In this document: piece after piece, positions 1 through 64,000 of the stretch
How the letters are laid out: each line of letters opens with the position of its first letter
How positions within the stretch are numbered: the stretch's first letter is position 1
Virus record (IMG/VR): IMGVR_UViG_2541047850_000005
Location: 1 to 64,000 of that record
Length of the DNA stretch: 64,000 bases
DNA from: a virus
Taxonomy: Duplodnaviria; Heunggongvirae; Uroviricota; Caudoviricetes
Direction: 5' to 3' (one strand)
The notes under the pieces: generated by a model
Seen by the model: only the letters and a program-made list of their open reading frames with translations
Database searches by the model: none
What the model was told of the DNA's origin: nothing
Made by a program: the position numbers and the translations under genes

Positions 1-771
1 ACCCTCGACAATATCAGAAAGATTTGTCGAGGGTTCGGACTTTCCCTATGTCTGAACGATTAAATATTAACAGCAATTAAATATTTTGTATATGTTATTC
101 TTCTGGTGGCACGACAAAATCATCGAGCTTATTCTTTTCGTCTCGAAGCAACTTGATTTCTTCTTCTGTTATACATTTGTCATAATCTGTTTGTTCAGAA
201 TGGCACAGTGTAACCGCGAATGGATAGCCGGTATAAGACAGTCCCCTAACAGGTTCTAGTTCACCGTTGTCTTTTTTCCTAAATTTGTAAAAGTCAGGAG
301 TGTCATAATTGGTGACGCTAACAAGAGCATATTTATCATTTTCTCTTGCATACACTTCACTAACACCTCTCGATTCGCCCAACTCTCTACTCACATATGT
401 CGAATCACTTGCAGCATCAAACACAGCCTGACCTAATGGAGTTTTTTTTAAATCATCTATTTTCTCTTTTTCCTTCCTGATTTTAGATTCGTTTTCCAGA
501 TAAAGTTTCACACCATTTTCTTTACATGCTAGATTTTGGCGTTCAAAACGTAATCGTTCTCTTGCCGAGTTGGTACTTTTATCCATTGCAACGAATACAA
601 TCGGGTTACGTTCACGAACATCAAAGATGTGTGCATTGAATGCGGTCGCACCTGTATAGGCGTTCAAGACGTTTTTACCATTCACCTCTCCACATACCAT
701 ATATGAATAGCTATTTGATCTTACCCACCAATAGTGGACACAGAACTAAGTGAGTAAACTCTCAGTTAGAG

Positions 772-1080
772 GTGACTCACATGACAAAAACAGTATCAAC
801 CAGTAAAAAACCCCGTAAACAGCATTCGCCTGAATTTCGCAGTGAAGCCCTGAAGCTTGCTGAACGCATCGGTGTTACTGCCGCAGCCCGTGAACTCAGC
901 CTGTATGAATCACTGCTCTACAACTGGCGCAGTAAACAGCAAAATCAGCAGACGTCTTCTGAACGTGAACTGGAGATGTCTACCGAGATTGCACGTCTCA
1001 AACGCCAGCTGGCAGAACGGGATGAAGAGCTGGCTATCCTCCAAAAGGCCGCGACATACTTCGCGAAGCGCCTGAAATGA
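772..1080 (+). CDS. insE: IS3 transposase OrfA (HTH DNA-binding subunit)
   Basis: 102-aa ORF, sequence matches remembered IS3 OrfA (..[34 protein letters not shown]..); leucine-zipper-like C-terminus. Confidence 0.9.
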
Positions 1081-1943
1081 AGTATGTCTTTATTGAAAAA
1101 CATCAGGCTGAGTTCAGCATCAAAGCAATGTGCCGCGTGCTCCGGGTGGCCCGCAGCGGCTGGTATACGTGGTGTCAGCGGCGGACAAGGATAAGCACGC
1201 GTCAGCAGTTCCGCCAACACTGCGACAGCGTTGTCCTCGCGGCTTTTACCCGGTCAAAACAGCGTTACGGTGCCCCACGCCTGACGGATGAACTGCGTGC
1301 TCAGGGTTACCCCTTTAACGTAAAAACCGTGGCGGCAAGCCTGCGCCGTCAGGGACTGAGGGCAAAGGCCTCCCGGAAGTTCAGCCCGGTCAGCTACCGC
1401 GCACACGGCCTGCCTGTGTCAGAAAATCTGTTGGAGCAGGATTTTTACGCCAGTGGCCCGAACCAGAAGTGGGCAGGAGACATCACGTACTTACATACAG
1501 ATGAAGGCTGGCTGTATCTGGCAGTGGTCATTGACCTGTGGTCACGTGCCGTTATTGGCTGGTCAATGTCGCCACGCATGACGGCGCAACTGGCCTGCGA
1601 TGCCCTACAGATGGCGCTGTGGCGGCGTAAGAGGCCCCGGAACGTTATCGTTCACACTGACCGTGGAGGCCAGTACTGTTCAGCAGATTATCAGGCGCAA
1701 CTGAAGCGGCATAATCTGCGTGGAAGTATGAGCGCAAAAGGTTGCTGCTACGATAATGCCTGCGTGGAAAGCTTCTTTCATTCGCTGAAAGTGGAATGTA
1801 TCCATGGAGAACACTTTATCAGCCGGGAAATAATGCGGGCAACGGTGTTTAATTATATCGAATGTGATTACAATCGGTGGCGGCGGCACAGTTGGTGTGG
1901 CGGCCTCAGTCCGGAACAATTTGAAAACCAGAACCTCGCTTAG
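1077..1943 (+). CDS. insF: IS3 transposase OrfB (DDE catalytic subunit)
   Basis: 288-aa ORF overlapping orfA stop (ATGA); DDE integrase-core motifs (..WAGDITYL.., ..HTDRGGQY.., ..DNACVESFF..). Confidence 0.9.
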
Positions 1944-2258
1944 ACCTGTGTCCATATTACGTGGGTAGGATCAATTTTCACCTAACTGAATAGCTCGCAT
2001 ATTCGTGAACCGACCAGCATCAGGATCTAGCAGTGTAGAGCGAATATCCTTTTCAACTAGATCTATGGCTCGCTCTTCATCAGAATCACAACCTGTTAAT
2101 AGTAAAGCCGCTATTAACAATGCTAATGAGTATTTTTTATTCACCCCATTCTTCATGAAACTTATTCCATAATCAATTTTTGGTGGAATGTACGGTTAGT
2201 CTGTCTACGCATCATAGAGATGTATATAATGACCAAAAAAGACTTAAAAAGGTAGACT

Positions 2259-2777
2259 ATGGTTAAAGACATCACCTACGGCATACCGGCTGAAGTCTGG
2301 CCGCGAGACTACGAACATGCTGAGCGCACCTTGCTCTTCTGGCGGAGTGCAAAATTTCCTGTAAGAGTCACTCTCGAAGACGGCCAAGTGTTTTGCATGT
2401 ATGTCTACGGGCTATTGAGCGCAAGAAATAAGCTGAACCTCACACCAGATCCGCTTAGCAACACAAATCGTATAAGGCTCCCTCTTGAGCGCATTAGCAC
2501 AATTGAGTCGGGCATAGAAGAGGTTGACACTTCATTCACAGGTCGACTAACGCTAAACAATGAACAGATGGTTAATCAGCCATCACGTCGTGACTTTTTT
2601 AAGATATGTCGTCAGGCTTACCAAAACGGCAAATCTATAAGGGTCTACATGGCAGACGGTCGCGAAATTGAGGGAACGTCAGATGGCGTTGACGCCTGTC
2701 TAGTCACACTTAAGTTGGAAGACGGTAGAAAAATACTTATTTTCTTCGATTGGGTTGAACGAATCCTTCCGTTTTAA
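2259..2777 (+). CDS. hypothetical protein (172 aa, internally repeated)
   Basis: ORF with upstream AT-rich promoter-like region; no recognised domain. Confidence 0.5.
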   Translation: MVKDITYGIPAEVWPRDYEHAERTLLFWRSAKFPVRVTLEDGQVFCMYVYGLLSARNKLNLTPDPLSNTNRIRLPLERISTIESGIEEVDTSFTGRLTLNNEQMVNQPSRRDFFKICRQAYQNGKSIRVYMADGREIEGTSDGVDACLVTLKLEDGRKILIFFDWVERILPF

Positions 2778-3075
2778 TTTCTATAAGGGTAATAATCGGC
2801 TAAGTCCGGTTATTATTTTACATGCCATTCGTTTAACACTCATTCAATTCTCCCCCGTATAAATATATAAGGTCAAAAGCCGGAATTTATTATTTATTTA
2901 GGGAACACCTTCGACGATCTAACTTTTATTTCTAGGACTTTCATCCCTGCAAAAAAACTTAAAAAAAACACTTGCAATCTTTTTTCGCGTATCGATAATT
3001 GAACGCATCAGGAACGAGTGCAAAACACTTTCTTTCTTGAGTTAAATTTTAATATTTATACTAAGGAATAAAATC

Positions 3076-3726
3076 ATGACTAACATTATCATTTCTAAAA
3101 AATCCATCATTGAAGCTGCTTCCATTGTATCCGATGAACTGCGCGAAAAAGCAGATCTGGCAACTCAAACATATAACGACCATTATAAAAATGGTACGCA
3201 CACTAAAGCAGACAAAGCAAATATGCAAGCTGCGACCACTAAACTTGCTTACTTCATCAACAACGTCGTAAACGCAGTAGAAGACGAAAAATTATGCTCT
3301 GTTTTCTACTATGCGATTAAAGCAAGTAAACAAGCGCCAGAAGTATTTTTCCGTGATGCTATGACTAATAGTTATTCACTGGAAAAACTGGTTTATCTGG
3401 TTAAATCCATTAAAGCTGGTAAATGTGTTTATTCCGTCGCTGATATGTCTGGATCTCGTGTATTCGCTTTAATCGATATGATTAACGACGAGATCGACAC
3501 GTTCACCAATGGCGCTGTTTTCGATTTAATGAATGAAGCTAAAAAAGCGTGTGAAATTAAATTGGACGCTGGCTATACTCAAGCCAACCAGTTGATCAAT
3601 CTTTGCGAACGTCTTGGACTTGTTGAAAAAGTCAAAGGAGCTGGGATCGCAAAAGCTGGTACTCAGCAATATCGCTTCATTAAAAATGATTTCTACAATT
3701 ATTTAGCTGATGCTTTCAAAGCGTAA
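3076..3726 (+). CDS. hypothetical protein (216 aa)
   Basis: ORF preceded by GGAAT-type RBS (aaggaataaaatcATG); AT-rich; followed by hairpin. Confidence 0.55.
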   Translation: MTNIIISKKSIIEAASIVSDELREKADLATQTYNDHYKNGTHTKADKANMQAATTKLAYFINNVVNAVEDEKLCSVFYYAIKASKQAPEVFFRDAMTNSYSLEKLVYLVKSIKAGKCVYSVADMSGSRVFALIDMINDEIDTFTNGAVFDLMNEAKKACEIKLDAGYTQANQLINLCERLGLVEKVKGAGIAKAGTQQYRFIKNDFYNYLADAFKA

Positions 3727-3773
3727 TTAATGGAATCAAGCGCCCATAGTGGGCGCTTTAAAGGAGCTTTAAA

Positions 3774-3977
3774 ATGATCAGCTATGACAAGATCCGCGCG
3801 GAATATCGCGCAAAGTATCGCGCTTATAAACTGGAATTAATCGATGATTTGATCGCGCAACGCGACCAATTAAATTTTACGTTTTCTGATTTGCTTAACA
3901 GCAAGCAAGATTGCAAGCGCAAACGTGAATACTTACGTTTAAGCGCATTAATCGGAAAACTTCAAAATTCTATTTAA
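3774..3977 (+). CDS. hypothetical small protein (67 aa)
   Basis: ORF with RBS aaaggagc upstream. Confidence 0.4.
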   Translation: MISYDKIRAEYRAKYRAYKLELIDDLIAQRDQLNFTFSDLLNSKQDCKRKREYLRLSALIGKLQNSI

Positions 3978-3998
3978 TTTTTTTTAAGGAGCTTAATC

Positions 3999-4229
3999 AT
4001 GTTTGTTCTTATCGCTGGCGTTAACGTCCATAATGAATATTATGTTAATCGCATCGCTGGGATCGCTGGTTACGCTGGGCGCGCAGTCGAGCTTATAGAT
4101 GAAACGACGCGCAAAATTGACTTATTGAGCGACCAGGAGCGAAAAAAAGCAGACGTGAACGACGCTGATATATTTTTAATGTTAAAAGCGTTTGTAGAAA
4201 TGGGGTTTAAAATCAGTTTACACAAATAA
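3999..4229 (+). CDS. hypothetical small protein (76 aa)
   Basis: ORF with RBS ttaaggagc upstream; followed by strong terminator. Confidence 0.4.
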   Translation: MFVLIAGVNVHNEYYVNRIAGIAGYAGRAVELIDETTRKIDLLSDQERKKADVNDADIFLMLKAFVEMGFKISLHK

Positions 4230-4233
4230 AATC

Positions 4234-4258
4234 GAGCGCCCACTATGGGCGCTTTTTT
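4234..4258 (+). terminator. rho-independent terminator (GAGCGCCCA-cta-TGGGCGCTT + T6)
   Basis: 8-bp GC-rich stem followed by TTTTTT; a near-identical hairpin occurs at ~3739..3759 and a second hairpin+T-run at ~4282..4306. Confidence 0.6.
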
Positions 4259-4844
4259 CGTTTCCAATACACCTACCATAACGCGCCAATGATGGCGCGT
4301 TTTTATTGTCTTTAACTCACTCCAACAACATAAAAATAAGCGCCAAAATAACGCCATAGACGCGATTTTATATCCTTGCCAGTACACACCCATTACTTAA
4401 CACATTAACGCGCTTAAAACGCGTTATATTGCGCTATAGAGTATGGTTAATCATTGGCTTTTAGTCTTGCTTTATGATCCGCGTTTATTTGTCGGCGCGG
4501 ATCGGCATTTTGTTTTGTTCCGTATCCGCTCGCGTATTATGTGCGCGTGATTTTTCACATAATCACACCACTTAATCACGTATGTGATTACGCTACGAAA
4601 GAAATCTGGATGTCTCAGGCGACGAAAGTCATAATAATTTTCCCCGCTCACCTGTCCGACAACCGCTGGTTGGATTCCACCAGCTTCCCGATGTTTTTTC
4701 TACATAAAGGCGAATGCAGCCGTTTCCCGAAAAAATCCTGGCCGTTTCCCGTCGGCTAATGAATACGTTCCTCGCCGTTTCTGAAAATTTCCCTACGGCA
4801 GCTGATGGATATAGAGAAAGGGCCGTTTCTGGCCCTCTTCTCAG

Positions 4845-5327
4845 TTACACGCCATCAAGGATGTGGATGCGGTTGCTTGCGTATACATTCAGCATAAAGT
4901 TAGCGCAAAACAGTTTCCATGTATCAACGCCAGCGGTATACGTAATGTTTTTGCATTTAATTGCATTGTTGGCGATCCGCATCCCCTGCGATACTGCTTC
5001 ATCGTCGGAAAATTTGAACGACGATTGAGTTTTAATCCAGACAGAAATCTGCGTAGCGAACTCAATCAGCTTGGACTGGCAGAATCGCCCGGAGCGCACC
5101 GGAAAGACGAACGTTCCGAATCCAGAATTTACCACATACGCTTTCTCAAATACCCGCGAGTAACGACGATTGCCAATGATGTCGCGTGCAATAATGCATT
5201 TTTCTTGTGCTGACAGTTCTACCGTCTCATTGTCGCGCCATGCACCAAGTACTCGTTTTTCAATGTCAGAGAACGTTACAGCGATATTGCCATGTGCGGG
5301 TGCGTTTACAGTAGCGATAAAATTCAT
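4845..5327 (-). CDS. hypothetical protein (160 aa)
   Basis: ATG at 5325..5327 with AAGGAA RBS; conserved AACAAATTGTTTTC motif upstream. Confidence 0.5.
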   Translation of the reverse strand: MNFIATVNAPAHGNIAVTFSDIEKRVLGAWRDNETVELSAQEKCIIARDIIGNRRYSRVFEKAYVVNSGFGTFVFPVRSGRFCQSKLIEFATQISVWIKTQSSFKFSDDEAVSQGMRIANNAIKCKNITYTAGVDTWKLFCANFMLNVYASNRIHILDGV

Positions 5328-5677
5328 GATTAATTCCTTATCGTAAATAACAAATTGTTTTCTTGTTGGCGTTAATTATCGTTGTACGAATAAGGCATCA
5401 AAGTGGAAAGTTGCGGTAGCCGGACGGGAACAGGTGGGTTTGTCGGTTGCCTGGAGGTAAGAGGTTGGTGTTTTTAGCCTGCGGGAAACAGGATGGTCAT
5501 TTAAGGCCACCAGCAGTGGTGGCCTTAATAATTATCGACCGATTACGCTAAGGATCTTTTCCTCAACTGATTTGTTGTTGCGACTAAACTGCCTTGCGTA
5601 TCTGATGACAGAAGAGGCGTTTTGCTTTCTGACTATCTCGGCTCTTTCCTTCAGGCGTTTCTTGAAATCGCCCATAT

Positions 5678-6052
5678 TTACCACCAGGCGCAGAAGGTCA
5701 GTCTGTTATTGTGAAAGTCGTGGTTCTTAATCAGCTCTTCCACAAGTTTTTTCAACTCCCCCACGTCATGCCAGTACCCTTCATCGTACTCCTGACTGCC
5801 GAAGAAAAAACCTTCACAGGTAGGTAAGTACTCTTCGCAGTTACTTTCGTTCATGTGCATCAAATGAGCTTTCAGAGCACAAATGTCATTCATCGTTAAT
5901 TCTAAAAGCTCACAATTTTTGACTTCACCTACGTTGCGTTCCATCCACCCAAAGAGAGCATTGAACTTACGGAAGTAAGCAACCTTCTTTCTGGATGCAT
6001 CGTTATTCAGATCGTTTTTTGGTTGCGTCTCAATGTAGATATCAAGTCCCAT
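5678..6052 (-). CDS. hypothetical protein (124 aa, Cys/His-containing)
   Basis: ATG start with AAGGAAACC RBS and upstream palindromic motif. Confidence 0.5.
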   Translation of the reverse strand: MGLDIYIETQPKNDLNNDASRKKVAYFRKFNALFGWMERNVGEVKNCELLELTMNDICALKAHLMHMNESNCEEYLPTCEGFFFGSQEYDEGYWHDVGELKKLVEELIKNHDFHNNRLTFCAWW

Positions 6053-6170
6053 GATGGTTTCCTTATCAAGTTGCTTTCAGTGAAAGCATTTTCACAAATC
6101 AGATAAGGCAGAAAACAAATTGTTATCGGGCATAAGAAAATGGCGCGGTTTACGCGCCATTCAAAGAGGA

Positions 6171-6566
6171 TTAAGCGAATACGCTTTCAGGGATTAAGGT
6201 GTCAGCAGGAATGCCGGAGGTAATGCGCAGACCATACTGACCAATCCAGGTAGTGTTAGTGTTCAGACTGGAAGCGAATACGGTGTTAACCATATTCATC
6301 ATGGTTTCAAACACCTCTTTATTCACCTTACGGAAGTAACTTTCAATTTTCAACAACAACGGGTCCGTTGCATCAAAAATGGACTGATATTGCGCCTCAT
6401 ATTCCCCGCCTGATGTATCTCCTTTACGCACAATAGTACTTGCCTGAACTTCAGTTCCAGTTTCGGTGTTGTACGTAACGACGGTGATTTTAGCTACATT
6501 CTTACCTTCGGCGCTTTCTGAAGCATAGTAGACATCAACTGTCAGGTTTTCTCGTTTAACGCTCAT
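6171..6566 (-). CDS. hypothetical protein (131 aa; start moved to internal ATG with GGAGAG RBS)
   Basis: ORF track 6171..6578; ATG at 6566 has a better Shine-Dalgarno. Confidence 0.5.
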   Translation of the reverse strand: MSVKRENLTVDVYYASESAEGKNVAKITVVTYNTETGTEVQASTIVRKGDTSGGEYEAQYQSIFDATDPLLLKIESYFRKVNKEVFETMMNMVNTVFASSLNTNTTWIGQYGLRITSGIPADTLIPESVFA

Positions 6567-6692
6567 ATCACTCTCCATAGTGTCTTGGTTATTTTTCTAT
6601 TTTATAGACATAGGTATGTACTTACAATACAAAAAAAACCCGTAAGGATGGCGGGGCTGTCGTACTGTCGACTAATTACCACTTGCACATTA

Positions 6693-7004
6693 TCAGGCTA
6701 TTGCCATCACTGATGCTCTCTGAATCTCTTGCTGGGCCACGCGGTTAACTTCCATCAAAGCCAGTTCGAGCTGATGTTCCGGCCACATTCTTTGAAATGC
6801 CATCCAGCCTTTTCCACGCTGGCGACGAACATTCATTACATAACGAGTAAAGGTGTTTTTATCGAAAGACACCGCTGTTTCACGGAACAGACGAATAGAG
6901 GTTCCATTGGCAACGATGTCCAGCAAAGTTAATTGAGCAACCAGCGCAGGCTTCTCTTTTCTCTTCTGGTCTTTGTCCAGACCAAGAACCAATGATTTTT
7001 TCAT
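6693..7004 (-). CDS. hypothetical protein (103 aa; ATG start MKKSLVLG)
   Basis: track ORF begins at a TTG; in-frame ATG at 7004 has GGAG RBS and the conserved motif just upstream. Confidence 0.5.
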   Translation of the reverse strand: MKKSLVLGLDKDQKRKEKPALVAQLTLLDIVANGTSIRLFRETAVSFDKNTFTRYVMNVRRQRGKGWMAFQRMWPEHQLELALMEVNRVAQQEIQRASVMAIA

Positions 7005-7157
7005 CACAACTCCGTAAACAACTTGTTTTCTCAATGTCGTAAATAATACCAGTAAGAAAACGGCTACAAAGCATATTGATCAGGTGCATGAGCGATATGC
7101 AGGTTCTTCCCTGCGGCTATAGAGAAATTAAGCCAGCAATGCTGGCTTTGGTTGGGA

Positions 7158-7487
7158 TTACGCGAATACCTCAAGAAACTCCTGAACGTCCCAATGCTGG
7201 ACGAGGTGAAGATAGACCTTAGAAATCACGTCATTTTCACTATCGCATGTGAAGTAGTACTTCTGGCTGCGGTTGTATGTGTCCACACAAAATTCGCTCA
7301 TATCCATAAAGTCAGCATCTTCACCCATGTCGCAAATCATCAAAGCAGGTGCGTCATCACGAGTCATCAGCTCCAGCACCCATATTGAATTAATCAGAGT
7401 GGAAGACCAACCTTCCAGCTCATAAAACTGGTCAAACTCTTTTTGAGTCAATTTCTTAATTTGGTTGATGTCGATATTTGCAAACAT
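7158..7487 (-). CDS. hypothetical acidic protein (109 aa; start MFANIDIN)
   Basis: in-frame ATG at 7487 preceded by AAGGAT RBS and the conserved motif. Confidence 0.5.
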   Translation of the reverse strand: MFANIDINQIKKLTQKEFDQFYELEGWSSTLINSIWVLELMTRDDAPALMICDMGEDADFMDMSEFCVDTYNRSQKYYFTCDSENDVISKVYLHLVQHWDVQEFLEVFA

Positions 7488-7626
7488 AAAGCAATCCTTA
7501 AACATGTTGTTTTCTGAATTACGTAAACAATACCAGTAAGAAAACGGCCACAAAGTATATCGTTACGGTGCTGCGCTGCCCCGGAGGTTAATAGCGACAA
7601 AAGCCACCGTGCTGGTGGCCTCACTC

Positions 7627-7845
7627 TTAATCTTGGTCGTCCGGGAACTCGCTGTGTACCGCGCCAACCAGCTCCCGCTTTTCATCTTCACTCAGCAGGT
7701 GCCAGATATCCTTCCCTTTGGGCGATTCCCCTTCTGCCGGGACGAACGACCACAACTTGCGGTACAACTCCGGCCCCACTGCATCCAGACACTCAGCCAG
7801 GGAATCCACGCCCCACACCTCAACCGTCACAGGCATCTTAATCAT
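7627..7845 (-). CDS. hypothetical small protein (72 aa)
   Basis: ORF with GAGGA RBS. Confidence 0.45.
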   Translation of the reverse strand: MIKMPVTVEVWGVDSLAECLDAVGPELYRKLWSFVPAEGESPKGKDIWHLLSEDEKRELVGAVHSEFPDDQD

Positions 7846-8439
7846 CTCTTCATCCTCACTTCGTTTCTATAACGTCTAAATATGCTGTTTACTTGTTGGT
7901 GTTATTATCGCAATAAGACAAAGGCGAAAAAGGATTTTATGTCGGGAAAGCCAGGCTGGGCAGTGAATATCCGGGAACGACACGAGAGCCAGTATTTACG
8001 ATATTCTGCTCTACGCACGCCGCGGGGCTGGTGGGCAGAATAATCCTCTCCCCGAAAACCTACTGAAATCGATTGTGACCCGCTGGCTGTCTGGCACAAT
8101 TACGCTGTATCTGGCATTCAGAGGGAATCCAGCGGTAAGCAAGTCAGCCTGCACGTGAGCGTCTCTCTTCTTCCCGCACATTACAGGTGGGTAGCTGCAA
8201 CTCTCTCTCGCTATACCGGTACGCCGCCGTTCCTGAACCGGCATCGAGCCTTTTCCCGAAATCCACACAGGCAACTCGACCGTTTCCCTGAAAATCCCCA
8301 GCCGTTTCTGTAGCGTATGCAACCTTTTCTCTGTATGGACCGAAGGCTGACCGTAGGGGTGTTACGGGGGATGATGGTAAGATGTTGAATAAATACGAAA
8401 AAGGAGGCGACACCCCTCCTTCCCTCCCCACTTATACAT

Positions 8440-9300
8440 ACCTTGCTTCTTCGCTATACATGTTGTGTTTTCTTCGTGTTTTATCTGTCTCAACCTCTCT
8501 ATAGGCGTTAATGCTTACTCCTTCCAGAACGTTCTATACGGCGACTATTTCTGTTGGTGAATTGGGTGTGTTGTTTTCTCTGTCGATGTATGTGGTTTCG
8601 TTCGTTTTGCGGTGGTTCTTCTATGGGGTGTTCTCGTCGTTTTGGTGATTGTTCTTCTCCGTGTATGGAGTAATGGCAGGTGGGCGATTCCTTTCGTTAT
8701 TGTGTTTGAGTTGTTTGTCTGGAGTGTGTGAAGGGCTTTTGTAGTTATTCGTGTATTGGGTAATGGCGTTTCCCGTGATTGTTATGTTTCGTGTCTTTTG
8801 GGATTGAGAGAAACCTTGCGGTTACAGGCTTCGTTGGGGTTTCAGCGGTTCAGGTGTTTCTTCGCTGTTTGGGTAATGGCGTGTCGTGGGTATCGCGCGT
8901 ATGAATGTTTTCGGATTGCCTGTGAAAGTTAGGTTGGTTATCCGGTAGCCTGGGAAGAAGAGGTGGGGTCTTTTCGGTAGCCTGCCATAAAGAGGTTGGT
9001 TGTTTTGGGTAATGGCATATGTGTTATTTGGTTGTTTTGTTATGCCTGAAAATAAGTTGTTTATATGGTTGTGTAACGCAACGGGAGCGATTTTGAGCGT
9101 GTGTTTTTGTTGGTAGTGTGTTGAGTCGTCTGTGGTGAAAATTGGACGCTGTGGAGCTGTCTGCTGCGTAGGTTTACGGGTATAAGAAGTGATGTGTGAA
9201 AACGTCAATTTTTTAGACCAAATCGGGAGAAAGCGTTGATGTTTCGTTGATCTGTTATTTAGTTGTTTTCTTATTGGTATAAACAACTGTAACCTATTGA
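8440..9300. repeat. strongly G+T-skewed non-coding tract with degenerate ~100-135 bp repeats (recurring GGGTAATGGC core)
   Basis: plus strand nearly devoid of C/A runs; GGGTAATGGC-like core recurs at ~8664, ~8762, ~8872, ~9008; CGGTAGCCTG repeated twice. Confidence 0.5.
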
Positions 9301-9414
9301 TATTTAAGGATGTGATTGCAGGCATGGAAGGGGAGTAGTGGCGATCAACGGATTCTTATAGAAAAGAATCAAATTGTGACCGCCATTATCAACGGTTTGA
9401 ATATGTTTGCAGAT

Positions 9415-9714
9415 TTACCAGTTCCAGCACTCAAGCCCTTCAACGACCGGCGCACCACAATCAAAATGTACAGAGTCAAAGCCTACATCAAGTACTTTCT
9501 GAATGTTAGCAATCGCGCCTTCGGATATACCATATCGACGCAAGTCGTCTTTCCAGACATCATCCTGTAACCCGGCGTGGACAATACAACCGCCATCAAT
9601 TTGTGAAACCCAATCCAGCTCATTGCTTGCGATCATGAATCGGCGAGCATCTTCCTCTGATGTATGAGATGAACTGATCAATGCCACCTGGTAGGCTTGG
9701 GTAATGTTCAACAT
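9415..9714 (-). CDS. hypothetical protein (99 aa; start MLNITQ)
   Basis: in-frame ATG with GGAG RBS; two copies of conserved motif upstream (9727..9790). Confidence 0.5.
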   Translation of the reverse strand: MLNITQAYQVALISSSHTSEEDARRFMIASNELDWVSQIDGGCIVHAGLQDDVWKDDLRRYGISEGAIANIQKVLDVGFDSVHFDCGAPVVEGLECWNW

Positions 9715-9823
9715 TTCAACCACTCCAAAACAAGTTGTTTTCTTATGTGGCTTATTATCTCTAACAACAAAAGGCAGAAAACAAATTGTTTTAGGTACTG
9801 TGTAAATCAGAAGGGATTGTGTC

Positions 9824-9854
9824 TATATGAAAATGCCCGGCGTGTTGCCGGGCA
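9824..9854 (-). terminator. rho-independent terminator downstream of metG
   Basis: hairpin ATGCCCGGC-N5-GCCGGGCAT followed by TTTT on the minus strand. Confidence 0.6.
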
Positions 9855-9875
9855 TTGCGAAGAGAGGTTGCTTAA

Positions 9876-11909
9876 TTACTTAACCTGGTGACCAGGTTTA
9901 GCACCAGCATCCGGGCTTAACAGGAAGATATCTTTCCCACCAGGACCAGCAGCCATCACCATGCCTTCTGAGATACCGAAACGCATTTTACGCGGAGCCA
10001 GGTTAGCCACCATAATGGTGTGACGACCAATCAGTGCCTGTGGGTCTGGATAAGCAGAACGAATGCCGGAGAAGACATTACGCTTTTCCCCACCGAGATC
10101 CAGTGTCAGACGCAGCAGTTTGTCAGAGCCTTCAACAAACTCCGCGTTTTCAATCAGCGCCACACGCAGGTCAACTTTGGCGAAGTCGTCAAAGGTGATG
10201 GTTTCCTGAATCGGGTCGTCAGCCAGTGGGCCAGTTACCGGTGCGGCTGTGGCTTTCACTTCTTCTTTGGATGCTTCCACCAGTGCTTCCACCTGTTTCA
10301 TATCGATGCGGTTATACAGCGCCTTGAACGGATTCACTTTGTGGCCCAGCAGCGGTTGCTGGATACCATCCCAGGTCAGTTCTGTATTGAGGAATGCTTC
10401 TGCGCGCTCGGTCAGTTTCGGCAGTACCGGTTTCAGGTAAGTCATCAGCACGCGGAACAGGTTAATGCCCATAGAGCAAATCGCCTGCAGATCGGCATCG
10501 CGACCTTCCTGCTTCGCCACCACCCACGGAGCCTGTTCATCGACATAGCGGTTAGCCAGGTCAGCCAGTGCCATGATTTCACGGATAGCTTTACCAAATT
10601 CGCGGCTTTCCCATGCTTCGCCAATCACTTCAGCGGCATCAGTAAAGGTTTTGTACAGTTGCGGGTCAGCCAGTTCGCTTGCCAGCACGCCGTCAAAACG
10701 CTTGTTGATAAAGCCTGCATTACGGGAGGCCAGGTTAACCACTTTGTTCACGATATCGGCATTCACTCGCTGAACGAAATCTTCCAGGTTGAGATCGATA
10801 TCATCAATGCGCGAAGAGAGTTTCGCAGTGTAGTAGTAACGCAGGCTGTCGGCGTCAAAATGATTCAGCCAGGTGCTGGCTTTAATGAACGTGCCGCGAG
10901 ACTTGGACATCTTCGCACCGTTCACCGTCACATAGCCATGAACAAACAGGTTGGTCGGCTTGCGGAAGTTGCTGCCTTCCAGCATGGCAGGCCAGAACAG
11001 GCTGTGGAAGTAAACGATATCTTTACCGATGAAGTGGTACAGCTCGGCGGTGGAGTCTTTCTTCCAGTATTCATCGAAGCTGGAGGTGTCGCCGCGTTTG
11101 TCGCACAGATTCTTGAAGGAACCCATGTAGCCAATCGGCGCGTCCAGCCAGACGTAGAAATATTTGCCCGGCGCGTTCGGAATTTCAAAACCGAAATAAG
11201 GGGCGTCGCGGGAGATATCCCACTGTTGCAGGCCAGATTCAAACCACTCCTGCATTTTATTTGCCACCTGCTCCTGCAACGCACCGCTGCGGGTCCATGC
11301 CTGCAGCATTTCGCTGAAAGAAGGCAGATCAAAGAAGAAGTGTTCGGAATCACGCATTACCGGCGTAGCACCAGAAACTACCGATTTCGGCTCGATCAGT
11401 TCAGTCGGGCTGTAAGTCGCGCCGCAGACTTCACAGTTATCGCCGTATTGATCTGGCGCTTTACATTTAGGGCAGGTGCCTTTTACAAAACGGTCCGGCA
11501 GGAACATGCCTTTTTCCGGGTCGTATAACTGAGAGATGGTGCGGTTTTTAATAAAACCGTTCTCTTTCAGGCGAGTATAAATAAGCTCGGACAACTGACG
11601 GTTCTCTTCGCTGTGCGTCGAGTGATAGTTGTCATAGCTGATGTTAAAGCCTGCAAAATCAGTCTGGTGTTCCTGACTCATTTCGCCAATCATCTGTTCC
11701 GGTGTGATACCAAGCTGCTGTGCTTTCAGCATGATCGGTGTGCCGTGGGCATCGTCGGCACAGATGAAATTAACCTCGTGGCCGCGCATTCGCTGGTAAC
11801 GAACCCAGACATCAGCCTGGATGTGCTCCAGCATATGGCCGAGGTGGATTGAGCCGTTAGCGTACGGCAGCGCGCACGTCACCAGAATTTTCTTCGCGAC
11901 TTGGGTCAT
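9876..11909 (-). CDS. metG: methionine--tRNA ligase
   Basis: 677-aa product starting [26 protein letters not shown] (HIGH motif), KMSKS motif, C-terminal tRNA-binding domain; track ORF extends upstream of the true ATG. Confidence 0.95.
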
Positions 11910-12066
11910 AGTAGGCATTACTTCTTTGTAGTGAAAAGGGGCTTGATAGTAACAAAATGGCCTTATGTCTGCCATGTGATAACAGCATTTCTCATAAATG
12001 ATTAAATGCCGTAGCTGGAGTACACTACAAGGCGACAATTGCGCAAATTAAAATAAAGGAGACGGG

Positions 12067-13167
12067 ATGAGCGAGTCCAAATCGCCGGATGCCCTGAGAG
12101 CAATGGTAGCCGGTACGCTGGCTAATTTTCAGCACCCAACCCTGAAACACAACCTGACTACGCTTAAAGCGTTACACCATGTTGCGTTGATGGATGACAC
12201 ACTGCATGTCGAACTAATCATGCCTTTCGTGTGGAATAAGCCTTTTGAAGACCTGAAAGAGCAATGTAGTGGTGATCTGCTCCGTATCACTGGCGCAAAG
12301 GCTATCGACTGGAAGCTGTCGTACAACATTGCCACGCTTAAGCGCGTCAAAAACCAACCAGGCATTAATGGCGTTAAGAACATTATCGCCGTCAGCTCAG
12401 GCAAGGGCGGCGTTGGTAAATCCTCCACGGCGGTAAACCTGGCACTGGCGTTGGCTGCTGAAGGTGCGAAAGTTGGTATTTTGGATGCCGATATCTACGG
12501 GCCATCAATTCCAACCATGCTTGGCGCGGAAAACCAACGTCCAACCTCACCGGACGGTACTCACATGGCACCGATTATGTCTCATGGACTGGCAACCAAT
12601 TCAATTGGTTATCTGGTAACTGACGACAATGCGATGGTGTGGCGTGGTCCGATGGCGAGCAAGGCGTTAATGCAGATGTTGCAGGAAACTCTATGGCCTG
12701 ATCTGGACTATCTCGTTCTCGATATGCCGCCGGGTACTGGTGATATTCAGCTGACGCTGGCGCAGAACATTCCTGTAACTGGTGCTGTTGTGGTAACTAC
12801 GCCGCAAGATATCGCGCTGATCGATGCGAAGAAAGGCATTGTGATGTTCGAAAAAGTCGAAGTGCCGGTACTGGGTATCGTCGAAAACATGAGTGTGCAT
12901 ATTTGCAGTAACTGCGGTCATCACGAGCCAATTTTTGGCACCGGTGGCGCACAGAAACTGGCCGAGAAATACAACACGCAGTTGTTAGGCCAAATGCCAC
13001 TTCATATCTCTCTTCGTGAAGATCTGGATAACGGAACACCAACCGTTATTAGTCGTCCAGATAGCGAATTTACGGCTATTTATCGTGACCTTGCAGATCG
13101 CGTTGCTGCCCAAATGTATTGGCAAGGTGAAGTAATACCTGGCGAAATCGCATTCCGCGCAGTGTGA
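12067..13167 (+). CDS. apbC: Fe-S cluster carrier ATPase ApbC/Mrp
   Basis: P-loop SSGKGGVGKSSTAVNLA, CxxC motif (HICSNCGH), divergent from metG as in enterobacteria. Confidence 0.9.
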   Translation: MSESKSPDALRAMVAGTLANFQHPTLKHNLTTLKALHHVALMDDTLHVELIMPFVWNKPFEDLKEQCSGDLLRITGAKAIDWKLSYNIATLKRVKNQPGINGVKNIIAVSSGKGGVGKSSTAVNLALALAAEGAKVGILDADIYGPSIPTMLGAENQRPTSPDGTHMAPIMSHGLATNSIGYLVTDDNAMVWRGPMASKALMQMLQETLWPDLDYLVLDMPPGTGDIQLTLAQNIPVTGAVVVTTPQDIALIDAKKGIVMFEKVEVPVLGIVENMSVHICSNCGHHEPIFGTGGAQKLAEKYNTQLLGQMPLHISLREDLDNGTPTVISRPDSEFTAIYRDLADRVAAQMYWQGEVIPGEIAFRAV

Positions 13168-13194
13168 TAAAAAGGTGGTGCAATGCACCACCTA
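13168..13194. terminator. hairpin terminator between convergent apbC and umuD-like gene
   Basis: AGGTGGTGCA-a-TGCACCACCT stem with A/T runs on both sides (bidirectional candidate). Confidence 0.5.
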
Positions 13195-13204
13195 AACAGT
13201 TCTC

Positions 13205-13594
13205 CTACATCACAGGACAATCATCAAACTCGCCACTTCTTGCGTCGTTGATAATGTGAGTGATCACACCAAACACGGCATTGCTGCCCGTGCATCCATC
13301 ATCATCCTTTGGCAATGCTTCCTTCTTACCAGTTCTTAAATCCTCCAGATGCTGACGTGGATACTTCCGGTATCTTTTTACGCGATATTCCCCATCCAGA
13401 GCACATACAAGAAGAGATCCATCAACAGGAGTGAGTGAGGAATCGACCACCAGCAATGCACCCTGCAATATTCCCTCACGATGATGGCTATCAGCTGCCC
13501 TCAAGAAGTAGGTCGCTGAAGGATGTCTAATTATCTGCTGATCAAGAGAAATACGGCTCTCAGCATAATCCGCCGCAGGAGAGGGGTACCCCAT
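13205..13594 (-). CDS. umuD: UmuD-like S24 peptidase (translesion-synthesis accessory, HumD/UmuD' type)
   Basis: 129 aa; alignment-by-eye to UmuD (..HPSATYF..A.DS....GI..G.LL.VD.....G.......DGE..VK..); Ser and Lys of the S24 dyad present; LexA box upstream; no umuC adjacent. Confidence 0.75.
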   Translation of the reverse strand: MGYPSPAADYAESRISLDQQIIRHPSATYFLRAADSHHREGILQGALLVVDSSLTPVDGSLLVCALDGEYRVKRYRKYPRQHLEDLRTGKKEALPKDDDGCTGSNAVFGVITHIINDARSGEFDDCPVM

Positions 13595-13612
13595 AGCGTT
13601 TTACCTCAAAAA

Positions 13613-13632
13613 TACTGTTTATCTGTACAGTA
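13613..13632 (-). promoter_or_regulatory. LexA (SOS) box TACTGTTTATCTGTACAGTA upstream of umuD-like gene
   Basis: perfect CTGT-N8-ACAG core ~20 bp upstream of the ATG at 13594. Confidence 0.7.
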
Positions 13633-13751
13633 TACATTAAAGAAGCACCTTTGGTGCATTAGAGAAATGCAAAACGATAATAGAGGCTAAATCGAGGTAG
13701 AAAACACATTGTTTAAGGCCACTAATTGTGGCCTTAATGGAGAGGGGATGC

Positions 13752-14276
13752 TTATTGGCTATGGCTAAAAATCAAATTAGACACTTCATGTGGTTGTAGC
13801 TCGTCAAGATCCGGTGCCACAAAACCTTTTCCGAAAGACTTCACAAGTGATTCACCAGCCGCATCATTGTCACCTATTACACGAAAGTCATACGGCAGCA
13901 TTGCCAGTTGACGACGTAATCCTGCTGAGAAAGTCGAACCTAACAGCGCCCACGAATTTCCGCCCGCGTTGTGCACTGCTGCACTTTTAAAAATCGACTC
14001 AGTTATCCATATCGGTCCATCTTTTAAAGGAAGATAGGTTCCCCATAGTAGCTGTCTGCCGTGCGCTCGTGTGAAATACCGGGCCATCTTCGGATTGCTG
14101 TGCTGCTTAGGAGCGCCTGGTCTGTATGTCTGATACCCGGCCAACATCCCATCAAACCTGTATAGAGGGAATGTAACAACTCCTTCGCTTTCATCGATCC
14201 ACTGTCTATATGGGTGTATATCATGGCGGTAGTTACGAGTCAGCAAATGAGCTTCCAGCTTTCCAAATTTGGTCAT
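13752..14276 (-). CDS. Toprim-domain protein (primase-like)
   Basis: ..PIWITESIFKSA.. and ..VIGDNDAAGE.. resemble Toprim Glu and DxD motifs; start set at internal ATG MTKFGK. Confidence 0.55.
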   Translation of the reverse strand: MTKFGKLEAHLLTRNYRHDIHPYRQWIDESEGVVTFPLYRFDGMLAGYQTYRPGAPKQHSNPKMARYFTRAHGRQLLWGTYLPLKDGPIWITESIFKSAAVHNAGGNSWALLGSTFSAGLRRQLAMLPYDFRVIGDNDAAGESLVKSFGKGFVAPDLDELQPHEVSNLIFSHSQ

Positions 14277-14289
14277 AACTTCGCATCCC

Positions 14290-15144
14290 TCATAACACTT
14301 CCCATTTATCACCATATTTCTCCATAGCTCTTAGCCAGTAAACATGGCCACTAGGCATAGTGATGTGAGGCTCGCCAAACTCTTCTCCATGCACATCAAA
14401 GATGTCCCCAACAGAGAATTGGGGGATTTCTGTGCCGTTTTCACCTATATGCGTAATTCGTATACGTTTCGGTTGAGATTCGCCCCCTTTGAGCGAGTTG
14501 TTCACGGCTCTTGCAATCTTCTCCCGCAATTGCTGCGTTCCGTGATACGAAACCGCAATATCCCGCAACTCGTTCACCAGTTCTCGAATTTGGTGATCTT
14601 TAAGCTCATTATTTGGGTGATGGGCAACAACTCTGGTTAATTCACCCTTGTCTTTTGCTCTTACGTATGCAGCTCTTGTGCATTCGACCCATGTATTACC
14701 GCCTACATTAACTTCGTAGATTAGGCTGGACTTATCTGTTAATTCGGCACAAATACGGGCCGTGGTCTGACAACTAGAGCATTCGCAGTGATCACGGAAA
14801 CCGTGATCTACTGGCTTCGGTTTCACATCATCAACTTTTTCTACCCTATTGGAATTTAAATACTTCGAAGCCTTGCTATGCCAATCGCTGGTTTTAGGAT
14901 CTTGTCCATCCATCAAACGCCAGGCTTCAGCGATTAACTCATAACTAGTGACTGTAGCTTCCTGCGCATCACCAATAAGTCGTGTAATCTCTCTTTCAAG
15001 CCGACCGCCTAATTCCGTTTTAGTGCAATGTTCTGACCAATCGCCAGCCTCAAGAAGCGCGAGAATGTTTAAAATATCGTCCAATAGAACGGTAGTATTT
15101 TCGACTTCCTTCTGAAGCTCTCCGGCTGCTGATTTATGCGTCAT
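14290..15144 (-). CDS. hypothetical protein (284 aa, Cys cluster HCECSSCQ; possible primase zinc-binding partner)
   Basis: ORF with ATG; immediately upstream of the Toprim gene. Confidence 0.5.
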   Translation of the reverse strand: MTHKSAAGELQKEVENTTVLLDDILNILALLEAGDWSEHCTKTELGGRLEREITRLIGDAQEATVTSYELIAEAWRLMDGQDPKTSDWHSKASKYLNSNRVEKVDDVKPKPVDHGFRDHCECSSCQTTARICAELTDKSSLIYEVNVGGNTWVECTRAAYVRAKDKGELTRVVAHHPNNELKDHQIRELVNELRDIAVSYHGTQQLREKIARAVNNSLKGGESQPKRIRITHIGENGTEIPQFSVGDIFDVHGEEFGEPHITMPSGHVYWLRAMEKYGDKWEVL

Positions 15145-15410
15145 TCGTCATCCTCATCCGACTCATCCTCATCACAGGTTGAGAGTAGTGGGTTAGTCAT
15201 TCGTCCTACTTGAGTGGCGTAGCCACGCCGACAGAGATTGCGCAGCACACTGTATATTTCGAACATCTCGGTTCGTTCCTCACCAACATCAAGCTCAGAT
15301 GCTATAGCGTGGCATTCAGTCGCGAGAGCCGATATTTTCTGAAATAACTCTGCTTTATTCACTCTTCGACTCCTGCGGAGGTTCTGGTAGCGGCATCCAG
15401 TGTGTGACAT
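15141..15410 (-). CDS. hypothetical small acidic protein (89 aa)
   Basis: ORF overlaps the 3' end of the upstream gene by ~56 nt; start uncertain. Confidence 0.3.
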   Translation of the reverse strand: MSHTGCRYQNLRRSRRVNKAELFQKISALATECHAIASELDVGEERTEMFEIYSVLRNLCRRGYATQVGRMTNPLLSTCDEDESDEDDE

Positions 15411-15963
15411 TGCTAATCAGACCATATTCATTCGTTTGAGGATGGTTGCCGTTATCGTCTCCGTATTTAAGACTCTCCATAAAGCCATAATGCCTATCAC
15501 CATTAACGCTCACAAAGCCGTAATAAGCAGGTATAACGCCGATCTCACACGTAACCAGCAAAGGAAAACTAGTTCTCCAATTTAGCTCGCCGATTACAGG
15601 CATCTGCTCACTACAGCTTATCCAACCATCAGGAGTAACCGGATAGTTGCGCATTGCGACCTTAAATGCCTCATAGAAGCAACCTTTCAGATTATTGAAC
15701 TGACGCCCGTTCAGAGGGCCATGTTCTGTCAACATGTTGTGTAATTTCCATGCCGCGTCGTTAACTTCGTTGGATGATCTGGGAGGCAACTTGCAAGTTT
15801 GGCTTACAGGTTCTGCACTATCAGCTTCGCGCCGCTTCTGTAGCTCTGCTGCCATCGCTCTCACGACTTCAACTGGTGCCCTTGCAGCAAACTCTATGTT
15901 GGTGATCAGCTCATTAAGATATTGCTCGCCTGGATACTGTTTCTTATCGGTTATAGTAGTCAT
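15355..15963 (-). CDS. DUF551-like phage protein (202 aa)
   Basis: C-terminal ..TPDGWIS..W.PLPEPP motif reminiscent of DUF551; start at internal ATG MTTITDKK abutting upstream stop. Confidence 0.5.
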   Translation of the reverse strand: MTTITDKKQYPGEQYLNELITNIEFAARAPVEVVRAMAAELQKRREADSAEPVSQTCKLPPRSSNEVNDAAWKLHNMLTEHGPLNGRQFNNLKGCFYEAFKVAMRNYPVTPDGWISCSEQMPVIGELNWRTSFPLLVTCEIGVIPAYYGFVSVNGDRHYGFMESLKYGDDNGNHPQTNEYGLISNVTHWMPLPEPPQESKSE

Positions 15964-15964
15964 A

Positions 15965-16402
15965 TCACTCTCCTTTTCCCTGAAGCATGGCAGCGTGGCA
16001 GGCATCCTCTACGCCCTTAACTGCATCTGCGCAGTAGTTATAGCGATTGCATTCCACTAACTTCTGCTTGAGATTTTCAATTGCTTGCGCGACATCAGCC
16101 TGTATTACGGGAACGAGGGGAGCGGCGTATACTTCAATTGTCCCATTATCAATAGGCCACTCCCCATCCTTGATGTAGTCACTTGTGCCGTCAACTTGCT
16201 GTTCTGCAATGTGGAATGCACCTATTGGTTTTGTCTCAAGTGAGGCCAGTGCAATTCGTGCCAGTTTTAGATCTCGTTCGACCATCTCAATAACAACTTT
16301 GCAGTCCGCACCTTCTTTACTAACACGTCCTTTCAAGTCTTCCAGATAACTAACGCTTTCGCGTGCATGGGAGATTAACTGTTCTTTGGTTAAGGTGGTC
16401 AT
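15965..16402 (-). CDS. hypothetical protein (145 aa)
   Basis: ATG overlapping upstream stop (translational coupling). Confidence 0.5.
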   Translation of the reverse strand: MTTLTKEQLISHARESVSYLEDLKGRVSKEGADCKVVIEMVERDLKLARIALASLETKPIGAFHIAEQQVDGTSDYIKDGEWPIDNGTIEVYAAPLVPVIQADVAQAIENLKQKLVECNRYNYCADAVKGVEDACHAAMLQGKGE

Positions 16403-16587
16403 TAGGCAGCTCTCTCAACAACAAGCAATTCGTCGTAGTCATAATCAGTTTCGGAACCATCCGTACCGAACAGAGTCACTTTGTCATCTTCCATCCAAAA
16501 AGATTTAACCGCACATTGTTGACCTTTAGATGTTATGAGCACATCACCAGGGATTACATCTTCAGCGCGAACTTCTAGTGTTCTCAT
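16402..16587 (-). CDS. hypothetical small protein (61 aa)
   Basis: ORF in operon context. Confidence 0.4.
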   Translation of the reverse strand: MRTLEVRAEDVIPGDVLITSKGQQCAVKSFWMEDDKVTLFGTDGSETDYDYDELLVVERAA

Positions 16588-17114
16588 CGTGCTGACCCCT
16601 CTTTGGTTAAAATGCCTGCTGCAATGCTGTTTATGATGCTGTCAGTGCATGGAGTAGAAAGCTGGGCATCTCCAGCAATTTTCATGACCTCAACATCCGC
16701 ATATCGAATACCGAGGTGTATCAGACCGGCTATACCTGACTTAAGTCGAACATTTTCCATAAACAGATCTTTTTCCCGCTGTTTAGCGGCTTCCAACTCC
16801 ATCGACAATTTTTCCAACTGCTCTTTATGCTTCTTGTATTCCTGATACGCGTGCCAAGACTGACCTTTGCGCACACTATCAGTGATATCAGCAACCTGCT
16901 CCGGTGTTAGCGTGGTCAGTGGCTGTGCTGGAAAAATCATCACCTTCCCGGCATCCCAATCAAAACCCGCCTGAATTGACTGAACCTCAACTGATGGTGT
17001 TGAACCGATGCGACCAGGCGAATGAACAACGATCGTTACATCCATATCGCGACGATGGCTGTGGTTGTTGGACAAAATACGATTCACCAACTCAGAAAAT
17101 TTGGAAAATTTCAT
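16584..17114 (-). CDS. hypothetical protein (176 aa; start MKFSKFSEL)
   Basis: track ORF extended upstream; ATG at 17114 abuts the stop of the upstream gene. Confidence 0.5.
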
Positions 17115-17434
17115 GCTGATCCCTCTTTTTCTCCCCGGATAATTCTGTTGCACACATCCACACACTCGTCGCAGATGAAAACGGCGTCCCCAGCAATTAA
17201 CTTTTTGACGGCGTACTGGGATTTGTTGCAGAAGCTGCAACAAAGTGTTCGCCTGACTGATAAGGATGGAGCGCCAGATGTCAGCCGCTCCATATCGTTC
17301 TTGCGACGCAATATCACACGGCTGAACTCAACCAGTTTCTCCGGGGATATCTCCTCCTCCGTAGCAAGCGCCTCTAATCGTTCGAGTATGTGGAAGGCTT
17401 TTTTCTGGGTAATTGCAGAATGCGATGTGGTCAT
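17111..17434 (-). CDS. protein with ClpX-type C4 zinc-binding domain (ZBD) homolog
   Basis: C-terminus ..[34 protein letters not shown].. closely parallels the ClpX N-terminal ZBD (CSFCGKSQ..KLIAGP..YICDECV..C); start at ATG with AAGGAGAG RBS. Confidence 0.65.
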
Positions 17435-17435
17435 C

Positions 17436-17966
17436 TCACTCTCCTTTGATGCGAATGCCAGCGGCGCGGGAATCATTCCATCGCTTTACTTCTTCACGAA
17501 TTACGTCAATGCATTCTTTCGAATCCATTAGGTAATCTTCATCAAAAAGACGTTCCTGTTCGTTTTCTATCGCAACAATGATTGCTTCAACTAACTTTTG
17601 TGCCTGAGAATCACTTTCTAACTCTGCTATGCGCTTACTTCCATCCGAGATAACGCCCTCGTAATACTCACGCTGCTCGTTGAGTTTTGATTTTGCCAAC
17701 TCCAGTTGTTTTGTTAGTTCCGCAATACGGCAAACATCGTTGATACGCGTTTCCTCTAATGCGTTGATCTCATCCAGTAGTGCCAGCACGGTTTCTGGTC
17801 CGGCCAGAAATTTGAAGGCGTTGAGGGCATCAATATCAACACCGCTATCTTTAAGTTCCTGTTCACTTAACAAGTCATCATCAGCTGGCAACATTAACAG
17901 GCGTTCCATTGCTGGAATTGCACGTTCCGCCACCTCACGCAGTGCCTGGTAATTAATTTCGCTCAC
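17436..17966 (-). CDS. hypothetical acidic coiled-coil protein (176 aa)
   Basis: ORF, operon context. Confidence 0.5.
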
Positions 17967-18207
17967 TGGCTGCCTCCTGCTTTTCTGCCTTCAACACCAT
18001 GCGAGAACCATCATCCAGCTCCCACACTATCTCACCACCTTCAGCCATGACCAGTTGCCACACCAATTGAGCAGCCTCATTGGTAACATCACGACCTGGA
18101 TCATTGCCAACGCGCATACGTCCACCTTCAACATCGCGCATTTTTGCCAGCATGATAGTTTTTGATAGCGGTGAAAAACCAAGCTGTAGTCGTGCTGAAT
18201 TACTCAC
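17953..18207 (-). CDS. hypothetical protein (84 aa)
   Basis: ORF, operon context. Confidence 0.4.
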   Translation of the reverse strand: MSNSARLQLGFSPLSKTIMLAKMRDVEGGRMRVGNDPGRDVTNEAAQLVWQLVMAEGGEIVWELDDGSRMVLKAEKQEAASERN

Positions 18208-18710
18208 TGGTTGCCTCCTTTGCGAAGCTGGTCGGCGAACAAACGTACACCAGACGCTTCACTGCGTAGAAACTTAACGGCATCATCAAAACCACCTCGT
18301 TCTGCGTCGTCTGCTCCGTTGTCGAGGTTATCTGCGTACATCTCTACCCCCTGCGCCCGTACTTCAGCCAGAAAAGCATCGGTGGCTGGAGTCTCCGTTA
18401 ATTCGCTAACCCAATTATCTCCGTGTTCCTCGGCACGCATCGCATCGAATGCTCGCTCAGATTCTTTCAGGGCTGCATTCTCCGCCGCTAATGCGTCTCT
18501 CTGCGCCCGCAACTTCTCAATTTCGGCAGCCATGTAGTAACCAACCATAGCGAAGACGGCAAAAGAGTTGTCTGCCTCATCAGGCGACACTGAGGCCATT
18601 AGCAGACCATCGTAATAATCGTGACTCCCATTGGTGATCGCCACCGCATAGGAGTCGTGGTTCTCACGCTTGTGAATGAGAACTACGGGGTTTTCGATTT
18701 TGTTACTCAT
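18204..18710 (-). CDS. hypothetical protein (168 aa)
   Basis: ATG preceded by GGAAAAACAC-type leader seen at many genes of the island. Confidence 0.5.
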   Translation of the reverse strand: MSNKIENPVVLIHKRENHDSYAVAITNGSHDYYDGLLMASVSPDEADNSFAVFAMVGYYMAAEIEKLRAQRDALAAENAALKESERAFDAMRAEEHGDNWVSELTETPATDAFLAEVRAQGVEMYADNLDNGADDAERGGFDDAVKFLRSEASGVRLFADQLRKGGNQ

Positions 18711-18848
18711 GTGTTTTTCTCTTCTTTGCTGTTACATAAGCACTACCAAGTGCTGGTTTATTTTCACAAATAAGAAAATGTAGAAAACAATTTATTTAAG
18801 GCCACAACTTATGGCCTTTATTTATTCATGCCGAAGGATTTGTAGCGT

Positions 18849-19229
18849 CTAATTGCCGTATAAAATGGGGTGAGGTGCTTGCCAGTAGGCTCCACCGGTC
18901 CATGTGAACCCCATGCGAATAAGAGTGTTTATTGCGGCTTTGGTAGACTCCGATTCGACACTGGCTTTACGAAACTCTTGAACCTCTTTCGCCAACCTGT
19001 ATGTAATTGTGCAGGGGACGATTGCAGCCCAGCCTTTCTCATGACTGTTAATGACCATCTGGATGTGACCATCCAGAATAGGTTGATTAGACATGTTATT
19101 GAAAATGTCTGCCTGTTTTTGAATGTGAAGAAAAAGCCTTGCCAGCTCCATTTGCTCACTACGAGACAAGGGATTATCAAGAGGGCTTTTTGCAAAAGCG
19201 GCTATACGCTGTGCGTCAATGCCAAACAT
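18849..19229 (-). CDS. hypothetical protein (126 aa)
   Basis: ORF, stop/start abutting next gene. Confidence 0.5.
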   Translation of the reverse strand: MFGIDAQRIAAFAKSPLDNPLSRSEQMELARLFLHIQKQADIFNNMSNQPILDGHIQMVINSHEKGWAAIVPCTITYRLAKEVQEFRKASVESESTKAAINTLIRMGFTWTGGAYWQAPHPILYGN

Positions 19230-19933
19230 CAGCGCACCTCACCATCTTTATGGCTGGAGTTAACTTCCGCCATTAAATGTCTGACGTAATCGACAAGAGA
19301 GCCACCTGGTGGAATCTGGCATTCCTCAACTAACTGGAAGTAGATATCCGCAGCATTACGTGTATTGCTACCCGCGCATATTCTTTCTTCCCGAAGTGCA
19401 TGAAGCTCGTTGATCAAACGGTCACACTCTCCGTTACGCTGATCCACAACAGCCTCAAGTTCTGCGACGCGTTCACCTGGCGTCTTACCTTCTTCGCGTT
19501 GGATGGTAACGACGAAATCGCCAATTGCAGGGACGTTGTAATCCAGCTCAAGGTAGTTTTTGGCACCGCTGCGGACGAACTCACCCGCGAACATGGTGGC
19601 GAACATCTCAGAGGCCATTGTGCTGTTGAAAAGTGACTCCAGATCTAACGGAGTCCCGGCAGCCAGAGCCTCTTTTGCTGTATCCATTGCATCCATGAAC
19701 CGATCAAACTCATTAGCGCGCTTTTCCAGGTCTTTCCATTGCTCGCTCCAACGTTTGGCAATGAAGTCTATGAATGTTTTCGCGGATTCATCAAAATCCC
19801 CCTCAAACTTAACGATGCCTTTATCAATAATGATCTGGCCTACCGCATCCTCTGCATAACCTTTCAATGTAAACTTGAAAGGAAAATCAGAATGGCCTGT
19901 GACGTTAAAATGCTCTAACTGGAGGTTGTTCAT
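19229..19933 (-). CDS. hypothetical protein (234 aa)
   Basis: ORF with ATG and A-rich leader. Confidence 0.5.
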   Translation of the reverse strand: MNNLQLEHFNVTGHSDFPFKFTLKGYAEDAVGQIIIDKGIVKFEGDFDESAKTFIDFIAKRWSEQWKDLEKRANEFDRFMDAMDTAKEALAAGTPLDLESLFNSTMASEMFATMFAGEFVRSGAKNYLELDYNVPAIGDFVVTIQREEGKTPGERVAELEAVVDQRNGECDRLINELHALREERICAGSNTRNAADIYFQLVEECQIPPGGSLVDYVRHLMAEVNSSHKDGEVR

Positions 19934-19994
19934 ATGTTTTTCTCTTATCGTTTAGTTATTACATTCTTACACAAATTAAGTAAGTATTTACCTA

Positions 19995-21680
19995 TCATTT
20001 AACGCGTTTGAAAACGTATACGCTGACTGTGATCCCTGTGTCTTCAAACTCGTTGGTAAACGACTTCCCTCTGGCATAAACGTAATTATCCATCGTCATC
20101 CAGTCCAGTATTGGCGCAGTGCCCGGCAATACTGCTACAAGACGCCCGCCGACTTTCAGATGCCCCAGCGCAGCCAGCGTGTGCTCTCTATGACGACCAA
20201 GCGAGTACGGCGGGTTCATAACGATTTTGTCGAACTGATAACCTGCGTTGTCCTCAGACCACTTTATGAAGTCGCAGCAAATCGTGTTCGTATACCCTTT
20301 TCCACGCAGGATATCAGCGAAGAGAGGTGCGATTTCTATACAGGTAACATCTTCCAGATCGGCGTTAATATAGGCCAGAAGATCCCCACGTCCGGCTTGA
20401 GGCTCCAGCAGCTTCTCACCAGGCTTCAATTCAGTGGCTCTGGCAACGTACTCAGCAATCAAGCGTGGGGTAGGGTAGAACTGGTGTGATTTTGTATCCG
20501 GTATTAAACCGGTAGCCACAATCGTATTTAGCGTATGGCCGATCTCATACTGGAACTGCCAGTGCTTTTTCTCCTGCACGCCGCCAATGAAGCTCAGTGT
20601 GCGCTCAAGCTCTTCCACCTGCGACTTCTGGAGAGCTGAATCAGAGAAGTACCATACGCCTTTGTCTTTGCTCAATCGCCCGTCACGAAGCGCAGTGCGA
20701 ACCGGCACGGAGATCGTCTTCTGGATTAACCCGAACTGCTTTGGTGCCCGTGTTTTTGGCGCAGTTCGGCATGGCGCGGGGATTGCAGCAGGCATACTGT
20801 AAGCCAGCACCTCATTCAACTTCCAGGCCACGTCAGGATGTATTTCAAAGTGAACGTTGCCGTTCTTGAACATCTTCACGCGCATCAGATTTCCATCGAC
20901 GTTCATCCAGTCACCGGTCTGGCAGTCGTTTGCCCTATACGCAGCTGATAGCACCTCAGCAGTGCGGTTGATGGTAATAAATTCTTTGTGCGCGAAGAAA
21001 TGAAGCAAGACACGCAGATCGTCGATGTAGTCCTCTTTGCGATAGTTCACGCTAACGCTGTCCCGCCAGAAATCAGAAATGCAGTCAGCGATTATCAGCC
21101 GCTCGCTGAAACCGTTTGTCTTATTTGTCTTGTGCGCAGGACTCAGCGCCTTAAACAAGCCATACACGCGCTCAGAGAGATATTTGTGCCTGTCATTCAG
21201 CAAATTAAGCATCGTGGGTATGACCGTTTCTGCTTTGAACTCCGGTACACCAACGAACTCTTTAACCTTCATCTGATAGCCGGTTCTGTCAGTTTTGATG
21301 ACTTCCTGCTTGCCCTCGATAAATTGCTCACGCCACTCGTCGCGACGGGAAGCTGGCATGATCAGCAGAACGTTAGTCATATCCGTGACCTTCCTCCAGT
21401 ACTCGGCCCAAATATTCTGTTTCACCCATTCCAGATCGACGTTATCCAGCCAGACTCGATTCAAACGTGAGCGATCTTCATCTGGTCGGTGGTTTAGTCG
21501 AAGCAGGCGATTAATCATGTTGTGGCGTTCATCGCCATAAACGAAGTCGTGTACCTGATACATGAAGGAGATCTCTTTCTCGCACTCGGCCACAATTTCG
21601 TGGATGACGTTCATTTCCTGTCGATAGTCGATAGCAGTGTTTGAGCTGGCATCGTCCATGATGGAAAGAGCTGTATTCAT
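19995..21680 (-). CDS. two-domain protein with C-terminal gamma-class N6-adenine DNA methyltransferase domain
   Basis: FYPTP (motif X-like), LEPQAGRGDL (SAM-binding GxG), NPPY catalytic motif in the last ~170 aa; ~400-aa N-terminal domain unassigned. Confidence 0.7.
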   Translation of the reverse strand: MNTALSIMDDASSNTAIDYRQEMNVIHEIVAECEKEISFMYQVHDFVYGDERHNMINRLLRLNHRPDEDRSRLNRVWLDNVDLEWVKQNIWAEYWRKVTDMTNVLLIMPASRRDEWREQFIEGKQEVIKTDRTGYQMKVKEFVGVPEFKAETVIPTMLNLLNDRHKYLSERVYGLFKALSPAHKTNKTNGFSERLIIADCISDFWRDSVSVNYRKEDYIDDLRVLLHFFAHKEFITINRTAEVLSAAYRANDCQTGDWMNVDGNLMRVKMFKNGNVHFEIHPDVAWKLNEVLAYSMPAAIPAPCRTAPKTRAPKQFGLIQKTISVPVRTALRDGRLSKDKGVWYFSDSALQKSQVEELERTLSFIGGVQEKKHWQFQYEIGHTLNTIVATGLIPDTKSHQFYPTPRLIAEYVARATELKPGEKLLEPQAGRGDLLAYINADLEDVTCIEIAPLFADILRGKGYTNTICCDFIKWSEDNAGYQFDKIVMNPPYSLGRHREHTLAALGHLKVGGRLVAVLPGTAPILDWMTMDNYVYARGKSFTNEFEDTGITVSVYVFKRVK

Positions 21681-21783
21681 AATTGCACCATTAAGAAATG
21701 ATTTGTTTAATGATGCAATTATTTCAAAAATAAAAAGGTGCTAAATAGAAATTAACAGGCAATACTTAAAATAAAGGCATTGA

Positions 21784-22458
21784 CTAATCATACTTGGATG
21801 TATTTATAACCAGGACTTTATTTGTATATAGTTTTTTTACATCCCATGTAACATTACTTGAATACCATTCACCATTATATATTTGGTTTCCCGTTGCGCC
21901 TGTCATTGTTACGTATACAGGTCTGTCGTAAGGTGTTCGTCTATAGTTATATACTCCAACCATTGCAGGCATTATCGCACACGGGTATCCCATATTTATG
22001 GTAAATTGAGGATTTGTAATAGTGATAATCTCTGCATCAAGGGGCATCATCTCACCGTGATATACCATTTTACCTGCGCTATTATACATGGCAATACCAT
22101 ATCCTGAATGTGGTAACACCATATCAGAAAAAGCATAAACTGTTATCGTTCCGGGGTTTCCTCCAACCTGATTCAGTCTGAGAACATTATACCCATCTCT
22201 AAATTCATGAACGAACATCATATTCGCCTTATTACTGCTTTTTATAAAGAAAAAACATGATTTGTTCGACGGTATTGAAGTCTTAAAAACAGAACCTTTA
22301 GACGTGGACATTGTCCCCCTATTAATCAAATTTTGCGGTGTAAATTCTGGACTCATCCACACATTACCATTTGACTGAGTAATTGACATCCCGAACATTA
22401 TTGTTATCCCCAATATGTATATATATAAGATCCAAGTCCCTTGTATAAATTTGACCAA
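21784..22458 (-). CDS. hypothetical Tyr/Asn/Thr-rich protein with N-terminal hydrophobic segment (AT-rich cargo gene; start uncertain, TTG or internal ATG)
   Basis: ORF in markedly AT-rich segment; overlaps upstream ORF in another frame. Confidence 0.4.
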   Translation of the reverse strand: MVKFIQGTWILYIYILGITIMFGMSITQSNGNVWMSPEFTPQNLINRGTMSTSKGSVFKTSIPSNKSCFFFIKSSNKANMMFVHEFRDGYNVLRLNQVGGNPGTITVYAFSDMVLPHSGYGIAMYNSAGKMVYHGEMMPLDAEIITITNPQFTINMGYPCAIMPAMVGVYNYRRTPYDRPVYVTMTGATGNQIYNGEWYSSNVTWDVKKLYTNKVLVINTSKYD

Positions 22459-22685
22459 CTTACTGTATTGCCGTTAATAGTGATAGTTGGTGTAGGTATA
22501 TTTACATGGTTATCGTTATTTAAAGGCATCAATGAGCACACAGCATGTAATGATTTGCCAGGTGGTGGATTTGGGTAAGTCTTAGAGCCTGACGTGGTTG
22601 TAAATCGATCAAGAAAAAAAATAGGAGTAAGGAAGCCGGTAACGTTAACTCCCTTATTATTGTAGATCCCTGTACCGTATGCCAT
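22404..22685 (-). CDS. hypothetical protein (93 aa), possibly the N-terminal part of a frameshifted gene with 21784..22458
   Basis: ATG start; 55-nt out-of-frame overlap with the next ORF. Confidence 0.35.
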   Translation of the reverse strand: MAYGTGIYNNKGVNVTGFLTPIFFLDRFTTTSGSKTYPNPPPGKSLHAVCSLMPLNNDNHVNIPTPTITINGNTVSWSNLYKGLGSYIYTYWG

Positions 22686-22739
22686 TTTTCATCCTTGTTT
22701 TTATCAACATAATATGGCCGATCATGCGGCCATATCAGA

Positions 22740-23309
22740 TCAATTAGAGCTTTGAAAGGCTTTGTGTGGCTGTGTTGCGAGGTTATGTCGATGGCTTAAC
22801 TCACGCATCATGTCTTCAAAGCGACTCTTTGTGTCGTCGAGTTGGTCAGCCATTGCTCCTAAAAGCTGACGAACTACCATCGGATCGTCGCTGTTTAGTG
22901 ATGGCATTTTATAACCCGCCTGAGAAGACATCAGATTGAATGCAGACATCAACATCGTTAGAGAGGATTTAAGCCCGGCAATTTCACGATCTTTGCTGGC
23001 AATAATCGTCTCACTTTTGTTACTGTCATGAGTTCCTTGAGTCTCGCTCACCATATCCAAAGTCGCCTGCAACTTATCAGCGCGCTCTTTTTCAGCAAGA
23101 TAATGAACACCGAAATGATGTGCTAAAGCTACAACCTGAGTTGGCTCTTCAAAGGTGGACTCAAAATTAAGTGCTGTAACCACTCTCTCAAAAATGGAAA
23201 CGTCTTCTATTCCTCGAAGAATGGCTAACATTTTGACCAGTTCATTAGCATCCATTTCTTCGAATAAGGCGTTTTGTTCATCAGCTATCGCTTTGCATTT
23301 CTTGCACAT
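22740..23309 (-). CDS. hypothetical protein (189 aa)
   Basis: ATG with GGAAAAACAC leader and conserved motif upstream. Confidence 0.5.
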   Translation of the reverse strand: MCKKCKAIADEQNALFEEMDANELVKMLAILRGIEDVSIFERVVTALNFESTFEEPTQVVALAHHFGVHYLAEKERADKLQATLDMVSETQGTHDSNKSETIIASKDREIAGLKSSLTMLMSAFNLMSSQAGYKMPSLNSDDPMVVRQLLGAMADQLDDTKSRFEDMMRELSHRHNLATQPHKAFQSSN

Positions 23310-23448
23310 GTGTTTTTCCTAATGCTTAAACAAGTTGTTTTCTTATTGGCTTTATTGTGATGTGGCATAAAAGGGGAGCAAGCTAAACGTAAAGGTGCAA
23401 ACTCTCTATTTCGGTCAACGAAACACAATGGCCATTTGACCCTTGTCA

Positions 23449-23607
23449 TTAACACGTTGCTTTACGGACTAGCGGATAAGCGAAGTAGATCGCCAGACCA
23501 ATGAGGACGCCATCAGAAATGACAGACATCATCTTTCCCGTAAAATCCACCAACACCGCCATCACCAGAAGAGCAATGACGGTCACAAGCCGGAATCTCT
23601 CAAGCAT
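23449..23607 (-). CDS. small hydrophobic protein (~52 aa, two predicted TM segments), not in ORF track
   Basis: ATG overlaps the TAA of the upstream TerB-like gene (TAATG); translation MLERFRLVTVIALLVMAVLVDFTGKMMSVISDGVLIGLAIYFAYPLVRKATC read by hand. Confidence 0.35.
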   Translation of the reverse strand: MLERFRLVTVIALLVMAVLVDFTGKMMSVISDGVLIGLAIYFAYPLVRKATC

Positions 23608-24032
23608 TAGAGATAAGCATCCAGTGACAACTGAAGCGCCTGGGCGATCTTTTTCAGCGCCTGCTCTTCTGGTTCATCAATGCCGTCTTGGTCGGCAATA
23701 TCAAGGCACAGACAAAGTACATCTACTGCATCATCAGTCCCGGCCACATCCGCCAGCTCACGTAAAGCCTGGGCATTAGCACGGCGCGGTGAGGCTTCGT
23801 ATTGAGCGCGGATATTGGCGCTCATCTGGGCAATCTCACCAGCAAAAGGAGAAAATGCAGGCAGAGCTGCAATTGTTTTCTCAAGAATGGAAATTTCTTT
23901 TGCATCGCATGTACCGTTGGCATAGGAGATCATGTACCCACCCCACACGGTGGCTTCAACCGCATCACGGTTCTCCATTTTTTTGACTTCGATAACTGCT
24001 TTACGAGTTTTCTTTTTGAAGAAACCTAACAT
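23607..24032 (-). CDS. TerB-like domain protein (141 aa)
   Basis: all-alpha composition with ..LCLCLDIADQDGIDEPEEQALKKIA.. resembling the TerB (tellurite-resistance B-like) motif. Confidence 0.45.
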   Translation of the reverse strand: MLGFFKKKTRKAVIEVKKMENRDAVEATVWGGYMISYANGTCDAKEISILEKTIAALPAFSPFAGEIAQMSANIRAQYEASPRRANAQALRELADVAGTDDAVDVLCLCLDIADQDGIDEPEEQALKKIAQALQLSLDAYL

Positions 24033-24125
24033 GTGTTTTCCTTTTGTTATTTGTCAAAACAAGTTGTTTTCTAGTTAAATAAATTGCTTACGCAAAGGCG
24101 GTCAATGCATATGCACTAACAACCG

Positions 24126-24314
24126 TCAGAAATAACCAAGTACCGAACCGACTGGAAAAATAAAAATCCCAACTACACGAGCCAAGGTCATGCCAGCCTG
24201 AAACTGGAGATCGCCAGAGCAAACAAGTTTTATAATGTTCGATACCCAACCGGCGGCCATGAGGGCAAGAATTGCCAGCCAAATTTTTCCAAAGTGATTT
24301 GAAAACCAGTTCAT
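24126..24314 (-). CDS. small membrane protein (62 aa)
   Basis: two hydrophobic segments; ATG overlaps stop of upstream 83-aa ORF (ATGA). Confidence 0.45.
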   Translation of the reverse strand: MNWFSNHFGKIWLAILALMAAGWVSNIIKLVCSGDLQFQAGMTLARVVGIFIFPVGSVLGYF

Positions 24315-24529
24315 ACAACCGCCTTAGTCACAGCATGATCCTGAGTAACTGGATGAACTTGAGGTATCGCATCCACCGTCATCCCATCCAGAGTGACAGG
24401 ACGCTCTGCTGGAGTGGTGGTAATTGTCGTCGACGGAGGTGTGGTGATGGATGAATCCGGCATCAAAAGGCTCTGGCCGGCTGGAACGGCTACCGTCGCC
24501 AGTGAAACTATAATGAGAACGTAGGCCAT
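24311..24529 (-). CDS. small secreted Pro/Thr-rich protein (start MAYVLIIVSLATVAVPA)
   Basis: signal-peptide-like N-terminus, AAGAGG RBS; alternative frame to 24324..24839. Confidence 0.35.
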   Translation of the reverse strand: MAYVLIIVSLATVAVPAGQSLLMPDSSITTPPSTTITTTPAERPVTLDGMTVDAIPQVHPVTQDHAVTKAVV

Positions 24530-24839
24530 TGGTTTCAGCCTCTTTCTTTGAAAATTTTCCATTCGAACTGTCCTTGTTGTTTTTCTCCTTCACTAAAGGC
24601 CGTGCATTTTTCGCTTGGTGTGAAGAACCAGAGGTAACAATCGCCCCCACGTTCGCAACAACTGACGCTTGCTTATCTAAACGTTCATTCAGCAACCGAA
24701 CGGTAGTCTCAAGTTCATCAAGACGTGACAGAACACGACCGCTAAATAATTCGGCCAAAATTTGACGTAGTGAACGAGGACGTTTAGTTGCAGAAGTGAA
24801 ATAGGTTTGACGTGCCATGTGGACTCCATCCAGTGTCAT
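24324..24839 (-). CDS. hypothetical protein (171 aa; C-terminal half low-complexity and possibly spurious)
   Basis: longest ORF in track; overlaps the 83-aa ORF in another frame, so only one of the two is likely real over 24324..24562. Confidence 0.3.
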   Translation of the reverse strand: MTLDGVHMARQTYFTSATKRPRSLRQILAELFSGRVLSRLDELETTVRLLNERLDKQASVVANVGAIVTSGSSHQAKNARPLVKEKNNKDSSNGKFSKKEAETNGLRSHYSFTGDGSRSSRPEPFDAGFIHHHTSVDDNYHHSSRASCHSGWDDGGCDTSSSSSYSGSCCD

Positions 24840-24963
24840 AAAGAGTTGCGGCTGGCGATTGCCAGCCGCCTTTCTCGTTCCATCCTGGAACTGTGTCTTA
24901 CCGACACATTGTCATCCTGACGCCGATAAGATACATGATTTATAATGATAGGTAAACACTTAC

Positions 24964-25557
24964 TTACTGCTTGTTATAAACAAAACCAATATCTTTCTTG
25001 TGAGGCATATCTGCTGCGGAAAAAGCTGCGATCTTCGCGAGTCGATCACATATTTCATTTTCACGATGCCCGGCGTGACCTTTAACCCACTTCCAGCGAA
25101 CATTATGTCGACTTGCGGCCTCATCCAGACGCTTCCACAGATCAACATTCTTTACCGGTTTTTTGTCAGAAGTCATCCATCCATTGCGTTTCCACCATTT
25201 CATCCACTGTGTCATGCCGTTTTTCAGATACTGGCTATCAGAGTGCAAAATAACGTTGCATGGATATTTCAAACGCTCCAGCCCGATAAGTGCCCCCATC
25301 ATCTCCATGCGGTTATTGGTGGTGCTATGAAAACCATCTGAGAACTCGCGTTCCTCACCACGATACTGAAGAACGATACCGTAACCGCCCGGGCCACCCG
25401 GATTTTTAAGGCAAGAGCCATCACTGAAGATTTTCACGGTTTTAAGCTGGGGATTGAACTCTACGACAGGCGTTGTGGGATTGGTACGGGGAGAATTTTT
25501 GTTTTTGGCTTTTTTGCGAGTTTTTGCTTGCGATCGGGCTGGTGTCTTCGTCGTCAT
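24964..25557 (-). CDS. rnhA: ribonuclease HI with basic N-terminal extension
   Basis: ..[18 protein letters not shown].., ..TTNNRMEMM.., ..HSDSQYL.., ..[15 protein letters not shown].. match RNase HI active-site motifs; start at internal ATG with GGAG RBS. Confidence 0.85.
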
Positions 25558-25611
25558 ATAAACTCCTGAATCAAGCGCCGCGCCGATTTTTTTTTCCTCG
25601 CGCGTGCGCAC

Positions 25612-26141
25612 ACGCGTGCGTGTTAATAATTATTAAAATAAACAAATTACTTCCCAGAACAGGTTTTTATAAACCTGAACTGAACGAACGAAGTGAGTGA
25701 AGTTCACCTCGAACGAAGTGAGAGGTTGTCTTTTCAGGTAATACTCTCCCAGGGAGGTGAGTATAAAATTCCTCACCAACCTGGTCGTTTCATAACCTGA
25801 AAAGTTATGGTCTAAGTCTACTGCCAGCTTAGACTTGGGAAGTTATGGATGACAGCACCCCAGAACCGAGATCTTCCCACACTTTATGAAGGGGAGTACT
25901 GGATTCAACCTCTCGAAACACCCCAGACTCGACAATCATAAAGTGACCCTTGTCTCTGCTCACTTTGGTTCCCCCTTCCCCGACACCTAAACGGCACCGG
26001 TTCTACGCTGGTAGTGAGCTTTTTAAACCTGACGCCAGTGACGCTTACCCCCACCCATCAGGTCGAGCCTCCAGTCTACGACTGGAAACAATCAGATCTT
26101 AGCACTTACAATTCACTTTATGAATAGTTTGTACTTATCTA
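25612..26141. other. ~530-bp ORF-free region with multiple inverted repeats and short direct repeats (candidate structured ncRNA or cis element)
   Basis: no ORF >=60 aa; palindrome GCGCGTGCGCACACGCGTGCG; hairpins CAGGTTT-ttata-AACCTG, GGTGAG-N10-CTCACC, AAGTCT-N12-AGACTT; direct repeat GAACGAAGTGAG x2. Confidence 0.4.
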
Positions 26142-26396
26142 TCATTGTGATTGATTATTTTCTCGACCATGTAGTTGAACATTCAAGGCAAACACCTCAT
26201 TGATCAACTCACCTAAAAGCTGTTCAACAAGTTCGCGATGCTCCCCAAGATGCAAGCACTTAATTGCCCATTCGTACAAGTTGAAAGCCTGCTCTCGATC
26301 TTTCATCATTTCACGAGCCTTAGCCAGAAAATCGCTCTCTACGAGCGCAACGACATTAGTCGGGTATGACATGTTGGTTTCCTTAAAGTGGTTCAT
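26142..26396 (-). CDS. hypothetical protein (84 aa)
   Basis: ORF with ATG, AAGGAAACC RBS. Confidence 0.4.
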   Translation of the reverse strand: MNHFKETNMSYPTNVVALVESDFLAKAREMMKDREQAFNLYEWAIKCLHLGEHRELVEQLLGELINEVFALNVQLHGRENNQSQ

Positions 26397-26556
26397 AAAA
26401 TCGATTTTAAAGCGTCTGGGAAGGGGGTCTAGTGGATTCTGTAGTGATGTTCAGGTCTGGGAGTCTCTGATACAAAACAGCCTGCTTCCGTATATTAATA
26501 ATTAATATGTAGTTATTTATATACAGAAGCAGGTTAATTACACTCGCCAGAACAAA

Positions 26557-27150
26557 CTAAGCAGCCTTCTTTGATGCTCTTTTTTTTCTGACCACATTCG
26601 CAGGATCATACCCTCCCAGACTTTTCATGACGTCCAAAGGGATCTTGCTTATAGAGTGCCCAGCGTCCTGACAGAATCCTCGAAAAACAACGAGCATACT
26701 GCCACCGGGGTTGATGTTTACTTCTACCTGACCCAAATTGACGTCAGGCTCGACAAACGCTACGCGGCCACCAGACAGAATAATCGTCTCATTCGCATAC
26801 TCTGTTGCACGCTCATACCACTTTGTATCGAGGGATTGAGGAATTAGCATCACTGTTGTAACTCCGCGAGCCTGCTCACGTATAGCCGCATCAATCCAGG
26901 GGGAGATTTTGGAGTAGGGTGGATTGAGGAAGGCAATTGTACCTGGCTGCCCCCATTCAGATTTCAAAGCATCGCGCTCAACGCCTATGAAAATAGGCAG
27001 CTTTGCATTGTCCTTGTTGCAGGCAACGTCAACATCAAATGTCACTCCAAGATAACGTTGAATGGCAGAAAACAGCCAATCAGGTGTTCTCCAGAGATCA
27101 CGAAGAGAGTTGTCGCGCTTTCGCTGTTTGATTTTTTCGGCTGCAATCAT
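26557..27150 (-). CDS. phage-type DNA N6-adenine methyltransferase (Dam-like)
   Basis: ..IAFLNPPYSKISPWI.. (NPPY catalytic motif) in a ~200-aa protein, typical of small phage Dam enzymes. Confidence 0.8.
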   Translation of the reverse strand: MIAAEKIKQRKRDNSLRDLWRTPDWLFSAIQRYLGVTFDVDVACNKDNAKLPIFIGVERDALKSEWGQPGTIAFLNPPYSKISPWIDAAIREQARGVTTVMLIPQSLDTKWYERATEYANETIILSGGRVAFVEPDVNLGQVEVNINPGGSMLVVFRGFCQDAGHSISKIPLDVMKSLGGYDPANVVRKKRASKKAA

Positions 27151-27214
27151 CTTTTTTCTCGATAGGTAAGTGATTACCTATTTTTGCATTTGATTTCATG
27201 TATGGCAATCAAAT

Positions 27215-27260
27215 AAAACGCGCCAGAAATGCGAACAAGAAGCTCTCTGGCGCGTTTTTG
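27215..27260 (-). terminator. rho-independent terminator (CGCGCCAG..CTGGCGCG with T-runs on both strands)
   Basis: 8-bp GC stem, T-tract on the minus strand downstream of 27334..28143; a second hairpin CTGGGTA..TACCCAG follows. Confidence 0.5.
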
Positions 27261-27333
27261 TGGTGCTGGGTATGGGTTATGCTTACCCAGCACTATAAAG
27301 CTCTCTATGGGCTTTATTTTCAGTAGGGGAACG

Positions 27334-28143
27334 TCATCCAATAGTGTACTCCGCGACAAACTTCTTAACGATCGGTGATTCTTCGTTCAATGTTAGATTT
27401 CCACCGTCTCTAACAGCAATTCCTGTAGCTGGAAATACAGCCATCATTTGCCCAGCCTGAGTTGACGCAGTGTTAAGCGGATACGGTTTTTCTGGATTGC
27501 TCATTAAAGCAATCTTAATACTATTACTTGTAGCCTTCTTTTCTGTGAGAAGGTGTCTCATGGAAATTACCGTGTAAACACTAATATCTGGACCTCCGCT
27601 AAACCAATTAAGAAGATTTAATATCTTATCCTTCGCTTTGACAGGCGCGTTTTCGTAAGCGTCTAAGAAAATATCTTTTTCTAAGCCTGCTTTATTGAAA
27701 AACGAATCATCTTTATCACTTAAAGTAAAACGAGGACCTCTTGCAACACGAGCTTTTTTATTTGTATTGCTATCATTTGACTGTTGAACTTTTAATTCAT
27801 CATTAACCTCAACACACTCTTCAACCTCAATAAATCCCAATTGTTCTGGCTCGTTTTCGGCAGCTTCAACACTTTCAGCGTTAATTACGTTTATAGGCTC
27901 ATGCGCTAACTCCAACTCATTTAAAGCAGAGCTGAAATCACCTGCTTTTTCTTCATTGAACAGTTCTTCGGCAACATCATCAGAACTCATGGCTACGCCA
28001 GCATCGAGGCCGAGAAGCAGATCGTCAATATCATCAGTATTTTCAACCTGTGCAGCTTTTTTTACTGGTTCATCAAGTGATTGCAACATGGCTGTCAGCT
28101 CATCCAGATCATCATTTGTCATTACATTTTCAACCGAACTCAT
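27334..28143 (-). CDS. hypothetical highly acidic protein (269 aa)
   Basis: ORF with ATG; N-terminal two-thirds very D/E-rich. Confidence 0.5.
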   Translation of the reverse strand: MSSVENVMTNDDLDELTAMLQSLDEPVKKAAQVENTDDIDDLLLGLDAGVAMSSDDVAEELFNEEKAGDFSSALNELELAHEPINVINAESVEAAENEPEQLGFIEVEECVEVNDELKVQQSNDSNTNKKARVARGPRFTLSDKDDSFFNKAGLEKDIFLDAYENAPVKAKDKILNLLNWFSGGPDISVYTVISMRHLLTEKKATSNSIKIALMSNPEKPYPLNTASTQAGQMMAVFPATGIAVRDGGNLTLNEESPIVKKFVAEYTIG

Positions 28144-28263
28144 GTAAGTCTCCTTCTGTTTAGTTGCATTTGCGTTTCGATGGCTACATTTTGACTAAAC
28201 CTATCAGGCGGAAAAGTATTAAATACAGGCAGGAAATGATTGAAAGGCGACTGTTCTTTAAAA

Positions 28264-28300
28264 GAAAGCCTGCTTCAAACTCTCTTTAAAGCAGGCTTTT
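28264..28300 (-). terminator. hairpin terminator (AAGCCTGCTT..AAGCAGGCTT + T-run)
   Basis: 10-bp stem followed by T-rich tract on both strands. Confidence 0.5.
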
Positions 28301-28303
28301 GTT

Positions 28304-28861
28304 TTACACAATTTCAGAGGGTAATTTAAAAAATCCGTATTTATTACGTGCCTTAAAGAAGCATTGCATCATTAAGTTTGTGTCATATAAGGCACTATGT
28401 GCTTTGGCATGATCGTATATAAAGCCAAGAGAGAAGGCCAATTCTTCAAGGCGAGGACGTTTACCGTCTTCTGTGGCCCACAATCCCGATAACATAGTAT
28501 CTATAACGGGAACGTCTGGCAGTCTTACTCCATACCCTGAAAACTCGTGTCGAATAAATGGTATATCAAACGCTTCGCCGTTATGAGCAATCCACGCACT
28601 ACATGCCCCCATATAAGCGCCAATTTCGCTGGCATGATTTGACAACAAAGGTTCAGCTGCGAGCTGTTCTAATGAAATGCCATGAACGGCTTGAGCTTTC
28701 GGATCTATGTTTCTGCGAGGGTTAAAACGCATCTCCAGACTATCAATATGTCTCTGTGTCTCCAGTTCATAGCGGGTAATTGCGATTTCAATAATTTTAT
28801 GACCAGCAAGGAAATCCAGTCCCGTAGACTCGATATCGATGCCTGCAACAATCGTTGTCAT
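28304..28861 (-). CDS. DEDD-family 3'-5' exonuclease (DnaQ/epsilon-like)
   Basis: Exo I GIDIESTGL, Exo II HNGEAFDIPF, Exo III H..YD motifs. Confidence 0.8.
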   Translation of the reverse strand: MTTIVAGIDIESTGLDFLAGHKIIEIAITRYELETQRHIDSLEMRFNPRRNIDPKAQAVHGISLEQLAAEPLLSNHASEIGAYMGACSAWIAHNGEAFDIPFIRHEFSGYGVRLPDVPVIDTMLSGLWATEDGKRPRLEELAFSLGFIYDHAKAHSALYDTNLMMQCFFKARNKYGFFKLPSEIV

Positions 28862-28870
28862 CAGAACTCC

Positions 28871-29290
28871 TTACAACTTCTTAGCGCCCTTAAGTAGTGC
28901 GCTACGTACAAATTGAGCCGCTTTTTTCAAAGTTTCTTGACTGGTTTCACAGACAATCGGATTTTTCCACTTACCTGACGCAGTGTTGAGAATATTGATT
29001 TGGTTGCTATCCAGACAAACAGAGATATAAAGCACCGTGCCACCAGCCAGCATCAAATGCATAGGAAACAGAGGCTTTTTACTGTCTTCACTGAACTGAG
29101 ACATGGCGATGTTAATGGCTTCACCTACTTGTGCGCCAACAAGCCCCTGCGCAGTTTCGAATATGGCACGAATAGCCAGACGAGCCTCTCGATCGCTCAT
29201 AAGCGACCGGGAATGTTCGTCCGCTACACGAATCAAAGCCTCTGTTGTTTTCCGATCCAGTTCATCTTCAAGCAACATTTCACTAAACAT
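28871..29290 (-). CDS. hypothetical protein (139 aa)
   Basis: ORF in operon with exonuclease. Confidence 0.5.
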   Translation of the reverse strand: MFSEMLLEDELDRKTTEALIRVADEHSRSLMSDREARLAIRAIFETAQGLVGAQVGEAINIAMSQFSEDSKKPLFPMHLMLAGGTVLYISVCLDSNQINILNTASGKWKNPIVCETSQETLKKAAQFVRSALLKGAKKL

Positions 29291-29351
29291 TTTTTATCCT
29301 TAACCCATTTTGAGAGTTTTATTGTCGCAATGTCGAAGAGGCGAACAATTT

Positions 29352-29996
29352 CTAATGAACGGTCACTCGGCCACAGAACCGGTTTTCTATCTTTTCTACA
29401 GCGTTATCTAGCACTCTCATCACTGATCTGGCTCTTGCTTCAACCGTGCGATATCGGTTGGAAACGACGAAGGTTTGCAGATCCCCCCTTTGCGGATGCA
29501 GGTGAATTTTTGTCAGTTCCCCGCACATCAACGCATCAATACGAGCGACATACAGACGGTCTAATGATGCTCGTTGTGATCGCAAGTAATCTCGCTCTGA
29601 GAGAGCGACTCCCGGGCGTAGGCCAGCAATGGCGTTAAAGTTTGAAATAGCAGTTTTGTGGCAAAACTTTTCGATATCGAGGGCTAACTCAATACATCGA
29701 TCTTCATTGGTATGGCCGACCAAATCCAACGTGTAGGCCATAACATCAGCAGGTGTGCGATCGATAACAAAGCCTTCAACACCACGCGTAAGTAGCTCTA
29801 TATGCTTTGCTATTTCCATTTGAATCTGAAGCCGCTCATATAGAGGCATAGACTCACCTACTCGAACACCGAGTCGGCTCATCAAACTTCCGACACCAGC
29901 ATCCACGTAAGGGATTCCGTAATGTTTGTCGATATATTTTGCCAGGGTTGTTTTCCCACTGCCCTGAGCACCAGTGATCCCAATCCGGTAATCCAT
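29352..29996 (-). CDS. P-loop nucleotide kinase (dNMP kinase-like)
   Basis: Walker A GITGAQGSGKTT at N-terminus, 214 aa; sits in nucleotide-metabolism operon. Confidence 0.7.
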   Translation of the reverse strand: MDYRIGITGAQGSGKTTLAKYIDKHYGIPYVDAGVGSLMSRLGVRVGESMPLYERLQIQMEIAKHIELLTRGVEGFVIDRTPADVMAYTLDLVGHTNEDRCIELALDIEKFCHKTAISNFNAIAGLRPGVALSERDYLRSQRASLDRLYVARIDALMCGELTKIHLHPQRGDLQTFVVSNRYRTVEARARSVMRVLDNAVEKIENRFCGRVTVH

Positions 29997-30472
29997 TACG
30001 ACCTTCTGTATACGATCTGCGAAAAGCCAGGCTCTTCCTCGCTGGCTCGTTGGGTAAAAACTGTTTCAACAGGCACAAAGCCTAAATTACGCATCATGCT
30101 TGCCGGGAAGAATGCATCGGCGTTTGGCACATCAACGCCGATGTGGGAGAGCCAAATCTCTTCAACATGCGGCATGAATAGCGAGTAAATTTGTTCCCCG
30201 CCAATCACCCACACAGGCTCTGGTAATCGCAACACATCATCCACACCAGCAGGGTAGAATCCATTTGGTACAAAGCCATGAGAGCGCGTCAAAACGAGGT
30301 TATGACGCTCTGGAAGAGGGCGTTTGAGACTTTCCATCGTTTTACGCCCCATAACGACAGTGGCGTTTTTGGTGAGTCTCTTAAATAGCTTCAGATCGGT
30401 AGAACAACGCCAGGGCAGTTCGTTCGCTATGCCGATCTCATAGTTACGGCCAACAGCAGCTATCATCTTCAT
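29996..30472 (-). CDS. dihydrofolate reductase
   Basis: MIAAVGRNYEIG..LPW.. N-terminal DHFR signature, 158 aa; adjacent to thymidylate synthase. Confidence 0.85.
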   Translation of the reverse strand: MKMIAAVGRNYEIGIANELPWRCSTDLKLFKRLTKNATVVMGRKTMESLKRPLPERHNLVLTRSHGFVPNGFYPAGVDDVLRLPEPVWVIGGEQIYSLFMPHVEEIWLSHIGVDVPNADAFFPASMMRNLGFVPVETVFTQRASEEEPGFSQIVYRRS

Positions 30473-30870
30473 TTGCTCACCTCATAGATGACCGGTCTAT
30501 GATGAGAGTCAGCTAAAGCGGCACGGAGTCGAGGATCGTGCACCAGCGCAGCGATAAGCAGATCGCCTTTATGCTCCGCTAATGTGCGCTTAATATGCTT
30601 CTCATAACTGGTGCCATTCGGTACGAGATGAAGCCAGTCGTAATCAACGCCAAAATCTTTCAGCCATCGTTTAGTGGGCGCTTCAAGAGTTTCAGAGCGG
30701 CTACTGATAAGCACCACTTCAGCCCCTGAGCGAGCAAAACCACGCAACATACGGCTGGTGGGGAAAATGAGTTCATCACCGGCAATGAGCTGGTCTGCAT
30801 CCGTGTCAGGTACAGATTTACGATGGCTGGTATTTGCCAGCACACCTTCAATTTCGCATAAGACATACAT
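30469..30870 (-). CDS. hypothetical protein (133 aa; start MYVLCEIEGV), possible degenerate HAD-like fold
   Basis: track ORF overlaps thyA stop; internal ATG with AAGAGG RBS chosen. Confidence 0.45.
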   Translation of the reverse strand: MYVLCEIEGVLANTSHRKSVPDTDADQLIAGDELIFPTSRMLRGFARSGAEVVLISSRSETLEAPTKRWLKDFGVDYDWLHLVPNGTSYEKHIKRTLAEHKGDLLIAALVHDPRLRAALADSHHRPVIYEVSK

Positions 30871-30883
30871 ACCTCTTGCCATA

Positions 30884-31987
30884 TCACACCGCCACTGGAA
30901 CCTTGATCCACGGTAGAGGGTCATAGCCAAGAATCAGAATATCGTCCCATTTGAAATCATCCAGCTCAGACCATTCATGAGGGAAAATAACGACCGGATC
31001 TGAATGCTCTGGAGCCTGTCGTTTCATTAGCTCACACACACCTTCCATGTGGTTGTTGTACAAATGCACGTCAAAGCCAAAATGCACAAATGCACCGGCC
31101 ATGTGACCCGTAATCTTCGCGAGAAAATGAGTGAGAATGCCATAGCCAGCAATATTGAATGGCATACCAACAAAAGTGTCTACGCTACGCTGTACGAGGC
31201 AGGAGTTGAGGATGCGTTTGGGGATTCCAAGTTCATCCAGTTCAGTTTCAGTAACACTGCCGTCCATCTCCAGATCGTATAGCATCTTGGTGTAGATAGA
31301 CTCATAACCGAGGCGACTGTGTTGAAGACCAATGTCAGTTGCCATCGTTAAACGGGTTTCAAAATCAAGCTCACGACTCCACAAAGAGAAGACAAAGTGG
31401 CAAGGTGGCAGTTTCATATCCTCAAGCTCGCCTACGTTCCATGCGTTAAGCATGATGCGACGATCGGTAGGGTTCGTGCGCAGTGTGTCGACAATACGCT
31501 GTAGCTGATCGATTTCACGGGACAGCACTACGCGATCTTCACTGATACCCAGGTATCCCTCGACTTTGTACCCGCGTTCACGGAAAGTAGCGATCTTGCT
31601 CAGATATTCACTATGGCTCACGATGCGGGTATCTTCCCATCGACGCCACTGCTTACCGTAAACCGGCCCCAAATCGCCATTCTCATCGGCCCATGCATCC
31701 CAAATCTTAACGCCGTTATCCTTAAGAAATTGGATGTTGCCCGTGCCTTTCAGATACCACTCAAGTTCGACAAGCAGTGGTTTAAGATTTACCGCCTTTC
31801 CAGAAATAAGCGGCACAGTCCCACCAGTAAGCATGTAGTAAGAGGGAACGTAGCAGGTGCTTAAAGTACCAGTGCCTGTGCGATCATCAGTCTGCACGCC
31901 GCTTTTAAGCACCGTCTCAATAACTTTTGCATACGATGCGTTTGTTACCTGACCGTTCGTATGCTCACGATTCAAAAGGAGTGACAT
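30884..31987 (-). CDS. thyA: thymidylate synthase (ThyA family) with ~80-aa internal insertion
   Basis: DDRTGTGT, GDLGPVYGKQWRRW, DRRIMLNAWNVGEL, PPCH (catalytic Cys), QRS.D..VGMPFNIA; 367 aa versus ~264 for bacterial ThyA. Confidence 0.9.
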   Translation of the reverse strand: MSLLLNREHTNGQVTNASYAKVIETVLKSGVQTDDRTGTGTLSTCYVPSYYMLTGGTVPLISGKAVNLKPLLVELEWYLKGTGNIQFLKDNGVKIWDAWADENGDLGPVYGKQWRRWEDTRIVSHSEYLSKIATFRERGYKVEGYLGISEDRVVLSREIDQLQRIVDTLRTNPTDRRIMLNAWNVGELEDMKLPPCHFVFSLWSRELDFETRLTMATDIGLQHSRLGYESIYTKMLYDLEMDGSVTETELDELGIPKRILNSCLVQRSVDTFVGMPFNIAGYGILTHFLAKITGHMAGAFVHFGFDVHLYNNHMEGVCELMKRQAPEHSDPVVIFPHEWSELDDFKWDDILILGYDPLPWIKVPVAV

Positions 31988-32069
31988 AAAACCTCACGAA
32001 GATAAGTAATCAATTATTTATCACGTGAGTTTACATTCATTGATAACACAAGACCAGATAGATAAAAAA

Positions 32070-32105
32070 TGGTGGCCATAGGCCACCAAAAAGAATAGTC
32101 GCTCC
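32070..32105 (-). terminator. rho-independent terminator (TGGTGGCC-ata-GGCCACCA + T6)
   Basis: hairpin followed by TTTTTT on the minus strand downstream of 32155..33024. Confidence 0.5.
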
Positions 32106-32154
32106 AGAGTTTTATACGCAAATCAAATATACATTAGTAGATAATCACCTACAA

Positions 32155-33024
32155 TTATTTTTTGATCATTCCGTACATTGCTGAGGCTTTAGCTTGCTCA
32201 ACAAAGGAGGATAAATCGACATCACTATAGGTTGGAGACTTCAGAATCTTTCCATCGGAAATTCGAAAACCGATCATCTTATCGGTGCCATCAGCATGGC
32301 GGAATCCCAGATCTGAAGAGTCGTATTTGCAGTTGGCCACAGCCTGGCGACGTTCCTCGACATCAGCAGGCCATAATTTTGTCATGTTAGACCGATGAAT
32401 TTCGCCAACCAGCTCGACTACATTGATACCGAGGAAATCAGCCAGTCGATAGGTCATCATGCACGCCACATAGATTTTGTTCATGACACGGCGCAGTTCC
32501 TGAATCAGCTCAGAATCCTTAACAGTCTTGTTCTCAAGTTTATCTGCCAGCTCTTCGAGCATACATGACGCCTCACGAGCTTCCTGAAATGGCATTGCCA
32601 TATCATCGAAAACAGTGTTACCGGGCACAAAAATTGTCTGCATAAAGCGATCAATGCTCTGTTCCTGCGTGTAATAGGTCATGCCGGTAGAAATACCACC
32701 TTTGATGGCGACCATCGTACCAACACCAACGTATAAAAAGTCGGCCATTGCATCCAGCAGTTGCTCAATATCCCCATTCATTGCAGCTGGAATACCTTCC
32801 ACTACAGCTTCTTCATGAATCAGGCTTGCACGGAGACGAAGCAGCTCTGGTGTCGGCATAACGCGTCTCGGATGCTGGAAGAGTTCATGAAACTGATCGA
32901 CCATCTTGTAAATACTTTCAGTAGCTACACCATGACCTTCATGCAACTCATATGGTTCTGGCTTAAATCCAATGAGACGATCGGTGGCAAGTTTCAGGTG
33001 GTCAGTCAGTTTGGTAAAGTTCAT
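32155..33024 (-). CDS. hypothetical protein, possibly all-alpha NTP pyrophosphohydrolase (MazG/HisE-like)
   Basis: 289 aa from ATG MNFTKLTDH (AAGGAAC RBS); ..LIHEEAVVEGIP..DIEQLLDAMADFLY.. resembles the EExxE..D motif; weak. Confidence 0.45.
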   Translation of the reverse strand: MNFTKLTDHLKLATDRLIGFKPEPYELHEGHGVATESIYKMVDQFHELFQHPRRVMPTPELLRLRASLIHEEAVVEGIPAAMNGDIEQLLDAMADFLYVGVGTMVAIKGGISTGMTYYTQEQSIDRFMQTIFVPGNTVFDDMAMPFQEAREASCMLEELADKLENKTVKDSELIQELRRVMNKIYVACMMTYRLADFLGINVVELVGEIHRSNMTKLWPADVEERRQAVANCKYDSSDLGFRHADGTDKMIGFRISDGKILKSPTYSDVDLSSFVEQAKASAMYGMIKK

Positions 33025-33101
33025 GCTAGTTTTGTTCCTTCTTAATTCTTGTGATCCATTGTGGCCCAGCGTTGCCAGGCCACATAATGCTTTGTATCGG
33101 T

Positions 33102-34244
33102 TTACAGGTCTGCAAACTGGCTTAGAGAAGCCTTGTCCACGGTAGAATCGATCTGACCTACCAGATATGTGCTTTGCTCTGCCTCTTGTGGTGCAATTTG
33201 CAGTGTGTCGGTTAACAACCACTTGTTCATCCAGACCAGCGGATCGGTGGTAACCTCTGGAAATAAAGCCTTCAGGCCAAGACGATTCATAGCCAGATTG
33301 GTGCGGTATTTTACATAGGTCTTCAAAATATCCGCGTTTAAACCAATCATCGAACCGTCTTTGAAGAGATACTCGGCCCAGTTCATTTCTTGTTCGGCGA
33401 CTGATTTCATGGTGTCGTAAATGACGTTTTCTTCATCAGCAGCAATCTCTTTCCACAATAAACCTTCGCGACCGGTACGCATGAAGCGGATCATGCGTTC
33501 AGTTCCTTCGCAATGCAGAGCTTCATCACGGGCAATAAAGCGCATAATTTTGGTGTTACCCTCAAGCAACTTCCGTTCGCCAAAGGCAAACGTACATGCA
33601 AAACTTACATAGAAACGGATCGCCTCAAGCGCATTAATGGACACCAACGTGCGGAAAAGCTGACGGTGCAAAGGGTATGGCTCCCAGCCATATTCATTTA
33701 CGTACAGACGTTCAAACTCCTTCTCACCTAACGACTGGCGCTCGCAGGTCATCCCATAAAGCCTGTCATATTCAGCAGAGATACTGATCGCTCGGTTGAT
33801 GATTTCTTCATCCGTAACAATACCGTCAAAAACAATGCTCGGATCGTCCACCATGCCACGAATAATGTGGGTGTAGCTGCGGCTATGGATAGTCTCAGAG
33901 AAAGACCATGTTTCAACCCACGTTTCCAGTTCAGGAATAGAGATAAGCGGCAGCAGCGTTGCATTTGGGCTACGTCCCTGAACTGAATCGAGTAACGTTT
34001 GATAACGGAGATTGCTCAGAAAAATGTGACGTTCGTGGTCCCGCAGCTTCGTGTTGAAGTCGATACGATCGCTCGAAATATCAACTTCTTCCGGCCGCCA
34101 GAAGAAAGACAATTGACGTTCAATCAACTTTTCAAAATCACGGTATTTTTGCTGATCGTAACGTGCCACGTTGACAGATTGTCCGAGGAACATAGGCTCT
34201 TTGGTTGCATCATTAGCACCCAAACGGAACGTTGAATATGACAT
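33102..34244 (-). CDS. nrdB: ribonucleotide reductase class Ia small subunit
   Basis: ferritin-like di-iron motifs (..[15 protein letters not shown].., ..DEALHCEG..), C-terminal tail for R1 binding; start at ATG MSYSTF. Confidence 0.9.
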
Positions 34245-34349
34245 GTGTTTTTCCTTTTGCTTTTTGATGTGTTTAAACAAGTTGTTATCCTATTTGTTTA
34301 AACAAGGCTTACAAATCAAAGAGAAGGTGGGGATACACCCCACCATATG

Positions 34350-36665
34350 TCAGATTTTGCAGGCTCCGTCGCACTCATCTTCTGGCTCGACGGCTACAGC
34401 TTGCGTCAGTGGATTCTGCGGTTCGTCGTCATCACGCTTTCCTGCCCCATCTCTGGTGTTGTGGTAGTAAAGCGTTTTAACTCCCATCTTGTAGGCGAGA
34501 AGCAAATCTGACAGTAGCGTCATCATTGGGACTTTATCGTCTTCAAAGCGAGAAGGGTCATAGTTGGTATTGGCCGAAATAGCCTGGTCAAAGAACTTCT
34601 GGATGATCGCCACCTTTGTCAGATAGCCGCGGTTGTCCGGCATATCCCACAGGTATTCATACTGTTCCTTCAGTTTTTCAAACTCAGGCACGACCATCTT
34701 AACGATGCCGTCCTTAGAAGATTTCACCGACACCGGTCCACGAGGCGGTTCGATGCCGTTTGTGGAATTAGTGATCTGGCTGGAAGTCTCGCATGGCATT
34801 TGTGCCGTCAGTGTGGAGTTGCGAAGACCGTATTTTGCAATACGTTCACGCAGTTCTTCCCACGGCATCTTTAACTCAAAGTTGGTTTCGCCACTTTCGT
34901 CTAATGAAGAACGATAGTGGTCGATCGGCAACTGACCAATTGCGTACTTGGTCTGCTCAAACCAGTCACACTCACCTTTTGCTTCAGCAAGTCGGCAGCT
35001 GGCATCAAGAAGGTAATACTGGATAGCTTCGAACGTTTCATGCACCAGTTTATTGCCAGCGGTATCAGAATAACGAACGCCATTCTTTGCCAGGTAATAA
35101 GCAAAGTTGGTTACACCGATTCCCAGGCTACGACGAGCTTTGGCAGGCACTTCAGCTGCCTCCATCGGATAGTCTTGATAATCCAGTAACGAATCCAGTG
35201 CAGCAACGGCATAGAACGCCACCTCTTTAAGAGACTCCAGTGAACGGATGGCTCCGAGGTTAAAAGCGGATAAAGTGCAAAGCGCGATCTCACCGTTCGG
35301 GTCGTCGGTAAATGCCAGTGGACGAGTGGGTAGAGTGATCTCCATGCACAGGTTTGACTGGCGAACAGGTGCAAGAGCAGGAATGAAAGCGCCATGCTCA
35401 TTAATATGATCGACGTTCGCAATATAAATTCGGCCAGTGGACGCTCGTTCCTGCATCAGAGATGAAAACAGCTCAATGGCAGGCACTGACTTCTTGCGAA
35501 TTGAATCATCGGCTTCGTATTTATGGTACAGCTTTTCAAACAGATCTTGGTCTGTGAAAAAGGCTTCGTACATATCAGGCACATCATGCGGGCTGAACAG
35601 AGTGATGTTCTCGCTTCTGACGAGTCGACGGTACATCAGACGGTTACTCATGACGCCGTAATCAAGATGGCGAACGCGGTTTTCATCGATACCACGGTTA
35701 TTTTTCACCACCAGCAGACTTTCAACTTCAAGATGCCAGATCGGGTAAAACGCTGTTGCTGCGCCACCACGAACACCACCTTGCGAGCAAGATTTAACAG
35801 CAGTCTGGAAATGCTTCAGGAATGGAATAACTCCGGTATGGGTGGCTTCACCATTGCGGATCTCACTGCCCAGCGCACGGATACGGCCAAAACCAATACC
35901 AATTCCAGCACGACGTGAAACGTAGTCGATAATTGCGGCTGAAGCTGCACTAATACCTTTCAGACTATCGCCAGACTCAATCAGCACACAACTGGAGAAC
36001 TGACGGGTTGGAGTACGGACGCCGACCATGATTGGTGTGGGCAGAGACAGTTTGAACGTACTTGTAACGTCATAGAAACCTTTGACCATCTCCATACGTG
36101 TTTTGCCAGCGCAGTCGTCTTCCCAATTCTGGAACAGACACATGCCCACCAGCATATAGATATGTTGCGGCCCCTCATGAATCTCACCAGTAACACGGTT
36201 TTGAACGAGGTATTTGCTTTGCAACTGCGCCGTAGCTGCATAGCCAAAAAGATCGTCACGTTTCGGCTTAATGTAATTGCCGAGTTCTTCGATCTCTTCA
36301 AACGAATAATGTGTCAGCAAATCCTTGTCATAAACGCCCTTGTTAACGTTCTTGACAATGTGTTGGTAGAAGTTCGGATAGTCGTAACGACCGAAGGCAT
36401 CTTTGCGGATTTTAAAAATGTTCAGGCGGGCAGCCACCTGCGAGTAATTTGGTGCATCTGGTGAGATCAAATCAGCGGCAGATTTAACCAAAGCCTCATG
36501 CAACTGGCTGGTGGTAATCCCATCAAAAATGCTGGCCGCAGCTCCCATTGCTACAGCGGATGCGCTTACACCACGAATGCCTTCTACGCCATACATTACG
36601 ACGCGGTTGTATTTTTCTTCGGATAACGGCTCTGTTTGGCCGTTACGTTTTACGATGCTTATCAT
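34350..36665 (-). CDS. nrdA: ribonucleotide reductase class Ia large subunit
   Basis: N-terminal ATP-cone (VKRNGQTEPL..), catalytic-site Cys motifs, C-terminal CxxC (..ECDGACKI); 771 aa. Confidence 0.95.
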   Translation of the reverse strand: MISIVKRNGQTEPLSEEKYNRVVMYGVEGIRGVSASAVAMGAAASIFDGITTSQLHEALVKSAADLISPDAPNYSQVAARLNIFKIRKDAFGRYDYPNFYQHIVKNVNKGVYDKDLLTHYSFEEIEELGNYIKPKRDDLFGYAATAQLQSKYLVQNRVTGEIHEGPQHIYMLVGMCLFQNWEDDCAGKTRMEMVKGFYDVTSTFKLSLPTPIMVGVRTPTRQFSSCVLIESGDSLKGISAASAAIIDYVSRRAGIGIGFGRIRALGSEIRNGEATHTGVIPFLKHFQTAVKSCSQGGVRGGAATAFYPIWHLEVESLLVVKNNRGIDENRVRHLDYGVMSNRLMYRRLVRSENITLFSPHDVPDMYEAFFTDQDLFEKLYHKYEADDSIRKKSVPAIELFSSLMQERASTGRIYIANVDHINEHGAFIPALAPVRQSNLCMEITLPTRPLAFTDDPNGEIALCTLSAFNLGAIRSLESLKEVAFYAVAALDSLLDYQDYPMEAAEVPAKARRSLGIGVTNFAYYLAKNGVRYSDTAGNKLVHETFEAIQYYLLDASCRLAEAKGECDWFEQTKYAIGQLPIDHYRSSLDESGETNFELKMPWEELRERIAKYGLRNSTLTAQMPCETSSQITNSTNGIEPPRGPVSVKSSKDGIVKMVVPEFEKLKEQYEYLWDMPDNRGYLTKVAIIQKFFDQAISANTNYDPSRFEDDKVPMMTLLSDLLLAYKMGVKTLYYHNTRDGAGKRDDDEPQNPLTQAVAVEPEDECDGACKI

Positions 36666-36738
36666 GTATCACCAAATAAAGAGGGCCACTAAATATAGTG
36701 GCCCATGTTAATAGATAAGCACCTACCTATCAATGAAA

Positions 36739-37308
36739 TCAAATGAGAGACTTAAGAACATCGCGCACCTGGCGGAACTGATCTGTTTGCATACCGGTAT
36801 GGATGGCAGCCACCGCATCAGCCAAATGTTCGTTTTTGTTCACGAGAACATCCTGTCCAGATTGCTTACGACGCAGCCACGGTGCTTTAGGGTGTTTTTT
36901 CGTAGCCCACTGGATAATCTCTTCTTTCGATGTAGTAAGTTTATTGCCGACAAAATGCTTGATTTCGTTTGGAGTAACCTGGATCAATGGCTTATCCACA
37001 CACGCAAGTACACCGATACAAATACCGTAAGACGTCTGCGAACGAGAGTTTTGGCTCCCAACCGGTAGCTCACAAAAAACCATATTTGCCTTATCAATGA
37101 TTGGCTTCGCAACACGCCATATTTCACTGGCTCGGCGCAGATCGTCACTGTTCACACGAACGGTCTTTTTGTTACTCCCCGCTTTAGTCTCAACAAGAGT
37201 AAGGCCGTGAATCTCAAGTTCGTCCGTCTCAAGGTCTAAAGTGCCCACAGCAAGCCCAAAGTTGCTCATTGAGGGATCAACACCAACTACGCTGATTTTT
37301 TTACTCAT
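36739..37308 (-). CDS. RuvC-fold Holliday junction resolvase-like protein
   Basis: N-terminus ..ISVVGVDPSMSNFGLAV.. resembles the first acidic motif of RuvC/YqgF-type resolvases; 189 aa. Confidence 0.55.
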   Translation of the reverse strand: MSKKISVVGVDPSMSNFGLAVGTLDLETDELEIHGLTLVETKAGSNKKTVRVNSDDLRRASEIWRVAKPIIDKANMVFCELPVGSQNSRSQTSYGICIGVLACVDKPLIQVTPNEIKHFVGNKLTTSKEEIIQWATKKHPKAPWLRRKQSGQDVLVNKNEHLADAVAAIHTGMQTDQFRQVRDVLKSLI

Positions 37309-37317
37309 ATAGTCTCC

Positions 37318-38076
37318 TTACCATGTTCCCCATATAGGGTTTTCCAATAATCTCGCCTCCAACGAATTGGCTACTATTGCCGTTTGCAACGTTGGTTGGG
37401 GATAGTTTGCAAAGTCTGAATACTCATTTTCCTGCGTGACACGTTTATCTGCGGCATGTTTATCTGCGGCATGTTTTACACCACTTGCTATGAAATGACG
37501 CATGATGCCCAACAGCCTCCGACTGTCTGCACTATCGTTTGCTAAAACATGAGGGAGCTGAAGTTCGATTTCTACCATTTCTCCATACTTACCAACAAAC
37601 TGTAGTTTGTCCGCACTGTACTTTTTATCCCTCCTTTGGATAAGGAAACCAATAAAAGCATCACCTGGCGATGCCAAACTATCCACCCGCTTATTGGCAA
37701 GTCGAATAAGGTTCGTGAAAGCCATACAGTGATGCGCACCCATTCCCCCAAAGAACCCTTCGCTATTAATGTTAAGATCTTCAGTTTCATGGGATGCAAT
37801 AAACCCAGGCCCGACGTTGGGAAGATATCCCCCCTCAACAAAAGGATTAATCAGGATCGGCGCAATACATCCAGGTGGTAGTGATTTCAAACTTTGCATC
37901 AATGGCGTCTCGGATATTAGACCAAGCAACGCGGCGAATTGTACTCCGTCAATATTGTTGCTGCCCCACAGAATACGTGGAGCCGCACCATTGGAAGTAT
38001 GCCCATTGATCAGTTTTATCGACTGCATCACTGCAAATACCTGCAAAAACTGCGAGCGGCTTAATTTAAACGACAT
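37318..38076 (-). CDS. hypothetical protein (252 aa)
   Basis: ORF coupled to sbcC-like gene. Confidence 0.5.
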   Translation of the reverse strand: MSFKLSRSQFLQVFAVMQSIKLINGHTSNGAAPRILWGSNNIDGVQFAALLGLISETPLMQSLKSLPPGCIAPILINPFVEGGYLPNVGPGFIASHETEDLNINSEGFFGGMGAHHCMAFTNLIRLANKRVDSLASPGDAFIGFLIQRRDKKYSADKLQFVGKYGEMVEIELQLPHVLANDSADSRRLLGIMRHFIASGVKHAADKHAADKRVTQENEYSDFANYPQPTLQTAIVANSLEARLLENPIWGTW

Positions 38077-39982
38077 AGCTGCGCCCCTCTTTAACTTCCA
38101 GCGTAATAGTTTCCCGGAACCATGACTTCATCTCTTTATGGGAGATAATCAGCACAGTACCTCGCTCGCGAGCTTTGGACTCCAGAATACCCATGAGGCG
38201 TTCAAGACCGGCTGTATCGAGTGCATCGTCAATTTCGTCGCCGATAAACAAATCGATGTTTTTACTCGCCCGGTTACTAACCAGATCCTGCAATGCCAAA
38301 GAACACGCAATGCGAACCTTCCGCTTCTCACCACCAGAGAGGGTCTGGAACGACTTACTTGAACCTTTCTTCTGCACACTAATGTTGAATTTGTCGCGAT
38401 ACTCACCTTTTTTGGTGACATCCATCGTCGACCACTCAGCAGTAATATTCCCGTCAGACAACGTATTGAGATACTCGGCAGTGCGTGTATTCAGGAAAGG
38501 CGTAACAGACGTCAAAATATGAGAACGCACCCCGGCAGGAGAGTAGACCTGACGAGCTTTTTCCAATAGCAACGTTTGTTCCTGAATAGCCTTCAACTCA
38601 TCTTTTAAGGACTTGAAGGTAGACTTACTGGATACCAGGTTATCTTCGTGTCTGGCGATAAGAGCAATAAACGGATTAATCTCTTTTGATATACGATCGA
38701 CCTCAGTACGAGCACGAGTCACAAGAGACTCAATAGCAACAACCTCCTTCTCACGATGACGCAAAGATGAGAGTTGTTTCGTAAGCTCTTCAATCCGGGC
38801 AATGATAGCCGTTACATCAGGTGTCGTTTTAACAAGGGCAGACTCAATGCTTAACGCTTTCTCAAGATTCGTTTTGTGTTTAGCCATTGCCTCTGCAAGT
38901 GTCTTCGCCTGACCAATTTCCTGACGTGCTTGTTCAATGAAATTCTCCTTCACCGTTGATAGATCTTCTTCGCAGTAGGCTTTGCCACAAGTAGGGCATG
39001 GTGATCCCACTTTAGTACCAACCTCTTCTGCTTTGGTCTTAAAATTACGCGCGCGGCTCATTGCATCAGCCTGACTATTTTCTGTAGCTTTGATGCTTGC
39101 CCGAATATCAGTTATCGCACCACGAACTTTGAGCAACTTGGCGTCATGTTCTTCTTTTGAGGCTAACTTTTTGCGCTCACTTTCGATTGCCTTCTCGGTA
39201 TCACGGATCTGTTCGGGAAGAGTGCGGATCTCAAGTTCAACTTCCGTTAACTCAACTTCGGCACTGGCCAGCCCAGCCAGGGCATCGTCATAACGTTTAG
39301 AACGCTCTTGCTCCCATGATTCAGAGGAGGCTTTCGCTGACTCAATTTCTGACTGTGTTGCCTCAATGGTCGAGATTGTCGACTCCAATTTGGTTTTAAC
39401 CACATCCATACGTGCGGCAGCTGCATTAGCTCGCTCACGAGCAATAGCGTAGGCGCGTGTCAGTCTGTCAACGCCAGCGGCTTCTTCTACGATGGTTTTG
39501 AGGTTTTTGTCGGACATTCCAGGTAAATCTGGCATAGCTTCTTGGCTCGCATAGATGGAAGCCATGAAAACCTCTTTAGATGCACCGATCAGACGCTCGA
39601 CGAACTCTTGCGTCAGCGCATCTTTGCCTTTCGTCATATCGCCGTCTTCACCACGAACGATAAGCCGATTTTTGAACTCTTTGTGTTTACGGTGACGAAT
39701 GATCGCATATCTCTTGCCTTCATCCTCGATGGTTACTGCAACACGACAGTTCTTTTCATGGTCGGTAGACAACACATCGTCACCCTTCACACCATGAGCT
39801 GTTTCGCCATAAAGACACCACATCAGGCTATTCATTAGCGTTGACTTTCCAGAGCCATTACTTGATGCGGAACTATCATCACTATTAACACCCTGAATGA
39901 GCACTAAACCACGCTGATCTAACTCGACCTCCGCGCTGGCGATAGCCATAAAATTCTCAACCTGGAGCTTTAAAAACTTCAT
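38066..39982 (-). CDS. sbcC: SbcC/Rad50-like ATPase (T4 gp46-like recombination nuclease subunit)
   Basis: Walker A ..SNGSGKST.., zinc hook CPTCGK in central coiled coil, signature LSGGEK, Walker B LFIGDEIDD, H-loop ISH. Confidence 0.85.
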   Translation of the reverse strand: MKFLKLQVENFMAIASAEVELDQRGLVLIQGVNSDDSSASSNGSGKSTLMNSLMWCLYGETAHGVKGDDVLSTDHEKNCRVAVTIEDEGKRYAIIRHRKHKEFKNRLIVRGEDGDMTKGKDALTQEFVERLIGASKEVFMASIYASQEAMPDLPGMSDKNLKTIVEEAAGVDRLTRAYAIARERANAAAARMDVVKTKLESTISTIEATQSEIESAKASSESWEQERSKRYDDALAGLASAEVELTEVELEIRTLPEQIRDTEKAIESERKKLASKEEHDAKLLKVRGAITDIRASIKATENSQADAMSRARNFKTKAEEVGTKVGSPCPTCGKAYCEEDLSTVKENFIEQARQEIGQAKTLAEAMAKHKTNLEKALSIESALVKTTPDVTAIIARIEELTKQLSSLRHREKEVVAIESLVTRARTEVDRISKEINPFIALIARHEDNLVSSKSTFKSLKDELKAIQEQTLLLEKARQVYSPAGVRSHILTSVTPFLNTRTAEYLNTLSDGNITAEWSTMDVTKKGEYRDKFNISVQKKGSSKSFQTLSGGEKRKVRIACSLALQDLVSNRASKNIDLFIGDEIDDALDTAGLERLMGILESKARERGTVLIISHKEMKSWFRETITLEVKEGRSYVV

Positions 39983-40211
39983 ATAACACCTTTGATACCG
40001 TGTGTTAGCTTTTGACCTTCTTTCAATCTGAACTCCGTATGCGCCGGGAAGGATCTGCGCCTCAATACGCCTTTTCTGGTTAACCTTCCAAGATAAAACG
40101 CTACGGGATTTCCTTGTGGCGGGTAGGGCTTGTGAAACATCACCGTCTGGCCTCGTTCAAGTCTTTTCATCGTGATGGCAAAGTCTCGAAAGCTCCCATA
40201 ACGACTTTGCC

Positions 40212-41297
40212 TCACACAGCCTCCGAACTCTCCGCTTCGGTGAGGATTTCCTGACACAAAATATCCAACTTGCTCAGATCAAATCCGCCGTCAGTATCGT
40301 GGACAATCTTGCAATAAGCAGATACCGACTCTCCCAGGCTATCGATTTTGCTGGTTTCCGTTGTGCTTACTGTCCCTTCCATCATTGATGACTTACGGAT
40401 GAAGTTGCACACGACACCTTTTGCACCCATTGTTTTGAGGATGTTCTGGTACTTAATGCCTTCTTCATCGTTCTCAATTACGGCGCGGAAACGCACGTAG
40501 TTGCCGCGAATTTGGTCATCGGCAACATAATCTTCTAGGTTAATGAATTTAGGCGCACTGGTTTCGTAGTGACTGAAACTGCCGTCCGGGTTTACGATCA
40601 TGTAACCAGCCAGAGATCCAACATCTCCCCAATTTTGATGGGTCAGCGCACCGACACTGATAACTCCAGGAATGACCTCTTTGTGGTTGTGGTAATGCCC
40701 ACTAAGCACGAGACGAAAGCCGATATCCTTTAACTCCTGCGCATCGATACCGACGTCAGGCATTGTTGGAATGGCTTTGTTAATGGATGTATGGATAACA
40801 ACGTCATGATTATCACCTTCTACGCTCTTACGTAATGCTTTCAGATCGCTGATAAGCTCCGCATGATTGTTACGCCAGCTAATCAGGTGGACAGTCACAT
40901 CACCAATTTTTATTGAGTGTGGGCGTTTGCCACATACGATTACCACGCCGATAGAACTCAGCGATGCTGCTGCGTTGGCGCTATATACTGAATCGTTGGT
41001 TTCAAGATCGTGATTACCGGCCAGCATTACTACTGTCAGATCAAGCTCGTTGATAATCCACTTGTACGTTTCAGTTACGTAATGCAAAACAGAAGGGGAC
41101 ACAGTTCCTCGGACGTGAAATGTATCACCGGCAACCAACATGTACTTACAACCGGCCTTCTTCATGGCGATGGCTGCTTCTTTCGTTGCTTCCAACTGTA
41201 TTTCAAGTCTGGAGTTAAGCCCCTCAGCGTTCGTCGTGGAGAACGCATCCCATTTGTGGTAGTGGCAGTCAGAAATGACGCCGTATGGCAAAGTCAT
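40212..41297 (-). CDS. sbcD: SbcD/Mre11-like nuclease (T4 gp47-like)
   Basis: calcineurin-like phosphoesterase motifs (..ISDCHYH.., ..AGDTFH.., ..GNHD..). Confidence 0.85.
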   Translation of the reverse strand: MTLPYGVISDCHYHKWDAFSTTNAEGLNSRLEIQLEATKEAAIAMKKAGCKYMLVAGDTFHVRGTVSPSVLHYVTETYKWIINELDLTVVMLAGNHDLETNDSVYSANAAASLSSIGVVIVCGKRPHSIKIGDVTVHLISWRNNHAELISDLKALRKSVEGDNHDVVIHTSINKAIPTMPDVGIDAQELKDIGFRLVLSGHYHNHKEVIPGVISVGALTHQNWGDVGSLAGYMIVNPDGSFSHYETSAPKFINLEDYVADDQIRGNYVRFRAVIENDEEGIKYQNILKTMGAKGVVCNFIRKSSMMEGTVSTTETSKIDSLGESVSAYCKIVHDTDGGFDLSKLDILCQEILTEAESSEAV

Positions 41298-41551
41298 GTG
41301 TTTTTCCTTTGTGGTTATTTTGATACAAATTTTAAGAGCAATGAGAAGGTAAACAACTATGCATAACGGTATGTTAGGAATGAAACGAGCGTCTTAATAT
41401 ACAAAATTTATAAGTAAGTATATACCTATTTGTTGTGACGCAACTTTGCTTGTCTGTATGACTAAAAATAAGACAGGATCACTGTAGAACGCTATGAGAG
41501 CTATTTTGAGGGGGCGTAGATTCTATCTACGCCAATATACGATCTGGAGGG

Positions 41552-42196
41552 TTACAGCGCGTCAGTGGGCTTTTTACGCGCTGCGTTTATGCTTATGACG
41601 CCAGCTTTTGGACGTGGGTCAACAAGGTTAAGCTCTTCTTCACTGTGGTATTCGAGGTCGAACTCACGTTTTACATGTCTGATGTAGATTGCGGTGAGCA
41701 GGCTATCTTTGGTCAGAAAGTGTCCGTAGGATTTGCGGATCACTTCTTTTACCTTCTCGATTTTCTCACCACCCATACAGAGATGATTAAATCGGCTGTG
41801 TTTCCGCAACATTTCGTCTACTGGGCCTGAGTAAACCTTGTCCACTTTCCCAAAACGGATGATTTTCCCTGTGTCTGCGGATACGAGGCAAATCAGCTTG
41901 TCTGGTGATAAACGATCTCGCCACGTCACACCTGAACGGAGTGTGTTGAAGTAGGGGGCATCCAATCCGATGATCGGTTTACGAAATGCGAGCAATGGAA
42001 CGTACCTGATGCAACTGTTTAAATGAAAATTCACACCAGCCTTATCAAGTTTTATTCTGGTTTCGTAGATCGGGCACTTCGCCGCTATACCGCAGATGTC
42101 ACAAAGCAACTTCTGCTTGTTCAGGTTGGAATTTGATTCGATAGTGTAGGAGCCGTCTTCAAGACGACGAACCCAGCGCGTGCGTTTTAGATCCAT
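41552..42196 (-). CDS. hypothetical protein (214 aa)
   Basis: ORF; divergent from repA origin region. Confidence 0.5.
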   Translation of the reverse strand: MDLKRTRWVRRLEDGSYTIESNSNLNKQKLLCDICGIAAKCPIYETRIKLDKAGVNFHLNSCIRYVPLLAFRKPIIGLDAPYFNTLRSGVTWRDRLSPDKLICLVSADTGKIIRFGKVDKVYSGPVDEMLRKHSRFNHLCMGGEKIEKVKEVIRKSYGHFLTKDSLLTAIYIRHVKREFDLEYHSEEELNLVDPRPKAGVISINAARKKPTDAL

Positions 42197-42282
42197 ATGT
42201 CATTTTTCTGTGATTGTTAGCCGAGGCAACGATAACCCACCAGGTGCGCCGAAGGTAGTAAATGCCTGTTTTAATTATTCAC

Positions 42283-42356
42283 ATATCCACAGGATAGATC
42301 CTAATAAAGAGATCCATAGATAGATCCTTGTATAGATCAAATAAGATCCCCGATCG
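42283..42356. promoter_or_regulatory. origin-like element: DnaA-box-like TATCCACA plus cluster of six GATC (Dam) sites
   Basis: ATATCCACA at ~42283..42291; GATC at ~42297, 42311, 42323, 42335, 42345, 42352 within ~60 bp, immediately upstream of iterons. Confidence 0.5.
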
Positions 42357-42395
42357 CTGTAAGCCGCGCCACGACTGGTCTGAAGCCATGTTCAT

Positions 42396-42497
42396 GTATG
42401 CTGTCAGCGGTAATTGATAGTCTGTCAGCGGTTCACCGTATGCTGCCAACTGTTTTTGGTATTCTGTCAGCGGCAAATCAAGTATGCTGTCAGCGGT
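42396..42497. repeat. iteron cluster upstream of repA (about 4 copies of TATGCTGTCAGCGGT-like 15-mer)
   Basis: direct repeats at ~42398, 42421, 42461, 42483. Confidence 0.8.
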
Positions 42498-42517
42498 TGA
42501 ATGACAAAGGTGTCCAC

Positions 42518-43612
42518 ATGTCCACAAAAAATAAAAAAGGTAAAAATAACAAAGAAGTAGAAGATAACATCGACAACTTTGAAGAAGGTTCCCTTGAATT
42601 GTACACAGGGGAACTTGTCCCTAATAGCAACAATACAGTCCAACCAATTGCGTTGATGCGACTGGGGTTGTTCGTCCCCACGCTTAAGGGAACAAAATAC
42701 AGTAAACGTAACAAGCCAAATGAGATCGATGCTTCAAAGGAGCTTGTCCAGCTCGAAGTAGCCCGTTCTGAAGGCTATTCCGATATCAAGATAACCGGTC
42801 CTCGTCTCGACATGGATCATGATTTCAAAACGTGGGTGGGCGTTGTGCGTTCGCTGGCAGAATACGGCGAACCTAATGGTCGTGTCGAGTTAAGCATCAC
42901 GAAATTTGCGAAGTTTTGTGGCTATCCATCGTCACAGATCCGCAAAACACTCCGCGACCGGCTTACAAACAGTCTTTTGAAGATCATGCGTACAACTCTG
43001 TCTTTCCAGAGAACGTATGAAGAAAAGAACGTCGACGGCTCTAACAAGATCTCGCTTCTGATGGTGCACCTCATCAATAGCGTGGACTACAACGAGCAGA
43101 AAGATACGGTGGTGTTCTATGCAGAACCGAAGCTGGCCGAACTATATCGCTTTGACCATAAGGTTCTTTTGCAGTTAAAGGTTATCAATAAGCTACCACG
43201 CAAAGAAACAGCACAGGCTCTGTACACCTTCATCGAAAGTCTTCCAACCAAGCCTGCGCCGGTATCGCTTGCTCGATTGCGTGCGCGACTCAATTTGAGT
43301 AGCAGGAATGTCAGCTCGCAGAATCAGACTATACGTAACGGCTTAAAAGCTCTCCAAGATTTGGGCTATCTCGAATACAGCGAGATTAAGCGTGGGCGGT
43401 CGATCTATATCCAGATTCACAGCCGCAATCCAAAACTCAAAGTCGCACCGCCAAAACCTGAAGACATCGAACCCAAAAAACCAGATGAGAAAGCTGGGGA
43501 AATTGATGCCAAACAGAACATTATCAACAAGATAACCGAACTTTCGCAGAATTTGACGCCTGAAAATATCAAGATGATTGAGATCCTTTCCAATAGTCTC
43601 AAACTGCTTTGA
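42518..43612 (+). CDS. repA: iteron-type plasmid replication initiator (RepA/RepE-like)
   Basis: 364-aa basic protein flanked on both sides by iteron arrays; start set at ATG MSTKNKKGK (track ORF runs through the upstream iterons). Confidence 0.7.
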   Translation: MSTKNKKGKNNKEVEDNIDNFEEGSLELYTGELVPNSNNTVQPIALMRLGLFVPTLKGTKYSKRNKPNEIDASKELVQLEVARSEGYSDIKITGPRLDMDHDFKTWVGVVRSLAEYGEPNGRVELSITKFAKFCGYPSSQIRKTLRDRLTNSLLKIMRTTLSFQRTYEEKNVDGSNKISLLMVHLINSVDYNEQKDTVVFYAEPKLAELYRFDHKVLLQLKVINKLPRKETAQALYTFIESLPTKPAPVSLARLRARLNLSSRNVSSQNQTIRNGLKALQDLGYLEYSEIKRGRSIYIQIHSRNPKLKVAPPKPEDIEPKKPDEKAGEIDAKQNIINKITELSQNLTPENIKMIEILSNSLKLL

Positions 43613-44143
43613 TATGCTGTCAGCGGTGAAATGTATGCTATCAGCGGCTATTTTTCTGAAAAGTATGCTGTGAACGGTTAAAGATATGCTACCAGCGGTA
43701 TAGTGAGATAAACGTATGCTGTGAGCGGTAAATCATCTATCACCACTCAATGCTCTTTTATACCTCCCCAGTGGTTACTAACCTCGAAGAGTGCATTCCA
43801 TATAGGTTTGCGCTCACTAACATTCTATTCCCATTGCGCTGATTACTTGTAGTGAAAGGTATTTATTGCCTGCTGCTCCCTGATAGAACGTATGCTGTCA
43901 GCGGTGTTTTATTGAGGAATTTTTGTTTGGATATGCTATCAGCGGTAATTAATGGCATATGTCAGACCTTCGTATGCTGCCAGCGGTAATTTTGTTCTGG
44001 TTATACCCATACCGGTACACATTATTCATGCAATGTCTTAAGTATGCTGTCAGCGGTAAAAAATCGAGTAAAGTATGCTGTGAGCGGTGAGATAGACTCT
44101 CGATATGCTATCAGCGGCAGTTGATTGTGTATGCTGTCAGCGG
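43613..44143. repeat. iteron array downstream of repA (about 12 copies, incA-like copy-control locus)
   Basis: TATGCT(G/A)(T/C)(C/G)A(G/A)CGG(T/C) repeats at ~43613, 43634, 43663, 43684, 43715, 43891, 43932, 43973, 44043, 44073, 44104, 44129. Confidence 0.85.
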
Positions 44144-44191
44144 TGACGACTATGAAATATGACTGCGGAACGTGCCGCAGTCAGTTTGCAT

Positions 44192-44404
44192 TTAGTGTAT
44201 TTTCTTCAACAGACCCCAAAGTGTTCCGGCTTTTGTAGTCAGTTTTCCTGTTTCTGGATCGTACATACGCCATTCACGCCGCTGGTGGACGATATACCCA
44301 TCTTCACGTTCCAGACGCTCAAGAATGCCAGGCTGCTTGAAACCCTTAGCACGCCAGTATCCGCTTGTTTTCTCGATTTCCAGACCTGCCAGTGTTAATG
44401 CCAT
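44192..44404 (-). CDS. hypothetical basic protein (70 aa)
   Basis: ATG overlapping stop of upstream gene (TAATG). Confidence 0.4.
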   Translation of the reverse strand: MALTLAGLEIEKTSGYWRAKGFKQPGILERLEREDGYIVHQRREWRMYDPETGKLTTKAGTLWGLLKKIH

Positions 44405-44739
44405 TATCCAACCTCCTTGCAGTCATCGAAAAGGTAGCTTTGCTGAGAAGCGTGAACGCCATAGAAGCCCTTGTATTTGTTGTATACGAAGTGGTCTTCT
44501 CCGACGCCGGTTAATTTGCCATTACGGTTTGTGAGATATGGGGATGACAATACTCGATCGTCACGCACAACATAGAACTGGTCGCCGCTGTCTACGACCA
44601 TCGCTCCATATGGTGCTTTTATGACGTCGGTAAGAGCGCCATTCTTAACGTCGGCTACAGACATTTCACACTGATAAACAGTGGTGTCGGTCACAACGAT
44701 CGAGGAAAGGAACAACAGAGCGAATGGGATGGCCTTCAT
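44404..44739 (-). CDS. hypothetical secreted protein (111 aa, signal peptide)
   Basis: N-terminal MKAIPFALLFLSSIVVT hydrophobic signal; AAGAGG RBS. Confidence 0.5.
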   Translation of the reverse strand: MKAIPFALLFLSSIVVTDTTVYQCEMSVADVKNGALTDVIKAPYGAMVVDSGDQFYVVRDDRVLSSPYLTNRNGKLTGVGEDHFVYNKYKGFYGVHASQQSYLFDDCKEVG

Positions 44740-44954
44740 GCTGCCACCTCTTTGATTACATCAAATGCTGAATTAAATACGAGCACGATAGCCAAAGCGT
44801 TTATGACTACGTCGTTCACCGGGGAAAAGACTTTACGAATGACACCGGTGAAAATGCAGTCGATGACAAAAGCTATTGAAACGATGAGTAACAAGTATTC
44901 AATAAAAATCTTAATGATAGGTAGATACTAACTTATATAAATTTTACTGTAAAC

Positions 44955-45230
44955 TCACTCAAAAGTGCTGATGCTTAAAATACGCTCAAGATGTGCGGCA
45001 TCTTCATCACTGATTTGTTGAGTCTCTTCTACGTACCAACAGTTGCCGTTATGCCAACAAACACCATCATCATCAACCATCACTGAATCAGCGTCATGAC
45101 CTGTATATTCAACGAGAATACGCTGGATCAGCGCGTCAGTTTCTTCGTCGTTAAGACCATCGGCTTTGACCATAAAAAGCGGAAACACGTCATAGACAGT
45201 GCTGGTAACGATTCGAACTAAAACTCTCAT
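44955..45230 (-). CDS. hypothetical acidic protein (91 aa)
   Basis: ATG with GGAAAAACAC leader. Confidence 0.45.
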   Translation of the reverse strand: MRVLVRIVTSTVYDVFPLFMVKADGLNDEETDALIQRILVEYTGHDADSVMVDDDGVCWHNGNCWYVEETQQISDEDAAHLERILSISTFE

Positions 45231-45285
45231 GTGTTTTTCCTTTTGTGGTTAGTGTTTACTTATTTTGTTAGTTATGAATAGGCGA

Positions 45286-45711
45286 TCAATCTTCTTGTTT
45301 AGGGAAAAACTGTTCAATAACTCTGTCAACGGCTGTGTCTATATGGAGTAGATGCCACACAACCATATCTTTGCTTCCCATGCCTTGTGTGAATATCACG
45401 TCATACTTACGCCATGCGCAGTGGAACCAATATGCTGAGTCATCAATTGGTAAATCCTCTCCCGCCTCTTTGAAGTATTTCAGCAGCATTGCCTGCTCTG
45501 CCGTTGGCGTTGGGCCTATTTCCTGAGCGTACATACGGATGAATCGCTGCCAGTCTGTCTCGTCGGGGGTTGGATCTGGTGGGGTCATTTCTGAGATAGC
45601 GTTTCGTAGCTGATGCGCCCAATCAGGTTCAGGAAAGCCTTTTGCTACTTCATCATCAATAACATCCAGAGCCACGTTTGCGGCATCGTAGAGTTTCTTA
45701 ATAGCTGTCAT
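45286..45711 (-). CDS. hypothetical protein (141 aa)
   Basis: ATG with conserved motif upstream. Confidence 0.5.
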   Translation of the reverse strand: MTAIKKLYDAANVALDVIDDEVAKGFPEPDWAHQLRNAISEMTPPDPTPDETDWQRFIRMYAQEIGPTPTAEQAMLLKYFKEAGEDLPIDDSAYWFHCAWRKYDVIFTQGMGSKDMVVWHLLHIDTAVDRVIEQFFPKQED

Positions 45712-45803
45712 GTTTTCTTATCCTTTTAAACAAATTGTTTTCTTAATAAGATAATTGCGATAAAAAAGGCGTCCAACTGGACGCCTGATCTTCTCAAAGA
45801 GAG

Positions 45804-46634
45804 TTATTTCACTGTAATGAAAGGAGTGTTAGCCCCTTGAGTCATGTACTGCGGTAACTGGCCATTCCATTTATTGATGGCTTCCAGCTCCATAACGTTC
45901 GGGTTTTGACGCAGAGCTTCACCGCGCAGACGAATGGCGTCTGCTTCTGCTTGCGCACGAGCACGGATAGCATCAGCTTCACCATTAGCCTGTTCACGTA
46001 GCATATTCGCCTCAGCTTTACGTTGTTCAACTTCCTGCTGACGTTGCAGAGTACGCTGGTTAGCCGTTACTTTGGCGTTGATAGATTCAATGACGGTTTT
46101 TGGGTAATCAGGCTTTCCAACCCATGACAGGCTCAGTACCTCAATACCAACCGGAGACATCTCTTTCTGAATATCTTTCAGTGCGTTGTCCAGCAATTGT
46201 GCCTTACCACCGTCGATAAATGAGTCAGTGGTCATACGGCTGGCCAAACGGTTTAGAGAGTCGGCAATTTTCTGACGCAGATCTGATTCGGTGATATCGT
46301 CTACGCCTTTGCGATAGGTCTGGAACACCGTCGTTACCTTGTCACGATTAACCAGATACGCAACGCCAATTTTGTGACCAATAGCAGTACCGTCACTCAT
46401 CTGGAATGTGAACGGCTCGTCGTAGGTCTTCATTTGTTTGAAGGTCGGGAATACGTAAAGTTCGGTGTTAAGACCTGTCCATTGGCGACCAACGCCAACT
46501 ACTTCACCAATCCCTTTGTCTTCACCTAATTTGTTTACTTTGATGCCAACGTATCCAGGCTCCACGCGATCACAGCCAGTAAGACCCATTGTGCAAACAG
46601 CGGCCACGATCACTGCCAGTAAACCTTTCTTCAT
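45804..46634 (-). CDS. SPFH/band-7 (prohibitin/HflC-like) lipoprotein
   Basis: lipobox signal MKKGLLAVIVAAVCTMGLTGC, SPFH-like core followed by A/E/R/Q-rich coiled coil. Confidence 0.7.
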   Translation of the reverse strand: MKKGLLAVIVAAVCTMGLTGCDRVEPGYVGIKVNKLGEDKGIGEVVGVGRQWTGLNTELYVFPTFKQMKTYDEPFTFQMSDGTAIGHKIGVAYLVNRDKVTTVFQTYRKGVDDITESDLRQKIADSLNRLASRMTTDSFIDGGKAQLLDNALKDIQKEMSPVGIEVLSLSWVGKPDYPKTVIESINAKVTANQRTLQRQQEVEQRKAEANMLREQANGEADAIRARAQAEADAIRLRGEALRQNPNVMELEAINKWNGQLPQYMTQGANTPFITVK

Positions 46635-46637
46635 TAC

Positions 46638-46838
46638 TTACTTCTCCTTCGAATTGATGAGTGACTTTAGAAACTTACGACCTGCAATAAACCCGATCAC
46701 AGGAGCGCCAAAAGCAACGATGATTCCAAGCATTACGGCAATGTCGCTTTTAGTAGAGATCAGCGACGGAACCAGCAAACAGTAGATGAAAACTACAGAT
46801 AGACCTGTAACTACTGCCATAAGATAGAGTTTGATCAT
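46638..46838 (-). CDS. small two-TM membrane protein (66 aa), partner of SPFH gene
   Basis: two hydrophobic segments; stop 3 nt before SPFH start (coupled). Confidence 0.5.
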   Translation of the reverse strand: MIKLYLMAVVTGLSVVFIYCLLVPSLISTKSDIAVMLGIIVAFGAPVIGFIAGRKFLKSLINSKEK

Positions 46839-46930
46839 GTGTTTTCCTATGTGGTTGTTATGCGAAAATAATAAGTAAGTGCTTATGTATTTTCAAGAGA
46901 TAAAAAAGGCGTCCTGTGGACGCCTTGTGT

Positions 46931-49270
46931 TTACTCTTCTACTGACTCGGTGGGGTTGTCTTTTGCTCTTCGGTCGTCGATTGCCTGCAAAGCCGCAATG
47001 ATTTCAGCCAGTGGCTTCTCCCGATACATCTCGACGATCTGCGATTTGGTGTATTTCTTGTCACCAATTTCAACTCGCCCGCTGGCGTTCTTTGGCAGGT
47101 ATCCTTCTTCCAGCATGTACTCGACGAGCGATTCGATAACGTCGAGGCCACGAGTAGGATCGAAGTAGAATTTCCAGGTGCATTTGCCATACGGTGGTGC
47201 AACTTTGTTTTTGATGCATTCTGCGCCTACGTCCTGGCCGATCTTCTCTTTACCATCCTTCATCACCGATGCACCAAGACGGATACGTACAGAAGCGTAG
47301 AACTTCGGTGAATCTCCACCTGGCGACGTAGTAGGGTCGCCAAACATTACACCGATTTTTGTGCGAACCTGATTCAAGAAGATGATGCAGGCGTTGTATT
47401 TGCGTGCCCACAAAGCCAGAGTAGGGAAGTTCGCACTTGTCGCACGAGCCAGTGCCGTATTGTCGTTCATGTTTAGCTGATCTTTGTCTTTGGCAGTGCC
47501 TTCAGCCATCTTTTCGAACTTCTCGGCTTTGGAGTTCGGAACCATAGACGCAAGTGAGTCAGCCACGATACAGATAGGTGCTGATTCAGGAATAAGCTCT
47601 TCATCACGTACCAATTTAAGAATTGTGCCGATCAACTCTACAGAGTCTTCGAAGGTATCAGGCTGCTTGTATACCCACTGACCGTCATCCTCATCTGCGT
47701 TCAGGCCATTGGCTACAGCCAGGCCAACGTCAAAACTGTTTTCATGATCGAGGAATACCGCCAGACCATCTTGTTTTTGAGCGGAGATCATCGCTGCTGT
47801 TGCAAGGAATGTGTTGTGGCTGATAATCCCGTTAGACCAGAAAGAGTGTGTTTCCGGCATCGCTACGTCGAACGTTGGTGCTTCACCTTCCTCAATAGCC
47901 ACGACTTCGTCGTAGAATAAGTTAGAGCCAATTACCGCTGCCAGTTGTGCAAACAGATGCTCGTTAAAACGATTCTTTCTGCCAATGAAGGAGACATAGA
48001 TTTCTCGCAGTTTGTCTATTCCGACACGATCGCCGCGGCCAATAACGTGGTCTACCAGAGCGTAGTCTTCACGGGTGGTCTTGGTGAGCGACTCGTAGAG
48101 TGATTTCACTAAGCCGCTGATGTGCGGAACATAGCCTGAGTAAGTGCGGTCAAAACCAATGTCCCGTTTGGTTGCCACTGATAAACGTGCCGGAGATTCG
48201 AAACCAATCGTTGACAGAAAAAGGTCGTAATTAGAGCCACTGAATGACAGCCGGTAATATGTATTTTCATAACCCGCGACGTGTTTTTCAGAGATAGTTG
48301 ACGTAATCCCCAGATTCAGGAGCATGAGGCGAATTTGCTGTAGCAGCAGCCCACTCGCGCTCACAACCTCAATGCAGCGACCACCATTGACGTGGCATTC
48401 CAGCTCAAAGTAGCCGCGAAGGAATGCAATTTGAGCCTCGCTATTGGCGCGACGCACACTCAACGGAACCTGCTTGCCAGCAGCTTTCTCATACTCCAGA
48501 CCATATTCTTTAAAAAGCAGCGAACGCACCTCTTTGCTAAACAGCACATGGTCTTCCGAGCCGTTATGTTTTCTCGTAACTGGCATCTTGTCTGATACCA
48601 GCGAAATGAGGCGGTAGTACTCATCCTTGATGAATGGATCTGTGTTAGAAAAATGCACAGAATTTTCAGAGGCCACGTATCCGTCAGCAATTAAATAGCC
48701 CATCAGTTTTGCGATATTGGCATCCAAGTGCTGATCGCCGAATTGATGTGTGCCAACCATTGAAGGAATCGTGTCGCCTACACTGATTTTTTCAGCATAC
48801 CGCCAGACGATATTGCCTAAGTCGTCAACCACACGAATTGGGTGACGGAACGTAGCCTCGATGTAACCCCCTGATGCCAGCTTAATGCGCTTGAATTTGC
48901 GACGGTTGTTCCATGTCAGGTGTGAGGTTTTCTCTATCACGCCATTTTCATTGATGAGTCCAACGTTATGCTCTACATCGCGAGTAGTGCATGTTGCTTT
49001 GTGCCCCTCAATCTCAAACAGTTCTTTCACTGTTACCATTCCACGCTCCGTCAGCAGCATGGTGTCTGCGGTAACACATTTCCCCGCACTTGGAGGACCG
49101 AATACTTCGACGATACGACCACATGGGAAACCGCCATCGTAACGACCGGAAATCGCTTTGTTTAACGGAGGAAAGCCTGTGTCAATCCAATGAGTTACTT
49201 TCTGAATTTCGTCGTTGCTACCGATTTTCTTTTTCAGAGCAAGTGCCAGTGCGGATTTTCCTTTTGCCAT
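46931..49270 (-). CDS. recA: RecA-family recombinase interrupted by a 422-aa intein
   Basis: exteins align by eye with E. coli RecA (RIVEVFGPPSAGK|T.., ..IIFLNQVRTKIGVMFGDPTTSPGGDSPKFYASVRIRL..); extein total ~357 aa. Confidence 0.85.
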   Translation of the reverse strand: MAKGKSALALALKKKIGSNDEIQKVTHWIDTGFPPLNKAISGRYDGGFPCGRIVEVFGPPSAGKCVTADTMLLTERGMVTVKELFEIEGHKATCTTRDVEHNVGLINENGVIEKTSHLTWNNRRKFKRIKLASGGYIEATFRHPIRVVDDLGNIVWRYAEKISVGDTIPSMVGTHQFGDQHLDANIAKLMGYLIADGYVASENSVHFSNTDPFIKDEYYRLISLVSDKMPVTRKHNGSEDHVLFSKEVRSLLFKEYGLEYEKAAGKQVPLSVRRANSEAQIAFLRGYFELECHVNGGRCIEVVSASGLLLQQIRLMLLNLGITSTISEKHVAGYENTYYRLSFSGSNYDLFLSTIGFESPARLSVATKRDIGFDRTYSGYVPHISGLVKSLYESLTKTTREDYALVDHVIGRGDRVGIDKLREIYVSFIGRKNRFNEHLFAQLAAVIGSNLFYDEVVAIEEGEAPTFDVAMPETHSFWSNGIISHNTFLATAAMISAQKQDGLAVFLDHENSFDVGLAVANGLNADEDDGQWVYKQPDTFEDSVELIGTILKLVRDEELIPESAPICIVADSLASMVPNSKAEKFEKMAEGTAKDKDQLNMNDNTALARATSANFPTLALWARKYNACIIFLNQVRTKIGVMFGDPTTSPGGDSPKFYASVRIRLGASVMKDGKEKIGQDVGAECIKNKVAPPYGKCTWKFYFDPTRGLDVIESLVEYMLEEGYLPKNASGRVEIGDKKYTKSQIVEMYREKPLAEIIAALQAIDDRRAKDNPTESVEE
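47813..49078 (-). other. intein with LAGLIDADG homing-endonuclease domain inserted in the RecA P-loop (between K64 and T+1)
   Basis: starts with Cys (CVTADTML), ends ..IISHN followed by Thr; LAGLIDADG-like motifs LMGYLIADGYV and AFLRGYFELECH. Confidence 0.75.
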
Positions 49271-49272
49271 GA

Positions 49273-49545
49273 TCAGGCTCCTTTTGTTTCGTTGATTCGT
49301 TTTAAAGCGGCGGATTCGTCGAATACAATCGCATCGTGGTTAAGGTGTCTGGATACACGAGCGAGGATTTTTACGACCTGCTCGCTGACTAATCCAAACT
49401 CGCGATCTGTCGCTTTCATTCCGGCAGCGTCTAGAATTGACGGCAGTGCGATGACAGCGTACTCACCGTGATAAAAGACAATCTCTTTTGCCAGTTGGGT
49501 AGGGGTGGTTGTAGCGCCATTAATAATCGATTTAAGCATTAGCAA
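49273..49545 (-). CDS. hypothetical protein (90 aa)
   Basis: ORF between FEN and recA genes. Confidence 0.4.
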   Translation of the reverse strand: MLMLKSIINGATTTPTQLAKEIVFYHGEYAVIALPSILDAAGMKATDREFGLVSEQVVKILARVSRHLNHDAIVFDESAALKRINETKGA

Positions 49546-50534
49546 TACCTTTCGAATGGAAGAACAAACACTTCAAGGTCTTCAAGGAACGAACGGAAAT
49601 TCAGCTCGTAGCACAGTTGCTCGAATGCTTTCACGTCACGATTGCCTTTGATTGTTTCGATTTCGGTAGGCGGAAACTTCGTCTCAATCAGGTTCATTAG
49701 CGTGATGTTTCTCTTGAACGCTTCGAGCATTCGACAGCCTGTTTTCTCGTTGAAGGCATTCTTCGCTAGTTTGTTGAAGGCGGTCTTATGACGCCCTTTA
49801 TTAACCACGATTGAGCCGTCGTTGATGCCGCGTACCATCGTTGCGACACTTCCCCATTCATGCAGTAGCTCTTTCGCACCGCCAGCACCAATGCCACCAA
49901 CACCGCTAATGTTGTCCGATTTATCGCCTTGTAATGCTTTTGCTTCCAAAAATGCGCGAGGAGTAGCGAATCCTGTCAGCTCCGCAAATTGCTCAAAATT
50001 AACCTGCTTGTTTTTGGCGTCTTCGCGCAGGCTTACCCAGCTTACGTTTTCGCGAACTAACTGAAGCCAGTCGCTATCGCCTGTTAACAGATAGATGTGT
50101 TCAACGATTGGCTGCGGTGCAATGCTGGCTACCAGCAGCCCGGCCAGATCATCCGCTTCTGCATCTTTTGCAATGAGTTGGGTAACTCCAAGCGCGGTCA
50201 TCATTTTGAGGATGTATGGCTTCTGGATAGCAAAGCCTTCCTTCATCTTTTTCATATCAGGATCGTCGTCGCGATTTGCTTTGTAGTCCGGGTAAAAGTC
50301 GCGACGCTTGTCACTAAATCCATCCCAAAGAATCATAGGTCGGGCATGGAGGATGGAGGCATAACGACGGACGTTCTTAACAAAGCCGAAAGCAGCCTGT
50401 ACTTCCATTTCGCCGTTGTGCAATTTGTCAGATTGTTGGTGGTAATAACCCAGGCTATTGCCATCTACGAAGAGATAATTCTCCGGTACATTCCTTCCAA
50501 AAAGTAAGGCGTCCGTAGACGCCTTACTGGTCAC
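49539..50534 (-). CDS. 5'-3' exonuclease / flap endonuclease (T4 RNase H / Pol I 5'-exo family)
   Basis: ..LFVDGNSLGYY.., ..GDSD.., ..GDKSDNISGVGGIGAGGA.. (helix-hairpin-helix region); apparent GTG start. Confidence 0.8.
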   Translation of the reverse strand: MTSKASTDALLFGRNVPENYLFVDGNSLGYYHQQSDKLHNGEMEVQAAFGFVKNVRRYASILHARPMILWDGFSDKRRDFYPDYKANRDDDPDMKKMKEGFAIQKPYILKMMTALGVTQLIAKDAEADDLAGLLVASIAPQPIVEHIYLLTGDSDWLQLVRENVSWVSLREDAKNKQVNFEQFAELTGFATPRAFLEAKALQGDKSDNISGVGGIGAGGAKELLHEWGSVATMVRGINDGSIVVNKGRHKTAFNKLAKNAFNEKTGCRMLEAFKRNITLMNLIETKFPPTEIETIKGNRDVKAFEQLCYELNFRSFLEDLEVFVLPFERYC

Positions 50535-50543
50535 GTAATGGGA

Positions 50544-51572
50544 TTAAAGAGAGTCCAGCTCTCTCAGTAGGTCATCCAGACCTTCATCTTCCGTCGCAGA
50601 TGCGGCTGCTACAGATGTCGCTGCGACTGCTTCAGACTCTTTGACTGATACTGCAACGGCAGCGGAACTTGCTTCTGGTTTAAATTCAGTTTCAACGGCA
50701 CGGAGGATTTCTTCATCAACCAGACTGGTTGGTTCAGAAGCTGGGGTGTGAGCGGTAGCTACAGCAGTCGCACCCTCCGTATGACCAGTGACAGAGCCAA
50801 ATCCAGGCAGTGCCGCAGCCGATGTTTTCGCGGTTGAGGAAATTGCTGGTGCAGATGCTGCGGCAGTTGGTGCAGCGATGCCAATCAGACGACCCATAGT
50901 GCGAACTGTCGACAGAAGACGAGTTTCATCAGCCTGATTTGCGTATGCGATCAGATCATGCTGGGTGTTCCAGAATTTATCTTCGATATCGCCTTTGTAG
51001 ACTTTACGCTTAGGCGAGACGTCATATTTGGTATCGCGACCAGAGCCAGTACGTTTAATCAGGAATGCGTAGCCTTCCTCTTTGCTCAGTGGATTACCGA
51101 TATCATCAGCGATGTCTTCGGTGATTGCTTTGCAGATATCATCGAATACAGTAGACGGCAGCTCGATTAACTGGCATTTCTCAGCATCTGCGAAATCCTC
51201 ACGAGCAGAAAGAATGCCGTTGACCAGGTAGCGAGGAGTGGCACGCATTTGACCGATGCGTTCTTCCATTGCTTTGTTACCCTTGTGACGAGCGCGACCT
51301 TCCATCACCATTTCGCATAGCTGACAAGCGCGACCGTGAGTATGTTGCTCACAAATATAAGCGTTGGTTGCTTCTTTACCTTCCTCGTTCTGATACTTAA
51401 CGTAGTGCATACCGAAAGTCTGGAAGAACTTACCGTTTGGGTCGTCTTTATTCGGGAAGATGCGGATATAGTTGACGCCGTCTTTTAAGCGAGTCAGATC
51501 AACGTTGTTACCACGTTTGGCGGCAATGTCTTCACGAGTTTTGTTAAGCAAATCAAGTAATGTCTTAGACAT
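50544..51572 (-). CDS. single-stranded DNA-binding protein, T4 gp32-like
   Basis: ..IRIFPNKDD.. and His-Cys-Cys-Cys spacing (MHYVK..ICEQHTHGRACQLCE) reminiscent of gp32 zinc site; long Ala/Ser-rich linker and acidic C-terminal tail. Confidence 0.6.
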   Translation of the reverse strand: MSKTLLDLLNKTREDIAAKRGNNVDLTRLKDGVNYIRIFPNKDDPNGKFFQTFGMHYVKYQNEEGKEATNAYICEQHTHGRACQLCEMVMEGRARHKGNKAMEERIGQMRATPRYLVNGILSAREDFADAEKCQLIELPSTVFDDICKAITEDIADDIGNPLSKEEGYAFLIKRTGSGRDTKYDVSPKRKVYKGDIEDKFWNTQHDLIAYANQADETRLLSTVRTMGRLIGIAAPTAAASAPAISSTAKTSAAALPGFGSVTGHTEGATAVATAHTPASEPTSLVDEEILRAVETEFKPEASSAAVAVSVKESEAVAATSVAAASATEDEGLDDLLRELDSL

Positions 51573-51689
51573 GTGTTTCTCCTTGTTGTGATTTGGCCGA
51601 TGGCGCTATGCGCGTTGGGCTTTCGTTCATTCGTGGCTCTTTCGAGCTGTTTAATGATAGATCAGTGCTTACTTATTATCTATCAAAAA

Positions 51690-52121
51690 TCAACGGGGAG
51701 TAATAAAGCGTTCAGAGCCTAATCGCTCTAATTCAACGATGGCCATCTTTGACGCCTGAACGATCATGTCTCGGCGATGCGAAAAGGCGGCGACAGCATG
51801 TTTGTATATGTCTGCGATGTGCCGTGCTTCATCCAACTTCTGCCGTTTAGACAGATACTGTGGGTTTGTTTTAACCTTAGCGTCCAGTACAGATTCGTTG
51901 AACTTAATGCCGTTCATACTCAAGTTCTTACGCTCTGTGTCGTATAGCTTTGCTTCAACAGCTTCAAGGTTAAGTTTTGCTTCTGCGACACTTCTTTCTG
52001 CATGGGCGAGTTTTGAGCCATATTCCATCAACAGGCGGGGTTGTCTACGCCAGACTTCCTCCAGATTGTCTCGGTCAAACTCGAGATCAGACATTATTTT
52101 CTCGTAAATATCGGTGATCAT
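51690..52121 (-). CDS. hypothetical coiled-coil protein (143 aa)
   Basis: ORF immediately downstream of the polymerase gene. Confidence 0.5.
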   Translation of the reverse strand: MITDIYEKIMSDLEFDRDNLEEVWRRQPRLLMEYGSKLAHAERSVAEAKLNLEAVEAKLYDTERKNLSMNGIKFNESVLDAKVKTNPQYLSKRQKLDEARHIADIYKHAVAAFSHRRDMIVQASKMAIVELERLGSERFITPR

Positions 52122-52246
52122 GTGCTTTCCTTTTTACTTATCATCTTATATTGATTATATCATTGTGATGATAAGGCAAGGAGTTCGAGGATAGGGGATA
52201 TGAGGGGATAAGAGAAAACATGGCCATAGAGGCCATGTTTATTGGA

Positions 52247-55200
52247 TCACGACTTAATAGTTTCTGCTACGTCGGCTAATATCGCTTCTAGTCGTTCTCC
52301 CTCTTCAGGTCTGAAGTAAAGAATGTTGGGGTTAAACCCGTAAAAGACAGTAACGTCAAGGTCTGGAAGATACTCCTTCCTGCCGACCAAATCGGATGGC
52401 TTGTTTTTGTTGTTAAACAATGCCGTTGCCCGGCTGCCACACGTCAGCACATAGGTCGGACGCACCAGATTGATCTCTTCACGTATAAAGTCGGTGAACT
52501 GGCCGATCTCGTCTTTGGTGTAGTCTTTTTCTTTGTCTTTAACCTTCTTGCAAACGCCTGTGACATAGAGATCGCCCATGCGTAAATCTCCAGCCGTCAA
52601 TAGCTTGGCCTTAAAGTCGTCGTATCCGTTCTCCATAAAGTAACCTGTTCGAGCATCATTGCCGTTCGCATTGTCCAGAATGATCATGATTTTCGGCTTA
52701 ATACCAATGCTGGGGCGGATTAGTTCATCACCTAAGCCCATTTCAGCCGCCATCCGTGTCATGAGCACGTTAATCTCAGCCGAACGTTTGGGGTTCATCT
52801 CAAACGGACGTGAGGCTTTAACTGCGTCTATGACAAGATTTCCCATCAATTCCGCTTGGTCGCGGAGACGTTCTGGATCAGTTGCTGGCAGACTACCTGG
52901 CTCGATGGATGCAAACGCACCTACTTTTCGCAGTGATTCGCGCACTCGACTATTACAGGCACGTTTCTCGACAGCTTCTTCGAATTGCGCCAGTGACTCG
53001 AATTTGCCGCCAACTTTTTCTCGCGCTCTCATGATGGCTTGGCAGCCATTCTCAGAACACCCCTTCACAGCAGAGAAGGGTGCATACAGAACCTGGCTGC
53101 CATCTTCAAGCGTGCGGATCTCGATTCGGTTAGATGACACGTTAACGTCTGGTGGCAATACGCGAATACCATAGGTCAGCGCATCTTTAACCAGCCCTTG
53201 GTGTTTATCTTCGCCAAGAATAGTGAGAGCAGCAGCGAAAAACTCTGCGGGATAATGAGTTTTCAACCACATAGATTGATAACTGATTAAGGAGTAAGCA
53301 ACAGAGTGTGATTTGTTGAACTGGTAGGCACCATTTTTTTCGAATGCGGTCCAGATCTCCTTCGCTTTCATCTCTGATAGGCCAGGATGTGACGCTGTAA
53401 CGCGTACTGCGTTTATAGGTAGTTTTGCGCCGTGCTCAAGTGCCTCTTCGACAGTTTTCAGAGTTCCGTCTTCGCATTTAAAATGTTCCGCACGGTGAAT
53501 GCGCTGTGTAGTGCCATCTTCCAGCTCAACGTCTATCCAGCCAGCTTGAGCCTGAACGATGAACTTCTCGCCCATGCTCTTCATTTTTTCCATGTTCTTC
53601 TTACCGATTGCGGAACGCACACCGTCAGCTTCAGCCATTGTGAAGCCGGCAAGCAATCGAGTCGCGTTCATCGTCTGTTCCTGATAGAGAATCACGCCAT
53701 TTGTTTCCGCGGTAAGTTCATCAAGAACGGGGTGTAATGATTCCGGCGTCATAAAGCCTTTGGCGACAGAAACATAGTCATCCAACATGCCTGATTGAAT
53801 TGGCCCCGGCCGGAAGAGCGCAGTTGTAGCGACGACCGTTTTAAAGCTCATTGGCTCAATTCCACCACCTAAATCTTTAAGCAGCTTGCGCATTGGGCCT
53901 GATTCAAGCTGGAAAACACCTTGAGTGTACCCAGCAGCAAAACCATCCAGTACCTTGCGATCTTCAAGAGAAATGGCATCAAGATTGATATCCTCACCTG
54001 TGTTCTCTTTAATGTAGCGTTTTGCACTATCGAGCAAATCGAGAGTCGCCAGGCCAAGTACATCCAGCTTAATTAGGCCCATAGCCTCGCAGTAACGCTT
54101 GTCAAATGCGATACAACGCGCGTCACCACGGCGTTCAACCGGTGTACGTTCTGTCAAGGGAACACCTGCTACGATCATCCCTGCCGCATGTCTGCCAAAG
54201 CCACGCATAATGCTTTGTAACTTACAGGCTGCATTGAATGCATCAGGATATTTTGTCGCGTATTTGTCGAGACTTGCTAGTTGTTCGCGCAGCTCTTCCA
54301 ATGGAAGGCTATCATCCTCGACGTTCTTCAGTTCTTTTGATACCGCCATATCCGCAGCATCGACACCGTAAATACGCGCAGTGTCACGCAGCGCAGAAGC
54401 AGCGCCCAGATAGGTGAAGTTCGGAATACCGGCAACGTAATCTTCGCCATAGCGTTCATTCAGATACTCGATCACCTCATGACGACGTGCCTGACTGAAG
54501 TCTAAATCAGCATCCGGCAAGTCGAGACGCTCAGGGTTGATGAAACGCTCAAACAGAAGACCGTGACGGATTGGGTCGACGTTGGTTATGCCTATGCACC
54601 ACGCCACCAGAGAACCGGCAGAGGAACCACGACCAGGCCCAACGGGAATGCCAGTTTCACGACTATGATTCATCAGATCGCGCACCATCAGGAAGTAACC
54701 ACAGAATCCCAGGCGAGTCAGCGTGTCCATTTCGTACTTTAGCCGCTCAACATAAACCCTGTTCTCAGAAGCAGGTGGTGTGTATCCAAACTCTTTTGTG
54801 GTAAGACGTTTACGCAGCCCTGCAACAGCCAGTTTCATCAGCGTTGCAGGTTCGTCGTCTGCCATCTTGGGCAGTGCTGGTGGCAATTCATGCCAGCGCC
54901 ATGTGCAGGCATCGATAATGGTATCCTGCGTTGTTGAGGCCATTGCAGCTGTTACCGGCACATCCATGCGAACGGAGAAGGCTTTAAGCGACTCAAGGAG
55001 ATGGCGGCGACCATTGACGGCGTTATCTCGCTGGTGGGGGATACGCAGACGATGCGGCTGGTCGATTTTTATGTTGTTCGTAACCATGTGCGCAATGTCT
55101 TTAATGTCTGCATCGTCGATCGATTCGTAATAAGCGGGATAGAACGCTACTGGCTCTATTTTCAGTGCGCTGGCTACTTTCATCGCTCGGACGTTAATCT

Positions 55201-55765
55201 GGTCGTAGAATGGGGTAGGGTGCGGATAAACCACGCTATAGAAGTTGTCTTTTCCACCCGCTGTAATCAGTGTGCTTATGATTTTTGCAAAATCGTTGCG
55301 TTGGAACACGCTACCGATGTCGGAAGTGAGCAGGATGATGTTGCCTTTGGCATATGTAGAAACCAACTGTTCGAGCGAGAGACGCGGTACAAAGTAGAAC
55401 TGTTCTCGTGTGTTGGCCACCGTCATTAGTTCGCAGATGTCGCGATATCCTTGCTCATTTTTAATTAGAGCGGTAAACGAGTAGTTACGTCCCCGCTCTA
55501 ATGATTCCATACATCTCATAGATTCTTTAGCAAGTTTAGCACGGTGCTCGTATGTGGGATCATCAACAATGTTTAGTTTCACACCACAAATAACCGCCAT
55601 GTCGTCACCAGCGGCACGTTGTAGTGGAATAACGCTCGCAATATTCATGCTATCTGCTGAAATTACAGCGGTGTAGCCAGCTTCTCTGGCAATCTTCACC
55701 GCGTTTTCTGCTTTTAAAGCCGACTCCCCAAGTGAGAAGTCAGTTCGAACCATCAGTGCCTTCAT
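52247..55765 (-). CDS. dnaE: DNA polymerase III alpha-like (DnaE-type, C-family) replicative polymerase
   Basis: 1172 aa; N-terminal PHP-domain-like region, large multi-domain architecture typical of DnaE; the island encodes its own DnaQ-like exonuclease. Confidence 0.85.
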   Translation of the reverse strand: MKALMVRTDFSLGESALKAENAVKIAREAGYTAVISADSMNIASVIPLQRAAGDDMAVICGVKLNIVDDPTYEHRAKLAKESMRCMESLERGRNYSFTALIKNEQGYRDICELMTVANTREQFYFVPRLSLEQLVSTYAKGNIILLTSDIGSVFQRNDFAKIISTLITAGGKDNFYSVVYPHPTPFYDQINVRAMKVASALKIEPVAFYPAYYESIDDADIKDIAHMVTNNIKIDQPHRLRIPHQRDNAVNGRRHLLESLKAFSVRMDVPVTAAMASTTQDTIIDACTWRWHELPPALPKMADDEPATLMKLAVAGLRKRLTTKEFGYTPPASENRVYVERLKYEMDTLTRLGFCGYFLMVRDLMNHSRETGIPVGPGRGSSAGSLVAWCIGITNVDPIRHGLLFERFINPERLDLPDADLDFSQARRHEVIEYLNERYGEDYVAGIPNFTYLGAASALRDTARIYGVDAADMAVSKELKNVEDDSLPLEELREQLASLDKYATKYPDAFNAACKLQSIMRGFGRHAAGMIVAGVPLTERTPVERRGDARCIAFDKRYCEAMGLIKLDVLGLATLDLLDSAKRYIKENTGEDINLDAISLEDRKVLDGFAAGYTQGVFQLESGPMRKLLKDLGGGIEPMSFKTVVATTALFRPGPIQSGMLDDYVSVAKGFMTPESLHPVLDELTAETNGVILYQEQTMNATRLLAGFTMAEADGVRSAIGKKNMEKMKSMGEKFIVQAQAGWIDVELEDGTTQRIHRAEHFKCEDGTLKTVEEALEHGAKLPINAVRVTASHPGLSEMKAKEIWTAFEKNGAYQFNKSHSVAYSLISYQSMWLKTHYPAEFFAAALTILGEDKHQGLVKDALTYGIRVLPPDVNVSSNRIEIRTLEDGSQVLYAPFSAVKGCSENGCQAIMRAREKVGGKFESLAQFEEAVEKRACNSRVRESLRKVGAFASIEPGSLPATDPERLRDQAELMGNLVIDAVKASRPFEMNPKRSAEINVLMTRMAAEMGLGDELIRPSIGIKPKIMIILDNANGNDARTGYFMENGYDDFKAKLLTAGDLRMGDLYVTGVCKKVKDKEKDYTKDEIGQFTDFIREEINLVRPTYVLTCGSRATALFNNKNKPSDLVGRKEYLPDLDVTVFYGFNPNILYFRPEEGERLEAILADVAETIKS

Positions 55766-55945
55766 GTGTTTTTACCTTTCTGGTTTTTTTGATTTTGTCA
55801 TTTGGGAAGCCTACGAACTTCCCATGCATCGAAATCGCAACTTCTTTTGCTGATTGGTGACAATAAGGCTTGTCTGGACACACCAGACAAGCCTTACCAG
55901 TTTCAGAAGCAGCGATAAGAGAGCCGAAACATCCTTTACGCACGA

Positions 55946-57181
55946 TCAACCAAATATTTTTTGAACAACTTCACGAGCCGCTTGTGCAGAAGCTGAAGGG
56001 AGTTTGTTAATGAAAGAACGCTCAATACCTGTCACAAAATCGCCTCGCATCATTCCAATCTTGGCCGACAACAAAAGCTCACGAGGCCCAATCGGTTGGC
56101 TGATATTGTGTTCTTCGTATCCATCGCGAACGATACCGGCAAACTTAACCATCTTTTCAGCGTATTCATCCACGATGCCGGCATTTATCAACATGTTGAT
56201 CTCTGCCTCTTTGCTCATGTATTTCACATTCGAAACGATGCCAAAACGCGAAAAGTTAGCGGCGTTCTGGATGTTTGTACCCTGGTACAAGCCGGTTTCA
56301 TCACCAGATCCGTTCGTGTTGCCAGTGCCAATGAAAGCAAACCGTTCATGCGGAGTAATGCGACGCCATTCTGGAGTCGCCTCTTTGATGACCAACGCTT
56401 CACCTTCCAGCACTGGCTGATACACGCCAAGAATCTGTGGAAACGCAAAGTCGTATTCATCCGCGAGGTAAACCCAGCCATGCTTCATTGCGAGCGCAAG
56501 CAAACCAGGCTCGAAATACGTAGAGCCATCACGCGCCAGAATTTGTCCCGTAACATGAGCCTCTTCCATTGATGCTGTATGTTGGGCACGGATTAACGGA
56601 CGATTGAGCAAAGCACATAGTTGTGTAGGCAATGAAGATTTGCCTGTTCCTGCATGACCCCACAAATAGCCTGGTATGCCAAGTTCAAGCATCATGAAAA
56701 TGTCTTTGATCAGTTCGAAGTCGCCATATACGTATCCCTTCTTCACTTCTGGAACGAACTCTGGAAACGGCGTATTGACGTTGACGCTAACCATGAGCGG
56801 CGTCCCACGTTTTGTTCCGAGTTCTTTCACCGTTACATTTAGCATTTCGTGAGCTGCGACCAGATCTGTCTTGTACTCAACTGTGCCTGTATAGCCTGGG
56901 CTATTGGTCACGCCAGATGATTTGGCCATTTCGCTTTTTTGCTCGGCACGTTTAGCTTGAATTGCATCAAGTGCCTTTTTCGATAGCGTTGGCTCATCTG
57001 GAAACTGCGTTGTGTACATTTTCAGTACGGTGTCAGGATCGGCATCTTTTACTGACTCAGGAATGCCCTCGCAATTACCATTGGCTACATGGGACTTAAA
57101 ATAGTGAAATGATTTTCCGCACCACTTGCAAACAAGGTAATCAGAAGGATTTTTTTCATTTTGCAGTGCAGTAGTAGTCAT
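55946..57181 (-). CDS. CobS-like MoxR-family AAA+ ATPase with N-terminal Cys/His zinc-ribbon-like segment
   Basis: Walker A ..GHAGTGKSS.., Walker B ..VYLADEYD..; N-terminal CKWCGK..H..C. Confidence 0.7.
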   Translation of the reverse strand: MTTTALQNEKNPSDYLVCKWCGKSFHYFKSHVANGNCEGIPESVKDADPDTVLKMYTTQFPDEPTLSKKALDAIQAKRAEQKSEMAKSSGVTNSPGYTGTVEYKTDLVAAHEMLNVTVKELGTKRGTPLMVSVNVNTPFPEFVPEVKKGYVYGDFELIKDIFMMLELGIPGYLWGHAGTGKSSLPTQLCALLNRPLIRAQHTASMEEAHVTGQILARDGSTYFEPGLLALAMKHGWVYLADEYDFAFPQILGVYQPVLEGEALVIKEATPEWRRITPHERFAFIGTGNTNGSGDETGLYQGTNIQNAANFSRFGIVSNVKYMSKEAEINMLINAGIVDEYAEKMVKFAGIVRDGYEEHNISQPIGPRELLLSAKIGMMRGDFVTGIERSFINKLPSASAQAAREVVQKIFG

Positions 57182-57276
57182 GCGTTTTTCCTTTGTTTTC
57201 TAATGAGCTTTCAACTTCTTATATAAATATACCATCAAATATCGTAAGTGATTACTTATCATTAAGGCTATTCTAA

Positions 57277-59385
57277 TCACTTCAAAATGATACGAGATAG
57301 TTCAGTAACTACAGATGAACCAAGACTATCAACGCTCGTTACCAGGGCATGGTTTGCGTAAAATCTCTCCGGTGCGTCAGTCATGATGCCAATTGCCATC
57401 AAATCAATGTCAGTCTGCGTTTCAATTTGCTTCGCAACCGAACGCAAATGAGCGTCAAAACCTCTCCCAACAGCCAACGGCTCGCCATCATTCAGAACAA
57501 GCATGATCTTCCTGTCCTCCATGCGACCGGAAAATAACGATGCAAGGCTGGCTATGCTTTCACCATCCACGTTATTAAGAAGTGGGAATGTGTAGCCTAC
57601 GCACCCCATACGTGAGCGAACTTCGCGAGAATTTACCTTTTCATTCCAATTTTTGATGATAGGTAGCATTAAAGATTCAAAGCGAGAGAACTCATACTTG
57701 ACAGCCTTAAGTTCTCCTGCCGCCATATGACTACCAAATGTAGTGAAGCCGGTGATAATGTTGGGAACATTTATTCGATCAAGGGCATCGGCGATGGTAT
57801 ATGCACTTGCAAGAGCCAATTGTATCGTTATACCACTCATTGAACCTGATAAATCAATCACTTGTTGAACACAGGCGTTAACGGCTTTAGATTCTTCTTT
57901 TTTACGAAACACGCGATCATCATTCATTGCTAATCTGTAGATACTAGAACCATGAATGCGCCCCCGACGCTGGCCCGGTATAAACTGAACTCTGTTTCTG
58001 CTTGCTATTGCTCGCTCCAGGTCTTTTGCCAGCGTCGACGAAACACCTGACGAAAGATGCTTTTCAATATATTTGTCGAAGAGCTGGTTGCCTTCAGGAA
58101 CGATGCGATAGCGGCTGATTGGATATCCTCCTAAATCAATATCGGAGAATGTTTTAATAAGCCGTTTGATATGGGCTTCTGCCTGATCAATCGAGCCGAT
58201 GAAGTCGTATGAGCGATTGTATGGCCTGTATTCACTTTTCGAGCTTTCTGTTAACTCGCTTTTAATCGTTTCGGATAGAGCATCTTCTGTCATGCCTCCG
58301 ACTTCATCTTCTATGCTATCCAGCTCCTCTAAAGCCTCTTCCAGACTCATTTTTGACGTAGTTGGAATATCTGAAGAGCCGTCTTCTGTCGTTTTTCTTT
58401 TTTCGTGGTCAGCGGTTAATGATTCTGACGCCGCGTTATCAGAAGCATCAGAATCTGATACCTCTTTATCATTTTCTGTATCATCGAATATTGTTTCTGA
58501 TGATTCAGAATTATCTGAATCATCACTGTCGTTATTATCATGTTTGTGCTTACTATGTGATTCTGATTTGATAGATTTGTGATTATCTAACAATGAGGGT
58601 GTCTCATGATCTTCGTTGTCTTCATTGTTTTCTCCAGAGGCATCCGTCTGGTCAGCGTCTGAAGGATCGGAAGTTTTTCCCGGAGCTGACTCCTTACCTT
58701 TGCTTTCACTTTCAGTGTCTTTGAGGATCTTAGCTATGGTCGCAGCCACCTTTACACAATCCTCGGTGCAAGACATGTTACGCACGGCCACATCGATACC
58801 ATGTTCTTTTAATAATGAAATTGGTTTCTCAATGACAGGCCAATATTCATCCATGAAATCTACGAACGGTGCTTGGCCATCCCAGGCTCTTACAACCGGA
58901 CAGAGAAAGAAGTTTAGAAAAAGCGCGCGCTGATCTTTGCCACAATAAGCAATAGCCTCTGAAGCCTTTGGTTTAAAGACTTTTTCGATTATAAGGCGCT
59001 GAGTTGCCATCAGATTACGTCTTGTTCCGTTAAAGACCTGACCCATTTTTCGCTCGATGAACACGTCTTCTAAGGCATTCCATAGCGACCAGGAAGGAAC
59101 GCGTCCTTTTTCTTTCATTTTGTTGGACACACGAATATCGGTAAACAAAATGTGAGCAACCTCATGATCGAGAAATCCGCGCACAGCATTCATCAATGCC
59201 GGTGTTGCGTTATCCGGGATTGATGGGATGTTTACGAGAATTGGCTCTCCATCATCATTATAGCGTACATAAGCGTCGTCCCCTCGTTCTGCAACAGGGA
59301 TGTTTTTACCTGAAAGGAGAGCGACTACTCGTTTTACACTGTCACGGAAGTCCTGAACCTCTTTGATGGAACGTTTTTTAGACAT
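57277..59385 (-). CDS. CobT-like protein with C-terminal von Willebrand factor A (vWA) domain and acidic low-complexity central region
   Basis: MIDAS-like motif ..VIDLSGSMSG.., D/E/S-rich linker, 702 aa; adjacent to the MoxR-like ATPase. Confidence 0.7.
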   Translation of the reverse strand: MSKKRSIKEVQDFRDSVKRVVALLSGKNIPVAERGDDAYVRYNDDGEPILVNIPSIPDNATPALMNAVRGFLDHEVAHILFTDIRVSNKMKEKGRVPSWSLWNALEDVFIERKMGQVFNGTRRNLMATQRLIIEKVFKPKASEAIAYCGKDQRALFLNFFLCPVVRAWDGQAPFVDFMDEYWPVIEKPISLLKEHGIDVAVRNMSCTEDCVKVAATIAKILKDTESESKGKESAPGKTSDPSDADQTDASGENNEDNEDHETPSLLDNHKSIKSESHSKHKHDNNDSDDSDNSESSETIFDDTENDKEVSDSDASDNAASESLTADHEKRKTTEDGSSDIPTTSKMSLEEALEELDSIEDEVGGMTEDALSETIKSELTESSKSEYRPYNRSYDFIGSIDQAEAHIKRLIKTFSDIDLGGYPISRYRIVPEGNQLFDKYIEKHLSSGVSSTLAKDLERAIASRNRVQFIPGQRRGRIHGSSIYRLAMNDDRVFRKKEESKAVNACVQQVIDLSGSMSGITIQLALASAYTIADALDRINVPNIITGFTTFGSHMAAGELKAVKYEFSRFESLMLPIIKNWNEKVNSREVRSRMGCVGYTFPLLNNVDGESIASLASLFSGRMEDRKIMLVLNDGEPLAVGRGFDAHLRSVAKQIETQTDIDLMAIGIMTDAPERFYANHALVTSVDSLGSSVVTELSRIILK

Positions 59386-59943
59386 GGCTAATCCTTTGTT
59401 ATGAAAACAAATTATTTACTAGTATGTTTAATGTAGCACTGCGCGAACAGGGAACTAAGCCATTCGCGCAGGTAGCAGAGGGGTTAACAGGTTCTGACGG
59501 CTAAAGAGCCAGAGCCGGTATTGATAAGCGTGAAGCGTTTGTTATTAAGTAGGAATATAAAGGCTGTTGCGTCATGCATACCAACCTGAATCTGCTCATT
59601 TGGTAATTCGGTGAGAATGTCAGCTACACATTCATCAGCTAATTTTTCAACGTGTCCGATCTCAAGAGTGATTAGGCTGGAAATAGTTGTTTTCATTCAA
59701 TCAATCCATTCTAACTTAAAATATGGTAGGGAGTACTATTAAATCTTATATCATAATTGAACTTATCTATATCATATCTGAGTTAGTTTTGTTACATGTT
59801 ATTAGTCGTTTTTCTCCATTAATGAATGCTGATTGGTTAATATTTGTGCCTGTAGAAAAAATGATTATATCTTTACAACCCTAACCTTTGATGTAATATC
59901 GGTAAGCACTTACCAGAGAGTTTAACGCGCAAAGGTCGCAATA

Positions 59944-60330
59944 ATGTCTGACAAAAACATTGAATTTATAGAAAGTCGCTATGCTGCTTTTATCGCAGGG
60001 CTGATTGAATCCTCACCTATGAGTCAGGCCCAAATAGCCAGACTTATTGGTTATAAAAATGCCAACAACCTTTCTTTAATTAAAAGTGGTAAAATTCCTT
60101 TGCCTATCGATAAGGTTCGTCCGCTGGCGTTGGCGCTGGGTATTGAGCCAAGTCGTCTTATGATGATGGTGCTGGAAGAACGCCAACCTGAACTCGCAGC
60201 ATTTTTATACAAAGAAGGCACCGCTCCTCTTAACGAGGACGAAAAACAGGTTCTTGCTGCATATAACGAGCGATTCGGTAAAGAGAAAGGCGCATCACAA
60301 AAGGTTGTTGAGGCCATAAAGTCTCTATGA
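59944..60330 (+). CDS. HTH (XRE/Cro-CI-like) DNA-binding protein
   Basis: ..SQAQIARLIGYKNANNLSLIKSGK.. helix-turn-helix; convergent with and overlapping the integrase 3' end. Confidence 0.65.
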   Translation: MSDKNIEFIESRYAAFIAGLIESSPMSQAQIARLIGYKNANNLSLIKSGKIPLPIDKVRPLALALGIEPSRLMMMVLEERQPELAAFLYKEGTAPLNEDEKQVLAAYNERFGKEKGASQKVVEAIKSL

Positions 60331-61428
60331 AAAATTTAGACGAATAAGCTCTGTTGATAGACGATCTCCCTTGAATTTGTGGTCAATTTCGTCTAAATCC
60401 GGTTGCTCTACGATTGATGCGATGTACGTTGAGAAACTTTCTAAGGCGTCTCGCATCTCGTCCATATAATCGTGCCGGTCGTAGACCCGATCTATCCCCT
60501 CAAGACTGTGGTTCATGATTTTGCGTGATACCTCCTGGCTTATGCCTAATGCTGGGAAGTAACTACGCGCAGTACGACGCAAATCTCGGGGTGTAAATGG
60601 CGCAAGCTCCATCAGTTCTGGTCGTTCCAGAATACGACGTAATGCCTGGGCTATTGCCACTTTAGACATAGGAAGGTCTTTCCCGATTTTTTTATTCGAA
60701 GGCACGAGCCACTGGCTGTCTTTACCGTATTCGAACAACTCTTCAATGCATGTGCGCATTAATGTGCTTAAAGGCAGCGAATGCTCACGTGCTGACTTGT
60801 TTCTCTTGCCTTGATTCCAAACTCCACGCTTAAGATTGAACTCACTTTTTTTAGCCCTCAGTACTTCGTCAGGTCGTCTTGCTGATACAAGACACAGCCT
60901 GGCCGCCCATTTTGTACCAGCGCACACATTGAAGTAGTCCCATATATTCCAGAACACCCATACCTCTGCGTCGGTCAGCTTCCGCTCGCGAGGTGTGGGC
61001 TTTGCGCCACCGGCAACTTTGTTTAGTGACATATCGTTTAACGGTGACACGTCTATCATCCCCTGGAAGGCGCACCAGCTAAGGAACTGCTTCATCAGAG
61101 AGAAAACGCGGCGGCCCATAACAATTTTGCCATCCAGTATTAGTGGGTTGACCAGTTGGTTCACCATGAACCTATTAATGTCACTTACTTTTACATCGGC
61201 AATGTGCGGCAAAACATGTATCAAAATACAATGAACAGCGATCTCTGGCCGACGTCTGGTTATCAGCAGAGATAAGCGAGTGAATAACATGAATGCGTCC
61301 GAGAATTTCATATCATTGCTAACCTGCGAGATCATAACGGCCTGCATTTGAGATGCTCTTTCGAGATACTCAATCGCCTCTTTTGAGGTGTTCTCAGCAG
61401 CGCGTGCTCTGTCAAAGCTATTTTTCAT
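60325..61428 (-). CDS. int: tyrosine recombinase / phage-type integrase
   Basis: C-terminal catalytic region ..FTPRDLRRTARSYF..RKIMNHSLEGIDRVYDRHDYMDE.. (R..H-x-x-R..H/Y pattern of tyrosine recombinases). Confidence 0.8.
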   Translation of the reverse strand: MKNSFDRARAAENTSKEAIEYLERASQMQAVMISQVSNDMKFSDAFMLFTRLSLLITRRRPEIAVHCILIHVLPHIADVKVSDINRFMVNQLVNPLILDGKIVMGRRVFSLMKQFLSWCAFQGMIDVSPLNDMSLNKVAGGAKPTPRERKLTDAEVWVFWNIWDYFNVCAGTKWAARLCLVSARRPDEVLRAKKSEFNLKRGVWNQGKRNKSAREHSLPLSTLMRTCIEELFEYGKDSQWLVPSNKKIGKDLPMSKVAIAQALRRILERPELMELAPFTPRDLRRTARSYFPALGISQEVSRKIMNHSLEGIDRVYDRHDYMDEMRDALESFSTYIASIVEQPDLDEIDHKFKGDRLSTELIRLNFS

Positions 61429-61444
61429 ATGACAATCACCGAGT

Positions 61445-61464
61445 TACGCCGATTTACTGTATAA
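61445..61464 (-). promoter_or_regulatory. LexA (SOS) box TACTGTATAAGTAAACAGTA upstream of the integrase gene
   Basis: CTGT-N8-ACAG core, 17-36 bp upstream of the int ATG. Confidence 0.6.
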
Positions 61465-61522
61465 GTAAACAGTATATTAGGCATAGATTCTTATAGGATC
61501 AAGAGTAAAAGTAACTCATTTT

Positions 61523-61563
61523 CAGTAATGATTCCATACATAGTAGGTATGGAATCATTACTG
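61523..61563. repeat. perfect 16-bp inverted repeat CAGTAATGATTCCATA-N9-TATGGAATCATTACTG
   Basis: read directly; located ~100 bp outside the integrase start, candidate recombination or protein-binding site. Confidence 0.5.
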
Positions 61564-61892
61564 CATTTTCAGCCAATTCTGTAGCGCCTACGACTACGCT
61601 AACGAAGCGTTCGGGGTAACAGTTCCTCCCATCGTTAACTTGGTGAATATGTACTATTATCTACTAACTTAATAGGGCAATGTGATAAGGGGCATCAATT
61701 TGTATAGTCTGCATTCACTGCCCTTATAGCCAGGCGTGATAGTGGAAAAACGGTCAGGATCAAATCATCTTGGATGACAAAAAAACTATTGCAAAAAATA
61801 ATAACTAGTATTTTCCACTTTCTGAGTATGTGTGGGTTTTTAATAAATACTGTCTATATATTATACCAAAAAATATAAATATTTAGATAATA

Positions 61893-61917
61893 AATAAAAA
61901 GCCACAATGCGGTGTGG
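61893..61917 (-). terminator. rho-independent terminator downstream of AraC-family gene
   Basis: GCCACA-ccgcat-TGTGGC hairpin followed by TTTTT on the minus strand. Confidence 0.55.
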
Positions 61918-61960
61918 CAAGATCTGAAGGGGTATATCAGAGGGCTGGTTTAATTGTGGG

Positions 61961-62743
61961 TTATTTTGAGATATATAAAGTTTTGTGTGGCTGTTTATTT
62001 TTCAGGTAAAATTGTTTAGGTGTCATATTGAAGTACCTCTTAAACACTGAGATAAAGTATGCTTCACTTGTATATCCTAAACACTTGGCGACAAAACCAA
62101 CTTTCCCAGTGTTGTGTTCTAATAGTTGTAACGCGTTTTTCATTTTAGTATCTAAAGTTAACTGTGTAAAAGTATAATTTTCCTCTTTTAGTCTTCTCCT
62201 CAATGAGGATTCTGAAGTATAAAGAGCGGAAGCCATTTCGCCTATACGCCATTGTTGAGTTAAGTTTTTTTCTAAGATGGATGATACTTTTTCTGAAATC
62301 AAAATTACTGGCATTGACTGCTTAAAGAAGTTTGTAAGTTCATAGGTGTCTATGCGGCTGAATAAAAATAACAGTATGCTAACGCGTCTAAAACCTGATT
62401 TTTCATTTTTAAGTTGTCTAAAGGCTAACTCTTCTTCCGTGTTCAGACTTGGTCCGATAATTAATGGTGGTTTGTTGTTGGTCGGGTGTATATTAACGCA
62501 GGAGAGAAATTTCACAATAATTCCAATATCCTCATCTTGAATAGTATAAATTTCGTCAGCAGAAACACGTCCGCTCAAACCAACAATTTTACTCTTTTTG
62601 CTAATAATGAAAAATGTATTTTTTAAAAGTTCTATCTCTTGATGCTCATTCAAATAAATTTTTATTGATTGATGTTTGACATAAACTAAGGTGTATTTAT
62701 TAAATATCATGTTTTTAAATGGCAACATGGTATTTTCCATCAC
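61961..62743 (-). CDS. AraC/XylS-family transcriptional regulator
   Basis: C-terminal double HTH signature (..IGEMASALYTSESSLRRRLKEE.. and ..VGFVAKCLGYTSEAYFISVFKRYFNMTPKQF..). Confidence 0.8.
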   Translation of the reverse strand: MMENTMLPFKNMIFNKYTLVYVKHQSIKIYLNEHQEIELLKNTFFIISKKSKIVGLSGRVSADEIYTIQDEDIGIIVKFLSCVNIHPTNNKPPLIIGPSLNTEEELAFRQLKNEKSGFRRVSILLFLFSRIDTYELTNFFKQSMPVILISEKVSSILEKNLTQQWRIGEMASALYTSESSLRRRLKEENYTFTQLTLDTKMKNALQLLEHNTGKVGFVAKCLGYTSEAYFISVFKRYFNMTPKQFYLKNKQPHKTLYISK

Positions 62744-62799
62744 GCAAATTTTTATATTACCACACCATGATTATGATGTGGTACATACTATATGAATAT

Positions 62800-64000
62800 C
62801 TATTCGCAAACTAGGGAGAGTCGACTTATCTTGCTTTGGTTTGCTTTTAATTCAAATCGTGCGGAGCATTGGCTTTCTTTATTGTCTCCCCATTGGACAT
62901 GCATTTCACCTCTGTCAGGCATACCACTCATCCATACCTGCCCATCGTTCGAAACAATGCTTGTTACACTGATATCTCCGGCTTCTCCTTTTAACGAGGC
63001 AATAGCGCCAAAAGGAACGAAATTACCATTTTTTCTAATCAAAGTAATAAGTGCCTTATGTCCAGATACTACATTAAATTTGGCGTGAACTAACGCCCCA
63101 CGGGAAGGTACTACCGTTAAATCAGATTTAATTATTTCAGTTTCTTCATTAACCTTGTTTACGTCTAGAGATATTCCATTTTTTCTATAGGGTGAAAGGT
63201 AAGGAACCACAGCATATCCATTGAAATCTGTGCTAATACCAATACCTCTTTTTACTTTGATGTCTTCTACGCCATTAGTGTCGATCAATGCATTAGCTCC
63301 GTCAAGAGATAACGGCTGAGACAATACAATCCCTTTTTTGTGTACAACTACTCCACCGCTAATGCCAAATTGTAATTGTTTTGAGTTATGTTGATGTGAC
63401 ACTGTTGATTGTATCTCTCCCTTGGAGGATTTATATCTCAGCGTTGCATTACCTGAACTGGAGTCACGACTACCGCTATGATAACCTTCCATGAAACTAT
63501 AATATAATTGCTGGTCTATAAAATAACCACTCACACCTGCTTGTGTATTTGTGCTATTTCCTGAATTGTATACATTTGTTGTCAATGATGCATTACTATA
63601 GTTCGAAAAAGAACTAAAAGGTACTGAAACTGAAAGATAAACAGATTTATCTATATCTTCATATTGTGGTTGTTTATTATAGTTTAATGACAAGGATGTA
63701 AATACCTTTTTTACAGGAAACGAATACGATAGCCGAAATTGGCGACTATCTTTAGCATTTCTATAAGTAGTCCAGTCTGAGGATAAGGTCAATTGGTTAG
63801 TATTGCCAATACTTTGTTGCAACTGAGTGGTAATTCTATTTATTTTATTAAATTTGGAATTATTACCAATCTTCATCTGTTGATAATCATTAAAAGAATA
63901 GAAGTTCTGTGAATTATAAAGTTGCTCTGTCAAATTCAAATAAGTACCTGTAGACTCAAATCCTTTCGCAAACATTAGTCGAGTTACAGAACCATTTTCA
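62800..64000 (-). CDS. fimbrial usher protein, C-terminal portion (gene continues beyond window end)
   Basis: C-terminal usher signature ..VPFGAIASLKGEAGDISVTSIVSNDGQVWMSGMPDRGEMHVQWGDNKESQCSARFEL..; the track ORF is open to the window edge. Confidence 0.8.
   Translation of the reverse strand, partial: ENGSVTRLMFAKGFESTGTYLNLTEQLYNSQNFYSFNDYQQMKIGNNSKFNKINRITTQLQQSIGNTNQLTLSSDWTTYRNAKDSRQFRLSYSFPVKKVFTSLSLNYNKQPQYEDIDKSVYLSVSVPFSSFSNYSNASLTTNVYNSGNSTNTQAGVSGYFIDQQLYYSFMEGYHSGSRDSSSGNATLRYKSSKGEIQSTVSHQHNSKQLQFGISGGVVVHKKGIVLSQPLSLDGANALIDTNGVEDIKVKRGIGISTDFNGYAVVPYLSPYRKNGISLDVNKVNEETEIIKSDLTVVPSRGALVHAKFNVVSGHKALITLIRKNGNFVPFGAIASLKGEAGDISVTSIVSNDGQVWMSGMPDRGEMHVQWGDNKESQCSARFELKANQSKISRLSLVCE

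Follow-up and report, generated by a model that had tools for sequence, protein, structure and literature searches.

A two-gene SPFH lipoprotein module shared by many phages and carried by an SSU5-type phage-plasmid of Escherichia coli: a putative periplasm-facing cage with a dedicated membrane partner

The HflK/HflC-FtsH complex and the prohibitins, whose scaffolds enclose FtsH-type proteases, are the structures most similar to the product of a gene pair found in the window (the whole stretch of virus DNA analyzed, 64,000 nt in length), in which a small membrane protein gene precedes that of an SPFH lipoprotein (Table 1). HflK and HflC build a dome scaffold around a membrane patch, with their SPFH domains exposed to the periplasm, the side of the inner membrane also predicted for the window protein, and share with it the SPFH fold, the long helix and the cap in a full-length match (Foldseek, 1.8e-14 for HflK). 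In contrast, they are two paralogous subunits, each anchored by a TM helix, whereas here one SPFH gene, whose product bears a lipobox, has a non-SPFH neighbor, that is, one lipid-anchored subunit and a two-TM protein. The prohibitins PHB1/PHB2 are of similar length, with their domains in a like order; prohibitin-2 gave a structural match of 2.6e-14, a weak match at the sequence level covers the helix and the C-terminal portion, and some family members are named "prohibitin family protein" by NCBI; nevertheless, the prohibitin complex is a eukaryotic hetero-oligomer with an N-terminal TM anchor and no small partner. QmcA-YbbJ (PDB 8z5g) is similar in that the SPFH gene is co-transcribed with that of a small membrane protein thought to sit within the scaffold, and QmcA was the best profile match in the PDB (2.5e-7), but its partner carries an NfeD OB-fold domain. 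The first-pass annotation of this DNA had called the arrangement NfeD-like, which holds for the gene position and not for the protein: the window partner matched no Pfam family at E <= 0.1, its 66 residues, about 45 of them transmembrane, leave no room for an OB-fold (PF01957), and it belongs to a family of its own (phrog_1130, 3.3e-25). Furthermore, QmcA faces the cytoplasm, unlike the window SPFH protein, which is predicted to face the periplasm.

YdjI (SamI) of Bacillus subtilis is reported to be alike in having no TM helix of its own and in being recruited to the membrane by dedicated non-NfeD membrane partners, YdjG/YdjH; it differs, in this comparison by description, in that the SPFH protein is located in the cytoplasm, its partners are unrelated and the genes form a chromosomal stress operon. 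The superinfection-exclusion proteins T4 Imm/Sp, T5 Llp and P22 SieA are small phage proteins of the envelope, either lipoproteins or residents of the inner membrane, and are produced early or by the prophage. With no kinship in sequence or fold and no SPFH scaffold, they provide a functional analogy only, in a comparison that draws partly on one report (PMC10883804). An orthologous pair is found in the virulent podovirus N4, in which gp19 (a 68-aa membrane protein; phrog_1130, partner HMM 6e-13) and gp20 (a 278-aa lipoprotein; phrog_200, 62.6% identical to the window SPFH protein) are encoded in equal order by overlapping genes, inside a co-oriented gene run near the RNAP II genes and gp18 that is not bounded by terminators. 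The N4 pair offers a model system rather than a functional answer: gp18, gp19 and gp20 are unmentioned in the N4 lysis preprint, and in the literature searched we found genome descriptions of phage SPFH proteins, no functional work on them, and no virus-encoded SPFH protein with an assigned function.

The window derives from an SSU5-type phage-plasmid of E. coli (Escherichia phage PhiR41_1 is 99.9% identical), and both ORFs of the pair lie on its minus strand. We regard the pair as a mobile two-gene accessory module of phages, organized here as a separate transcription unit of the phage-plasmid, and consider that its products probably assemble on the inner membrane into an SPFH cage of phage origin that faces the periplasm and has a dedicated partner; this account as a whole, cage included, is the best explanation of the sequence comparisons and structural models described below.

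Table 1. Features of the SPFH module and its flanks in the window (nucleotide positions, unless residues are indicated).
Feature	Position	Strand	Basis and remarks
recA, intein-containing	46931..49270		immediate neighbor of the pair
Intrinsic terminator hairpin AAGGCGTCCACAGGACGCCTT and T-run	46906..46926	minus	terminator scan; directly past the recA stop
Sigma-70-type promoter-like site, TTGAAA-17 nt-TATTAT	46868..46896	minus	promoter scan; 10/12 matches
Gene, 66-aa two-pass inner-membrane protein, predicted N-in/C-in	46638..46838	minus	ORF, hydropathy, phrog_1130
Shine-Dalgarno sequence AAGGAG of the SPFH gene	46644..46649	minus	read from the sequence; inside the small ORF, at its final codons
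Gene, 276-aa SPFH/Band-7 lipoprotein	45804..46634	minus	Pfam, PHROG, AlphaFold, Foldseek
Layout of the SPFH lipoprotein	signal peptide and lipobox; SPFH domain, residues ~21-176; 65-residue helix, 179-243; helix, 245-255; conserved C-terminal tail KWNGxLP...PF
Intrinsic terminator hairpin AGGCGTCCAGTTGGACGCCT and T-run	45767..45786	minus	terminator scan, pattern search; 18 nt past the SPFH stop

The larger protein is a genuine SPFH-family member of the cage-forming type. It matches Pfam Band_7 (PF01145) over residues 23-209, scoring 106.2 bits where the gathering cut-off is 23.6 (E 2.6e-30), and belongs to phrog_200 (2.6e-107). Its AlphaFold model, which reached a pLDDT of 83 with an 82-sequence alignment and only 47 when predicted from the single sequence, displays the layout of the superfamily, an SPFH alpha/beta domain followed by the long helix and a C-terminal cap segment, like the subunits of solved cages. 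Besides HflK and prohibitin-2, Foldseek matches over the full length of this model included HflC, PHB1, erlin, stomatin, flotillin and QmcA, the values ranging from 1e-14 to 5e-8. The N-terminus bears a lipoprotein signal, with the basic start MKK, hydrophobic residues 5-17, the lipobox LTGC at residues 18-21 (Cys21), which fits the pattern [LVI][ASTVI][GAS]C, and Asp22 at position +2. Cys21 is invariant in an alignment of 40 sequences (30-61% identity to the window protein) and at least 90% conserved across the family, and a lipobox-like Cys at positions 11-31 is present in about two-thirds of 150 family representatives. The SPFH fold, the lipobox and the long helical tail, all proposed in the first pass from the letters of the window, are therefore borne out by agreement among Pfam, the LTGC motif, AlphaFold and Foldseek. 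Along the long helix several small residues are nearly invariant (A191, A207, A209, A216, A220, A227, A229 and A231), and the tail conserves W256, G258, P261 and P271; we infer that such spacing of small residues, together with a conserved tail, is what would be expected of the tightly packed wall and cap helices of a cage. The very low dN/dS of the gene (0.028 over 29 distinct cassettes) suggests a conserved host target or a constraint of self-assembly more than an arms race.

In the 66-aa protein, hydropathy places hydrophobic segments at approximately residues 4-27 and 33-53, separated by a polar loop (STKSD) and followed by a basic C-terminal tail, in agreement with the ORF analysis and with the earlier reading of a two-TM protein upstream of the SPFH gene. 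According to the predicted topology, the conserved P-x-L-I-S motif, the most conserved part of the family, lies at the periplasmic end of TM1, and the 13-residue tail would be the sole cytoplasmic part of the system. The small ORF is also under purifying selection (dN/dS 0.17, over 29 distinct cassettes).

The two genes are tightly joined. Their junction consists of TAA, 3 nt and ATG, with AAGGAG ending 9 nt ahead of the SPFH start codon, and the genes overlap by 4 nt in the P88, phiP27, Vibrio and Alcaligenes relatives and by 8 nt in N4. Translational coupling, which the first pass had also proposed, is upheld by the 3-nt gap, the position of the Shine-Dalgarno sequence inside the small ORF and these overlaps of 4-8 nt. 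Practically every close relative has the small ORF immediately in front of the SPFH gene; the partner ORF was absent beside one E. coli and one Shigella chromosomal copy. In 18 of the 150 family representatives the partner is fused to the SPFH protein, the partner-family HMM matches the N-termini of fused SPFH proteins (5e-11 to 1e-4), and fused forms are also present in Acidobacteria and candidate-phyla bacteria. The predicted topology of the fused form comprises two TM helices, a basic cytoplasmic linker and a third TM segment with a lipobox, with the SPFH domain outside. Because of the purifying selection, the upstream position in close relatives and the fusions elsewhere, we consider the pairing more than chance. 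As judged by sequence comparison, the small protein is an evolutionarily fixed SPFH partner, in a pair conserved over several bacterial phyla and found as a single chain in many lineages, and the predicted partner family, newly described here, is obligate in close relatives and sometimes fused.

The pair is set apart from its surroundings by twin terminators (Table 1). The upstream hairpin closes the preceding transcription unit and is conserved in Cyrano and SSU5; both hairpins share the stem GGCGTCC/GGACGCC, which occurs twice in the 64-kb window, flanking the pair, against zero occurrences expected. The small ORF is preceded, at about 25 nt, by a promoter-like site, and the promoter block is conserved among the window, Cyrano and SSU5 despite saturated silent sites in the coding sequences. 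In published RNA-seq data of Cyrano (PMC9928086, S1 table), based on two replicates and with several unrelated Cyrano genes likewise rising in macrophages, the pair rises to log2 7.3-7.7 after 6 h in macrophages. The genes on either side, recA and CYRAN_58, remain near 4 in the same data, which points to independent regulation of the pair (PMC9928086). As in a moron, the pair thus appears to have a promoter of its own, in the form of the promoter-like site, and its own terminators, as indicated by the twin hairpins, the conserved intergenic block and the separate regulation in Cyrano. Expression in the lysogen under ordinary growth, which would also be looked for in a moron, was not seen, the Cyrano pair being at background in LB overnight cultures (PMC9928086), and the pair is omitted from the moron list of the Cyrano authors (PMC9928086). 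Base composition displayed no foreign-DNA signature in the cassette.

The module is widespread. It was found in 748 of 5,426 complete E. coli genomes (~14%), on four temperate backbones, and its other carriers include Stx phages, plasmid contigs of Yersinia pestis and virulent phages, N4 being an example. The family is carried by 373 phage records, among them the large phages 4MG, Karma and Lak-B9, and many of the carriers are strictly virulent. According to annotated records, the module adjoins ban/dnaB in P1-like plasmids, in lambdoid prophages it belongs to the left early operon, and in other phages it is found near the RNAP II genes (N4) or beside DNA pol A, DnaN or UvsY. The first-pass annotation had considered the locus, described as lying between repA and recA, an odd location; since the module recurs among early and DNA-metabolism genes of other phages, we find the locus typical instead. 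As to the position itself, recA is indeed the immediate neighbor, but repA is 2.2 kb away on the opposite strand, with an iteron array and five small genes intervening. The module is common, compact (two genes), present in the model phage N4 and equipped with its own partner, and the role of a viral SPFH cage is therefore directly testable in E. coli.

In the assembly that we propose, the SPFH protein would be lipidated at Cys21 and stay attached to the inner membrane from the periplasmic side; we infer this retention because Asp occupies position +2, the partner is alpha-helical and the fused form has the topology given above. The Arg at +3 behind this Asp is not the strongest signal for inner-membrane retention under the Lol-avoidance rules. 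Subunits would oligomerize via the 65-residue alanine-rich helix and the conserved C-terminal tail into a dome like that of HflK/C or prohibitin, and the two-TM partner, one per subunit, may contribute a ring of transmembrane segments, which lipid anchoring by itself could not provide. The assembly would fence an inner-membrane patch with an enclosed host protein or lipid. Its genes may be expressed early in lytic growth and, in the plasmid-prophage state, from their own promoter under some conditions.

We tentatively suggest that the cage acts in envelope conflicts, either by excluding superinfecting phages or by shielding the inner membrane from membrane-targeting abortive-infection effectors, a role to which we give somewhat less than an even chance. 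Possible, but already doubtful, is the more specific proposal that the periplasmic cage is an envelope immunity device. By sealing or monitoring the inner membrane in infected or lysogenic cells, it would block entry of a superinfecting genome, pass the signal of superinfection on to lysis inhibition in N4 or blunt membrane-targeting abortive-infection effectors. The gene neighborhoods bear on this role. In N4, gp18, which adjoins the pair, corresponds to PF17420, "superinfection exclusion gp17"; the partner ORF of an Alcaligenes-type prophage contig (L091) is preceded, at a distance of 70 nt, by an Acb2/Tad1 gene; and in a 168-kb phage contig a NADAR gene adjoins the pair, where a precomputed Gad2 match was not reproduced with Pfam. 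Such conflict-gene neighbors occur in about 3 of some 10 diverse contexts. A search of PADLOC-DB 2.0 gave no defense-system match for either protein at E <= 0.1, the background level of the pair in Cyrano lysogens in LB fits poorly with constitutive exclusion by a prophage, and the very low dN/dS of the SPFH gene also weighs against a role in conflicts. If exclusion or counter-defense is confirmed, the module would represent a new class of mechanism with its own non-NfeD partner family, and the envelope-immunity proposal, if true, would assign the first viral function to an SPFH scaffold.

Modulation of FtsH is an unlikely alternative, in which the cage would mimic HflK/C or prohibitin and capture or displace the host FtsH, altering the degradation of membrane and regulatory proteins of phage or host, such as CII-like lysogeny factors, LpxC or phage membrane proteins. 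The top Foldseek matches, the architecture and the membrane side are all those of HflK/C and the prohibitins, the weak sequence matches likewise include HflC and HflK, and the very strong purifying selection, in hosts that all possess FtsH, would suit a conserved host target. The lambdoid pair, moreover, sits in the left early operon, which in lambda holds cIII, encoding an FtsH inhibitor, and if the module controls FtsH, phages would have a second way, besides lambda CIII, of reaching the principal membrane protease of the host. Modulation of FtsH has also been raised by the authors of PMC8540360. Nevertheless, the window protein falls far short of the NCBIfam equivalog cut-offs, with 30.2 against 134.4 bits for HflC (TIGR01932) and 18.7 against 159.4 for HflK (TIGR01933), and its profile distance is approximately equal to QmcA, HflK, HflC and prohibitin. 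The module has one SPFH gene and no paralogous pair, a lipid anchor replaces the TM helix, and its many strictly virulent carriers have no lysogeny decision to influence.

Quite unlikely, in our judgment, is a module for membrane maintenance or stress, whose cage would steady the inner membrane in the manner of flotillins or PspA-linked SPFH proteins and keep the infected cell energized during long latent periods or the lysogen tolerant of envelope stress, with lysogenic conversion and virulence included. This would accord with the induction of the Cyrano pair inside macrophages while its neighbors stay flat, tempered by the two replicates and the parallel rise of unrelated genes mentioned above, and with carriers such as N4, which displays lysis inhibition, and the large phages 4MG, Karma and Lak-B9. 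Several SPFH proteins provide precedents: HflKC is reported to contribute to aminoglycoside and oxidative-stress tolerance in E. coli (PMC10434171), and in B. subtilis YdjI is reported to link PspA to the membrane (PMC8581546) and to be recruited by the membrane proteins SamG and SamH (a 2026 bioRxiv preprint). An SPFH protein resembling HflK/C that a Pasteurella multocida prophage encodes, at most a candidate member of the present subfamily, influences virulence and occurs in outer-membrane vesicles (PMC9872710), but activation of TLR2 is generic to lipoproteins.

A toxin and regulator pair, in which the 66-aa protein would be a holin-like or depolarizing membrane toxin restrained or timed by the SPFH protein, is highly improbable. 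The tight coupling of the genes would suit it, and the small protein, with two TM segments, N-in/C-in topology and a basic tail, is laid out like a class II holin and recalls the pinholins in size and topology. We downgraded this idea because of the fusions, which together with the one-to-one stoichiometry they imply argue for a structural partner. Furthermore, the pair is located far from the lysis cassette both in Cyrano (holin, endolysin and spanins, CYRAN_22-25) and in N4 (gp60-63), and conservation in the small protein is highest at its periplasm-proximal motif, not along a pore-lining face.

Tethering of the plasmid replicon, by which the scaffold would fix replication or partition to the membrane, was also raised in the first pass and is suggested here by the position of the pair, with the repA-iteron region on one side and recA on the other; we reject it on topology and distribution and regard its probability as negligible, since DNA-binding and cytoplasmic domains are missing from both proteins, the SPFH bulk being predicted as periplasmic with only the 13-residue tail in the cytoplasm, adjacency to repA is not conserved, and the pair is carried by integrated lambdoid and P2-like prophages and by virulent phages without plasmid replicons.

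The gene pair encodes an SPFH-family lipoprotein and a fixed two-TM partner, forms a separate transcription unit and is spread over temperate and virulent phages. The larger product begins with a standard lipoprotein signal (MKKGLLAVIVAAVCTMGLTGC; lipobox LTGC, Cys21, Asp at +2) and has matches to Pfam Band_7 (2.6e-30; 106 bits, cut-off 23.6) and to PHROG 200 'lipoprotein' (2.6e-107). An AlphaFold model (pLDDT 83), built from an 82-sequence alignment spanning 36-95% identity, places one uninterrupted helix behind the SPFH region (see the table), and Foldseek aligned this model over its full length with PDB entries for HflK (7vhq_E, 1.8e-14) and prohibitin-2 (8rrh_B, 2.6e-14), further matches being HflC, erlin1/2, stomatin, flotillin, QmcA and the major vault protein. 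The matched structures are SPFH assemblies of the cage or dome type, or the vault shell. The SPFH lipoprotein with a long helical tail proposed in the first-pass annotation is thereby confirmed. In profile searches the family appears about equally distant from QmcA (2.5e-7), HflK (2.4e-6), HflC (3.5e-5) and prohibitin (3e-4), and the protein widely misses the NCBIfam HflK and HflC cut-offs, which marks an SPFH subfamily of its own. In the family alignment near-invariant alanines recur at intervals along the long helix and the C-terminal tail KWNGxLP...PF is conserved, possible signs of tight helix packing and of a cap.

Features of the cassette region and segments of the SPFH model
Feature	Position	Strand	Details
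recA/UvsX-like gene with intein	46931..49270	minus	directly upstream of the pair
Intrinsic-terminator hairpins bracketing the pair	about 46926..46906 and 45786..45767	minus	terminator scan
Small two-TM ORF	46838..46638	minus	66 residues
SPFH ORF	46634..45804	minus	276 codons
111-aa protein	44404-44739	minus	phrog_2077; N-terminal signal-like hydrophobic segment
Iterons GTATGCTGTCAGCGGT	42392-42497 and 43608-44144		16 nt, at least 14 copies, both sides of repA
SPFH model, signal helix	residues 2-20		AlphaFold
SPFH model, alpha/beta SPFH region	residues 21-176		AlphaFold
SPFH model, single continuous helix	residues 179-243		AlphaFold
SPFH model, short helix	residues 245-255		AlphaFold
SPFH model, C-terminal tail			AlphaFold, low-confidence

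The small protein is hydrophobic over two stretches, roughly residues 4-27 and 33-53, and has a polar loop of five residues (STKSD) as well as a basic tail, RKFLKSLINSKEK. Its TAA is followed after 3 nt by the ATG of the SPFH gene, whose Shine-Dalgarno sequence AAGGAG lies within the final codons of the small ORF, 9 nt 5' of that ATG; in relatives the junction is usually a 4-nt overlap. The coupled upstream two-TM gene was therefore correctly described in the first pass, but its likening to NfeD does not hold, the sole match being PHROG 1130 'membrane protein' and a Pfam search finding no family for the 66-aa protein. A two-TM ORF lies directly 5' of every SPFH gene examined (83 viral-contig and reference loci), and more diverged SPFH classes likewise have an upstream two-TM ORF. 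The same gene order recurs in P2-like phage P88 (gp11 and gp12), in the lambdoid Stx phage phiP27, whose small ORF lacks annotation, in a lambdoid prophage of E. coli, and in Vibrio, Alcaligenes, Dyella, Luteibacter, Sutterella, Cohaesibacter and uncultured phage contigs. Where the first helix ends, all these partners have a common motif (for example LLVPSLISTKSD, GFLLPSMVSALDS, VGPALISAVST, IAPPLISSDDW). The sole clear exception among close relatives is found at about 4600-5000 in the Shigella flexneri L096 and E. coli L097 chromosomes, where no two-TM ORF was found 5' of a 78%-identical SPFH gene, which may be a decayed prophage copy.

Fusions point in the same direction. Among the best 150 of 194 representatives of 50%-identity clusters (clusters below 1e-30), 18 carry the two-TM domain fused N-terminally, in the order two-TM domain, basic linker, third hydrophobic helix (usually with a lipobox-like Cys end) and SPFH domain; Acidobacteria and candidate-phyla bacteria have fused forms too. 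An HMM of the free small proteins matched 12 of the representatives at 5e-11 to 1e-4, 11 of them N-terminally, and gave no match (E > 1) to SPFH members with a signal peptide only. Across 29 distinct cassettes, dN/dS is 0.17 in the small gene and 0.028 in the SPFH gene. The small protein is thus a real, fixed partner. In the twelfth match, the database relative P0151, the partner domain is C-terminal. The fused forms run in-out-in-out with the basic linker inside, as the separate proteins predict, with the small-protein tail cytoplasmic and the lipoprotein signal passing from inside to outside; together with the Asp at +2, this topology suggests that the SPFH domain lies at the periplasmic side of the inner membrane.

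In the 77-78%-identity SPFH class (viral contigs L049-L083; for example L052, 1500-1810) an A-run, GAAAAAACC or GAAAAACC, closes the partner ORF immediately before the SPFH start, and one A separates copies encoding a 72-aa protein ending beside the ATG from those whose ORF runs beyond the SPFH start, which could be a slippage-prone site or a sequencing artefact. In P0018 (303 aa, from a 9.7-kb Logan contig) the SPFH part (99% identity over 82% of the query) is joined to the downstream neighbour's DUF7238 domain, probably by a deletion or assembly error and not as a natural fusion.

We hypothesize that the SPFH protein would sit in the inner membrane in periplasmic orientation and oligomerise into a dome resembling those of HflK/C or prohibitin, that the two-TM partner would supply the transmembrane ring of a scaffold otherwise held by acyl chains in one leaflet alone, and that this scaffold would enclose a patch of membrane that may or may not contain a client protein of the host. 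Both genes already carry generic database annotation, so neither is a new gene; nevertheless, an obligate non-NfeD two-TM partner, its series of fusions, the predicted periplasmic orientation with a lipid anchor and the wide range of phages together define a distinct SPFH-scaffold variant.

The region shares 99.9% identity with Escherichia phage PhiR41_1, about 97% with phage-plasmid Cyrano and 80% with Salmonella phage SSU5, and matches 692 plasmid records, which identifies the window, by sequence, as an SSU5-type phage-plasmid. The upstream recombinase reaches 779 aa because an intein with a LAGLIDADG homing-endonuclease domain is inserted (Intein_splicing, residues 73-486; LAGLIDADG_3, residues 279-356); the SSU5 orthologue (358 aa) has no intein, and many plasmid records label the gene merely 'LAGLIDADG family homing endonuclease'. 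Downstream of the pair lie five small genes and then the iteron array around repA, a P1-like layout; the 404-aa ORF listed as repA begins within the upstream iterons, so the real start is probably further downstream (Cyrano RepA has 351 aa). The two bracketing hairpins have the same 7-bp stem, GGCGTCC/GGACGCC, and only their loops differ; a pattern search found exactly two copies in 64 kb, with 0 expected, and they may delimit an inserted cassette or merely be a reused terminator. A promoter scan placed TTGAAA-17-TATTAT (10/12 match) 5' of the pair, and the hairpin and promoter block keeps 87% column identity across the window, Cyrano and SSU5; coding silent sites between the window and SSU5 are saturated (dS 1.5-2.0).

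In RNA-seq of LF82 carrying Cyrano (PMC9928086, S1 table), the orthologous CYRAN_56 and CYRAN_57 show background levels in overnight LB cultures (log2 2.3-4.3) and reach log2 7.3-7.7 in macrophages at 6 h, while recA and CYRAN_58 on either side remain close to 4 throughout. The pair is therefore an independently regulated unit and not a constitutively expressed moron, and it is absent from those authors' moron list. In the same table CYRAN_60, CYRAN_61 (orthologue of the 111-aa protein) and CYRAN_62 go from background levels up to log2 8.3-9.0 in macrophages, a larger rise than that of the SPFH pair.

Of 5,426 complete E. coli genomes, 748 have a relative of the cassette, at 418 places on chromosomes and 425 on plasmids; it occurs on SSU5-like and P1-like phage-plasmids (in the latter between tRNA genes, adjoining the dnaB/ban helicase gene), in lambdoid prophages (left early operon) and in phage P88. 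Yersinia pestis contigs of about 108 kb hold a 93%-identical SPFH copy, in NCTC5923 (L095) at 5001-5828 with its small partner. Tblastn found 373 carriers among 50,697 phage records. Judged by their taxonomy, many of these are virulent: coliphage N4 and other Schitoviridae, Vequintavirinae such as 4MG, Bruynoghevirus, Caulobacter phages of about 220 kb such as Karma, crAss-like phages, Lak megaphage and Myxococcus phage Mx1. The pair of N4, gp19 (68 aa) and gp20 (278 aa, 62.6% identical), is orthologous, falls in the same two PHROGs and offers a ready model system for function; the N4 genome record describes gp20 as 'similar to Yersinia pestis protein'. Throughout these genomes it is early or DNA-metabolism genes that surround the module, and adjacency to repA is not conserved; its location, earlier called odd, is thus normal.

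Full-text literature searches found no functional study of any phage SPFH protein; one report states that the presence of such a protein in a phage 'remains unclear' (PMC13239085, 2026), and another notes the HflK/C analogy and that obligately lytic phages are also carriers (PMC8540360). We tentatively favor a role in envelope conflict, as superinfection exclusion or as shielding from membrane-acting defence effectors, a possibility that fits carriage by both virulent and temperate phages as well as the neighbors: N4 gp18 (PF17420, 'superinfection exclusion gp17'), an Acb2/Tad1 gene in an Alcaligenes-type prophage contig, NADAR (which has a precomputed Gad2 hit) in a phage contig of 168 kb and, in Vi01-like phage SH19, a 'superinfection exclusion protein' gene adjoining an SPFH gene that may be of another subfamily. 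Nevertheless, no PADLOC match was found for the pair, prophage expression in LB is at background, and the dN/dS, above all that of the SPFH gene, is very low. Such strong conservation would also fit a conserved host target, and the predicted membrane side and architecture are those of the two SPFH systems that cage FtsH-type proteases; yet modulation of FtsH seems unlikely given the missed HflK/HflC cut-offs, the lack of a paralogous pair and the many carriers without a lysogeny decision. Slightly less likely still is membrane maintenance or stress tolerance, lysogenic conversion included, with which the induction in macrophages, the known stress roles of HflKC and a Pasteurella prophage SPFH protein linked to virulence (PMC9872710) are consistent. 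Fusions, topology and distribution all disfavor both a holin-like toxin with its regulator, which is highly improbable, and the tethering of the replicon suggested in the first pass, whose chance we regard as negligible. In L121, a 40-kb uncultured phage contig carrying the SPFH pair, a gene at 8375-9133 matches PF04896 (AmoC, ammonia monooxygenase subunit C family), has genes for a CbbQ-like AAA ATPase and a methyltransferase in its vicinity, and is a possible auxiliary metabolic gene.

What the first reader, a model, noticed from the sequence alone, without database searches (positions are those of the whole stretch)
46931..49270. RecA homolog split by a 422-aa LAGLIDADG intein inserted in the Walker A P-loop
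The extein sequence aligns with RecA across the whole core, but after GPPSAGK the ORF continues with a Cys-initiated insert (CVTADTML...) that ends ...SHN immediately before Thr, i.e. canonical intein boundaries (Cys1, penultimate His, terminal Asn, +1 Thr). The insert carries two LAGLIDADG-type motifs, so a homing endonuclease is embedded. Inteins are uncommon in enterobacterial elements, and an insertion between K and T of the P-loop makes RecA activity strictly dependent on splicing.
Basis: seen in the sequence. Interest (0 to 1): 0.55.

Follow-up and report, generated by a model that had tools for sequence, protein, structure and literature searches.

The report
Known intein in phage-plasmid RecA P-loop
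The gene really is a RecA-type recombinase interrupted in its ATP-binding loop by a self-splicing, mobile protein element (an intein carrying a homing endonuclease), but this same intein was catalogued in 2015 and is already labelled in public databases, so it is a correct but not a new finding.

Summary
Observation confirmed in full. The ORF at 46931..49270 (- strand, 779 aa) is a RecA-family recombinase. A 422-aa insert (aa 65-486; window 47813..49078) sits exactly between Lys and Thr of the Walker A motif GPPSAGK|T.

The insert has every class-1 intein hallmark: Cys1, block B TxxH, block F Asp and His, terminal His-Asn, and +1 Thr. It also has two LAGLIDADG motifs with their acidic residues. 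Its AlphaFold model matches solved endonuclease-containing inteins (TliVMA intein, E 4e-24).

An intein-less allele in a sister element encodes a protein 100% identical to the predicted spliced product.

The window is an SSU5-like phage-plasmid of Enterobacteriaceae, so this recombinase is the element's own, not the host RecA.

The intein is 98% identical in DNA across E. coli, Klebsiella, Enterobacter and Citrobacter elements whose exteins are only 80-84% identical. It also carries a short fixed flank with it. Both point to recent homing.

It is already known. Topilina et al. 2015 (NAR) list it as RecA intein "c2 (65-486)" in E. coli, Enterobacter and Salmonella. NCBI names this exact protein "intein-containing recombinase RecA". 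Splicing and cleavage remain untested in the literature I could search.

The parts
46931..49270 (-). Precursor CDS, 779 aa: RecA-family recombinase interrupted by an intein
   Evidence: ORF. Pfam RecA, LAGLIDADG_3 and Intein_splicing. phrog_9666 matches full length; phrog_97 is UvsX-like recombinase.
49079..49270 (-). N-extein, aa 1-64, ending in the Walker A residues GPPSAGK
   Evidence: Aligns to E. coli RecA ...GPESSGK.
47813..49078 (-). Intein, 422 aa (precursor aa 65-486), 1266 nt
   Evidence: Absent as one exact block from the intein-less allele L001. AF2 model has pLDDT 85 and pTM 0.87. Foldseek top hit is the TliVMA intein 7qss, E 4e-24, TM 0.73.
48749..49078 (-). N-terminal splicing region (intein aa 1-110) with block A Cys1 and block B Thr76-x-x-His79 (precursor aa 65, 140, 143)
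   Evidence: TIGR01445 intein_Nterm matches aa 65-147. C1, T76 and H79 are invariant in an alignment of 8 related inteins. Residue positions.
47924..48748 (-). LAGLIDADG homing-endonuclease domain and adjoining helical region (intein aa 111-385)
   Evidence: Pfam LAGLIDADG_3 at aa 279-356. The PDB profile alignment to 7qss covers both motifs. Foldseek matches to I-DmoI, PI-PfuI and PI-PkoII. dN/dS is 0.13 against a 93%-identical variant.
48680..48706 (-). LAGLIDADG motif 1, LMGYLIADG (precursor aa 189-197), acidic residue Asp196
   Evidence: Aligned to LGYLIADG of 7qss.
48395..48424 (-). LAGLIDADG motif 2, FLRGYFELEC (precursor aa 283-292), acidic residue Glu291
   Evidence: Aligned to FINAYIVCDG of 7qss.
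47813..47923 (-). C-terminal splicing region (intein aa 386-422): block F ...TFDVAMPETHSF (Asp404, His411) and block G NGIISHN (His421, Asn422)
   Evidence: Matches DnaB, CDC21 and PI-MtuI mini-intein C-termini.
46931..47812 (-). C-extein, aa 487-779, starting with the +1 nucleophile Thr487 (the Walker A Thr) and holding the rest of the RecA core (Walker B, L1/L2)
   Evidence: Aligns to E. coli, M. tuberculosis and other RecA structures over aa 487-730, E 1e-22 to 1e-27.
49079..49087 (-). 5' junction flank GCG GGG AAA, shared by all intein-plus alleles examined. Intein-less alleles read GCA GGG AAA (E. coli type) or GCT GGT/GGC AAA (Klebsiella type).
47810..47812 (-). 3' junction codon ACA (Thr+1), shared by all intein-plus alleles. 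Intein-less alleles read ACG or ACC.
46906..46926 (-). Terminator-like hairpin (9-bp stem, T-rich tail) 5 nt after the stop codon. It closes the run of gp32-like SSB, 5'-3' exonuclease, a small ORF and recA.

Best explanation
This is a canonical class-1 intein with a nested double-motif LAGLIDADG homing endonuclease. It is inserted in frame between Lys64 and Thr of the Walker A P-loop (GPPSAGK|T) of the RecA-type recombinase of an SSU5-like phage-plasmid.

Proposed mechanism:
1. The 86.5-kDa precursor is translated. Its ATP site is split, so it should be inactive.
2. Cys1 performs the N-S acyl shift, assisted by block B Thr76/His79.
3. The N-extein is transferred to the side chain of Thr+1, which is the Walker A threonine.
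4. Asn422 cyclises, assisted by His421 and block F Asp404/His411, and releases the 47.5-kDa intein.
5. An O-N shift restores GPPSAGKT in a 39-kDa recombinase.
6. The free intein (or the precursor) then acts as a site-specific endonuclease on intein-less recA alleles of related phage-plasmids in the same cell. Repair from the intein-plus copy converts them (homing).

Shown here: anatomy, catalytic residues, fold, exact excision boundaries, and population signatures of transfer. Inferred: splicing, DNA cleavage, and inactivity of the precursor.
For: The intein-less allele in Escherichia phage CMS-2020a is 100% identical in protein to the predicted spliced product.

HMM support: Pfam Intein_splicing, LAGLIDADG_3 and RecA; TIGR01445 intein_Nterm.

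A profile of 8 related inteins matches the TliVMA intein nearly end to end (E 6e-21). It also matches Mxe GyrA, DnaB, Pho RadA, PI-PfuI, PI-PkoII and PI-MtuI.

The AF2 model has pLDDT 85.4 and pTM 0.87. The Foldseek top hits are all endonuclease-containing inteins (7qss E 4e-24, 1dq3, 2cw7, 7qst, PI-SceI). I-DmoI follows for the nuclease domain and the GyrA intein for the splicing domain.

C1, T76, H79 and D404 are invariant in the alignment of related inteins, and the terminal H-N is present in every relative that reaches the C-terminus.

Evidence for mobility:
- The intein is 97.9-98.1% identical in DNA between the window and Klebsiella, Enterobacter and Citrobacter alleles, whose exteins are 80-84% identical. 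dS is about 0.05 for the intein and above 1.2 for the exteins.
- All intein-plus alleles share GCGGGGAAA|ACA at the junction in two different extein backgrounds. Their otherwise near-identical intein-less neighbours do not.
- Occupancy is patchy: 248 plasmid records with the intein out of roughly 740-765 with the gene. In complete E. coli genomes it is 120 with the intein out of 249 with the gene.

Evidence for purifying selection on the intein: dN/dS is 0.086 overall and 0.13 in the endonuclease region.
Against: No experiment shows splicing or DNA cleavage, and I found no paper reporting either for this intein.

The second LAGLIDADG motif ends in Cys rather than Gly.

Some relatives have lost motif 1 (P0011, P0016), so endonuclease decay does occur in this family.

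Topilina et al. report that a Pho-RadA-like precursor geometry clashes sterically in their model of the E. coli RecA precursor. How the precursor folds is therefore unknown.

The homing signal is population-genetic. General recombination between co-resident phage-plasmids could also move the segment.
Confidence: 0.88

Rival explanations
1. The intein is splicing-competent but is now an immobile passenger. The endonuclease is inactive, and the present distribution reflects vertical descent plus ordinary homologous recombination between phage-plasmids.
For: Relatives with degenerate endonuclease domains exist (P0011, P0016, and the shorter inteins P0017 and P0018). The intein itself is mosaic, which shows that general recombination acts within it. 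Truncated copies exist (L007, L008, L009).
Against: Both catalytic acidic residues are present. dN/dS is 0.13 in the endonuclease region. The transferred segment ends within about 10 nt of the intein on both sides in a background whose exteins are about 18% divergent. That pattern fits break-initiated conversion at the site better than random crossovers.
Confidence: 0.2
2. The intein has been domesticated as a conditional-splicing switch. The phage-plasmid recombinase would be kept as an inactive precursor and released by a signal such as ssDNA, redox state or temperature, as shown for the Pyrococcus horikoshii RadA intein at the homologous site.
For: The insertion point is the same as RadA c1. 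Cys1 and other cysteines could sense redox state. The gene sits in a replication/recombination module with a gp32-like SSB and a 5'-3' exonuclease. Roughly half of the E. coli elements keep the intein.
Against: Nothing in the sequence tests this. About half of otherwise near-identical elements do without the intein, which argues against a needed regulatory role. Recent horizontal spread is what a selfish element does.
Confidence: 0.12
3. The insert does not splice. The gene is a disrupted, non-functional recA, or only a vehicle for a free-standing endonuclease, as the RefSeq product name 'LAGLIDADG family homing endonuclease' would suggest.
For: Many RefSeq records name the whole ORF as a homing endonuclease. 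Splicing has not been tested.
Against: The reading frame is open through both junctions in more than 230 independent records. All splicing residues are intact and invariant among relatives. The splicing regions show dN/dS of 0.03-0.08. The exteins of intein-plus alleles are identical in protein to functional-looking intein-less alleles.
Confidence: 0.04

Closest known systems
RecA intein 'c2 (65-486)' of E. coli, Enterobacter and Salmonella, catalogued by Topilina et al. 2015, Nucleic Acids Res 43:6631 (PMC4513877)
   Same: Same host protein family, same taxa and exactly the same residue coordinates (65-486). [quoted passage not shown] NCBI names this window's exact protein 'intein-containing recombinase RecA [Escherichia coli]'.
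   Different: Nothing detectable: this is the same element. In the text I could search, the paper treats it as 'E. coli RecA' and does not mention a plasmid or phage location for it. Here it is always on SSU5-like phage-plasmids and never on the chromosome. I did not compare their UniProt entries residue by residue.
Pyrococcus horikoshii RadA intein (insertion point c1; PDB 4e2u, 2lqm)
   Same: Homologous insertion point at the end of the Walker A loop of a RecA/RadA recombinase, with Thr as the +1 nucleophile. It is a class-1 intein.
   Different: Pho RadA carries a 172-aa mini-intein with no endonuclease, from a hyperthermophile. Its sequence similarity to the window's intein family is limited to the block B region (E 4e-11 with the profile). 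Topilina et al. infer independent invasions. Conditional splicing is shown for Pho RadA and not for this intein.
Mycobacterium tuberculosis RecA intein PI-MtuI (site a, 252-691) and M. leprae RecA intein (site b, 206-570)
   Same: Inteins in bacterial RecA. PI-MtuI is also a LAGLIDADG-type endonuclease intein.
   Different: They use different insertion sites (the monomer-monomer interface, not the P-loop). They sit in the chromosomal housekeeping RecA. The NCBIfam model for that type (NF007072) scores 98 bits against a cut-off of 1024, and profile similarity to PI-MtuI is only weak (E about 3e-3).
Thermococcus litoralis VMA intein (PDB 7qss) and other archaeal endonuclease-containing inteins (PI-PfuI 1dq3, PI-PkoII 2cw7, PI-SceI 1vde)
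   Same: Closest solved structures. The architecture is the same: a HINT splicing domain interrupted by a two-motif LAGLIDADG nuclease plus an extra helical region.
   Different: About 21% identity or less. They have different host proteins, although VMA is also a P-loop ATPase.
Uncharacterised P-loop inteins in other RecA-family proteins and in RuvB, from metagenomes and MAGs (P0004-P0018)
   Same: 30-45% identical inteins at the identical GK|C...HN|T position. They include a canonical RecA of a MAG and a RecA-like gene in a 102-kb phage-like contig.
   Different: Their exteins differ. Several have lost the first LAGLIDADG motif or are shorter inteins (241 aa and 171 aa).

Membership tests
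Class-1 intein (HINT superfamily) | Block A: Cys or Ser as first residue | tested here: met
   Cys65 of the precursor is intein residue 1. It is invariant in 8 relatives.
Class-1 intein (HINT superfamily) | Block B: TxxH motif | tested here: met
   Thr76-Phe-Arg-His79 (ATFRHP). T76 and H79 are invariant.
Class-1 intein (HINT superfamily) | Blocks F and G: conserved Asp and His in F, penultimate His and terminal Asn in G, and a Cys/Ser/Thr +1 residue | tested here: met
   TFDVAMPETHSF (Asp404, His411) and NGIISHN (His421, Asn422), followed by Thr487.
Class-1 intein (HINT superfamily) | HINT fold of the splicing domain | tested here: met
   AF2 model with pLDDT 85. Foldseek matches to intein structures at E 4e-24 to 1e-16, and to the Mxe GyrA mini-intein at rmsd 1.9-2.0 Å over about 110 columns.
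Class-1 intein (HINT superfamily) | In-frame insertion at a conserved site of a host protein whose intein-less homologues are colinear across the junction | tested here: met
   The intein-less alleles L001 and L010-L014 lack exactly the 1266 nt. The L001 product equals the predicted spliced product.
Class-1 intein (HINT superfamily) | Autocatalytic protein splicing | not testable with these tools
   Needs expression and SDS-PAGE or mass spectrometry. No report was found in the searchable literature.
LAGLIDADG homing endonuclease (monomeric, two-motif) | Two LAGLIDADG helices, each ending in a catalytic Asp or Glu | tested here: met
   LMGYLIADG (Asp196) and FLRGYFELEC (Glu291). Both align to the motifs of 7qss. 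Pfam LAGLIDADG_3 scores 65.6 bits against a cut-off of 22.5.
LAGLIDADG homing endonuclease (monomeric, two-motif) | Site-specific cleavage of the empty allele, and homing | tested here: inconclusive
   Cleavage is not testable here. The population signatures fit homing: 98% intein identity against 80-84% extein identity, a shared junction flank in two backgrounds, and patchy occupancy. They do not prove present activity.
RecA family recombinase | Pfam PF00154 above the gathering score; Walker A restored by splicing; conserved L2 region | tested here: met
   125.7 bits against a cut-off of 27. The spliced protein reads GPPSAGKT. FLNQVRTKIGVMFGDPTTSPGG aligns to [22 protein letters not shown] of E. 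coli RecA.
Bacterial housekeeping RecA (NCBIfam TIGR02012 equivalog) | Score at or above the curated equivalog cut-off | tested here: not met
   The spliced extein scores 153.7 bits against a cut-off of 325.3. It matches phrog_97 'UvsX-like recombinase' at 1.4e-83. It is found on plasmids only. It is a phage-plasmid RecA paralogue, not the host RecA.
Mycobacterial-type intein-containing RecA (NCBIfam NF007072) | Score at or above the curated cut-off | tested here: not met
   98-100 bits against a cut-off of 1024. The insertion site also differs.
RecA intein allele c2 of Topilina et al. 2015 | Intein at residues 65-486 of a RecA-family protein of E. coli, Enterobacter or Salmonella, within the P-loop | tested here: met
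   The coordinates are identical and the taxa are the same. Their accessions were not compared residue by residue.

The most novel reading that the evidence does not exclude
The intein is a currently active gene drive circulating among SSU5-family phage-plasmids of different enterobacterial genera. It would cut and convert the recombinase gene of intein-less relatives that enter the same cell. Optionally, the element may have co-opted it so that its own recombinase is released from an inactive precursor only under particular conditions. Neither the phage-plasmid setting nor the inter-genus spread is discussed in the literature I could search.
Probability: 0.3. Interest if true: 0.45.

Novelty: already known. 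Interest (0 to 1): 0.2.

Why it matters
As a discovery it adds little. The element was listed in 2015 and is annotated in RefSeq.

What this analysis adds is context:
- The so-called 'E. coli RecA intein' belongs to a widespread family of roughly 110-kb phage-plasmids. About 2% of complete E. coli genomes carry the intein.
- It shows clean signatures of recent horizontal movement between genera.
- Matched intein-plus and intein-less natural alleles are available.

Together these make it a convenient mesophilic, genetically tractable system for studying P-loop intein splicing and homing in E. coli itself. No one appears to have tested this experimentally.

Tried and rejected
- Assembly or annotation artefact: rejected. 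The same 2340-nt ORF occurs in more than 230 independent plasmid and phage records.
- Intron or insertion sequence: rejected. The insert is in frame and free of stop codons, it has protein-level intein blocks, and no Rfam family (including group I/II introns) or tRNA was found in the window.
- Bacterial intein-like (BIL) or generic Hint domain: rejected. The terminal His-Asn, the +1 Thr and the conserved host-site insertion are all canonical intein features.
- Membership of the mycobacterial RecA intein types a or b: rejected on insertion site and on the NF007072 score.
- Host chromosomal RecA: rejected. There are 0 chromosomal places in 5426 E. coli genomes.
- Literature searches: SSU5 + intein, phage-plasmid + intein + RecA, SSU5 + homing, and intein-containing RecA + Klebsiella + plasmid found nothing relevant. 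Later intein reviews I checked do not mention this intein.
- Not done: I did not model the full precursor or the spliced recombinase.
Full report
**1. Observation**

The window has a 779-aa ORF at 46931..49270 on the - strand. GPPSAGK ends at residue 64. A Cys follows at residue 65, and the insert ends ...NGIISHN at residue 486, immediately before Thr487.

The insert is therefore 422 aa (47.5 kDa; window 47813..49078). The two exteins together are 357 aa (39.0 kDa), and the precursor is 86.5 kDa.

Pfam reports RecA (3e-36, in two pieces either side of the insert), LAGLIDADG_3 (4.8e-18, aa 279-356) and Intein_splicing (3e-11, aa 73-486). All three exceed their curated cut-offs.

**2. What the element is: the window**

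At this gene the window is 100% identical to Escherichia phage PhiR41_1. It is closely related to phage Cyrano, phage CMS-2020a, Klebsiella phage vB_KpnS_p4727 and, more distantly, Salmonella phage SSU5. More than 730 PLSDB plasmids of Klebsiella, Escherichia, Enterobacter, Yersinia, Salmonella and Citrobacter carry the gene. Almost all are non-mobilizable, and those examined are about 110 kb. The window is therefore part of an SSU5-like phage-plasmid.

The recombinase gene ends a run of co-oriented genes: a gp32-like ssDNA-binding protein, a 5'-3' exonuclease, a 90-aa ORF and recA. A terminator-like hairpin follows. A DNA polymerase III alpha subunit lies just upstream. A ribonucleotide reductase and SbcCD-like genes lie on the other side of the gene, further along the window.

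**3. What the element is: the extein**

The extein aligns to solved RecA structures over aa 487-730 (E 1e-22 to 1e-27) and over the P-loop segment before the insert. It is not the housekeeping RecA:
- The spliced sequence scores 153.7 bits on the NCBIfam recA equivalog model, whose cut-off is 325.3.
- It matches the PHROG 'UvsX-like recombinase' family at 1.4e-83.
- In 5426 complete E. coli genomes the gene occurs in 249, always on plasmids.

**4. What the element is: the intein**

Exact boundaries. Escherichia phage CMS-2020a carries an allele lacking precisely the 1266 nt. Its 357-aa product is 100% identical to the predicted spliced protein.

Catalytic residues:
- Cys1.
- Block B Thr76-x-x-His79.
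- Block F Asp404 and His411.
- Block G His421-Asn422.
- +1 Thr.

These are present, and the key ones are invariant in an alignment with seven related inteins.

Profile search. A profile of that alignment matches the T. litoralis VMA intein almost end to end (6e-21). It also matches many mini-inteins, including Mxe GyrA, DnaB, Pho RadA, CDC21 and PI-MtuI.

Fold. An AlphaFold2 model (pLDDT 85.4, pTM 0.87) retrieves only endonuclease-containing inteins at the top of a PDB search: 7qss (E 4e-24, TM 0.73), then PI-PfuI, PI-PkoII, PhoVMA and PI-SceI. I-DmoI follows for the nuclease domain and the GyrA intein for the splicing domain.

Endonuclease. Two LAGLIDADG helices are present, LMGYLIADG and FLRGYFELEC, each with its acidic residue (Asp196, Glu291).

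It is clearly not met.

**5. How it most likely works**

The insert separates the Walker A lysine from the Walker A threonine by 422 residues. From established knowledge of P-loop NTPases, the precursor should not bind or hydrolyse ATP productively. This is an inference.

The standard class-1 pathway would apply:
1. An N-S shift at Cys1.
2. Trans-esterification to Thr+1.
3. Asn422 cyclisation.
4. An O-N shift.

This would restore GPPSAGKT. Notably, the +1 nucleophile is itself the catalytic Walker A threonine.

The released intein is predicted to cleave the uninterrupted site in intein-less alleles and to spread by repair from the intein-plus copy.

**6. Evidence for mobility**

This evidence is new in this analysis but incremental.

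(i) Intein versus extein divergence. The intein DNA is 97.9-98.1% identical between the window and the Klebsiella, Enterobacter and Citrobacter alleles. The flanking extein DNA is only 80-84% identical. Synonymous divergence is about 0.05 in the intein and above 1.2 in the exteins.

(ii) A fixed junction flank. In both the E. coli-type and the Klebsiella-type backgrounds, intein-plus alleles carry GCG GGG AAA | ACA at the junction. Their otherwise near-identical intein-less neighbours carry GCA GGG AAA | ACG (E. coli type) or GCT GGT/GGC AAA | ACC (Klebsiella type). All of these changes are synonymous. Divergence between backgrounds resumes 9-15 nt from the junction on either side. The intein therefore travels with a very short co-converted flank. 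The seven differences between the window and its closest intein-less allele all lie within 103 nt upstream and 3 nt downstream of the junction.

(iii) Patchy occupancy by genus, from the number of plasmid records with the intein against the number with the gene:

| Genus | With intein | With gene |
|---|---|---|
| Escherichia | 123 | about 229 |
| Klebsiella | 71 | about 269 |
| Enterobacter | 41 | 91 |
| Yersinia | 0 | 63 |
| Salmonella | 1 | about 42 |

In complete E. coli genomes the intein is in 120 of the 249 that carry the gene.

(iv) Purifying selection. Against a 93%-identical variant from E. albertii, dN/dS is 0.086 overall, 0.03 in the N-terminal splicing region and 0.13 in the endonuclease region.

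**7. Comparison with what is known**

Topilina et al. 2015 (PMC4513877) mined RadA/RecA inteins. Their table lists 'c2 (65-486)' in eight E. coli strains, Enterobacter cloacae, Enterobacter sp. and Salmonella enterica. [quoted passage not shown] They place it at precisely the same P-loop insertion point as archaeal RadA inteins (c1, e.g. Pho RadA) and infer independent invasions. The coordinates are identical to those found here.

NCBI names this window's exact protein 'intein-containing recombinase RecA [Escherichia coli]'. Its 90% cluster has 1496 members. Some RefSeq plasmid records use the same name, while most say 'LAGLIDADG family homing endonuclease'. PHROGs holds a full-length family for it.

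It is distinct from the mycobacterial RecA inteins, which occupy sites a and b.

Related inteins (30-45% identity) occupy the same GK|C...HN|T site in other RecA-family proteins. These include a canonical RecA of a MAG and a phage-like 102-kb contig. A 171-aa relative sits in a RuvB P-loop.

I found no paper testing splicing or cleavage of this intein, and none noting its phage-plasmid location. The searchable library is incomplete, however.

**8. Verdict**

The residual interest is that a natural, apparently mobile P-loop intein lives in E. coli phage-plasmids, with matched empty alleles available, and seems experimentally untouched.

Noticed in passing
window 9876-12038 (-) and 12067-13167 (+): The phage-plasmid carries a full-length methionyl-tRNA synthetase and the divergently oriented ApbC/Mrp iron-sulfur carrier gene. 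They are about 90% identical in DNA to the E. coli chromosomal metG-apbC locus and 97-98% identical to copies at 223 plasmid places and in phages PhiR41_1, Cyrano and CMS-2020a. This looks like a host-derived second metG kept by this lineage.
   Followed up: partly
window 9800-13200 versus 46931-49270: The window is 100% identical to Escherichia phage PhiR41_1 at recA but only 98.1% identical at metG-apbC. It is therefore a mosaic relative, not that genome.
   Followed up: no
window 47813-49078 (intein DNA): The intein itself is mosaic. Against an E. coli allele (L015) the differences lie almost entirely in intein nt 1-500. Against the Klebsiella allele (L004) they lie almost entirely in nt 800-1200. 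This implies recombination between intein variants.
   Followed up: partly
L007 (E. albertii p3RM15115), L008 (pCPWW7-IncF), L009 (pRHB11-C04_3): These are decayed copies. L007 has a 93%-identical intein whose C-extein loses homology after about aa 590 and has no annotated CDS. L008 retains 46% of the intein and L009 retains 19%, both in rearranged plasmids. They may represent the degeneration phase of a homing cycle, or plain rearrangement.
   Followed up: partly
window 42392-42497: A 42-nt repeat occurs 2.5 times (70% matches) at the very start of a Rep3-type replication initiator ORF (42398-43612, +). It looks like iterons of the plasmid origin.
   Followed up: no
P0018 (metagenomic RuvB, 542 aa): A 171-aa mini-intein related to this one (33% identity to the window's intein in the alignment, CVTADT...NHN|TT) sits in the Walker A loop of a RuvB. 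This suggests the intein family has moved between different P-loop ATPases.
   Followed up: no
window 8001-9000 and 8943-9011: A strongly T-rich-over-A stretch (AT skew -0.31) with a 32-nt repeat occurring 2.2 times. Unexplained.
   Followed up: no
window 55946-59385 (-): An AAA_5 ATPase gene next to a CobT/VWA gene pair (annotated elsewhere as 'porphyrin biosynthesis protein') lies next to the DNA polymerase III alpha gene. Its function in the element is unknown.
   Followed up: no

What the first reader, a model, noticed from the sequence alone, without database searches (positions are those of the whole stretch)
55946..59385. CobS/CobT-like MoxR AAA+ ATPase plus vWA-domain pair next to the integrase
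A MoxR-type AAA+ ATPase (Walker A GHAGTGKSS) with an N-terminal Cys/His zinc-ribbon-like segment is followed by a 702-aa protein with an acidic low-complexity linker and a C-terminal vWA domain with MIDAS motif (DLSGSMSG). Such pairs are annotated as cobaltochelatase subunits in phages and phage-plasmids, but no cobalamin pathway is present and their function in mobile elements is unknown. MoxR-vWA modules have been proposed as chaperone-like or conflict systems; their position at the integrase-proximal edge of the island is typical for accessory cargo.
Basis: partly seen in the sequence, partly recalled or inferred. Interest (0 to 1): 0.6.

Follow-up and report, generated by a model that had tools for sequence, protein, structure and literature searches.

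The report
Phage CobS/CobT-like ATPase–peptidase pair
The two genes are real and are the familiar phage "cobS/cobT" pair, but here they are the conserved leading genes of the DNA-replication operon of an SSU5-type phage-plasmid rather than island cargo, and their sequence suggests an ATP-driven protein-remodelling and cutting machine rather than a vitamin B12 enzyme.

Summary

The window is 100% identical to Escherichia phage PhiR41_1, an SSU5-like phage-plasmid. All 256 E. coli matches are on plasmids, so there is no integrated island.

The order CobT→CobS→DnaE→UvsY-like→gp32→5'-3' exonuclease holds in 80 diverse viral contigs with about 40-46% CobS identity. The pair also sits inside the replication clusters of Vibrio phage ICP2 and cyanophage S-PM2. 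It is core, not cargo, and it matches no known defence family.

It is not a cobaltochelatase orthologue:
- It scores far below the NCBIfam cut-offs.
- The element carries no CobN.
- The gene order is reversed relative to cellular cobS→cobT.
- The CobT N-domain keeps an intact HExxH zinc-peptidase motif in 148 of 150 family representatives. None of 120 cellular CobT have it.
- CobS carries an extra conserved N-terminal zinc finger.

The most likely function is an ATP-driven remodeller and peptidase acting during phage DNA replication. Its client is unknown.

The gene family is already described in the literature. Interest is moderate, because its function is still open and it is routinely mislabelled as a B12 metabolic gene.

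The parts
57277..59385 (-). Phage-type CobT-like protein, 702 aa: M48-like zincin N-domain, acidic linker, shaft-like segment and a vWA/MIDAS domain
   Evidence: ORF. Pfam CobT_C 5e-81 and CobT 9e-27. PHROG 1576 5e-298. Solved CobT 9uka/21vt.
58714..59385 (-). CobT N-domain, residues 1-224: one helix, a three-stranded sheet and a helical bundle, with a peptidase-M48-like fold
59152..59166 (-). HEVAH (residues 74-78), a zincin HExxH motif, followed by invariant N103, E106, D107 and E111
   Evidence: Invariant in alignments A2 and A3. HExxH is present in 148 of 150 cluster representatives and in 0 of 120 cellular CobT.
58246..58713 (-). Acidic low-complexity linker, residues 225-380
   Evidence: 31% D+E and net charge -36. 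Its length varies among homologues.
57877..57996 (-). Segment equivalent to the CobT 'shaft' (residues ~464-503) that enters the CobS ring pore in the solved chelatase
   Evidence: It aligns to Q373-R413 of 9uka_G. It carries the family-invariant residues G471, G475, H478, D489, R491-R494 and K496. The shaft role comes from the preprint and is an inference here.
57280..57876 (-). vWA domain with a complete MIDAS site: D511, S513, S515, N605 and D633. The DLSGS motif lies at 57841..57855.
   Evidence: Invariant columns in A2. It aligns with the MIDAS residues D422, S424, S426, N518 and D546 of solved CobT.
55946..57181 (-). Phage-type CobS-like AAA+ ATPase, 411 aa
   Evidence: ORF. Pfam AAA_5 2e-15. 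PHROG 249 1e-106. Solved CobS 9ujv 4e-26, then midasin, CbbQ and NorQ. 30% identity to S. meliloti CobS over 282 aa.
57062..57139 (-). N-terminal zinc-finger-like module of CobS (C18, C21, H26, H31, C37), absent from cellular CobS
   Evidence: Conserved in A1 and A5. AlphaFold2 gives a hairpin plus helix at pLDDT about 94. 13 of 23 members give sub-threshold Pfam ROS_MUCR hits and 7 of 23 give C2H2 hits. The alignment to cellular CobS starts only at residue 141.
56633..56659 (-). Walker A GHAGTGKSS (residues 175-183). Walker B LADEYD lies at 56450..56467.
   Evidence: G175, G178, G180, K181, D241 and E242 are invariant.
55740..55949 (-). 69-aa Cys-rich ORF that overlaps the CobS stop codon and the DnaE start. 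It may be a third component or a DnaE accessory.
   Evidence: PHROG 6337 6e-45. Its G-C-F-G-S...C-x2-C-x5-C module aligns with the N-terminus of a ~170-aa protein found just upstream of DnaE in L082, L084, L087 and L088.
52247..55765 (-). Phage DnaE (Pol III alpha) with a C-terminal UDG-like domain. It is the next large gene of the same transcription unit.
   Evidence: Pfam PHP, DNA_pol3_alpha, finger and HHH_6. UDG at 1e-3. Found downstream of CobS in 66 of 66 loci.
52216..52240 (-). Terminator-like hairpin directly after DnaE
   Evidence: A 10-bp stem found. This is a consensus scan only.
59484..59696 (-). 70-aa ORF upstream of CobT on the same strand, possibly the first gene of the unit
   Evidence: PHROG 2627 3e-39. 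Its function is unknown.
59944..60330 (+). Divergently transcribed HTH regulator, a candidate repressor of the operon
   Evidence: PHROG 8 7e-12 and weak Pfam HTH_19. A divergent homologue lies about 2.7-3.2 kb upstream of CobS in 47 of 70 loci.

Best explanation
This is the phage-type 'CobS/CobT' pair of an SSU5-like phage-plasmid. It is not a cobalt chelatase.

By homology with the solved CobS6-CobT motor, the CobS-like protein should form an ATP-driven AAA+ ring. That ring would grip the conserved shaft segment of the CobT-like adaptor. The adaptor would hold a client protein between its vWA/MIDAS domain and its N-terminal M48-like domain.

In the phage version the N-domain keeps a complete HExxH...E zinc-peptidase signature. 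The client is therefore probably remodelled, cleaved, or both. The phage CobS also has an added N-terminal zinc finger that may tether the machine to DNA or to a partner.

The pair is co-transcribed as the leading genes of the phage replication/recombination operon, ahead of DnaE, a UvsY-like protein, a gp32-like SSB, a 5'-3' exonuclease and RecA. It therefore most likely acts early in the lytic programme, on a phage or host protein needed for or obstructing phage DNA replication.

What is shown: homology, motifs, fold, synteny and the plasmid location. What is inferred: the ring and shaft mechanism, peptidase activity, timing and the class of client.
For: Identity of the element:
- 100% match to phage PhiR41_1, with all E. 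coli matches on plasmids.

Homology to the motor:
- Solved CobS 4e-26 and CobT 6e-15. A profile of the phage family reaches 7e-44.
- Invariant Walker A, Walker B and MIDAS residues, and a conserved shaft-equivalent segment.
- Mechanism of the solved complex from the preprint.

Peptidase signature:
- HExxH in 148 of 150 family representatives against 0 of 120 cellular CobT, which carry [SA][MI]AL[RK] at that position.
- Intact HExxH also in cyanophage S-PM2, Vibrio phage ICP2 and a Rhizobium phage.
- Iyer et al. 2021 independently described a MoxR plus vWA pair with an N-terminal metallopeptidase in T4-like jumbo phages.

Replication linkage:
- CobT lies directly upstream of CobS in 79 of 80 IMG/VR loci. 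The 80th locus has no sequence upstream of CobS.
- DnaE lies within 5 kb downstream in 66 of 66 loci and the 5'-3' exonuclease in 54 of 54.
- The same order is seen.
- In ICP2 the pair is followed about 0.9 kb downstream, after two small ORFs, by primase, helicase and PolA.
- In S-PM2 it lies between gp46 and gp45, followed by gp44, gp62 and gp43.

Not a chelatase:
- NCBIfam CobS 87 bits against a cut-off of 559, and CobT 61 against 759.
- No CobN is annotated in records 1-50000 and 68368-107998 of PhiR41_1, and the window has no ORF over 779 aa other than DnaE. The element's ribonucleotide reductase is class Ia, which does not need B12.
- Cellular gene order is cobS→cobT, the reverse of the phage order.
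Against: - No experiment on any phage CobS/CobT was found in the literature.
- The nickie-like Pseudomonas phage phiK7B1 keeps the pair in the same synteny but has SEISK in place of HExxH. Proteolysis therefore cannot be indispensable to the core function.
- Synteny shows co-regulation, not a shared pathway. Early operons also carry host-takeover and anti-defence genes.
- Most DnaE-encoding phages lack the pair: 1,186 records have DnaE against 494 with CobS. It is not a general polymerase accessory.
- The promoter scan was uninformative.
Confidence: 0.55

Rival explanations
1. It is a true auxiliary metabolic gene pair. Phage CobS/CobT would replace or supplement host subunits and work with host CobN to insert cobalt and raise cobalamin supply. 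This is the usual annotation and the proposal of Liu et al. 2021.
For: The pair is homologous to solved CobS and CobT. The proposal is published (PMC8651126). The MIDAS site and the shaft segment that serve CobN handling are conserved.
Against: - Scores are far below the equivalog cut-offs.
- No CobN is annotated in the parts of the element examined, and its ribonucleotide reductase is the B12-independent class Ia type.
- From established knowledge, not tested here: E. coli, Shigella, Salmonella, Klebsiella, Yersinia and V. cholerae have no aerobic CobN pathway. E. coli makes no corrin ring, and Salmonella uses CbiK.
- The N-domain keeps a peptidase motif that all 120 sampled true CobT have lost.
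- The pair has a constant place in replication operons.
Confidence: 0.06
2. It is a virion-assembly chaperone and co-chaperone pair with a processing peptidase. Iyer et al. 2021 proposed this for T4-like jumbo phages by analogy with the MoxR and vWA proteins needed for tail development in Acidianus two-tailed virus.
For: The proposal is published for the same architecture (PMC7824862). MoxR-class ATPases with vWA partners are assembly chaperones in several systems.
Against: In every lineage examined the pair lies among replication and recombination genes, not among head or tail genes. In this element the nearest annotated tail-fibre genes lie about 17 kb from the pair.
Confidence: 0.13
3. It is a host-takeover or counter-defence device. 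An early-expressed ATP-driven protease would remove a host defence or regulatory protein. This is the offensive version of the first reader's 'conflict' idea.
Against: - No PADLOC hit, although that library covers defence rather than counter-defence.
- The sequences are strongly conserved across hosts from Enterobacteria to Rhizobium and cyanobacteria, with little of the rapid turnover typical of conflict genes.
- It lacks the VMAP and effector architecture.
- The ArdC and Acr similarities are at noise level.
Confidence: 0.14
4. It is a metal-cofactor insertion or enzyme-activation chaperone for a phage metalloenzyme such as class Ia RNR or the DnaE PHP domain. This would resemble NorQ/NorD, CbbQ/CbbO and CoxD/CoxE.
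For: The nearest solved relatives after CobS and midasin are CbbQ and NorQ. The element encodes RNR and a PHP-domain DnaE. The pair is co-transcribed with DnaE.
Against: Most DnaE phages lack the pair. ICP2 and S-PM2 use other polymerases. This model does not explain the retained peptidase motif.
Confidence: 0.1

Closest known systems
Viral cobST cluster, also described as a MoxR plus vWA-with-metallopeptidase pair (PHROG 249 with PHROG 1576 or 459; Liu et al. 2021, PMC8651126; Iyer et al. 2021, PMC7824862)
   Same: It has the same two proteins in the same cobT→cobS order, with HExxH, an acidic linker and vWA-MIDAS. It is a full-length PHROG match and sits in tailed-phage genomes.
   Different: The SSU5/nickie-type clade adds a conserved N-terminal zinc finger to CobS, which S-PM2 and ICP2 CobS lack. 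The constant position at the head of a DnaE-type replication operon was not found in the papers I read.
Aerobic cobaltochelatase motor CobS-CobT (EC 6.6.1.2; PDB 9ujv, 9uka, 21vt; bioRxiv 10.64898/2026.07.21.739949)
   Same: It shares the AAA_5-type ATPase core at 30% identity, the shaft segment, the vWA/MIDAS residues and the M48-like N-domain fold of CobT.
   Different: It has no CobN partner and falls below the equivalog cut-offs. The gene order is reversed. HExxH is intact here and lost in 120 of 120 cellular CobT. CobS has about 140 extra N-terminal residues.
Midasin/Rea1 and the CbbQ-CbbO and NorQ-NorD remodellers
   Same: The AAA_5 modules are the next-best solved relatives. All couple an AAA+ ring to a MIDAS/vWA domain. 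In midasin an acidic linker connects the two, which I state from prior knowledge.
   Different: Those systems carry no peptidase domain, and their clients (pre-ribosomes, Rubisco, NO reductase) are absent from this context.
vWA-MoxR ternary conflict systems (Kaur et al. 2020, PMC7159879)
   Same: Both pair an AAA+ ATPase with a vWA protein, and peptidase domains occur in some of those systems.
   Different: Those systems have a strict VMAP→MoxR→vWA order, a third VMAP or iSTAND gene and variable C-terminal effectors on the vWA protein. None of these is present here, and there is no PADLOC hit.
SSU5 supergroup phage-plasmids (SSU5, pHCM2, pKpn, pSLy3, pMT1; Pfeifer et al. 2021, PMC7969092)
   Same: The window is 100% identical to PhiR41_1 and about 74.5% identical to SSU5 over this region. 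It has 454 plasmid matches in Escherichia, Enterobacter, Yersinia, Salmonella and Citrobacter.
   Different: Nothing differs at the level of the element. The adjacent fimbrial cluster belongs to the variable shell genome described for this group.

Membership tests
Aerobic cobaltochelatase CobS/CobT (EC 6.6.1.2) | Sequence reaches the curated equivalog score (TIGR01650 CobS, TIGR01651 CobT) | tested here: not met
   CobS scores 87.2 bits against a cut-off of 558.55. CobT scores 60.8 bits against 759.05.
Aerobic cobaltochelatase CobS/CobT (EC 6.6.1.2) | A CobN catalytic subunit is available in the same genome or element | tested here: not met
   The window has no ORF over 779 aa other than DnaE. 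No CobN is annotated in the parts of PhiR41_1 examined. The absence of CobN from the E. coli host rests on established knowledge and was not tested here.
Aerobic cobaltochelatase CobS/CobT (EC 6.6.1.2) | AAA+ Walker A and B motifs and a complete vWA MIDAS site | tested here: met
   with the alignment to solved chains.
Aerobic cobaltochelatase CobS/CobT (EC 6.6.1.2) | CobT N-domain of the cellular type, with a degenerate active-site helix RGxxD-[SA][MI]AL[RK] | tested here: not met
   The window has RGFLD-HEVAH. None of 120 cellular representatives has HExxH.
Aerobic cobaltochelatase CobS/CobT (EC 6.6.1.2) | Cobalt insertion into hydrogenobyrinic acid a,c-diamide | not testable with these tools
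   This needs a biochemical assay.
Viral cobST / MoxR plus vWA-metallopeptidase pair | Full-length match to the phage families of both proteins | tested here: met
   PHROG 249 at 1e-106 covering residues 11-410. PHROG 1576 at 5e-298 covering residues 5-702.
Viral cobST / MoxR plus vWA-metallopeptidase pair | Adjacent genes on the same strand in cobT→cobS order, in a tailed-phage genome | tested here: met
Viral cobST / MoxR plus vWA-metallopeptidase pair | An N-terminal metallopeptidase (HExxH) domain fused to the vWA protein | tested here: met
   HEVAH at residues 74-78. Present in 148 of 150 representatives. The fold is M48-like.
MoxR proper / RavA-ViaA | ATPase of the MoxR (Pfam AAA_3) or RavA type, with a ViaA-type vWA partner | tested here: not met
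   Only AAA_5 is matched. The best solved relatives are CobS, midasin, CbbQ and NorQ, and no RavA appears among them.
vWA-MoxR ternary conflict systems (Kaur et al. 2020) | A third core gene (VMAP or iSTAND) in the strict order VMAP→MoxR→vWA | tested here: not met
   The order here is vWA→ATPase. The flanking ORFs are 70 aa and 69 aa, followed by DnaE.
vWA-MoxR ternary conflict systems (Kaur et al. 2020) | Variable effector domains C-terminal to the vWA domain | tested here: not met
   The vWA domain ends the protein at residue 702 in all aligned homologues.
Known anti-phage defence systems (PADLOC-DB 2.0) | A significant match to any defence-protein model | tested here: not met
   CobS gives no hit. 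CobT gives only a DrmE hit at E 0.0038 and 13.9 bits, within the low-complexity region.
SSU5-like phage-plasmid | Near-identical DNA in sequenced phage-plasmids, with extrachromosomal location | tested here: met
   100% to PhiR41_1, which is 108 kb and circular. 256 of 256 E. coli places are on plasmids. Rep3 and ParA genes are present.

The most novel reading that the evidence does not exclude
Viral 'CobST' is a DNA-tethered, ATP-driven metalloprotease machine of the phage replication apparatus. It would extract and cleave proteins bound to template DNA, or a host replication factor, much as Cdc48 works with Wss1/SPRTN.

On this reading the cellular cobaltochelatase motor CobS-CobT descends from such a protease-remodeller that lost its catalytic HExxH and was recruited to handle CobN. 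The widespread metagenomic scoring of phage cobS/cobT as a vitamin B12 auxiliary metabolic gene would then be wrong.
Probability: 0.15. Interest if true: 0.75.

Novelty: already known. Interest (0 to 1): 0.4.

Why it matters
Phage cobS/cobT is routinely reported in viromics as a cobalamin-biosynthesis auxiliary metabolic gene. It belongs to the core genome of marine cyanophages and of the very common enterobacterial SSU5/pHCM2/pMT1 phage-plasmids.

Three results argue that this label is probably wrong:
- The pair travels with replication genes in lineages that use three different polymerases.
- It occurs in an element that has no CobN.
- It keeps a peptidase active-site motif that genuine CobT has lost.

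The real function would then be an ATP-driven remodeller and protease tied to phage DNA replication. This is directly testable in E. coli with PhiR41_1 or SSU5. It would also clarify how the chelatase motor evolved.

The gene family and the peptidase-vWA architecture are already in the literature. This is a sharpening of an open question, not a discovery of a new system.

Tried and rejected
- Defence-system membership: the PADLOC scan was negative, and the architecture does not fit the vWA-MoxR ternary systems.
- DnaE-specific maturation factor: rejected. 1,186 phage records carry a DnaE homologue but only 494 carry CobS, mostly cyanophages with a family-B polymerase.
- Cellular CobT_N retrieved with a profile of the phage N-domain: this failed. 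The PDB search gave only a weak AcrIIA26 hit. I instead fetched cellular cobT genes from plasmid records, used hhalign, and ran a 120-member motif census. The hhalign probabilities are low, at 12-22%. The register is anchored by the shared RGxxD and A-x-E-x-x-x-[IV]-E motifs.
- Promoter and terminator scan: fewer promoter-like sites than in shuffled sequence, and none convincing upstream of CobT.
- Literature searches for functional, essentiality or expression data on phage cobS/cobT: nothing specific was found. One preprint on SSU5-like heteroresistance was not held in the library.
- The first related-loci scan returned only close relatives. I repeated it with a distant seed to obtain diverse loci.

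Full report

Yes. One search lists a 411-aa ORF at 55946..57181 (-) and a 702-aa ORF at 57277..59385 (-).

The 411-aa protein has these motifs:
- Walker A GHAGTGKSS at residues 175-183 and Walker B LADEYD at 239-244.
- An N-terminal Cys/His motif, C18-x2-C21-x4-H26-x4-H31.

The 702-aa protein has three features:
- HEVAH at residues 74-78.
- A linker at residues 225-380 with 31% D+E and net charge -36.
- DLSGSMSG at residues 511-518.

Family matches are far beyond chance:
- Pfam: AAA_5 at 2e-15 for the first protein; CobT_C at 5e-81 and CobT at 9e-27 for the second.
- PHROGs: family 249 ('porphyrin biosynthesis') at 1e-106 and family 1576 at 5e-298.
- Solved structures: the ATPase is closest to cobaltochelatase CobS (9ujv, 4e-26), then midasin, CbbQ and NorQ. 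The second protein is closest to cobaltochelatase CobT (21vt and 9uka).

**2. What is the element?**

- The 4-kb region is 100% identical to Escherichia phage PhiR41_1, a 108-kb circular genome. It is about 98% identical to other E. coli and Shigella phage-plasmids and 74.5% identical to Salmonella phage SSU5.
- In 5,426 complete E. coli genomes, 244 carry it. All 256 places are on plasmids and none on a chromosome.
- The annotated record and my own Pfam scans show a Rep3-type initiator, ParA, class Ia RNR, ThyA, DHFR and tail-fibre genes.
- This is therefore an SSU5-supergroup phage-plasmid, not an integrated island.
- The low-GC AraC and fimbrial-usher genes beyond the integrase match the PapC/PapD-type shell genes reported for this group (PMC7969092). 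They are the actual cargo.

**3. Surroundings and conservation**

On the minus strand the order is:
- a 70-aa ORF;
- CobT-like;
- CobS-like;
- a 69-aa Cys-rich ORF that overlaps both neighbours;
- DnaE;
- a terminator-like hairpin;
- a UvsY-like protein;
- a gp32-like SSB;
- a 5'-3' exonuclease;
- an intein-containing RecA.

An HTH gene is transcribed divergently upstream.

The same order recurs in distant relatives with about 45% CobS identity:
- Environmental phage contigs of roughly 95-100 kb, and a Photobacterium chromosome.
- Pseudomonas phage phiK7B1 of the genus Nickievirus.
- Rhizobium phage RHph_N1_10.

I then examined 80 diverse IMG/VR loci with 39-46% CobS identity to the window:
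- CobT lies directly upstream on the same strand in every locus that has upstream sequence.
- DnaE lies within 5 kb downstream in 66 of 66 loci.
- The 5'-3' exonuclease lies downstream in 54 of 54 loci.

Two unrelated lineages with other polymerases show the same theme:
- In Vibrio podophage ICP2 the CobT-CobS pair is followed about 0.9 kb downstream, after two small ORFs, by primase, helicase and PolA.
- In the T4-like cyanophage S-PM2 the 'peptidase' (CobT-like) and CobS lie between gp46 and gp45, followed by gp44, gp62, regA and gp43.

The pair is therefore a conserved member of replication and recombination modules, not cargo. It is not a general DnaE accessory either: 1,186 phage records have a DnaE homologue, but only 494 have CobS, and most of those are cyanophages.

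**4. How it differs from the real chelatase**

a) The NCBIfam equivalog models are missed by a wide margin, 87 against 559 bits and 61 against 759 bits.

b) The window has no ORF over 779 aa other than DnaE. No CobN is annotated in the parts of PhiR41_1 I examined, records 1-50000 and 68368-107998. The element's RNR is the B12-independent class Ia type. That E. coli lacks the aerobic CobN pathway is established knowledge and was not tested here.

c) Cellular operons read cobS→cobT. The phage reads cobT→cobS.

d) The N-domain of the phage protein carries D73, H74, E75, H78, N103, E106, D107 and E111, all invariant in the alignments.
- A HMMER search of 1.84 billion representatives found 1,135 relatives of this domain. 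Of the best 150, 148 have HE[VIC][AGS]H near residue 70.
- In cellular CobT the aligned position reads RGxxD-[SA][MI]AL[RK]. None of 120 cluster representatives has HExxH.
- The AlphaFold2 model of the domain (pLDDT 90.7) has one helix, a three-stranded sheet and a helical bundle. This is the same layout as the crystal structure of cellular CobT_N, which its authors call peptidase-M48C-like.
- The motif is also intact in S-PM2, ICP2 and the Rhizobium phage. It is replaced by SEISK in phiK7B1.

e) Phage CobS has about 140 extra N-terminal residues.
- These contain a conserved zinc-finger-like module, predicted as a hairpin plus helix at pLDDT about 94.
- In 23 homologues, 13 give sub-threshold hits to Pfam ROS_MUCR and 7 to a C2H2 finger.

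**5. Mechanism**

The cryo-EM preprint on CobSTN reports the following:
- CobS forms a hexameric ring.
- A CobT 'shaft' (Q373-R413) enters the ring pore on nucleotide binding.
- CobT_N binds the small subdomain of CobS.
- The client CobN sits between CobT_N and the MIDAS face of the vWA domain.

The phage proteins keep the ATPase core to its last residue. They also keep all five MIDAS residues and a highly conserved segment that aligns with the shaft.

I therefore infer the same ring, shaft and adaptor architecture. The difference is that the client-facing N-domain here looks catalytically competent. The most economical reading is an ATP-driven remodeller and peptidase that acts on an unknown client while the replication operon is expressed. 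My confidence is about 0.55.

The loss of HExxH in nickie-like phages shows that remodelling or adaptor function, rather than cleavage, may be the indispensable part.

**6. Rivals**

- Cobalamin metabolic gene with host CobN (Liu et al. 2021): unlikely here, for the reasons in section 4. About 0.06.
- Virion-assembly chaperone with processing peptidase (Iyer et al. 2021): the architecture fits, but the genomic position argues against it. About 0.13.
- Early host-takeover or counter-defence protease: not excluded. Support comes only from position and from noise-level similarity to ArdC and AcrIIA26. About 0.14.
- Metal-insertion chaperone for a phage enzyme, like NorQD or CbbQO: about 0.1.
- Defence or vWA-MoxR ternary conflict system: membership features were tested and not met.

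**7. Comparison with what is known, and novelty**

- The family is already described. Viral cobST clusters are reported across tailed viruses (PMC8651126).
- A MoxR plus vWA-with-metallopeptidase pair is reported in T4-like jumbo phages (PMC7824862).
- PHROGs holds both families, and GenBank often labels cyanophage CobT 'peptidase'.
- The sequence itself is identical to a deposited phage.
- Three things were not found in the papers I could read: the quantified contrast of 148/150 against 0/120 for the active-site motif, the constant position in replication modules across polymerase types, and the CobS zinc finger of the SSU5/nickie clade.
- The literature still states that the function of phage cobS is uncertain (PMC11288001).

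**8. Verdict**

The family assignment is right. 'Island-edge accessory cargo or conflict system' is not supported.
- Novelty class: already known.
- Interest: 0.4. This is an ordinary, widespread phage gene pair whose usual B12 annotation is probably wrong, and whose function is now sharply testable in E. coli.

Noticed in passing
window 55740..55949 (-): A 69-aa ORF with a TTG start overlaps the CobS stop by 4 nt and the DnaE start by 26 nt. Its G-C-F-G-S-x10-C-x2-C-x5-C module aligns with the N-terminus of a ~170-aa protein found immediately upstream of DnaE in distant relatives (L082, L084, L087 and L088). The enterobacterial version seems to be a truncated Cys4 module (PHROG 6337).
   Followed up: partly
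window 46931..49270 (-): The 779-aa RecA homologue is interrupted by an intein with a LAGLIDADG homing-endonuclease domain (Pfam RecA, Intein_splicing and LAGLIDADG_3).
   Followed up: partly
window 9876..12038 (-): The phage-plasmid encodes a full-length methionyl-tRNA synthetase with a C-terminal tRNA-binding domain (Pfam tRNA-synt_1g 5e-166).
   Followed up: no
window 52247..52885 (-), the C-terminus of DnaE: The phage DnaE carries a C-terminal uracil-DNA-glycosylase-like domain. Pfam UDG is at 1e-3 here, but it is a confident hit in relatives. This fusion marks the whole ~100-kb phage clade.
   Followed up: partly
window 61961..63975 (-): An AraC-family regulator and a fimbrial usher fragment with GC of 0.34-0.37 lie next to the integrase. 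This is the real accessory cargo of the phage-plasmid.
   Followed up: partly
CobT N-domain, residues ~93-140 (window ~58966..59109): The family profile gives a weak hit (E 0.007) to the anti-CRISPR AcrIIA26 (PDB 9zq6_B) over the N-x-x-E-D-x-x-I-E helix. This may be chance, or AcrIIA26 may derive from such a domain.
   Followed up: no
L087 8941..9130 (Pseudomonas phage phiK7B1): The annotated CobS start (phiK7B1_059) is probably too far downstream. An in-frame GTG start adds 'VSDKIKCEICGEEVHSIANHLKTAH', which is the conserved zinc finger. The CobT of the same phage has SEISK in place of HExxH.
   Followed up: yes
window 59697..59943: This is the AT-rich divergent intergenic region between the 70-aa ORF and the HTH gene. 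It contains repeated GATATGATATAGATAAG and TATGATATAAGAT-like words that may be operators. The consensus scan found no convincing sigma-70 promoter on the minus strand.
   Followed up: no
L082 11182..11856 and L088 10209..10844: In environmental relatives and in Rhizobium phage RHph_N1_10, a sigma-70 region-2-like protein is inserted between CobS and DnaE. It is absent from the window.
   Followed up: no
window 60325..61428 (-) and L082, L094, L096, L098, L120, L126, L130, L136, L145: A tyrosine recombinase about 3.4-4.7 kb upstream of CobS recurs in several distant relatives. The 'integrase' neighbour is therefore a semi-conserved feature of the clade rather than a marker of an island edge.
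   Followed up: partly
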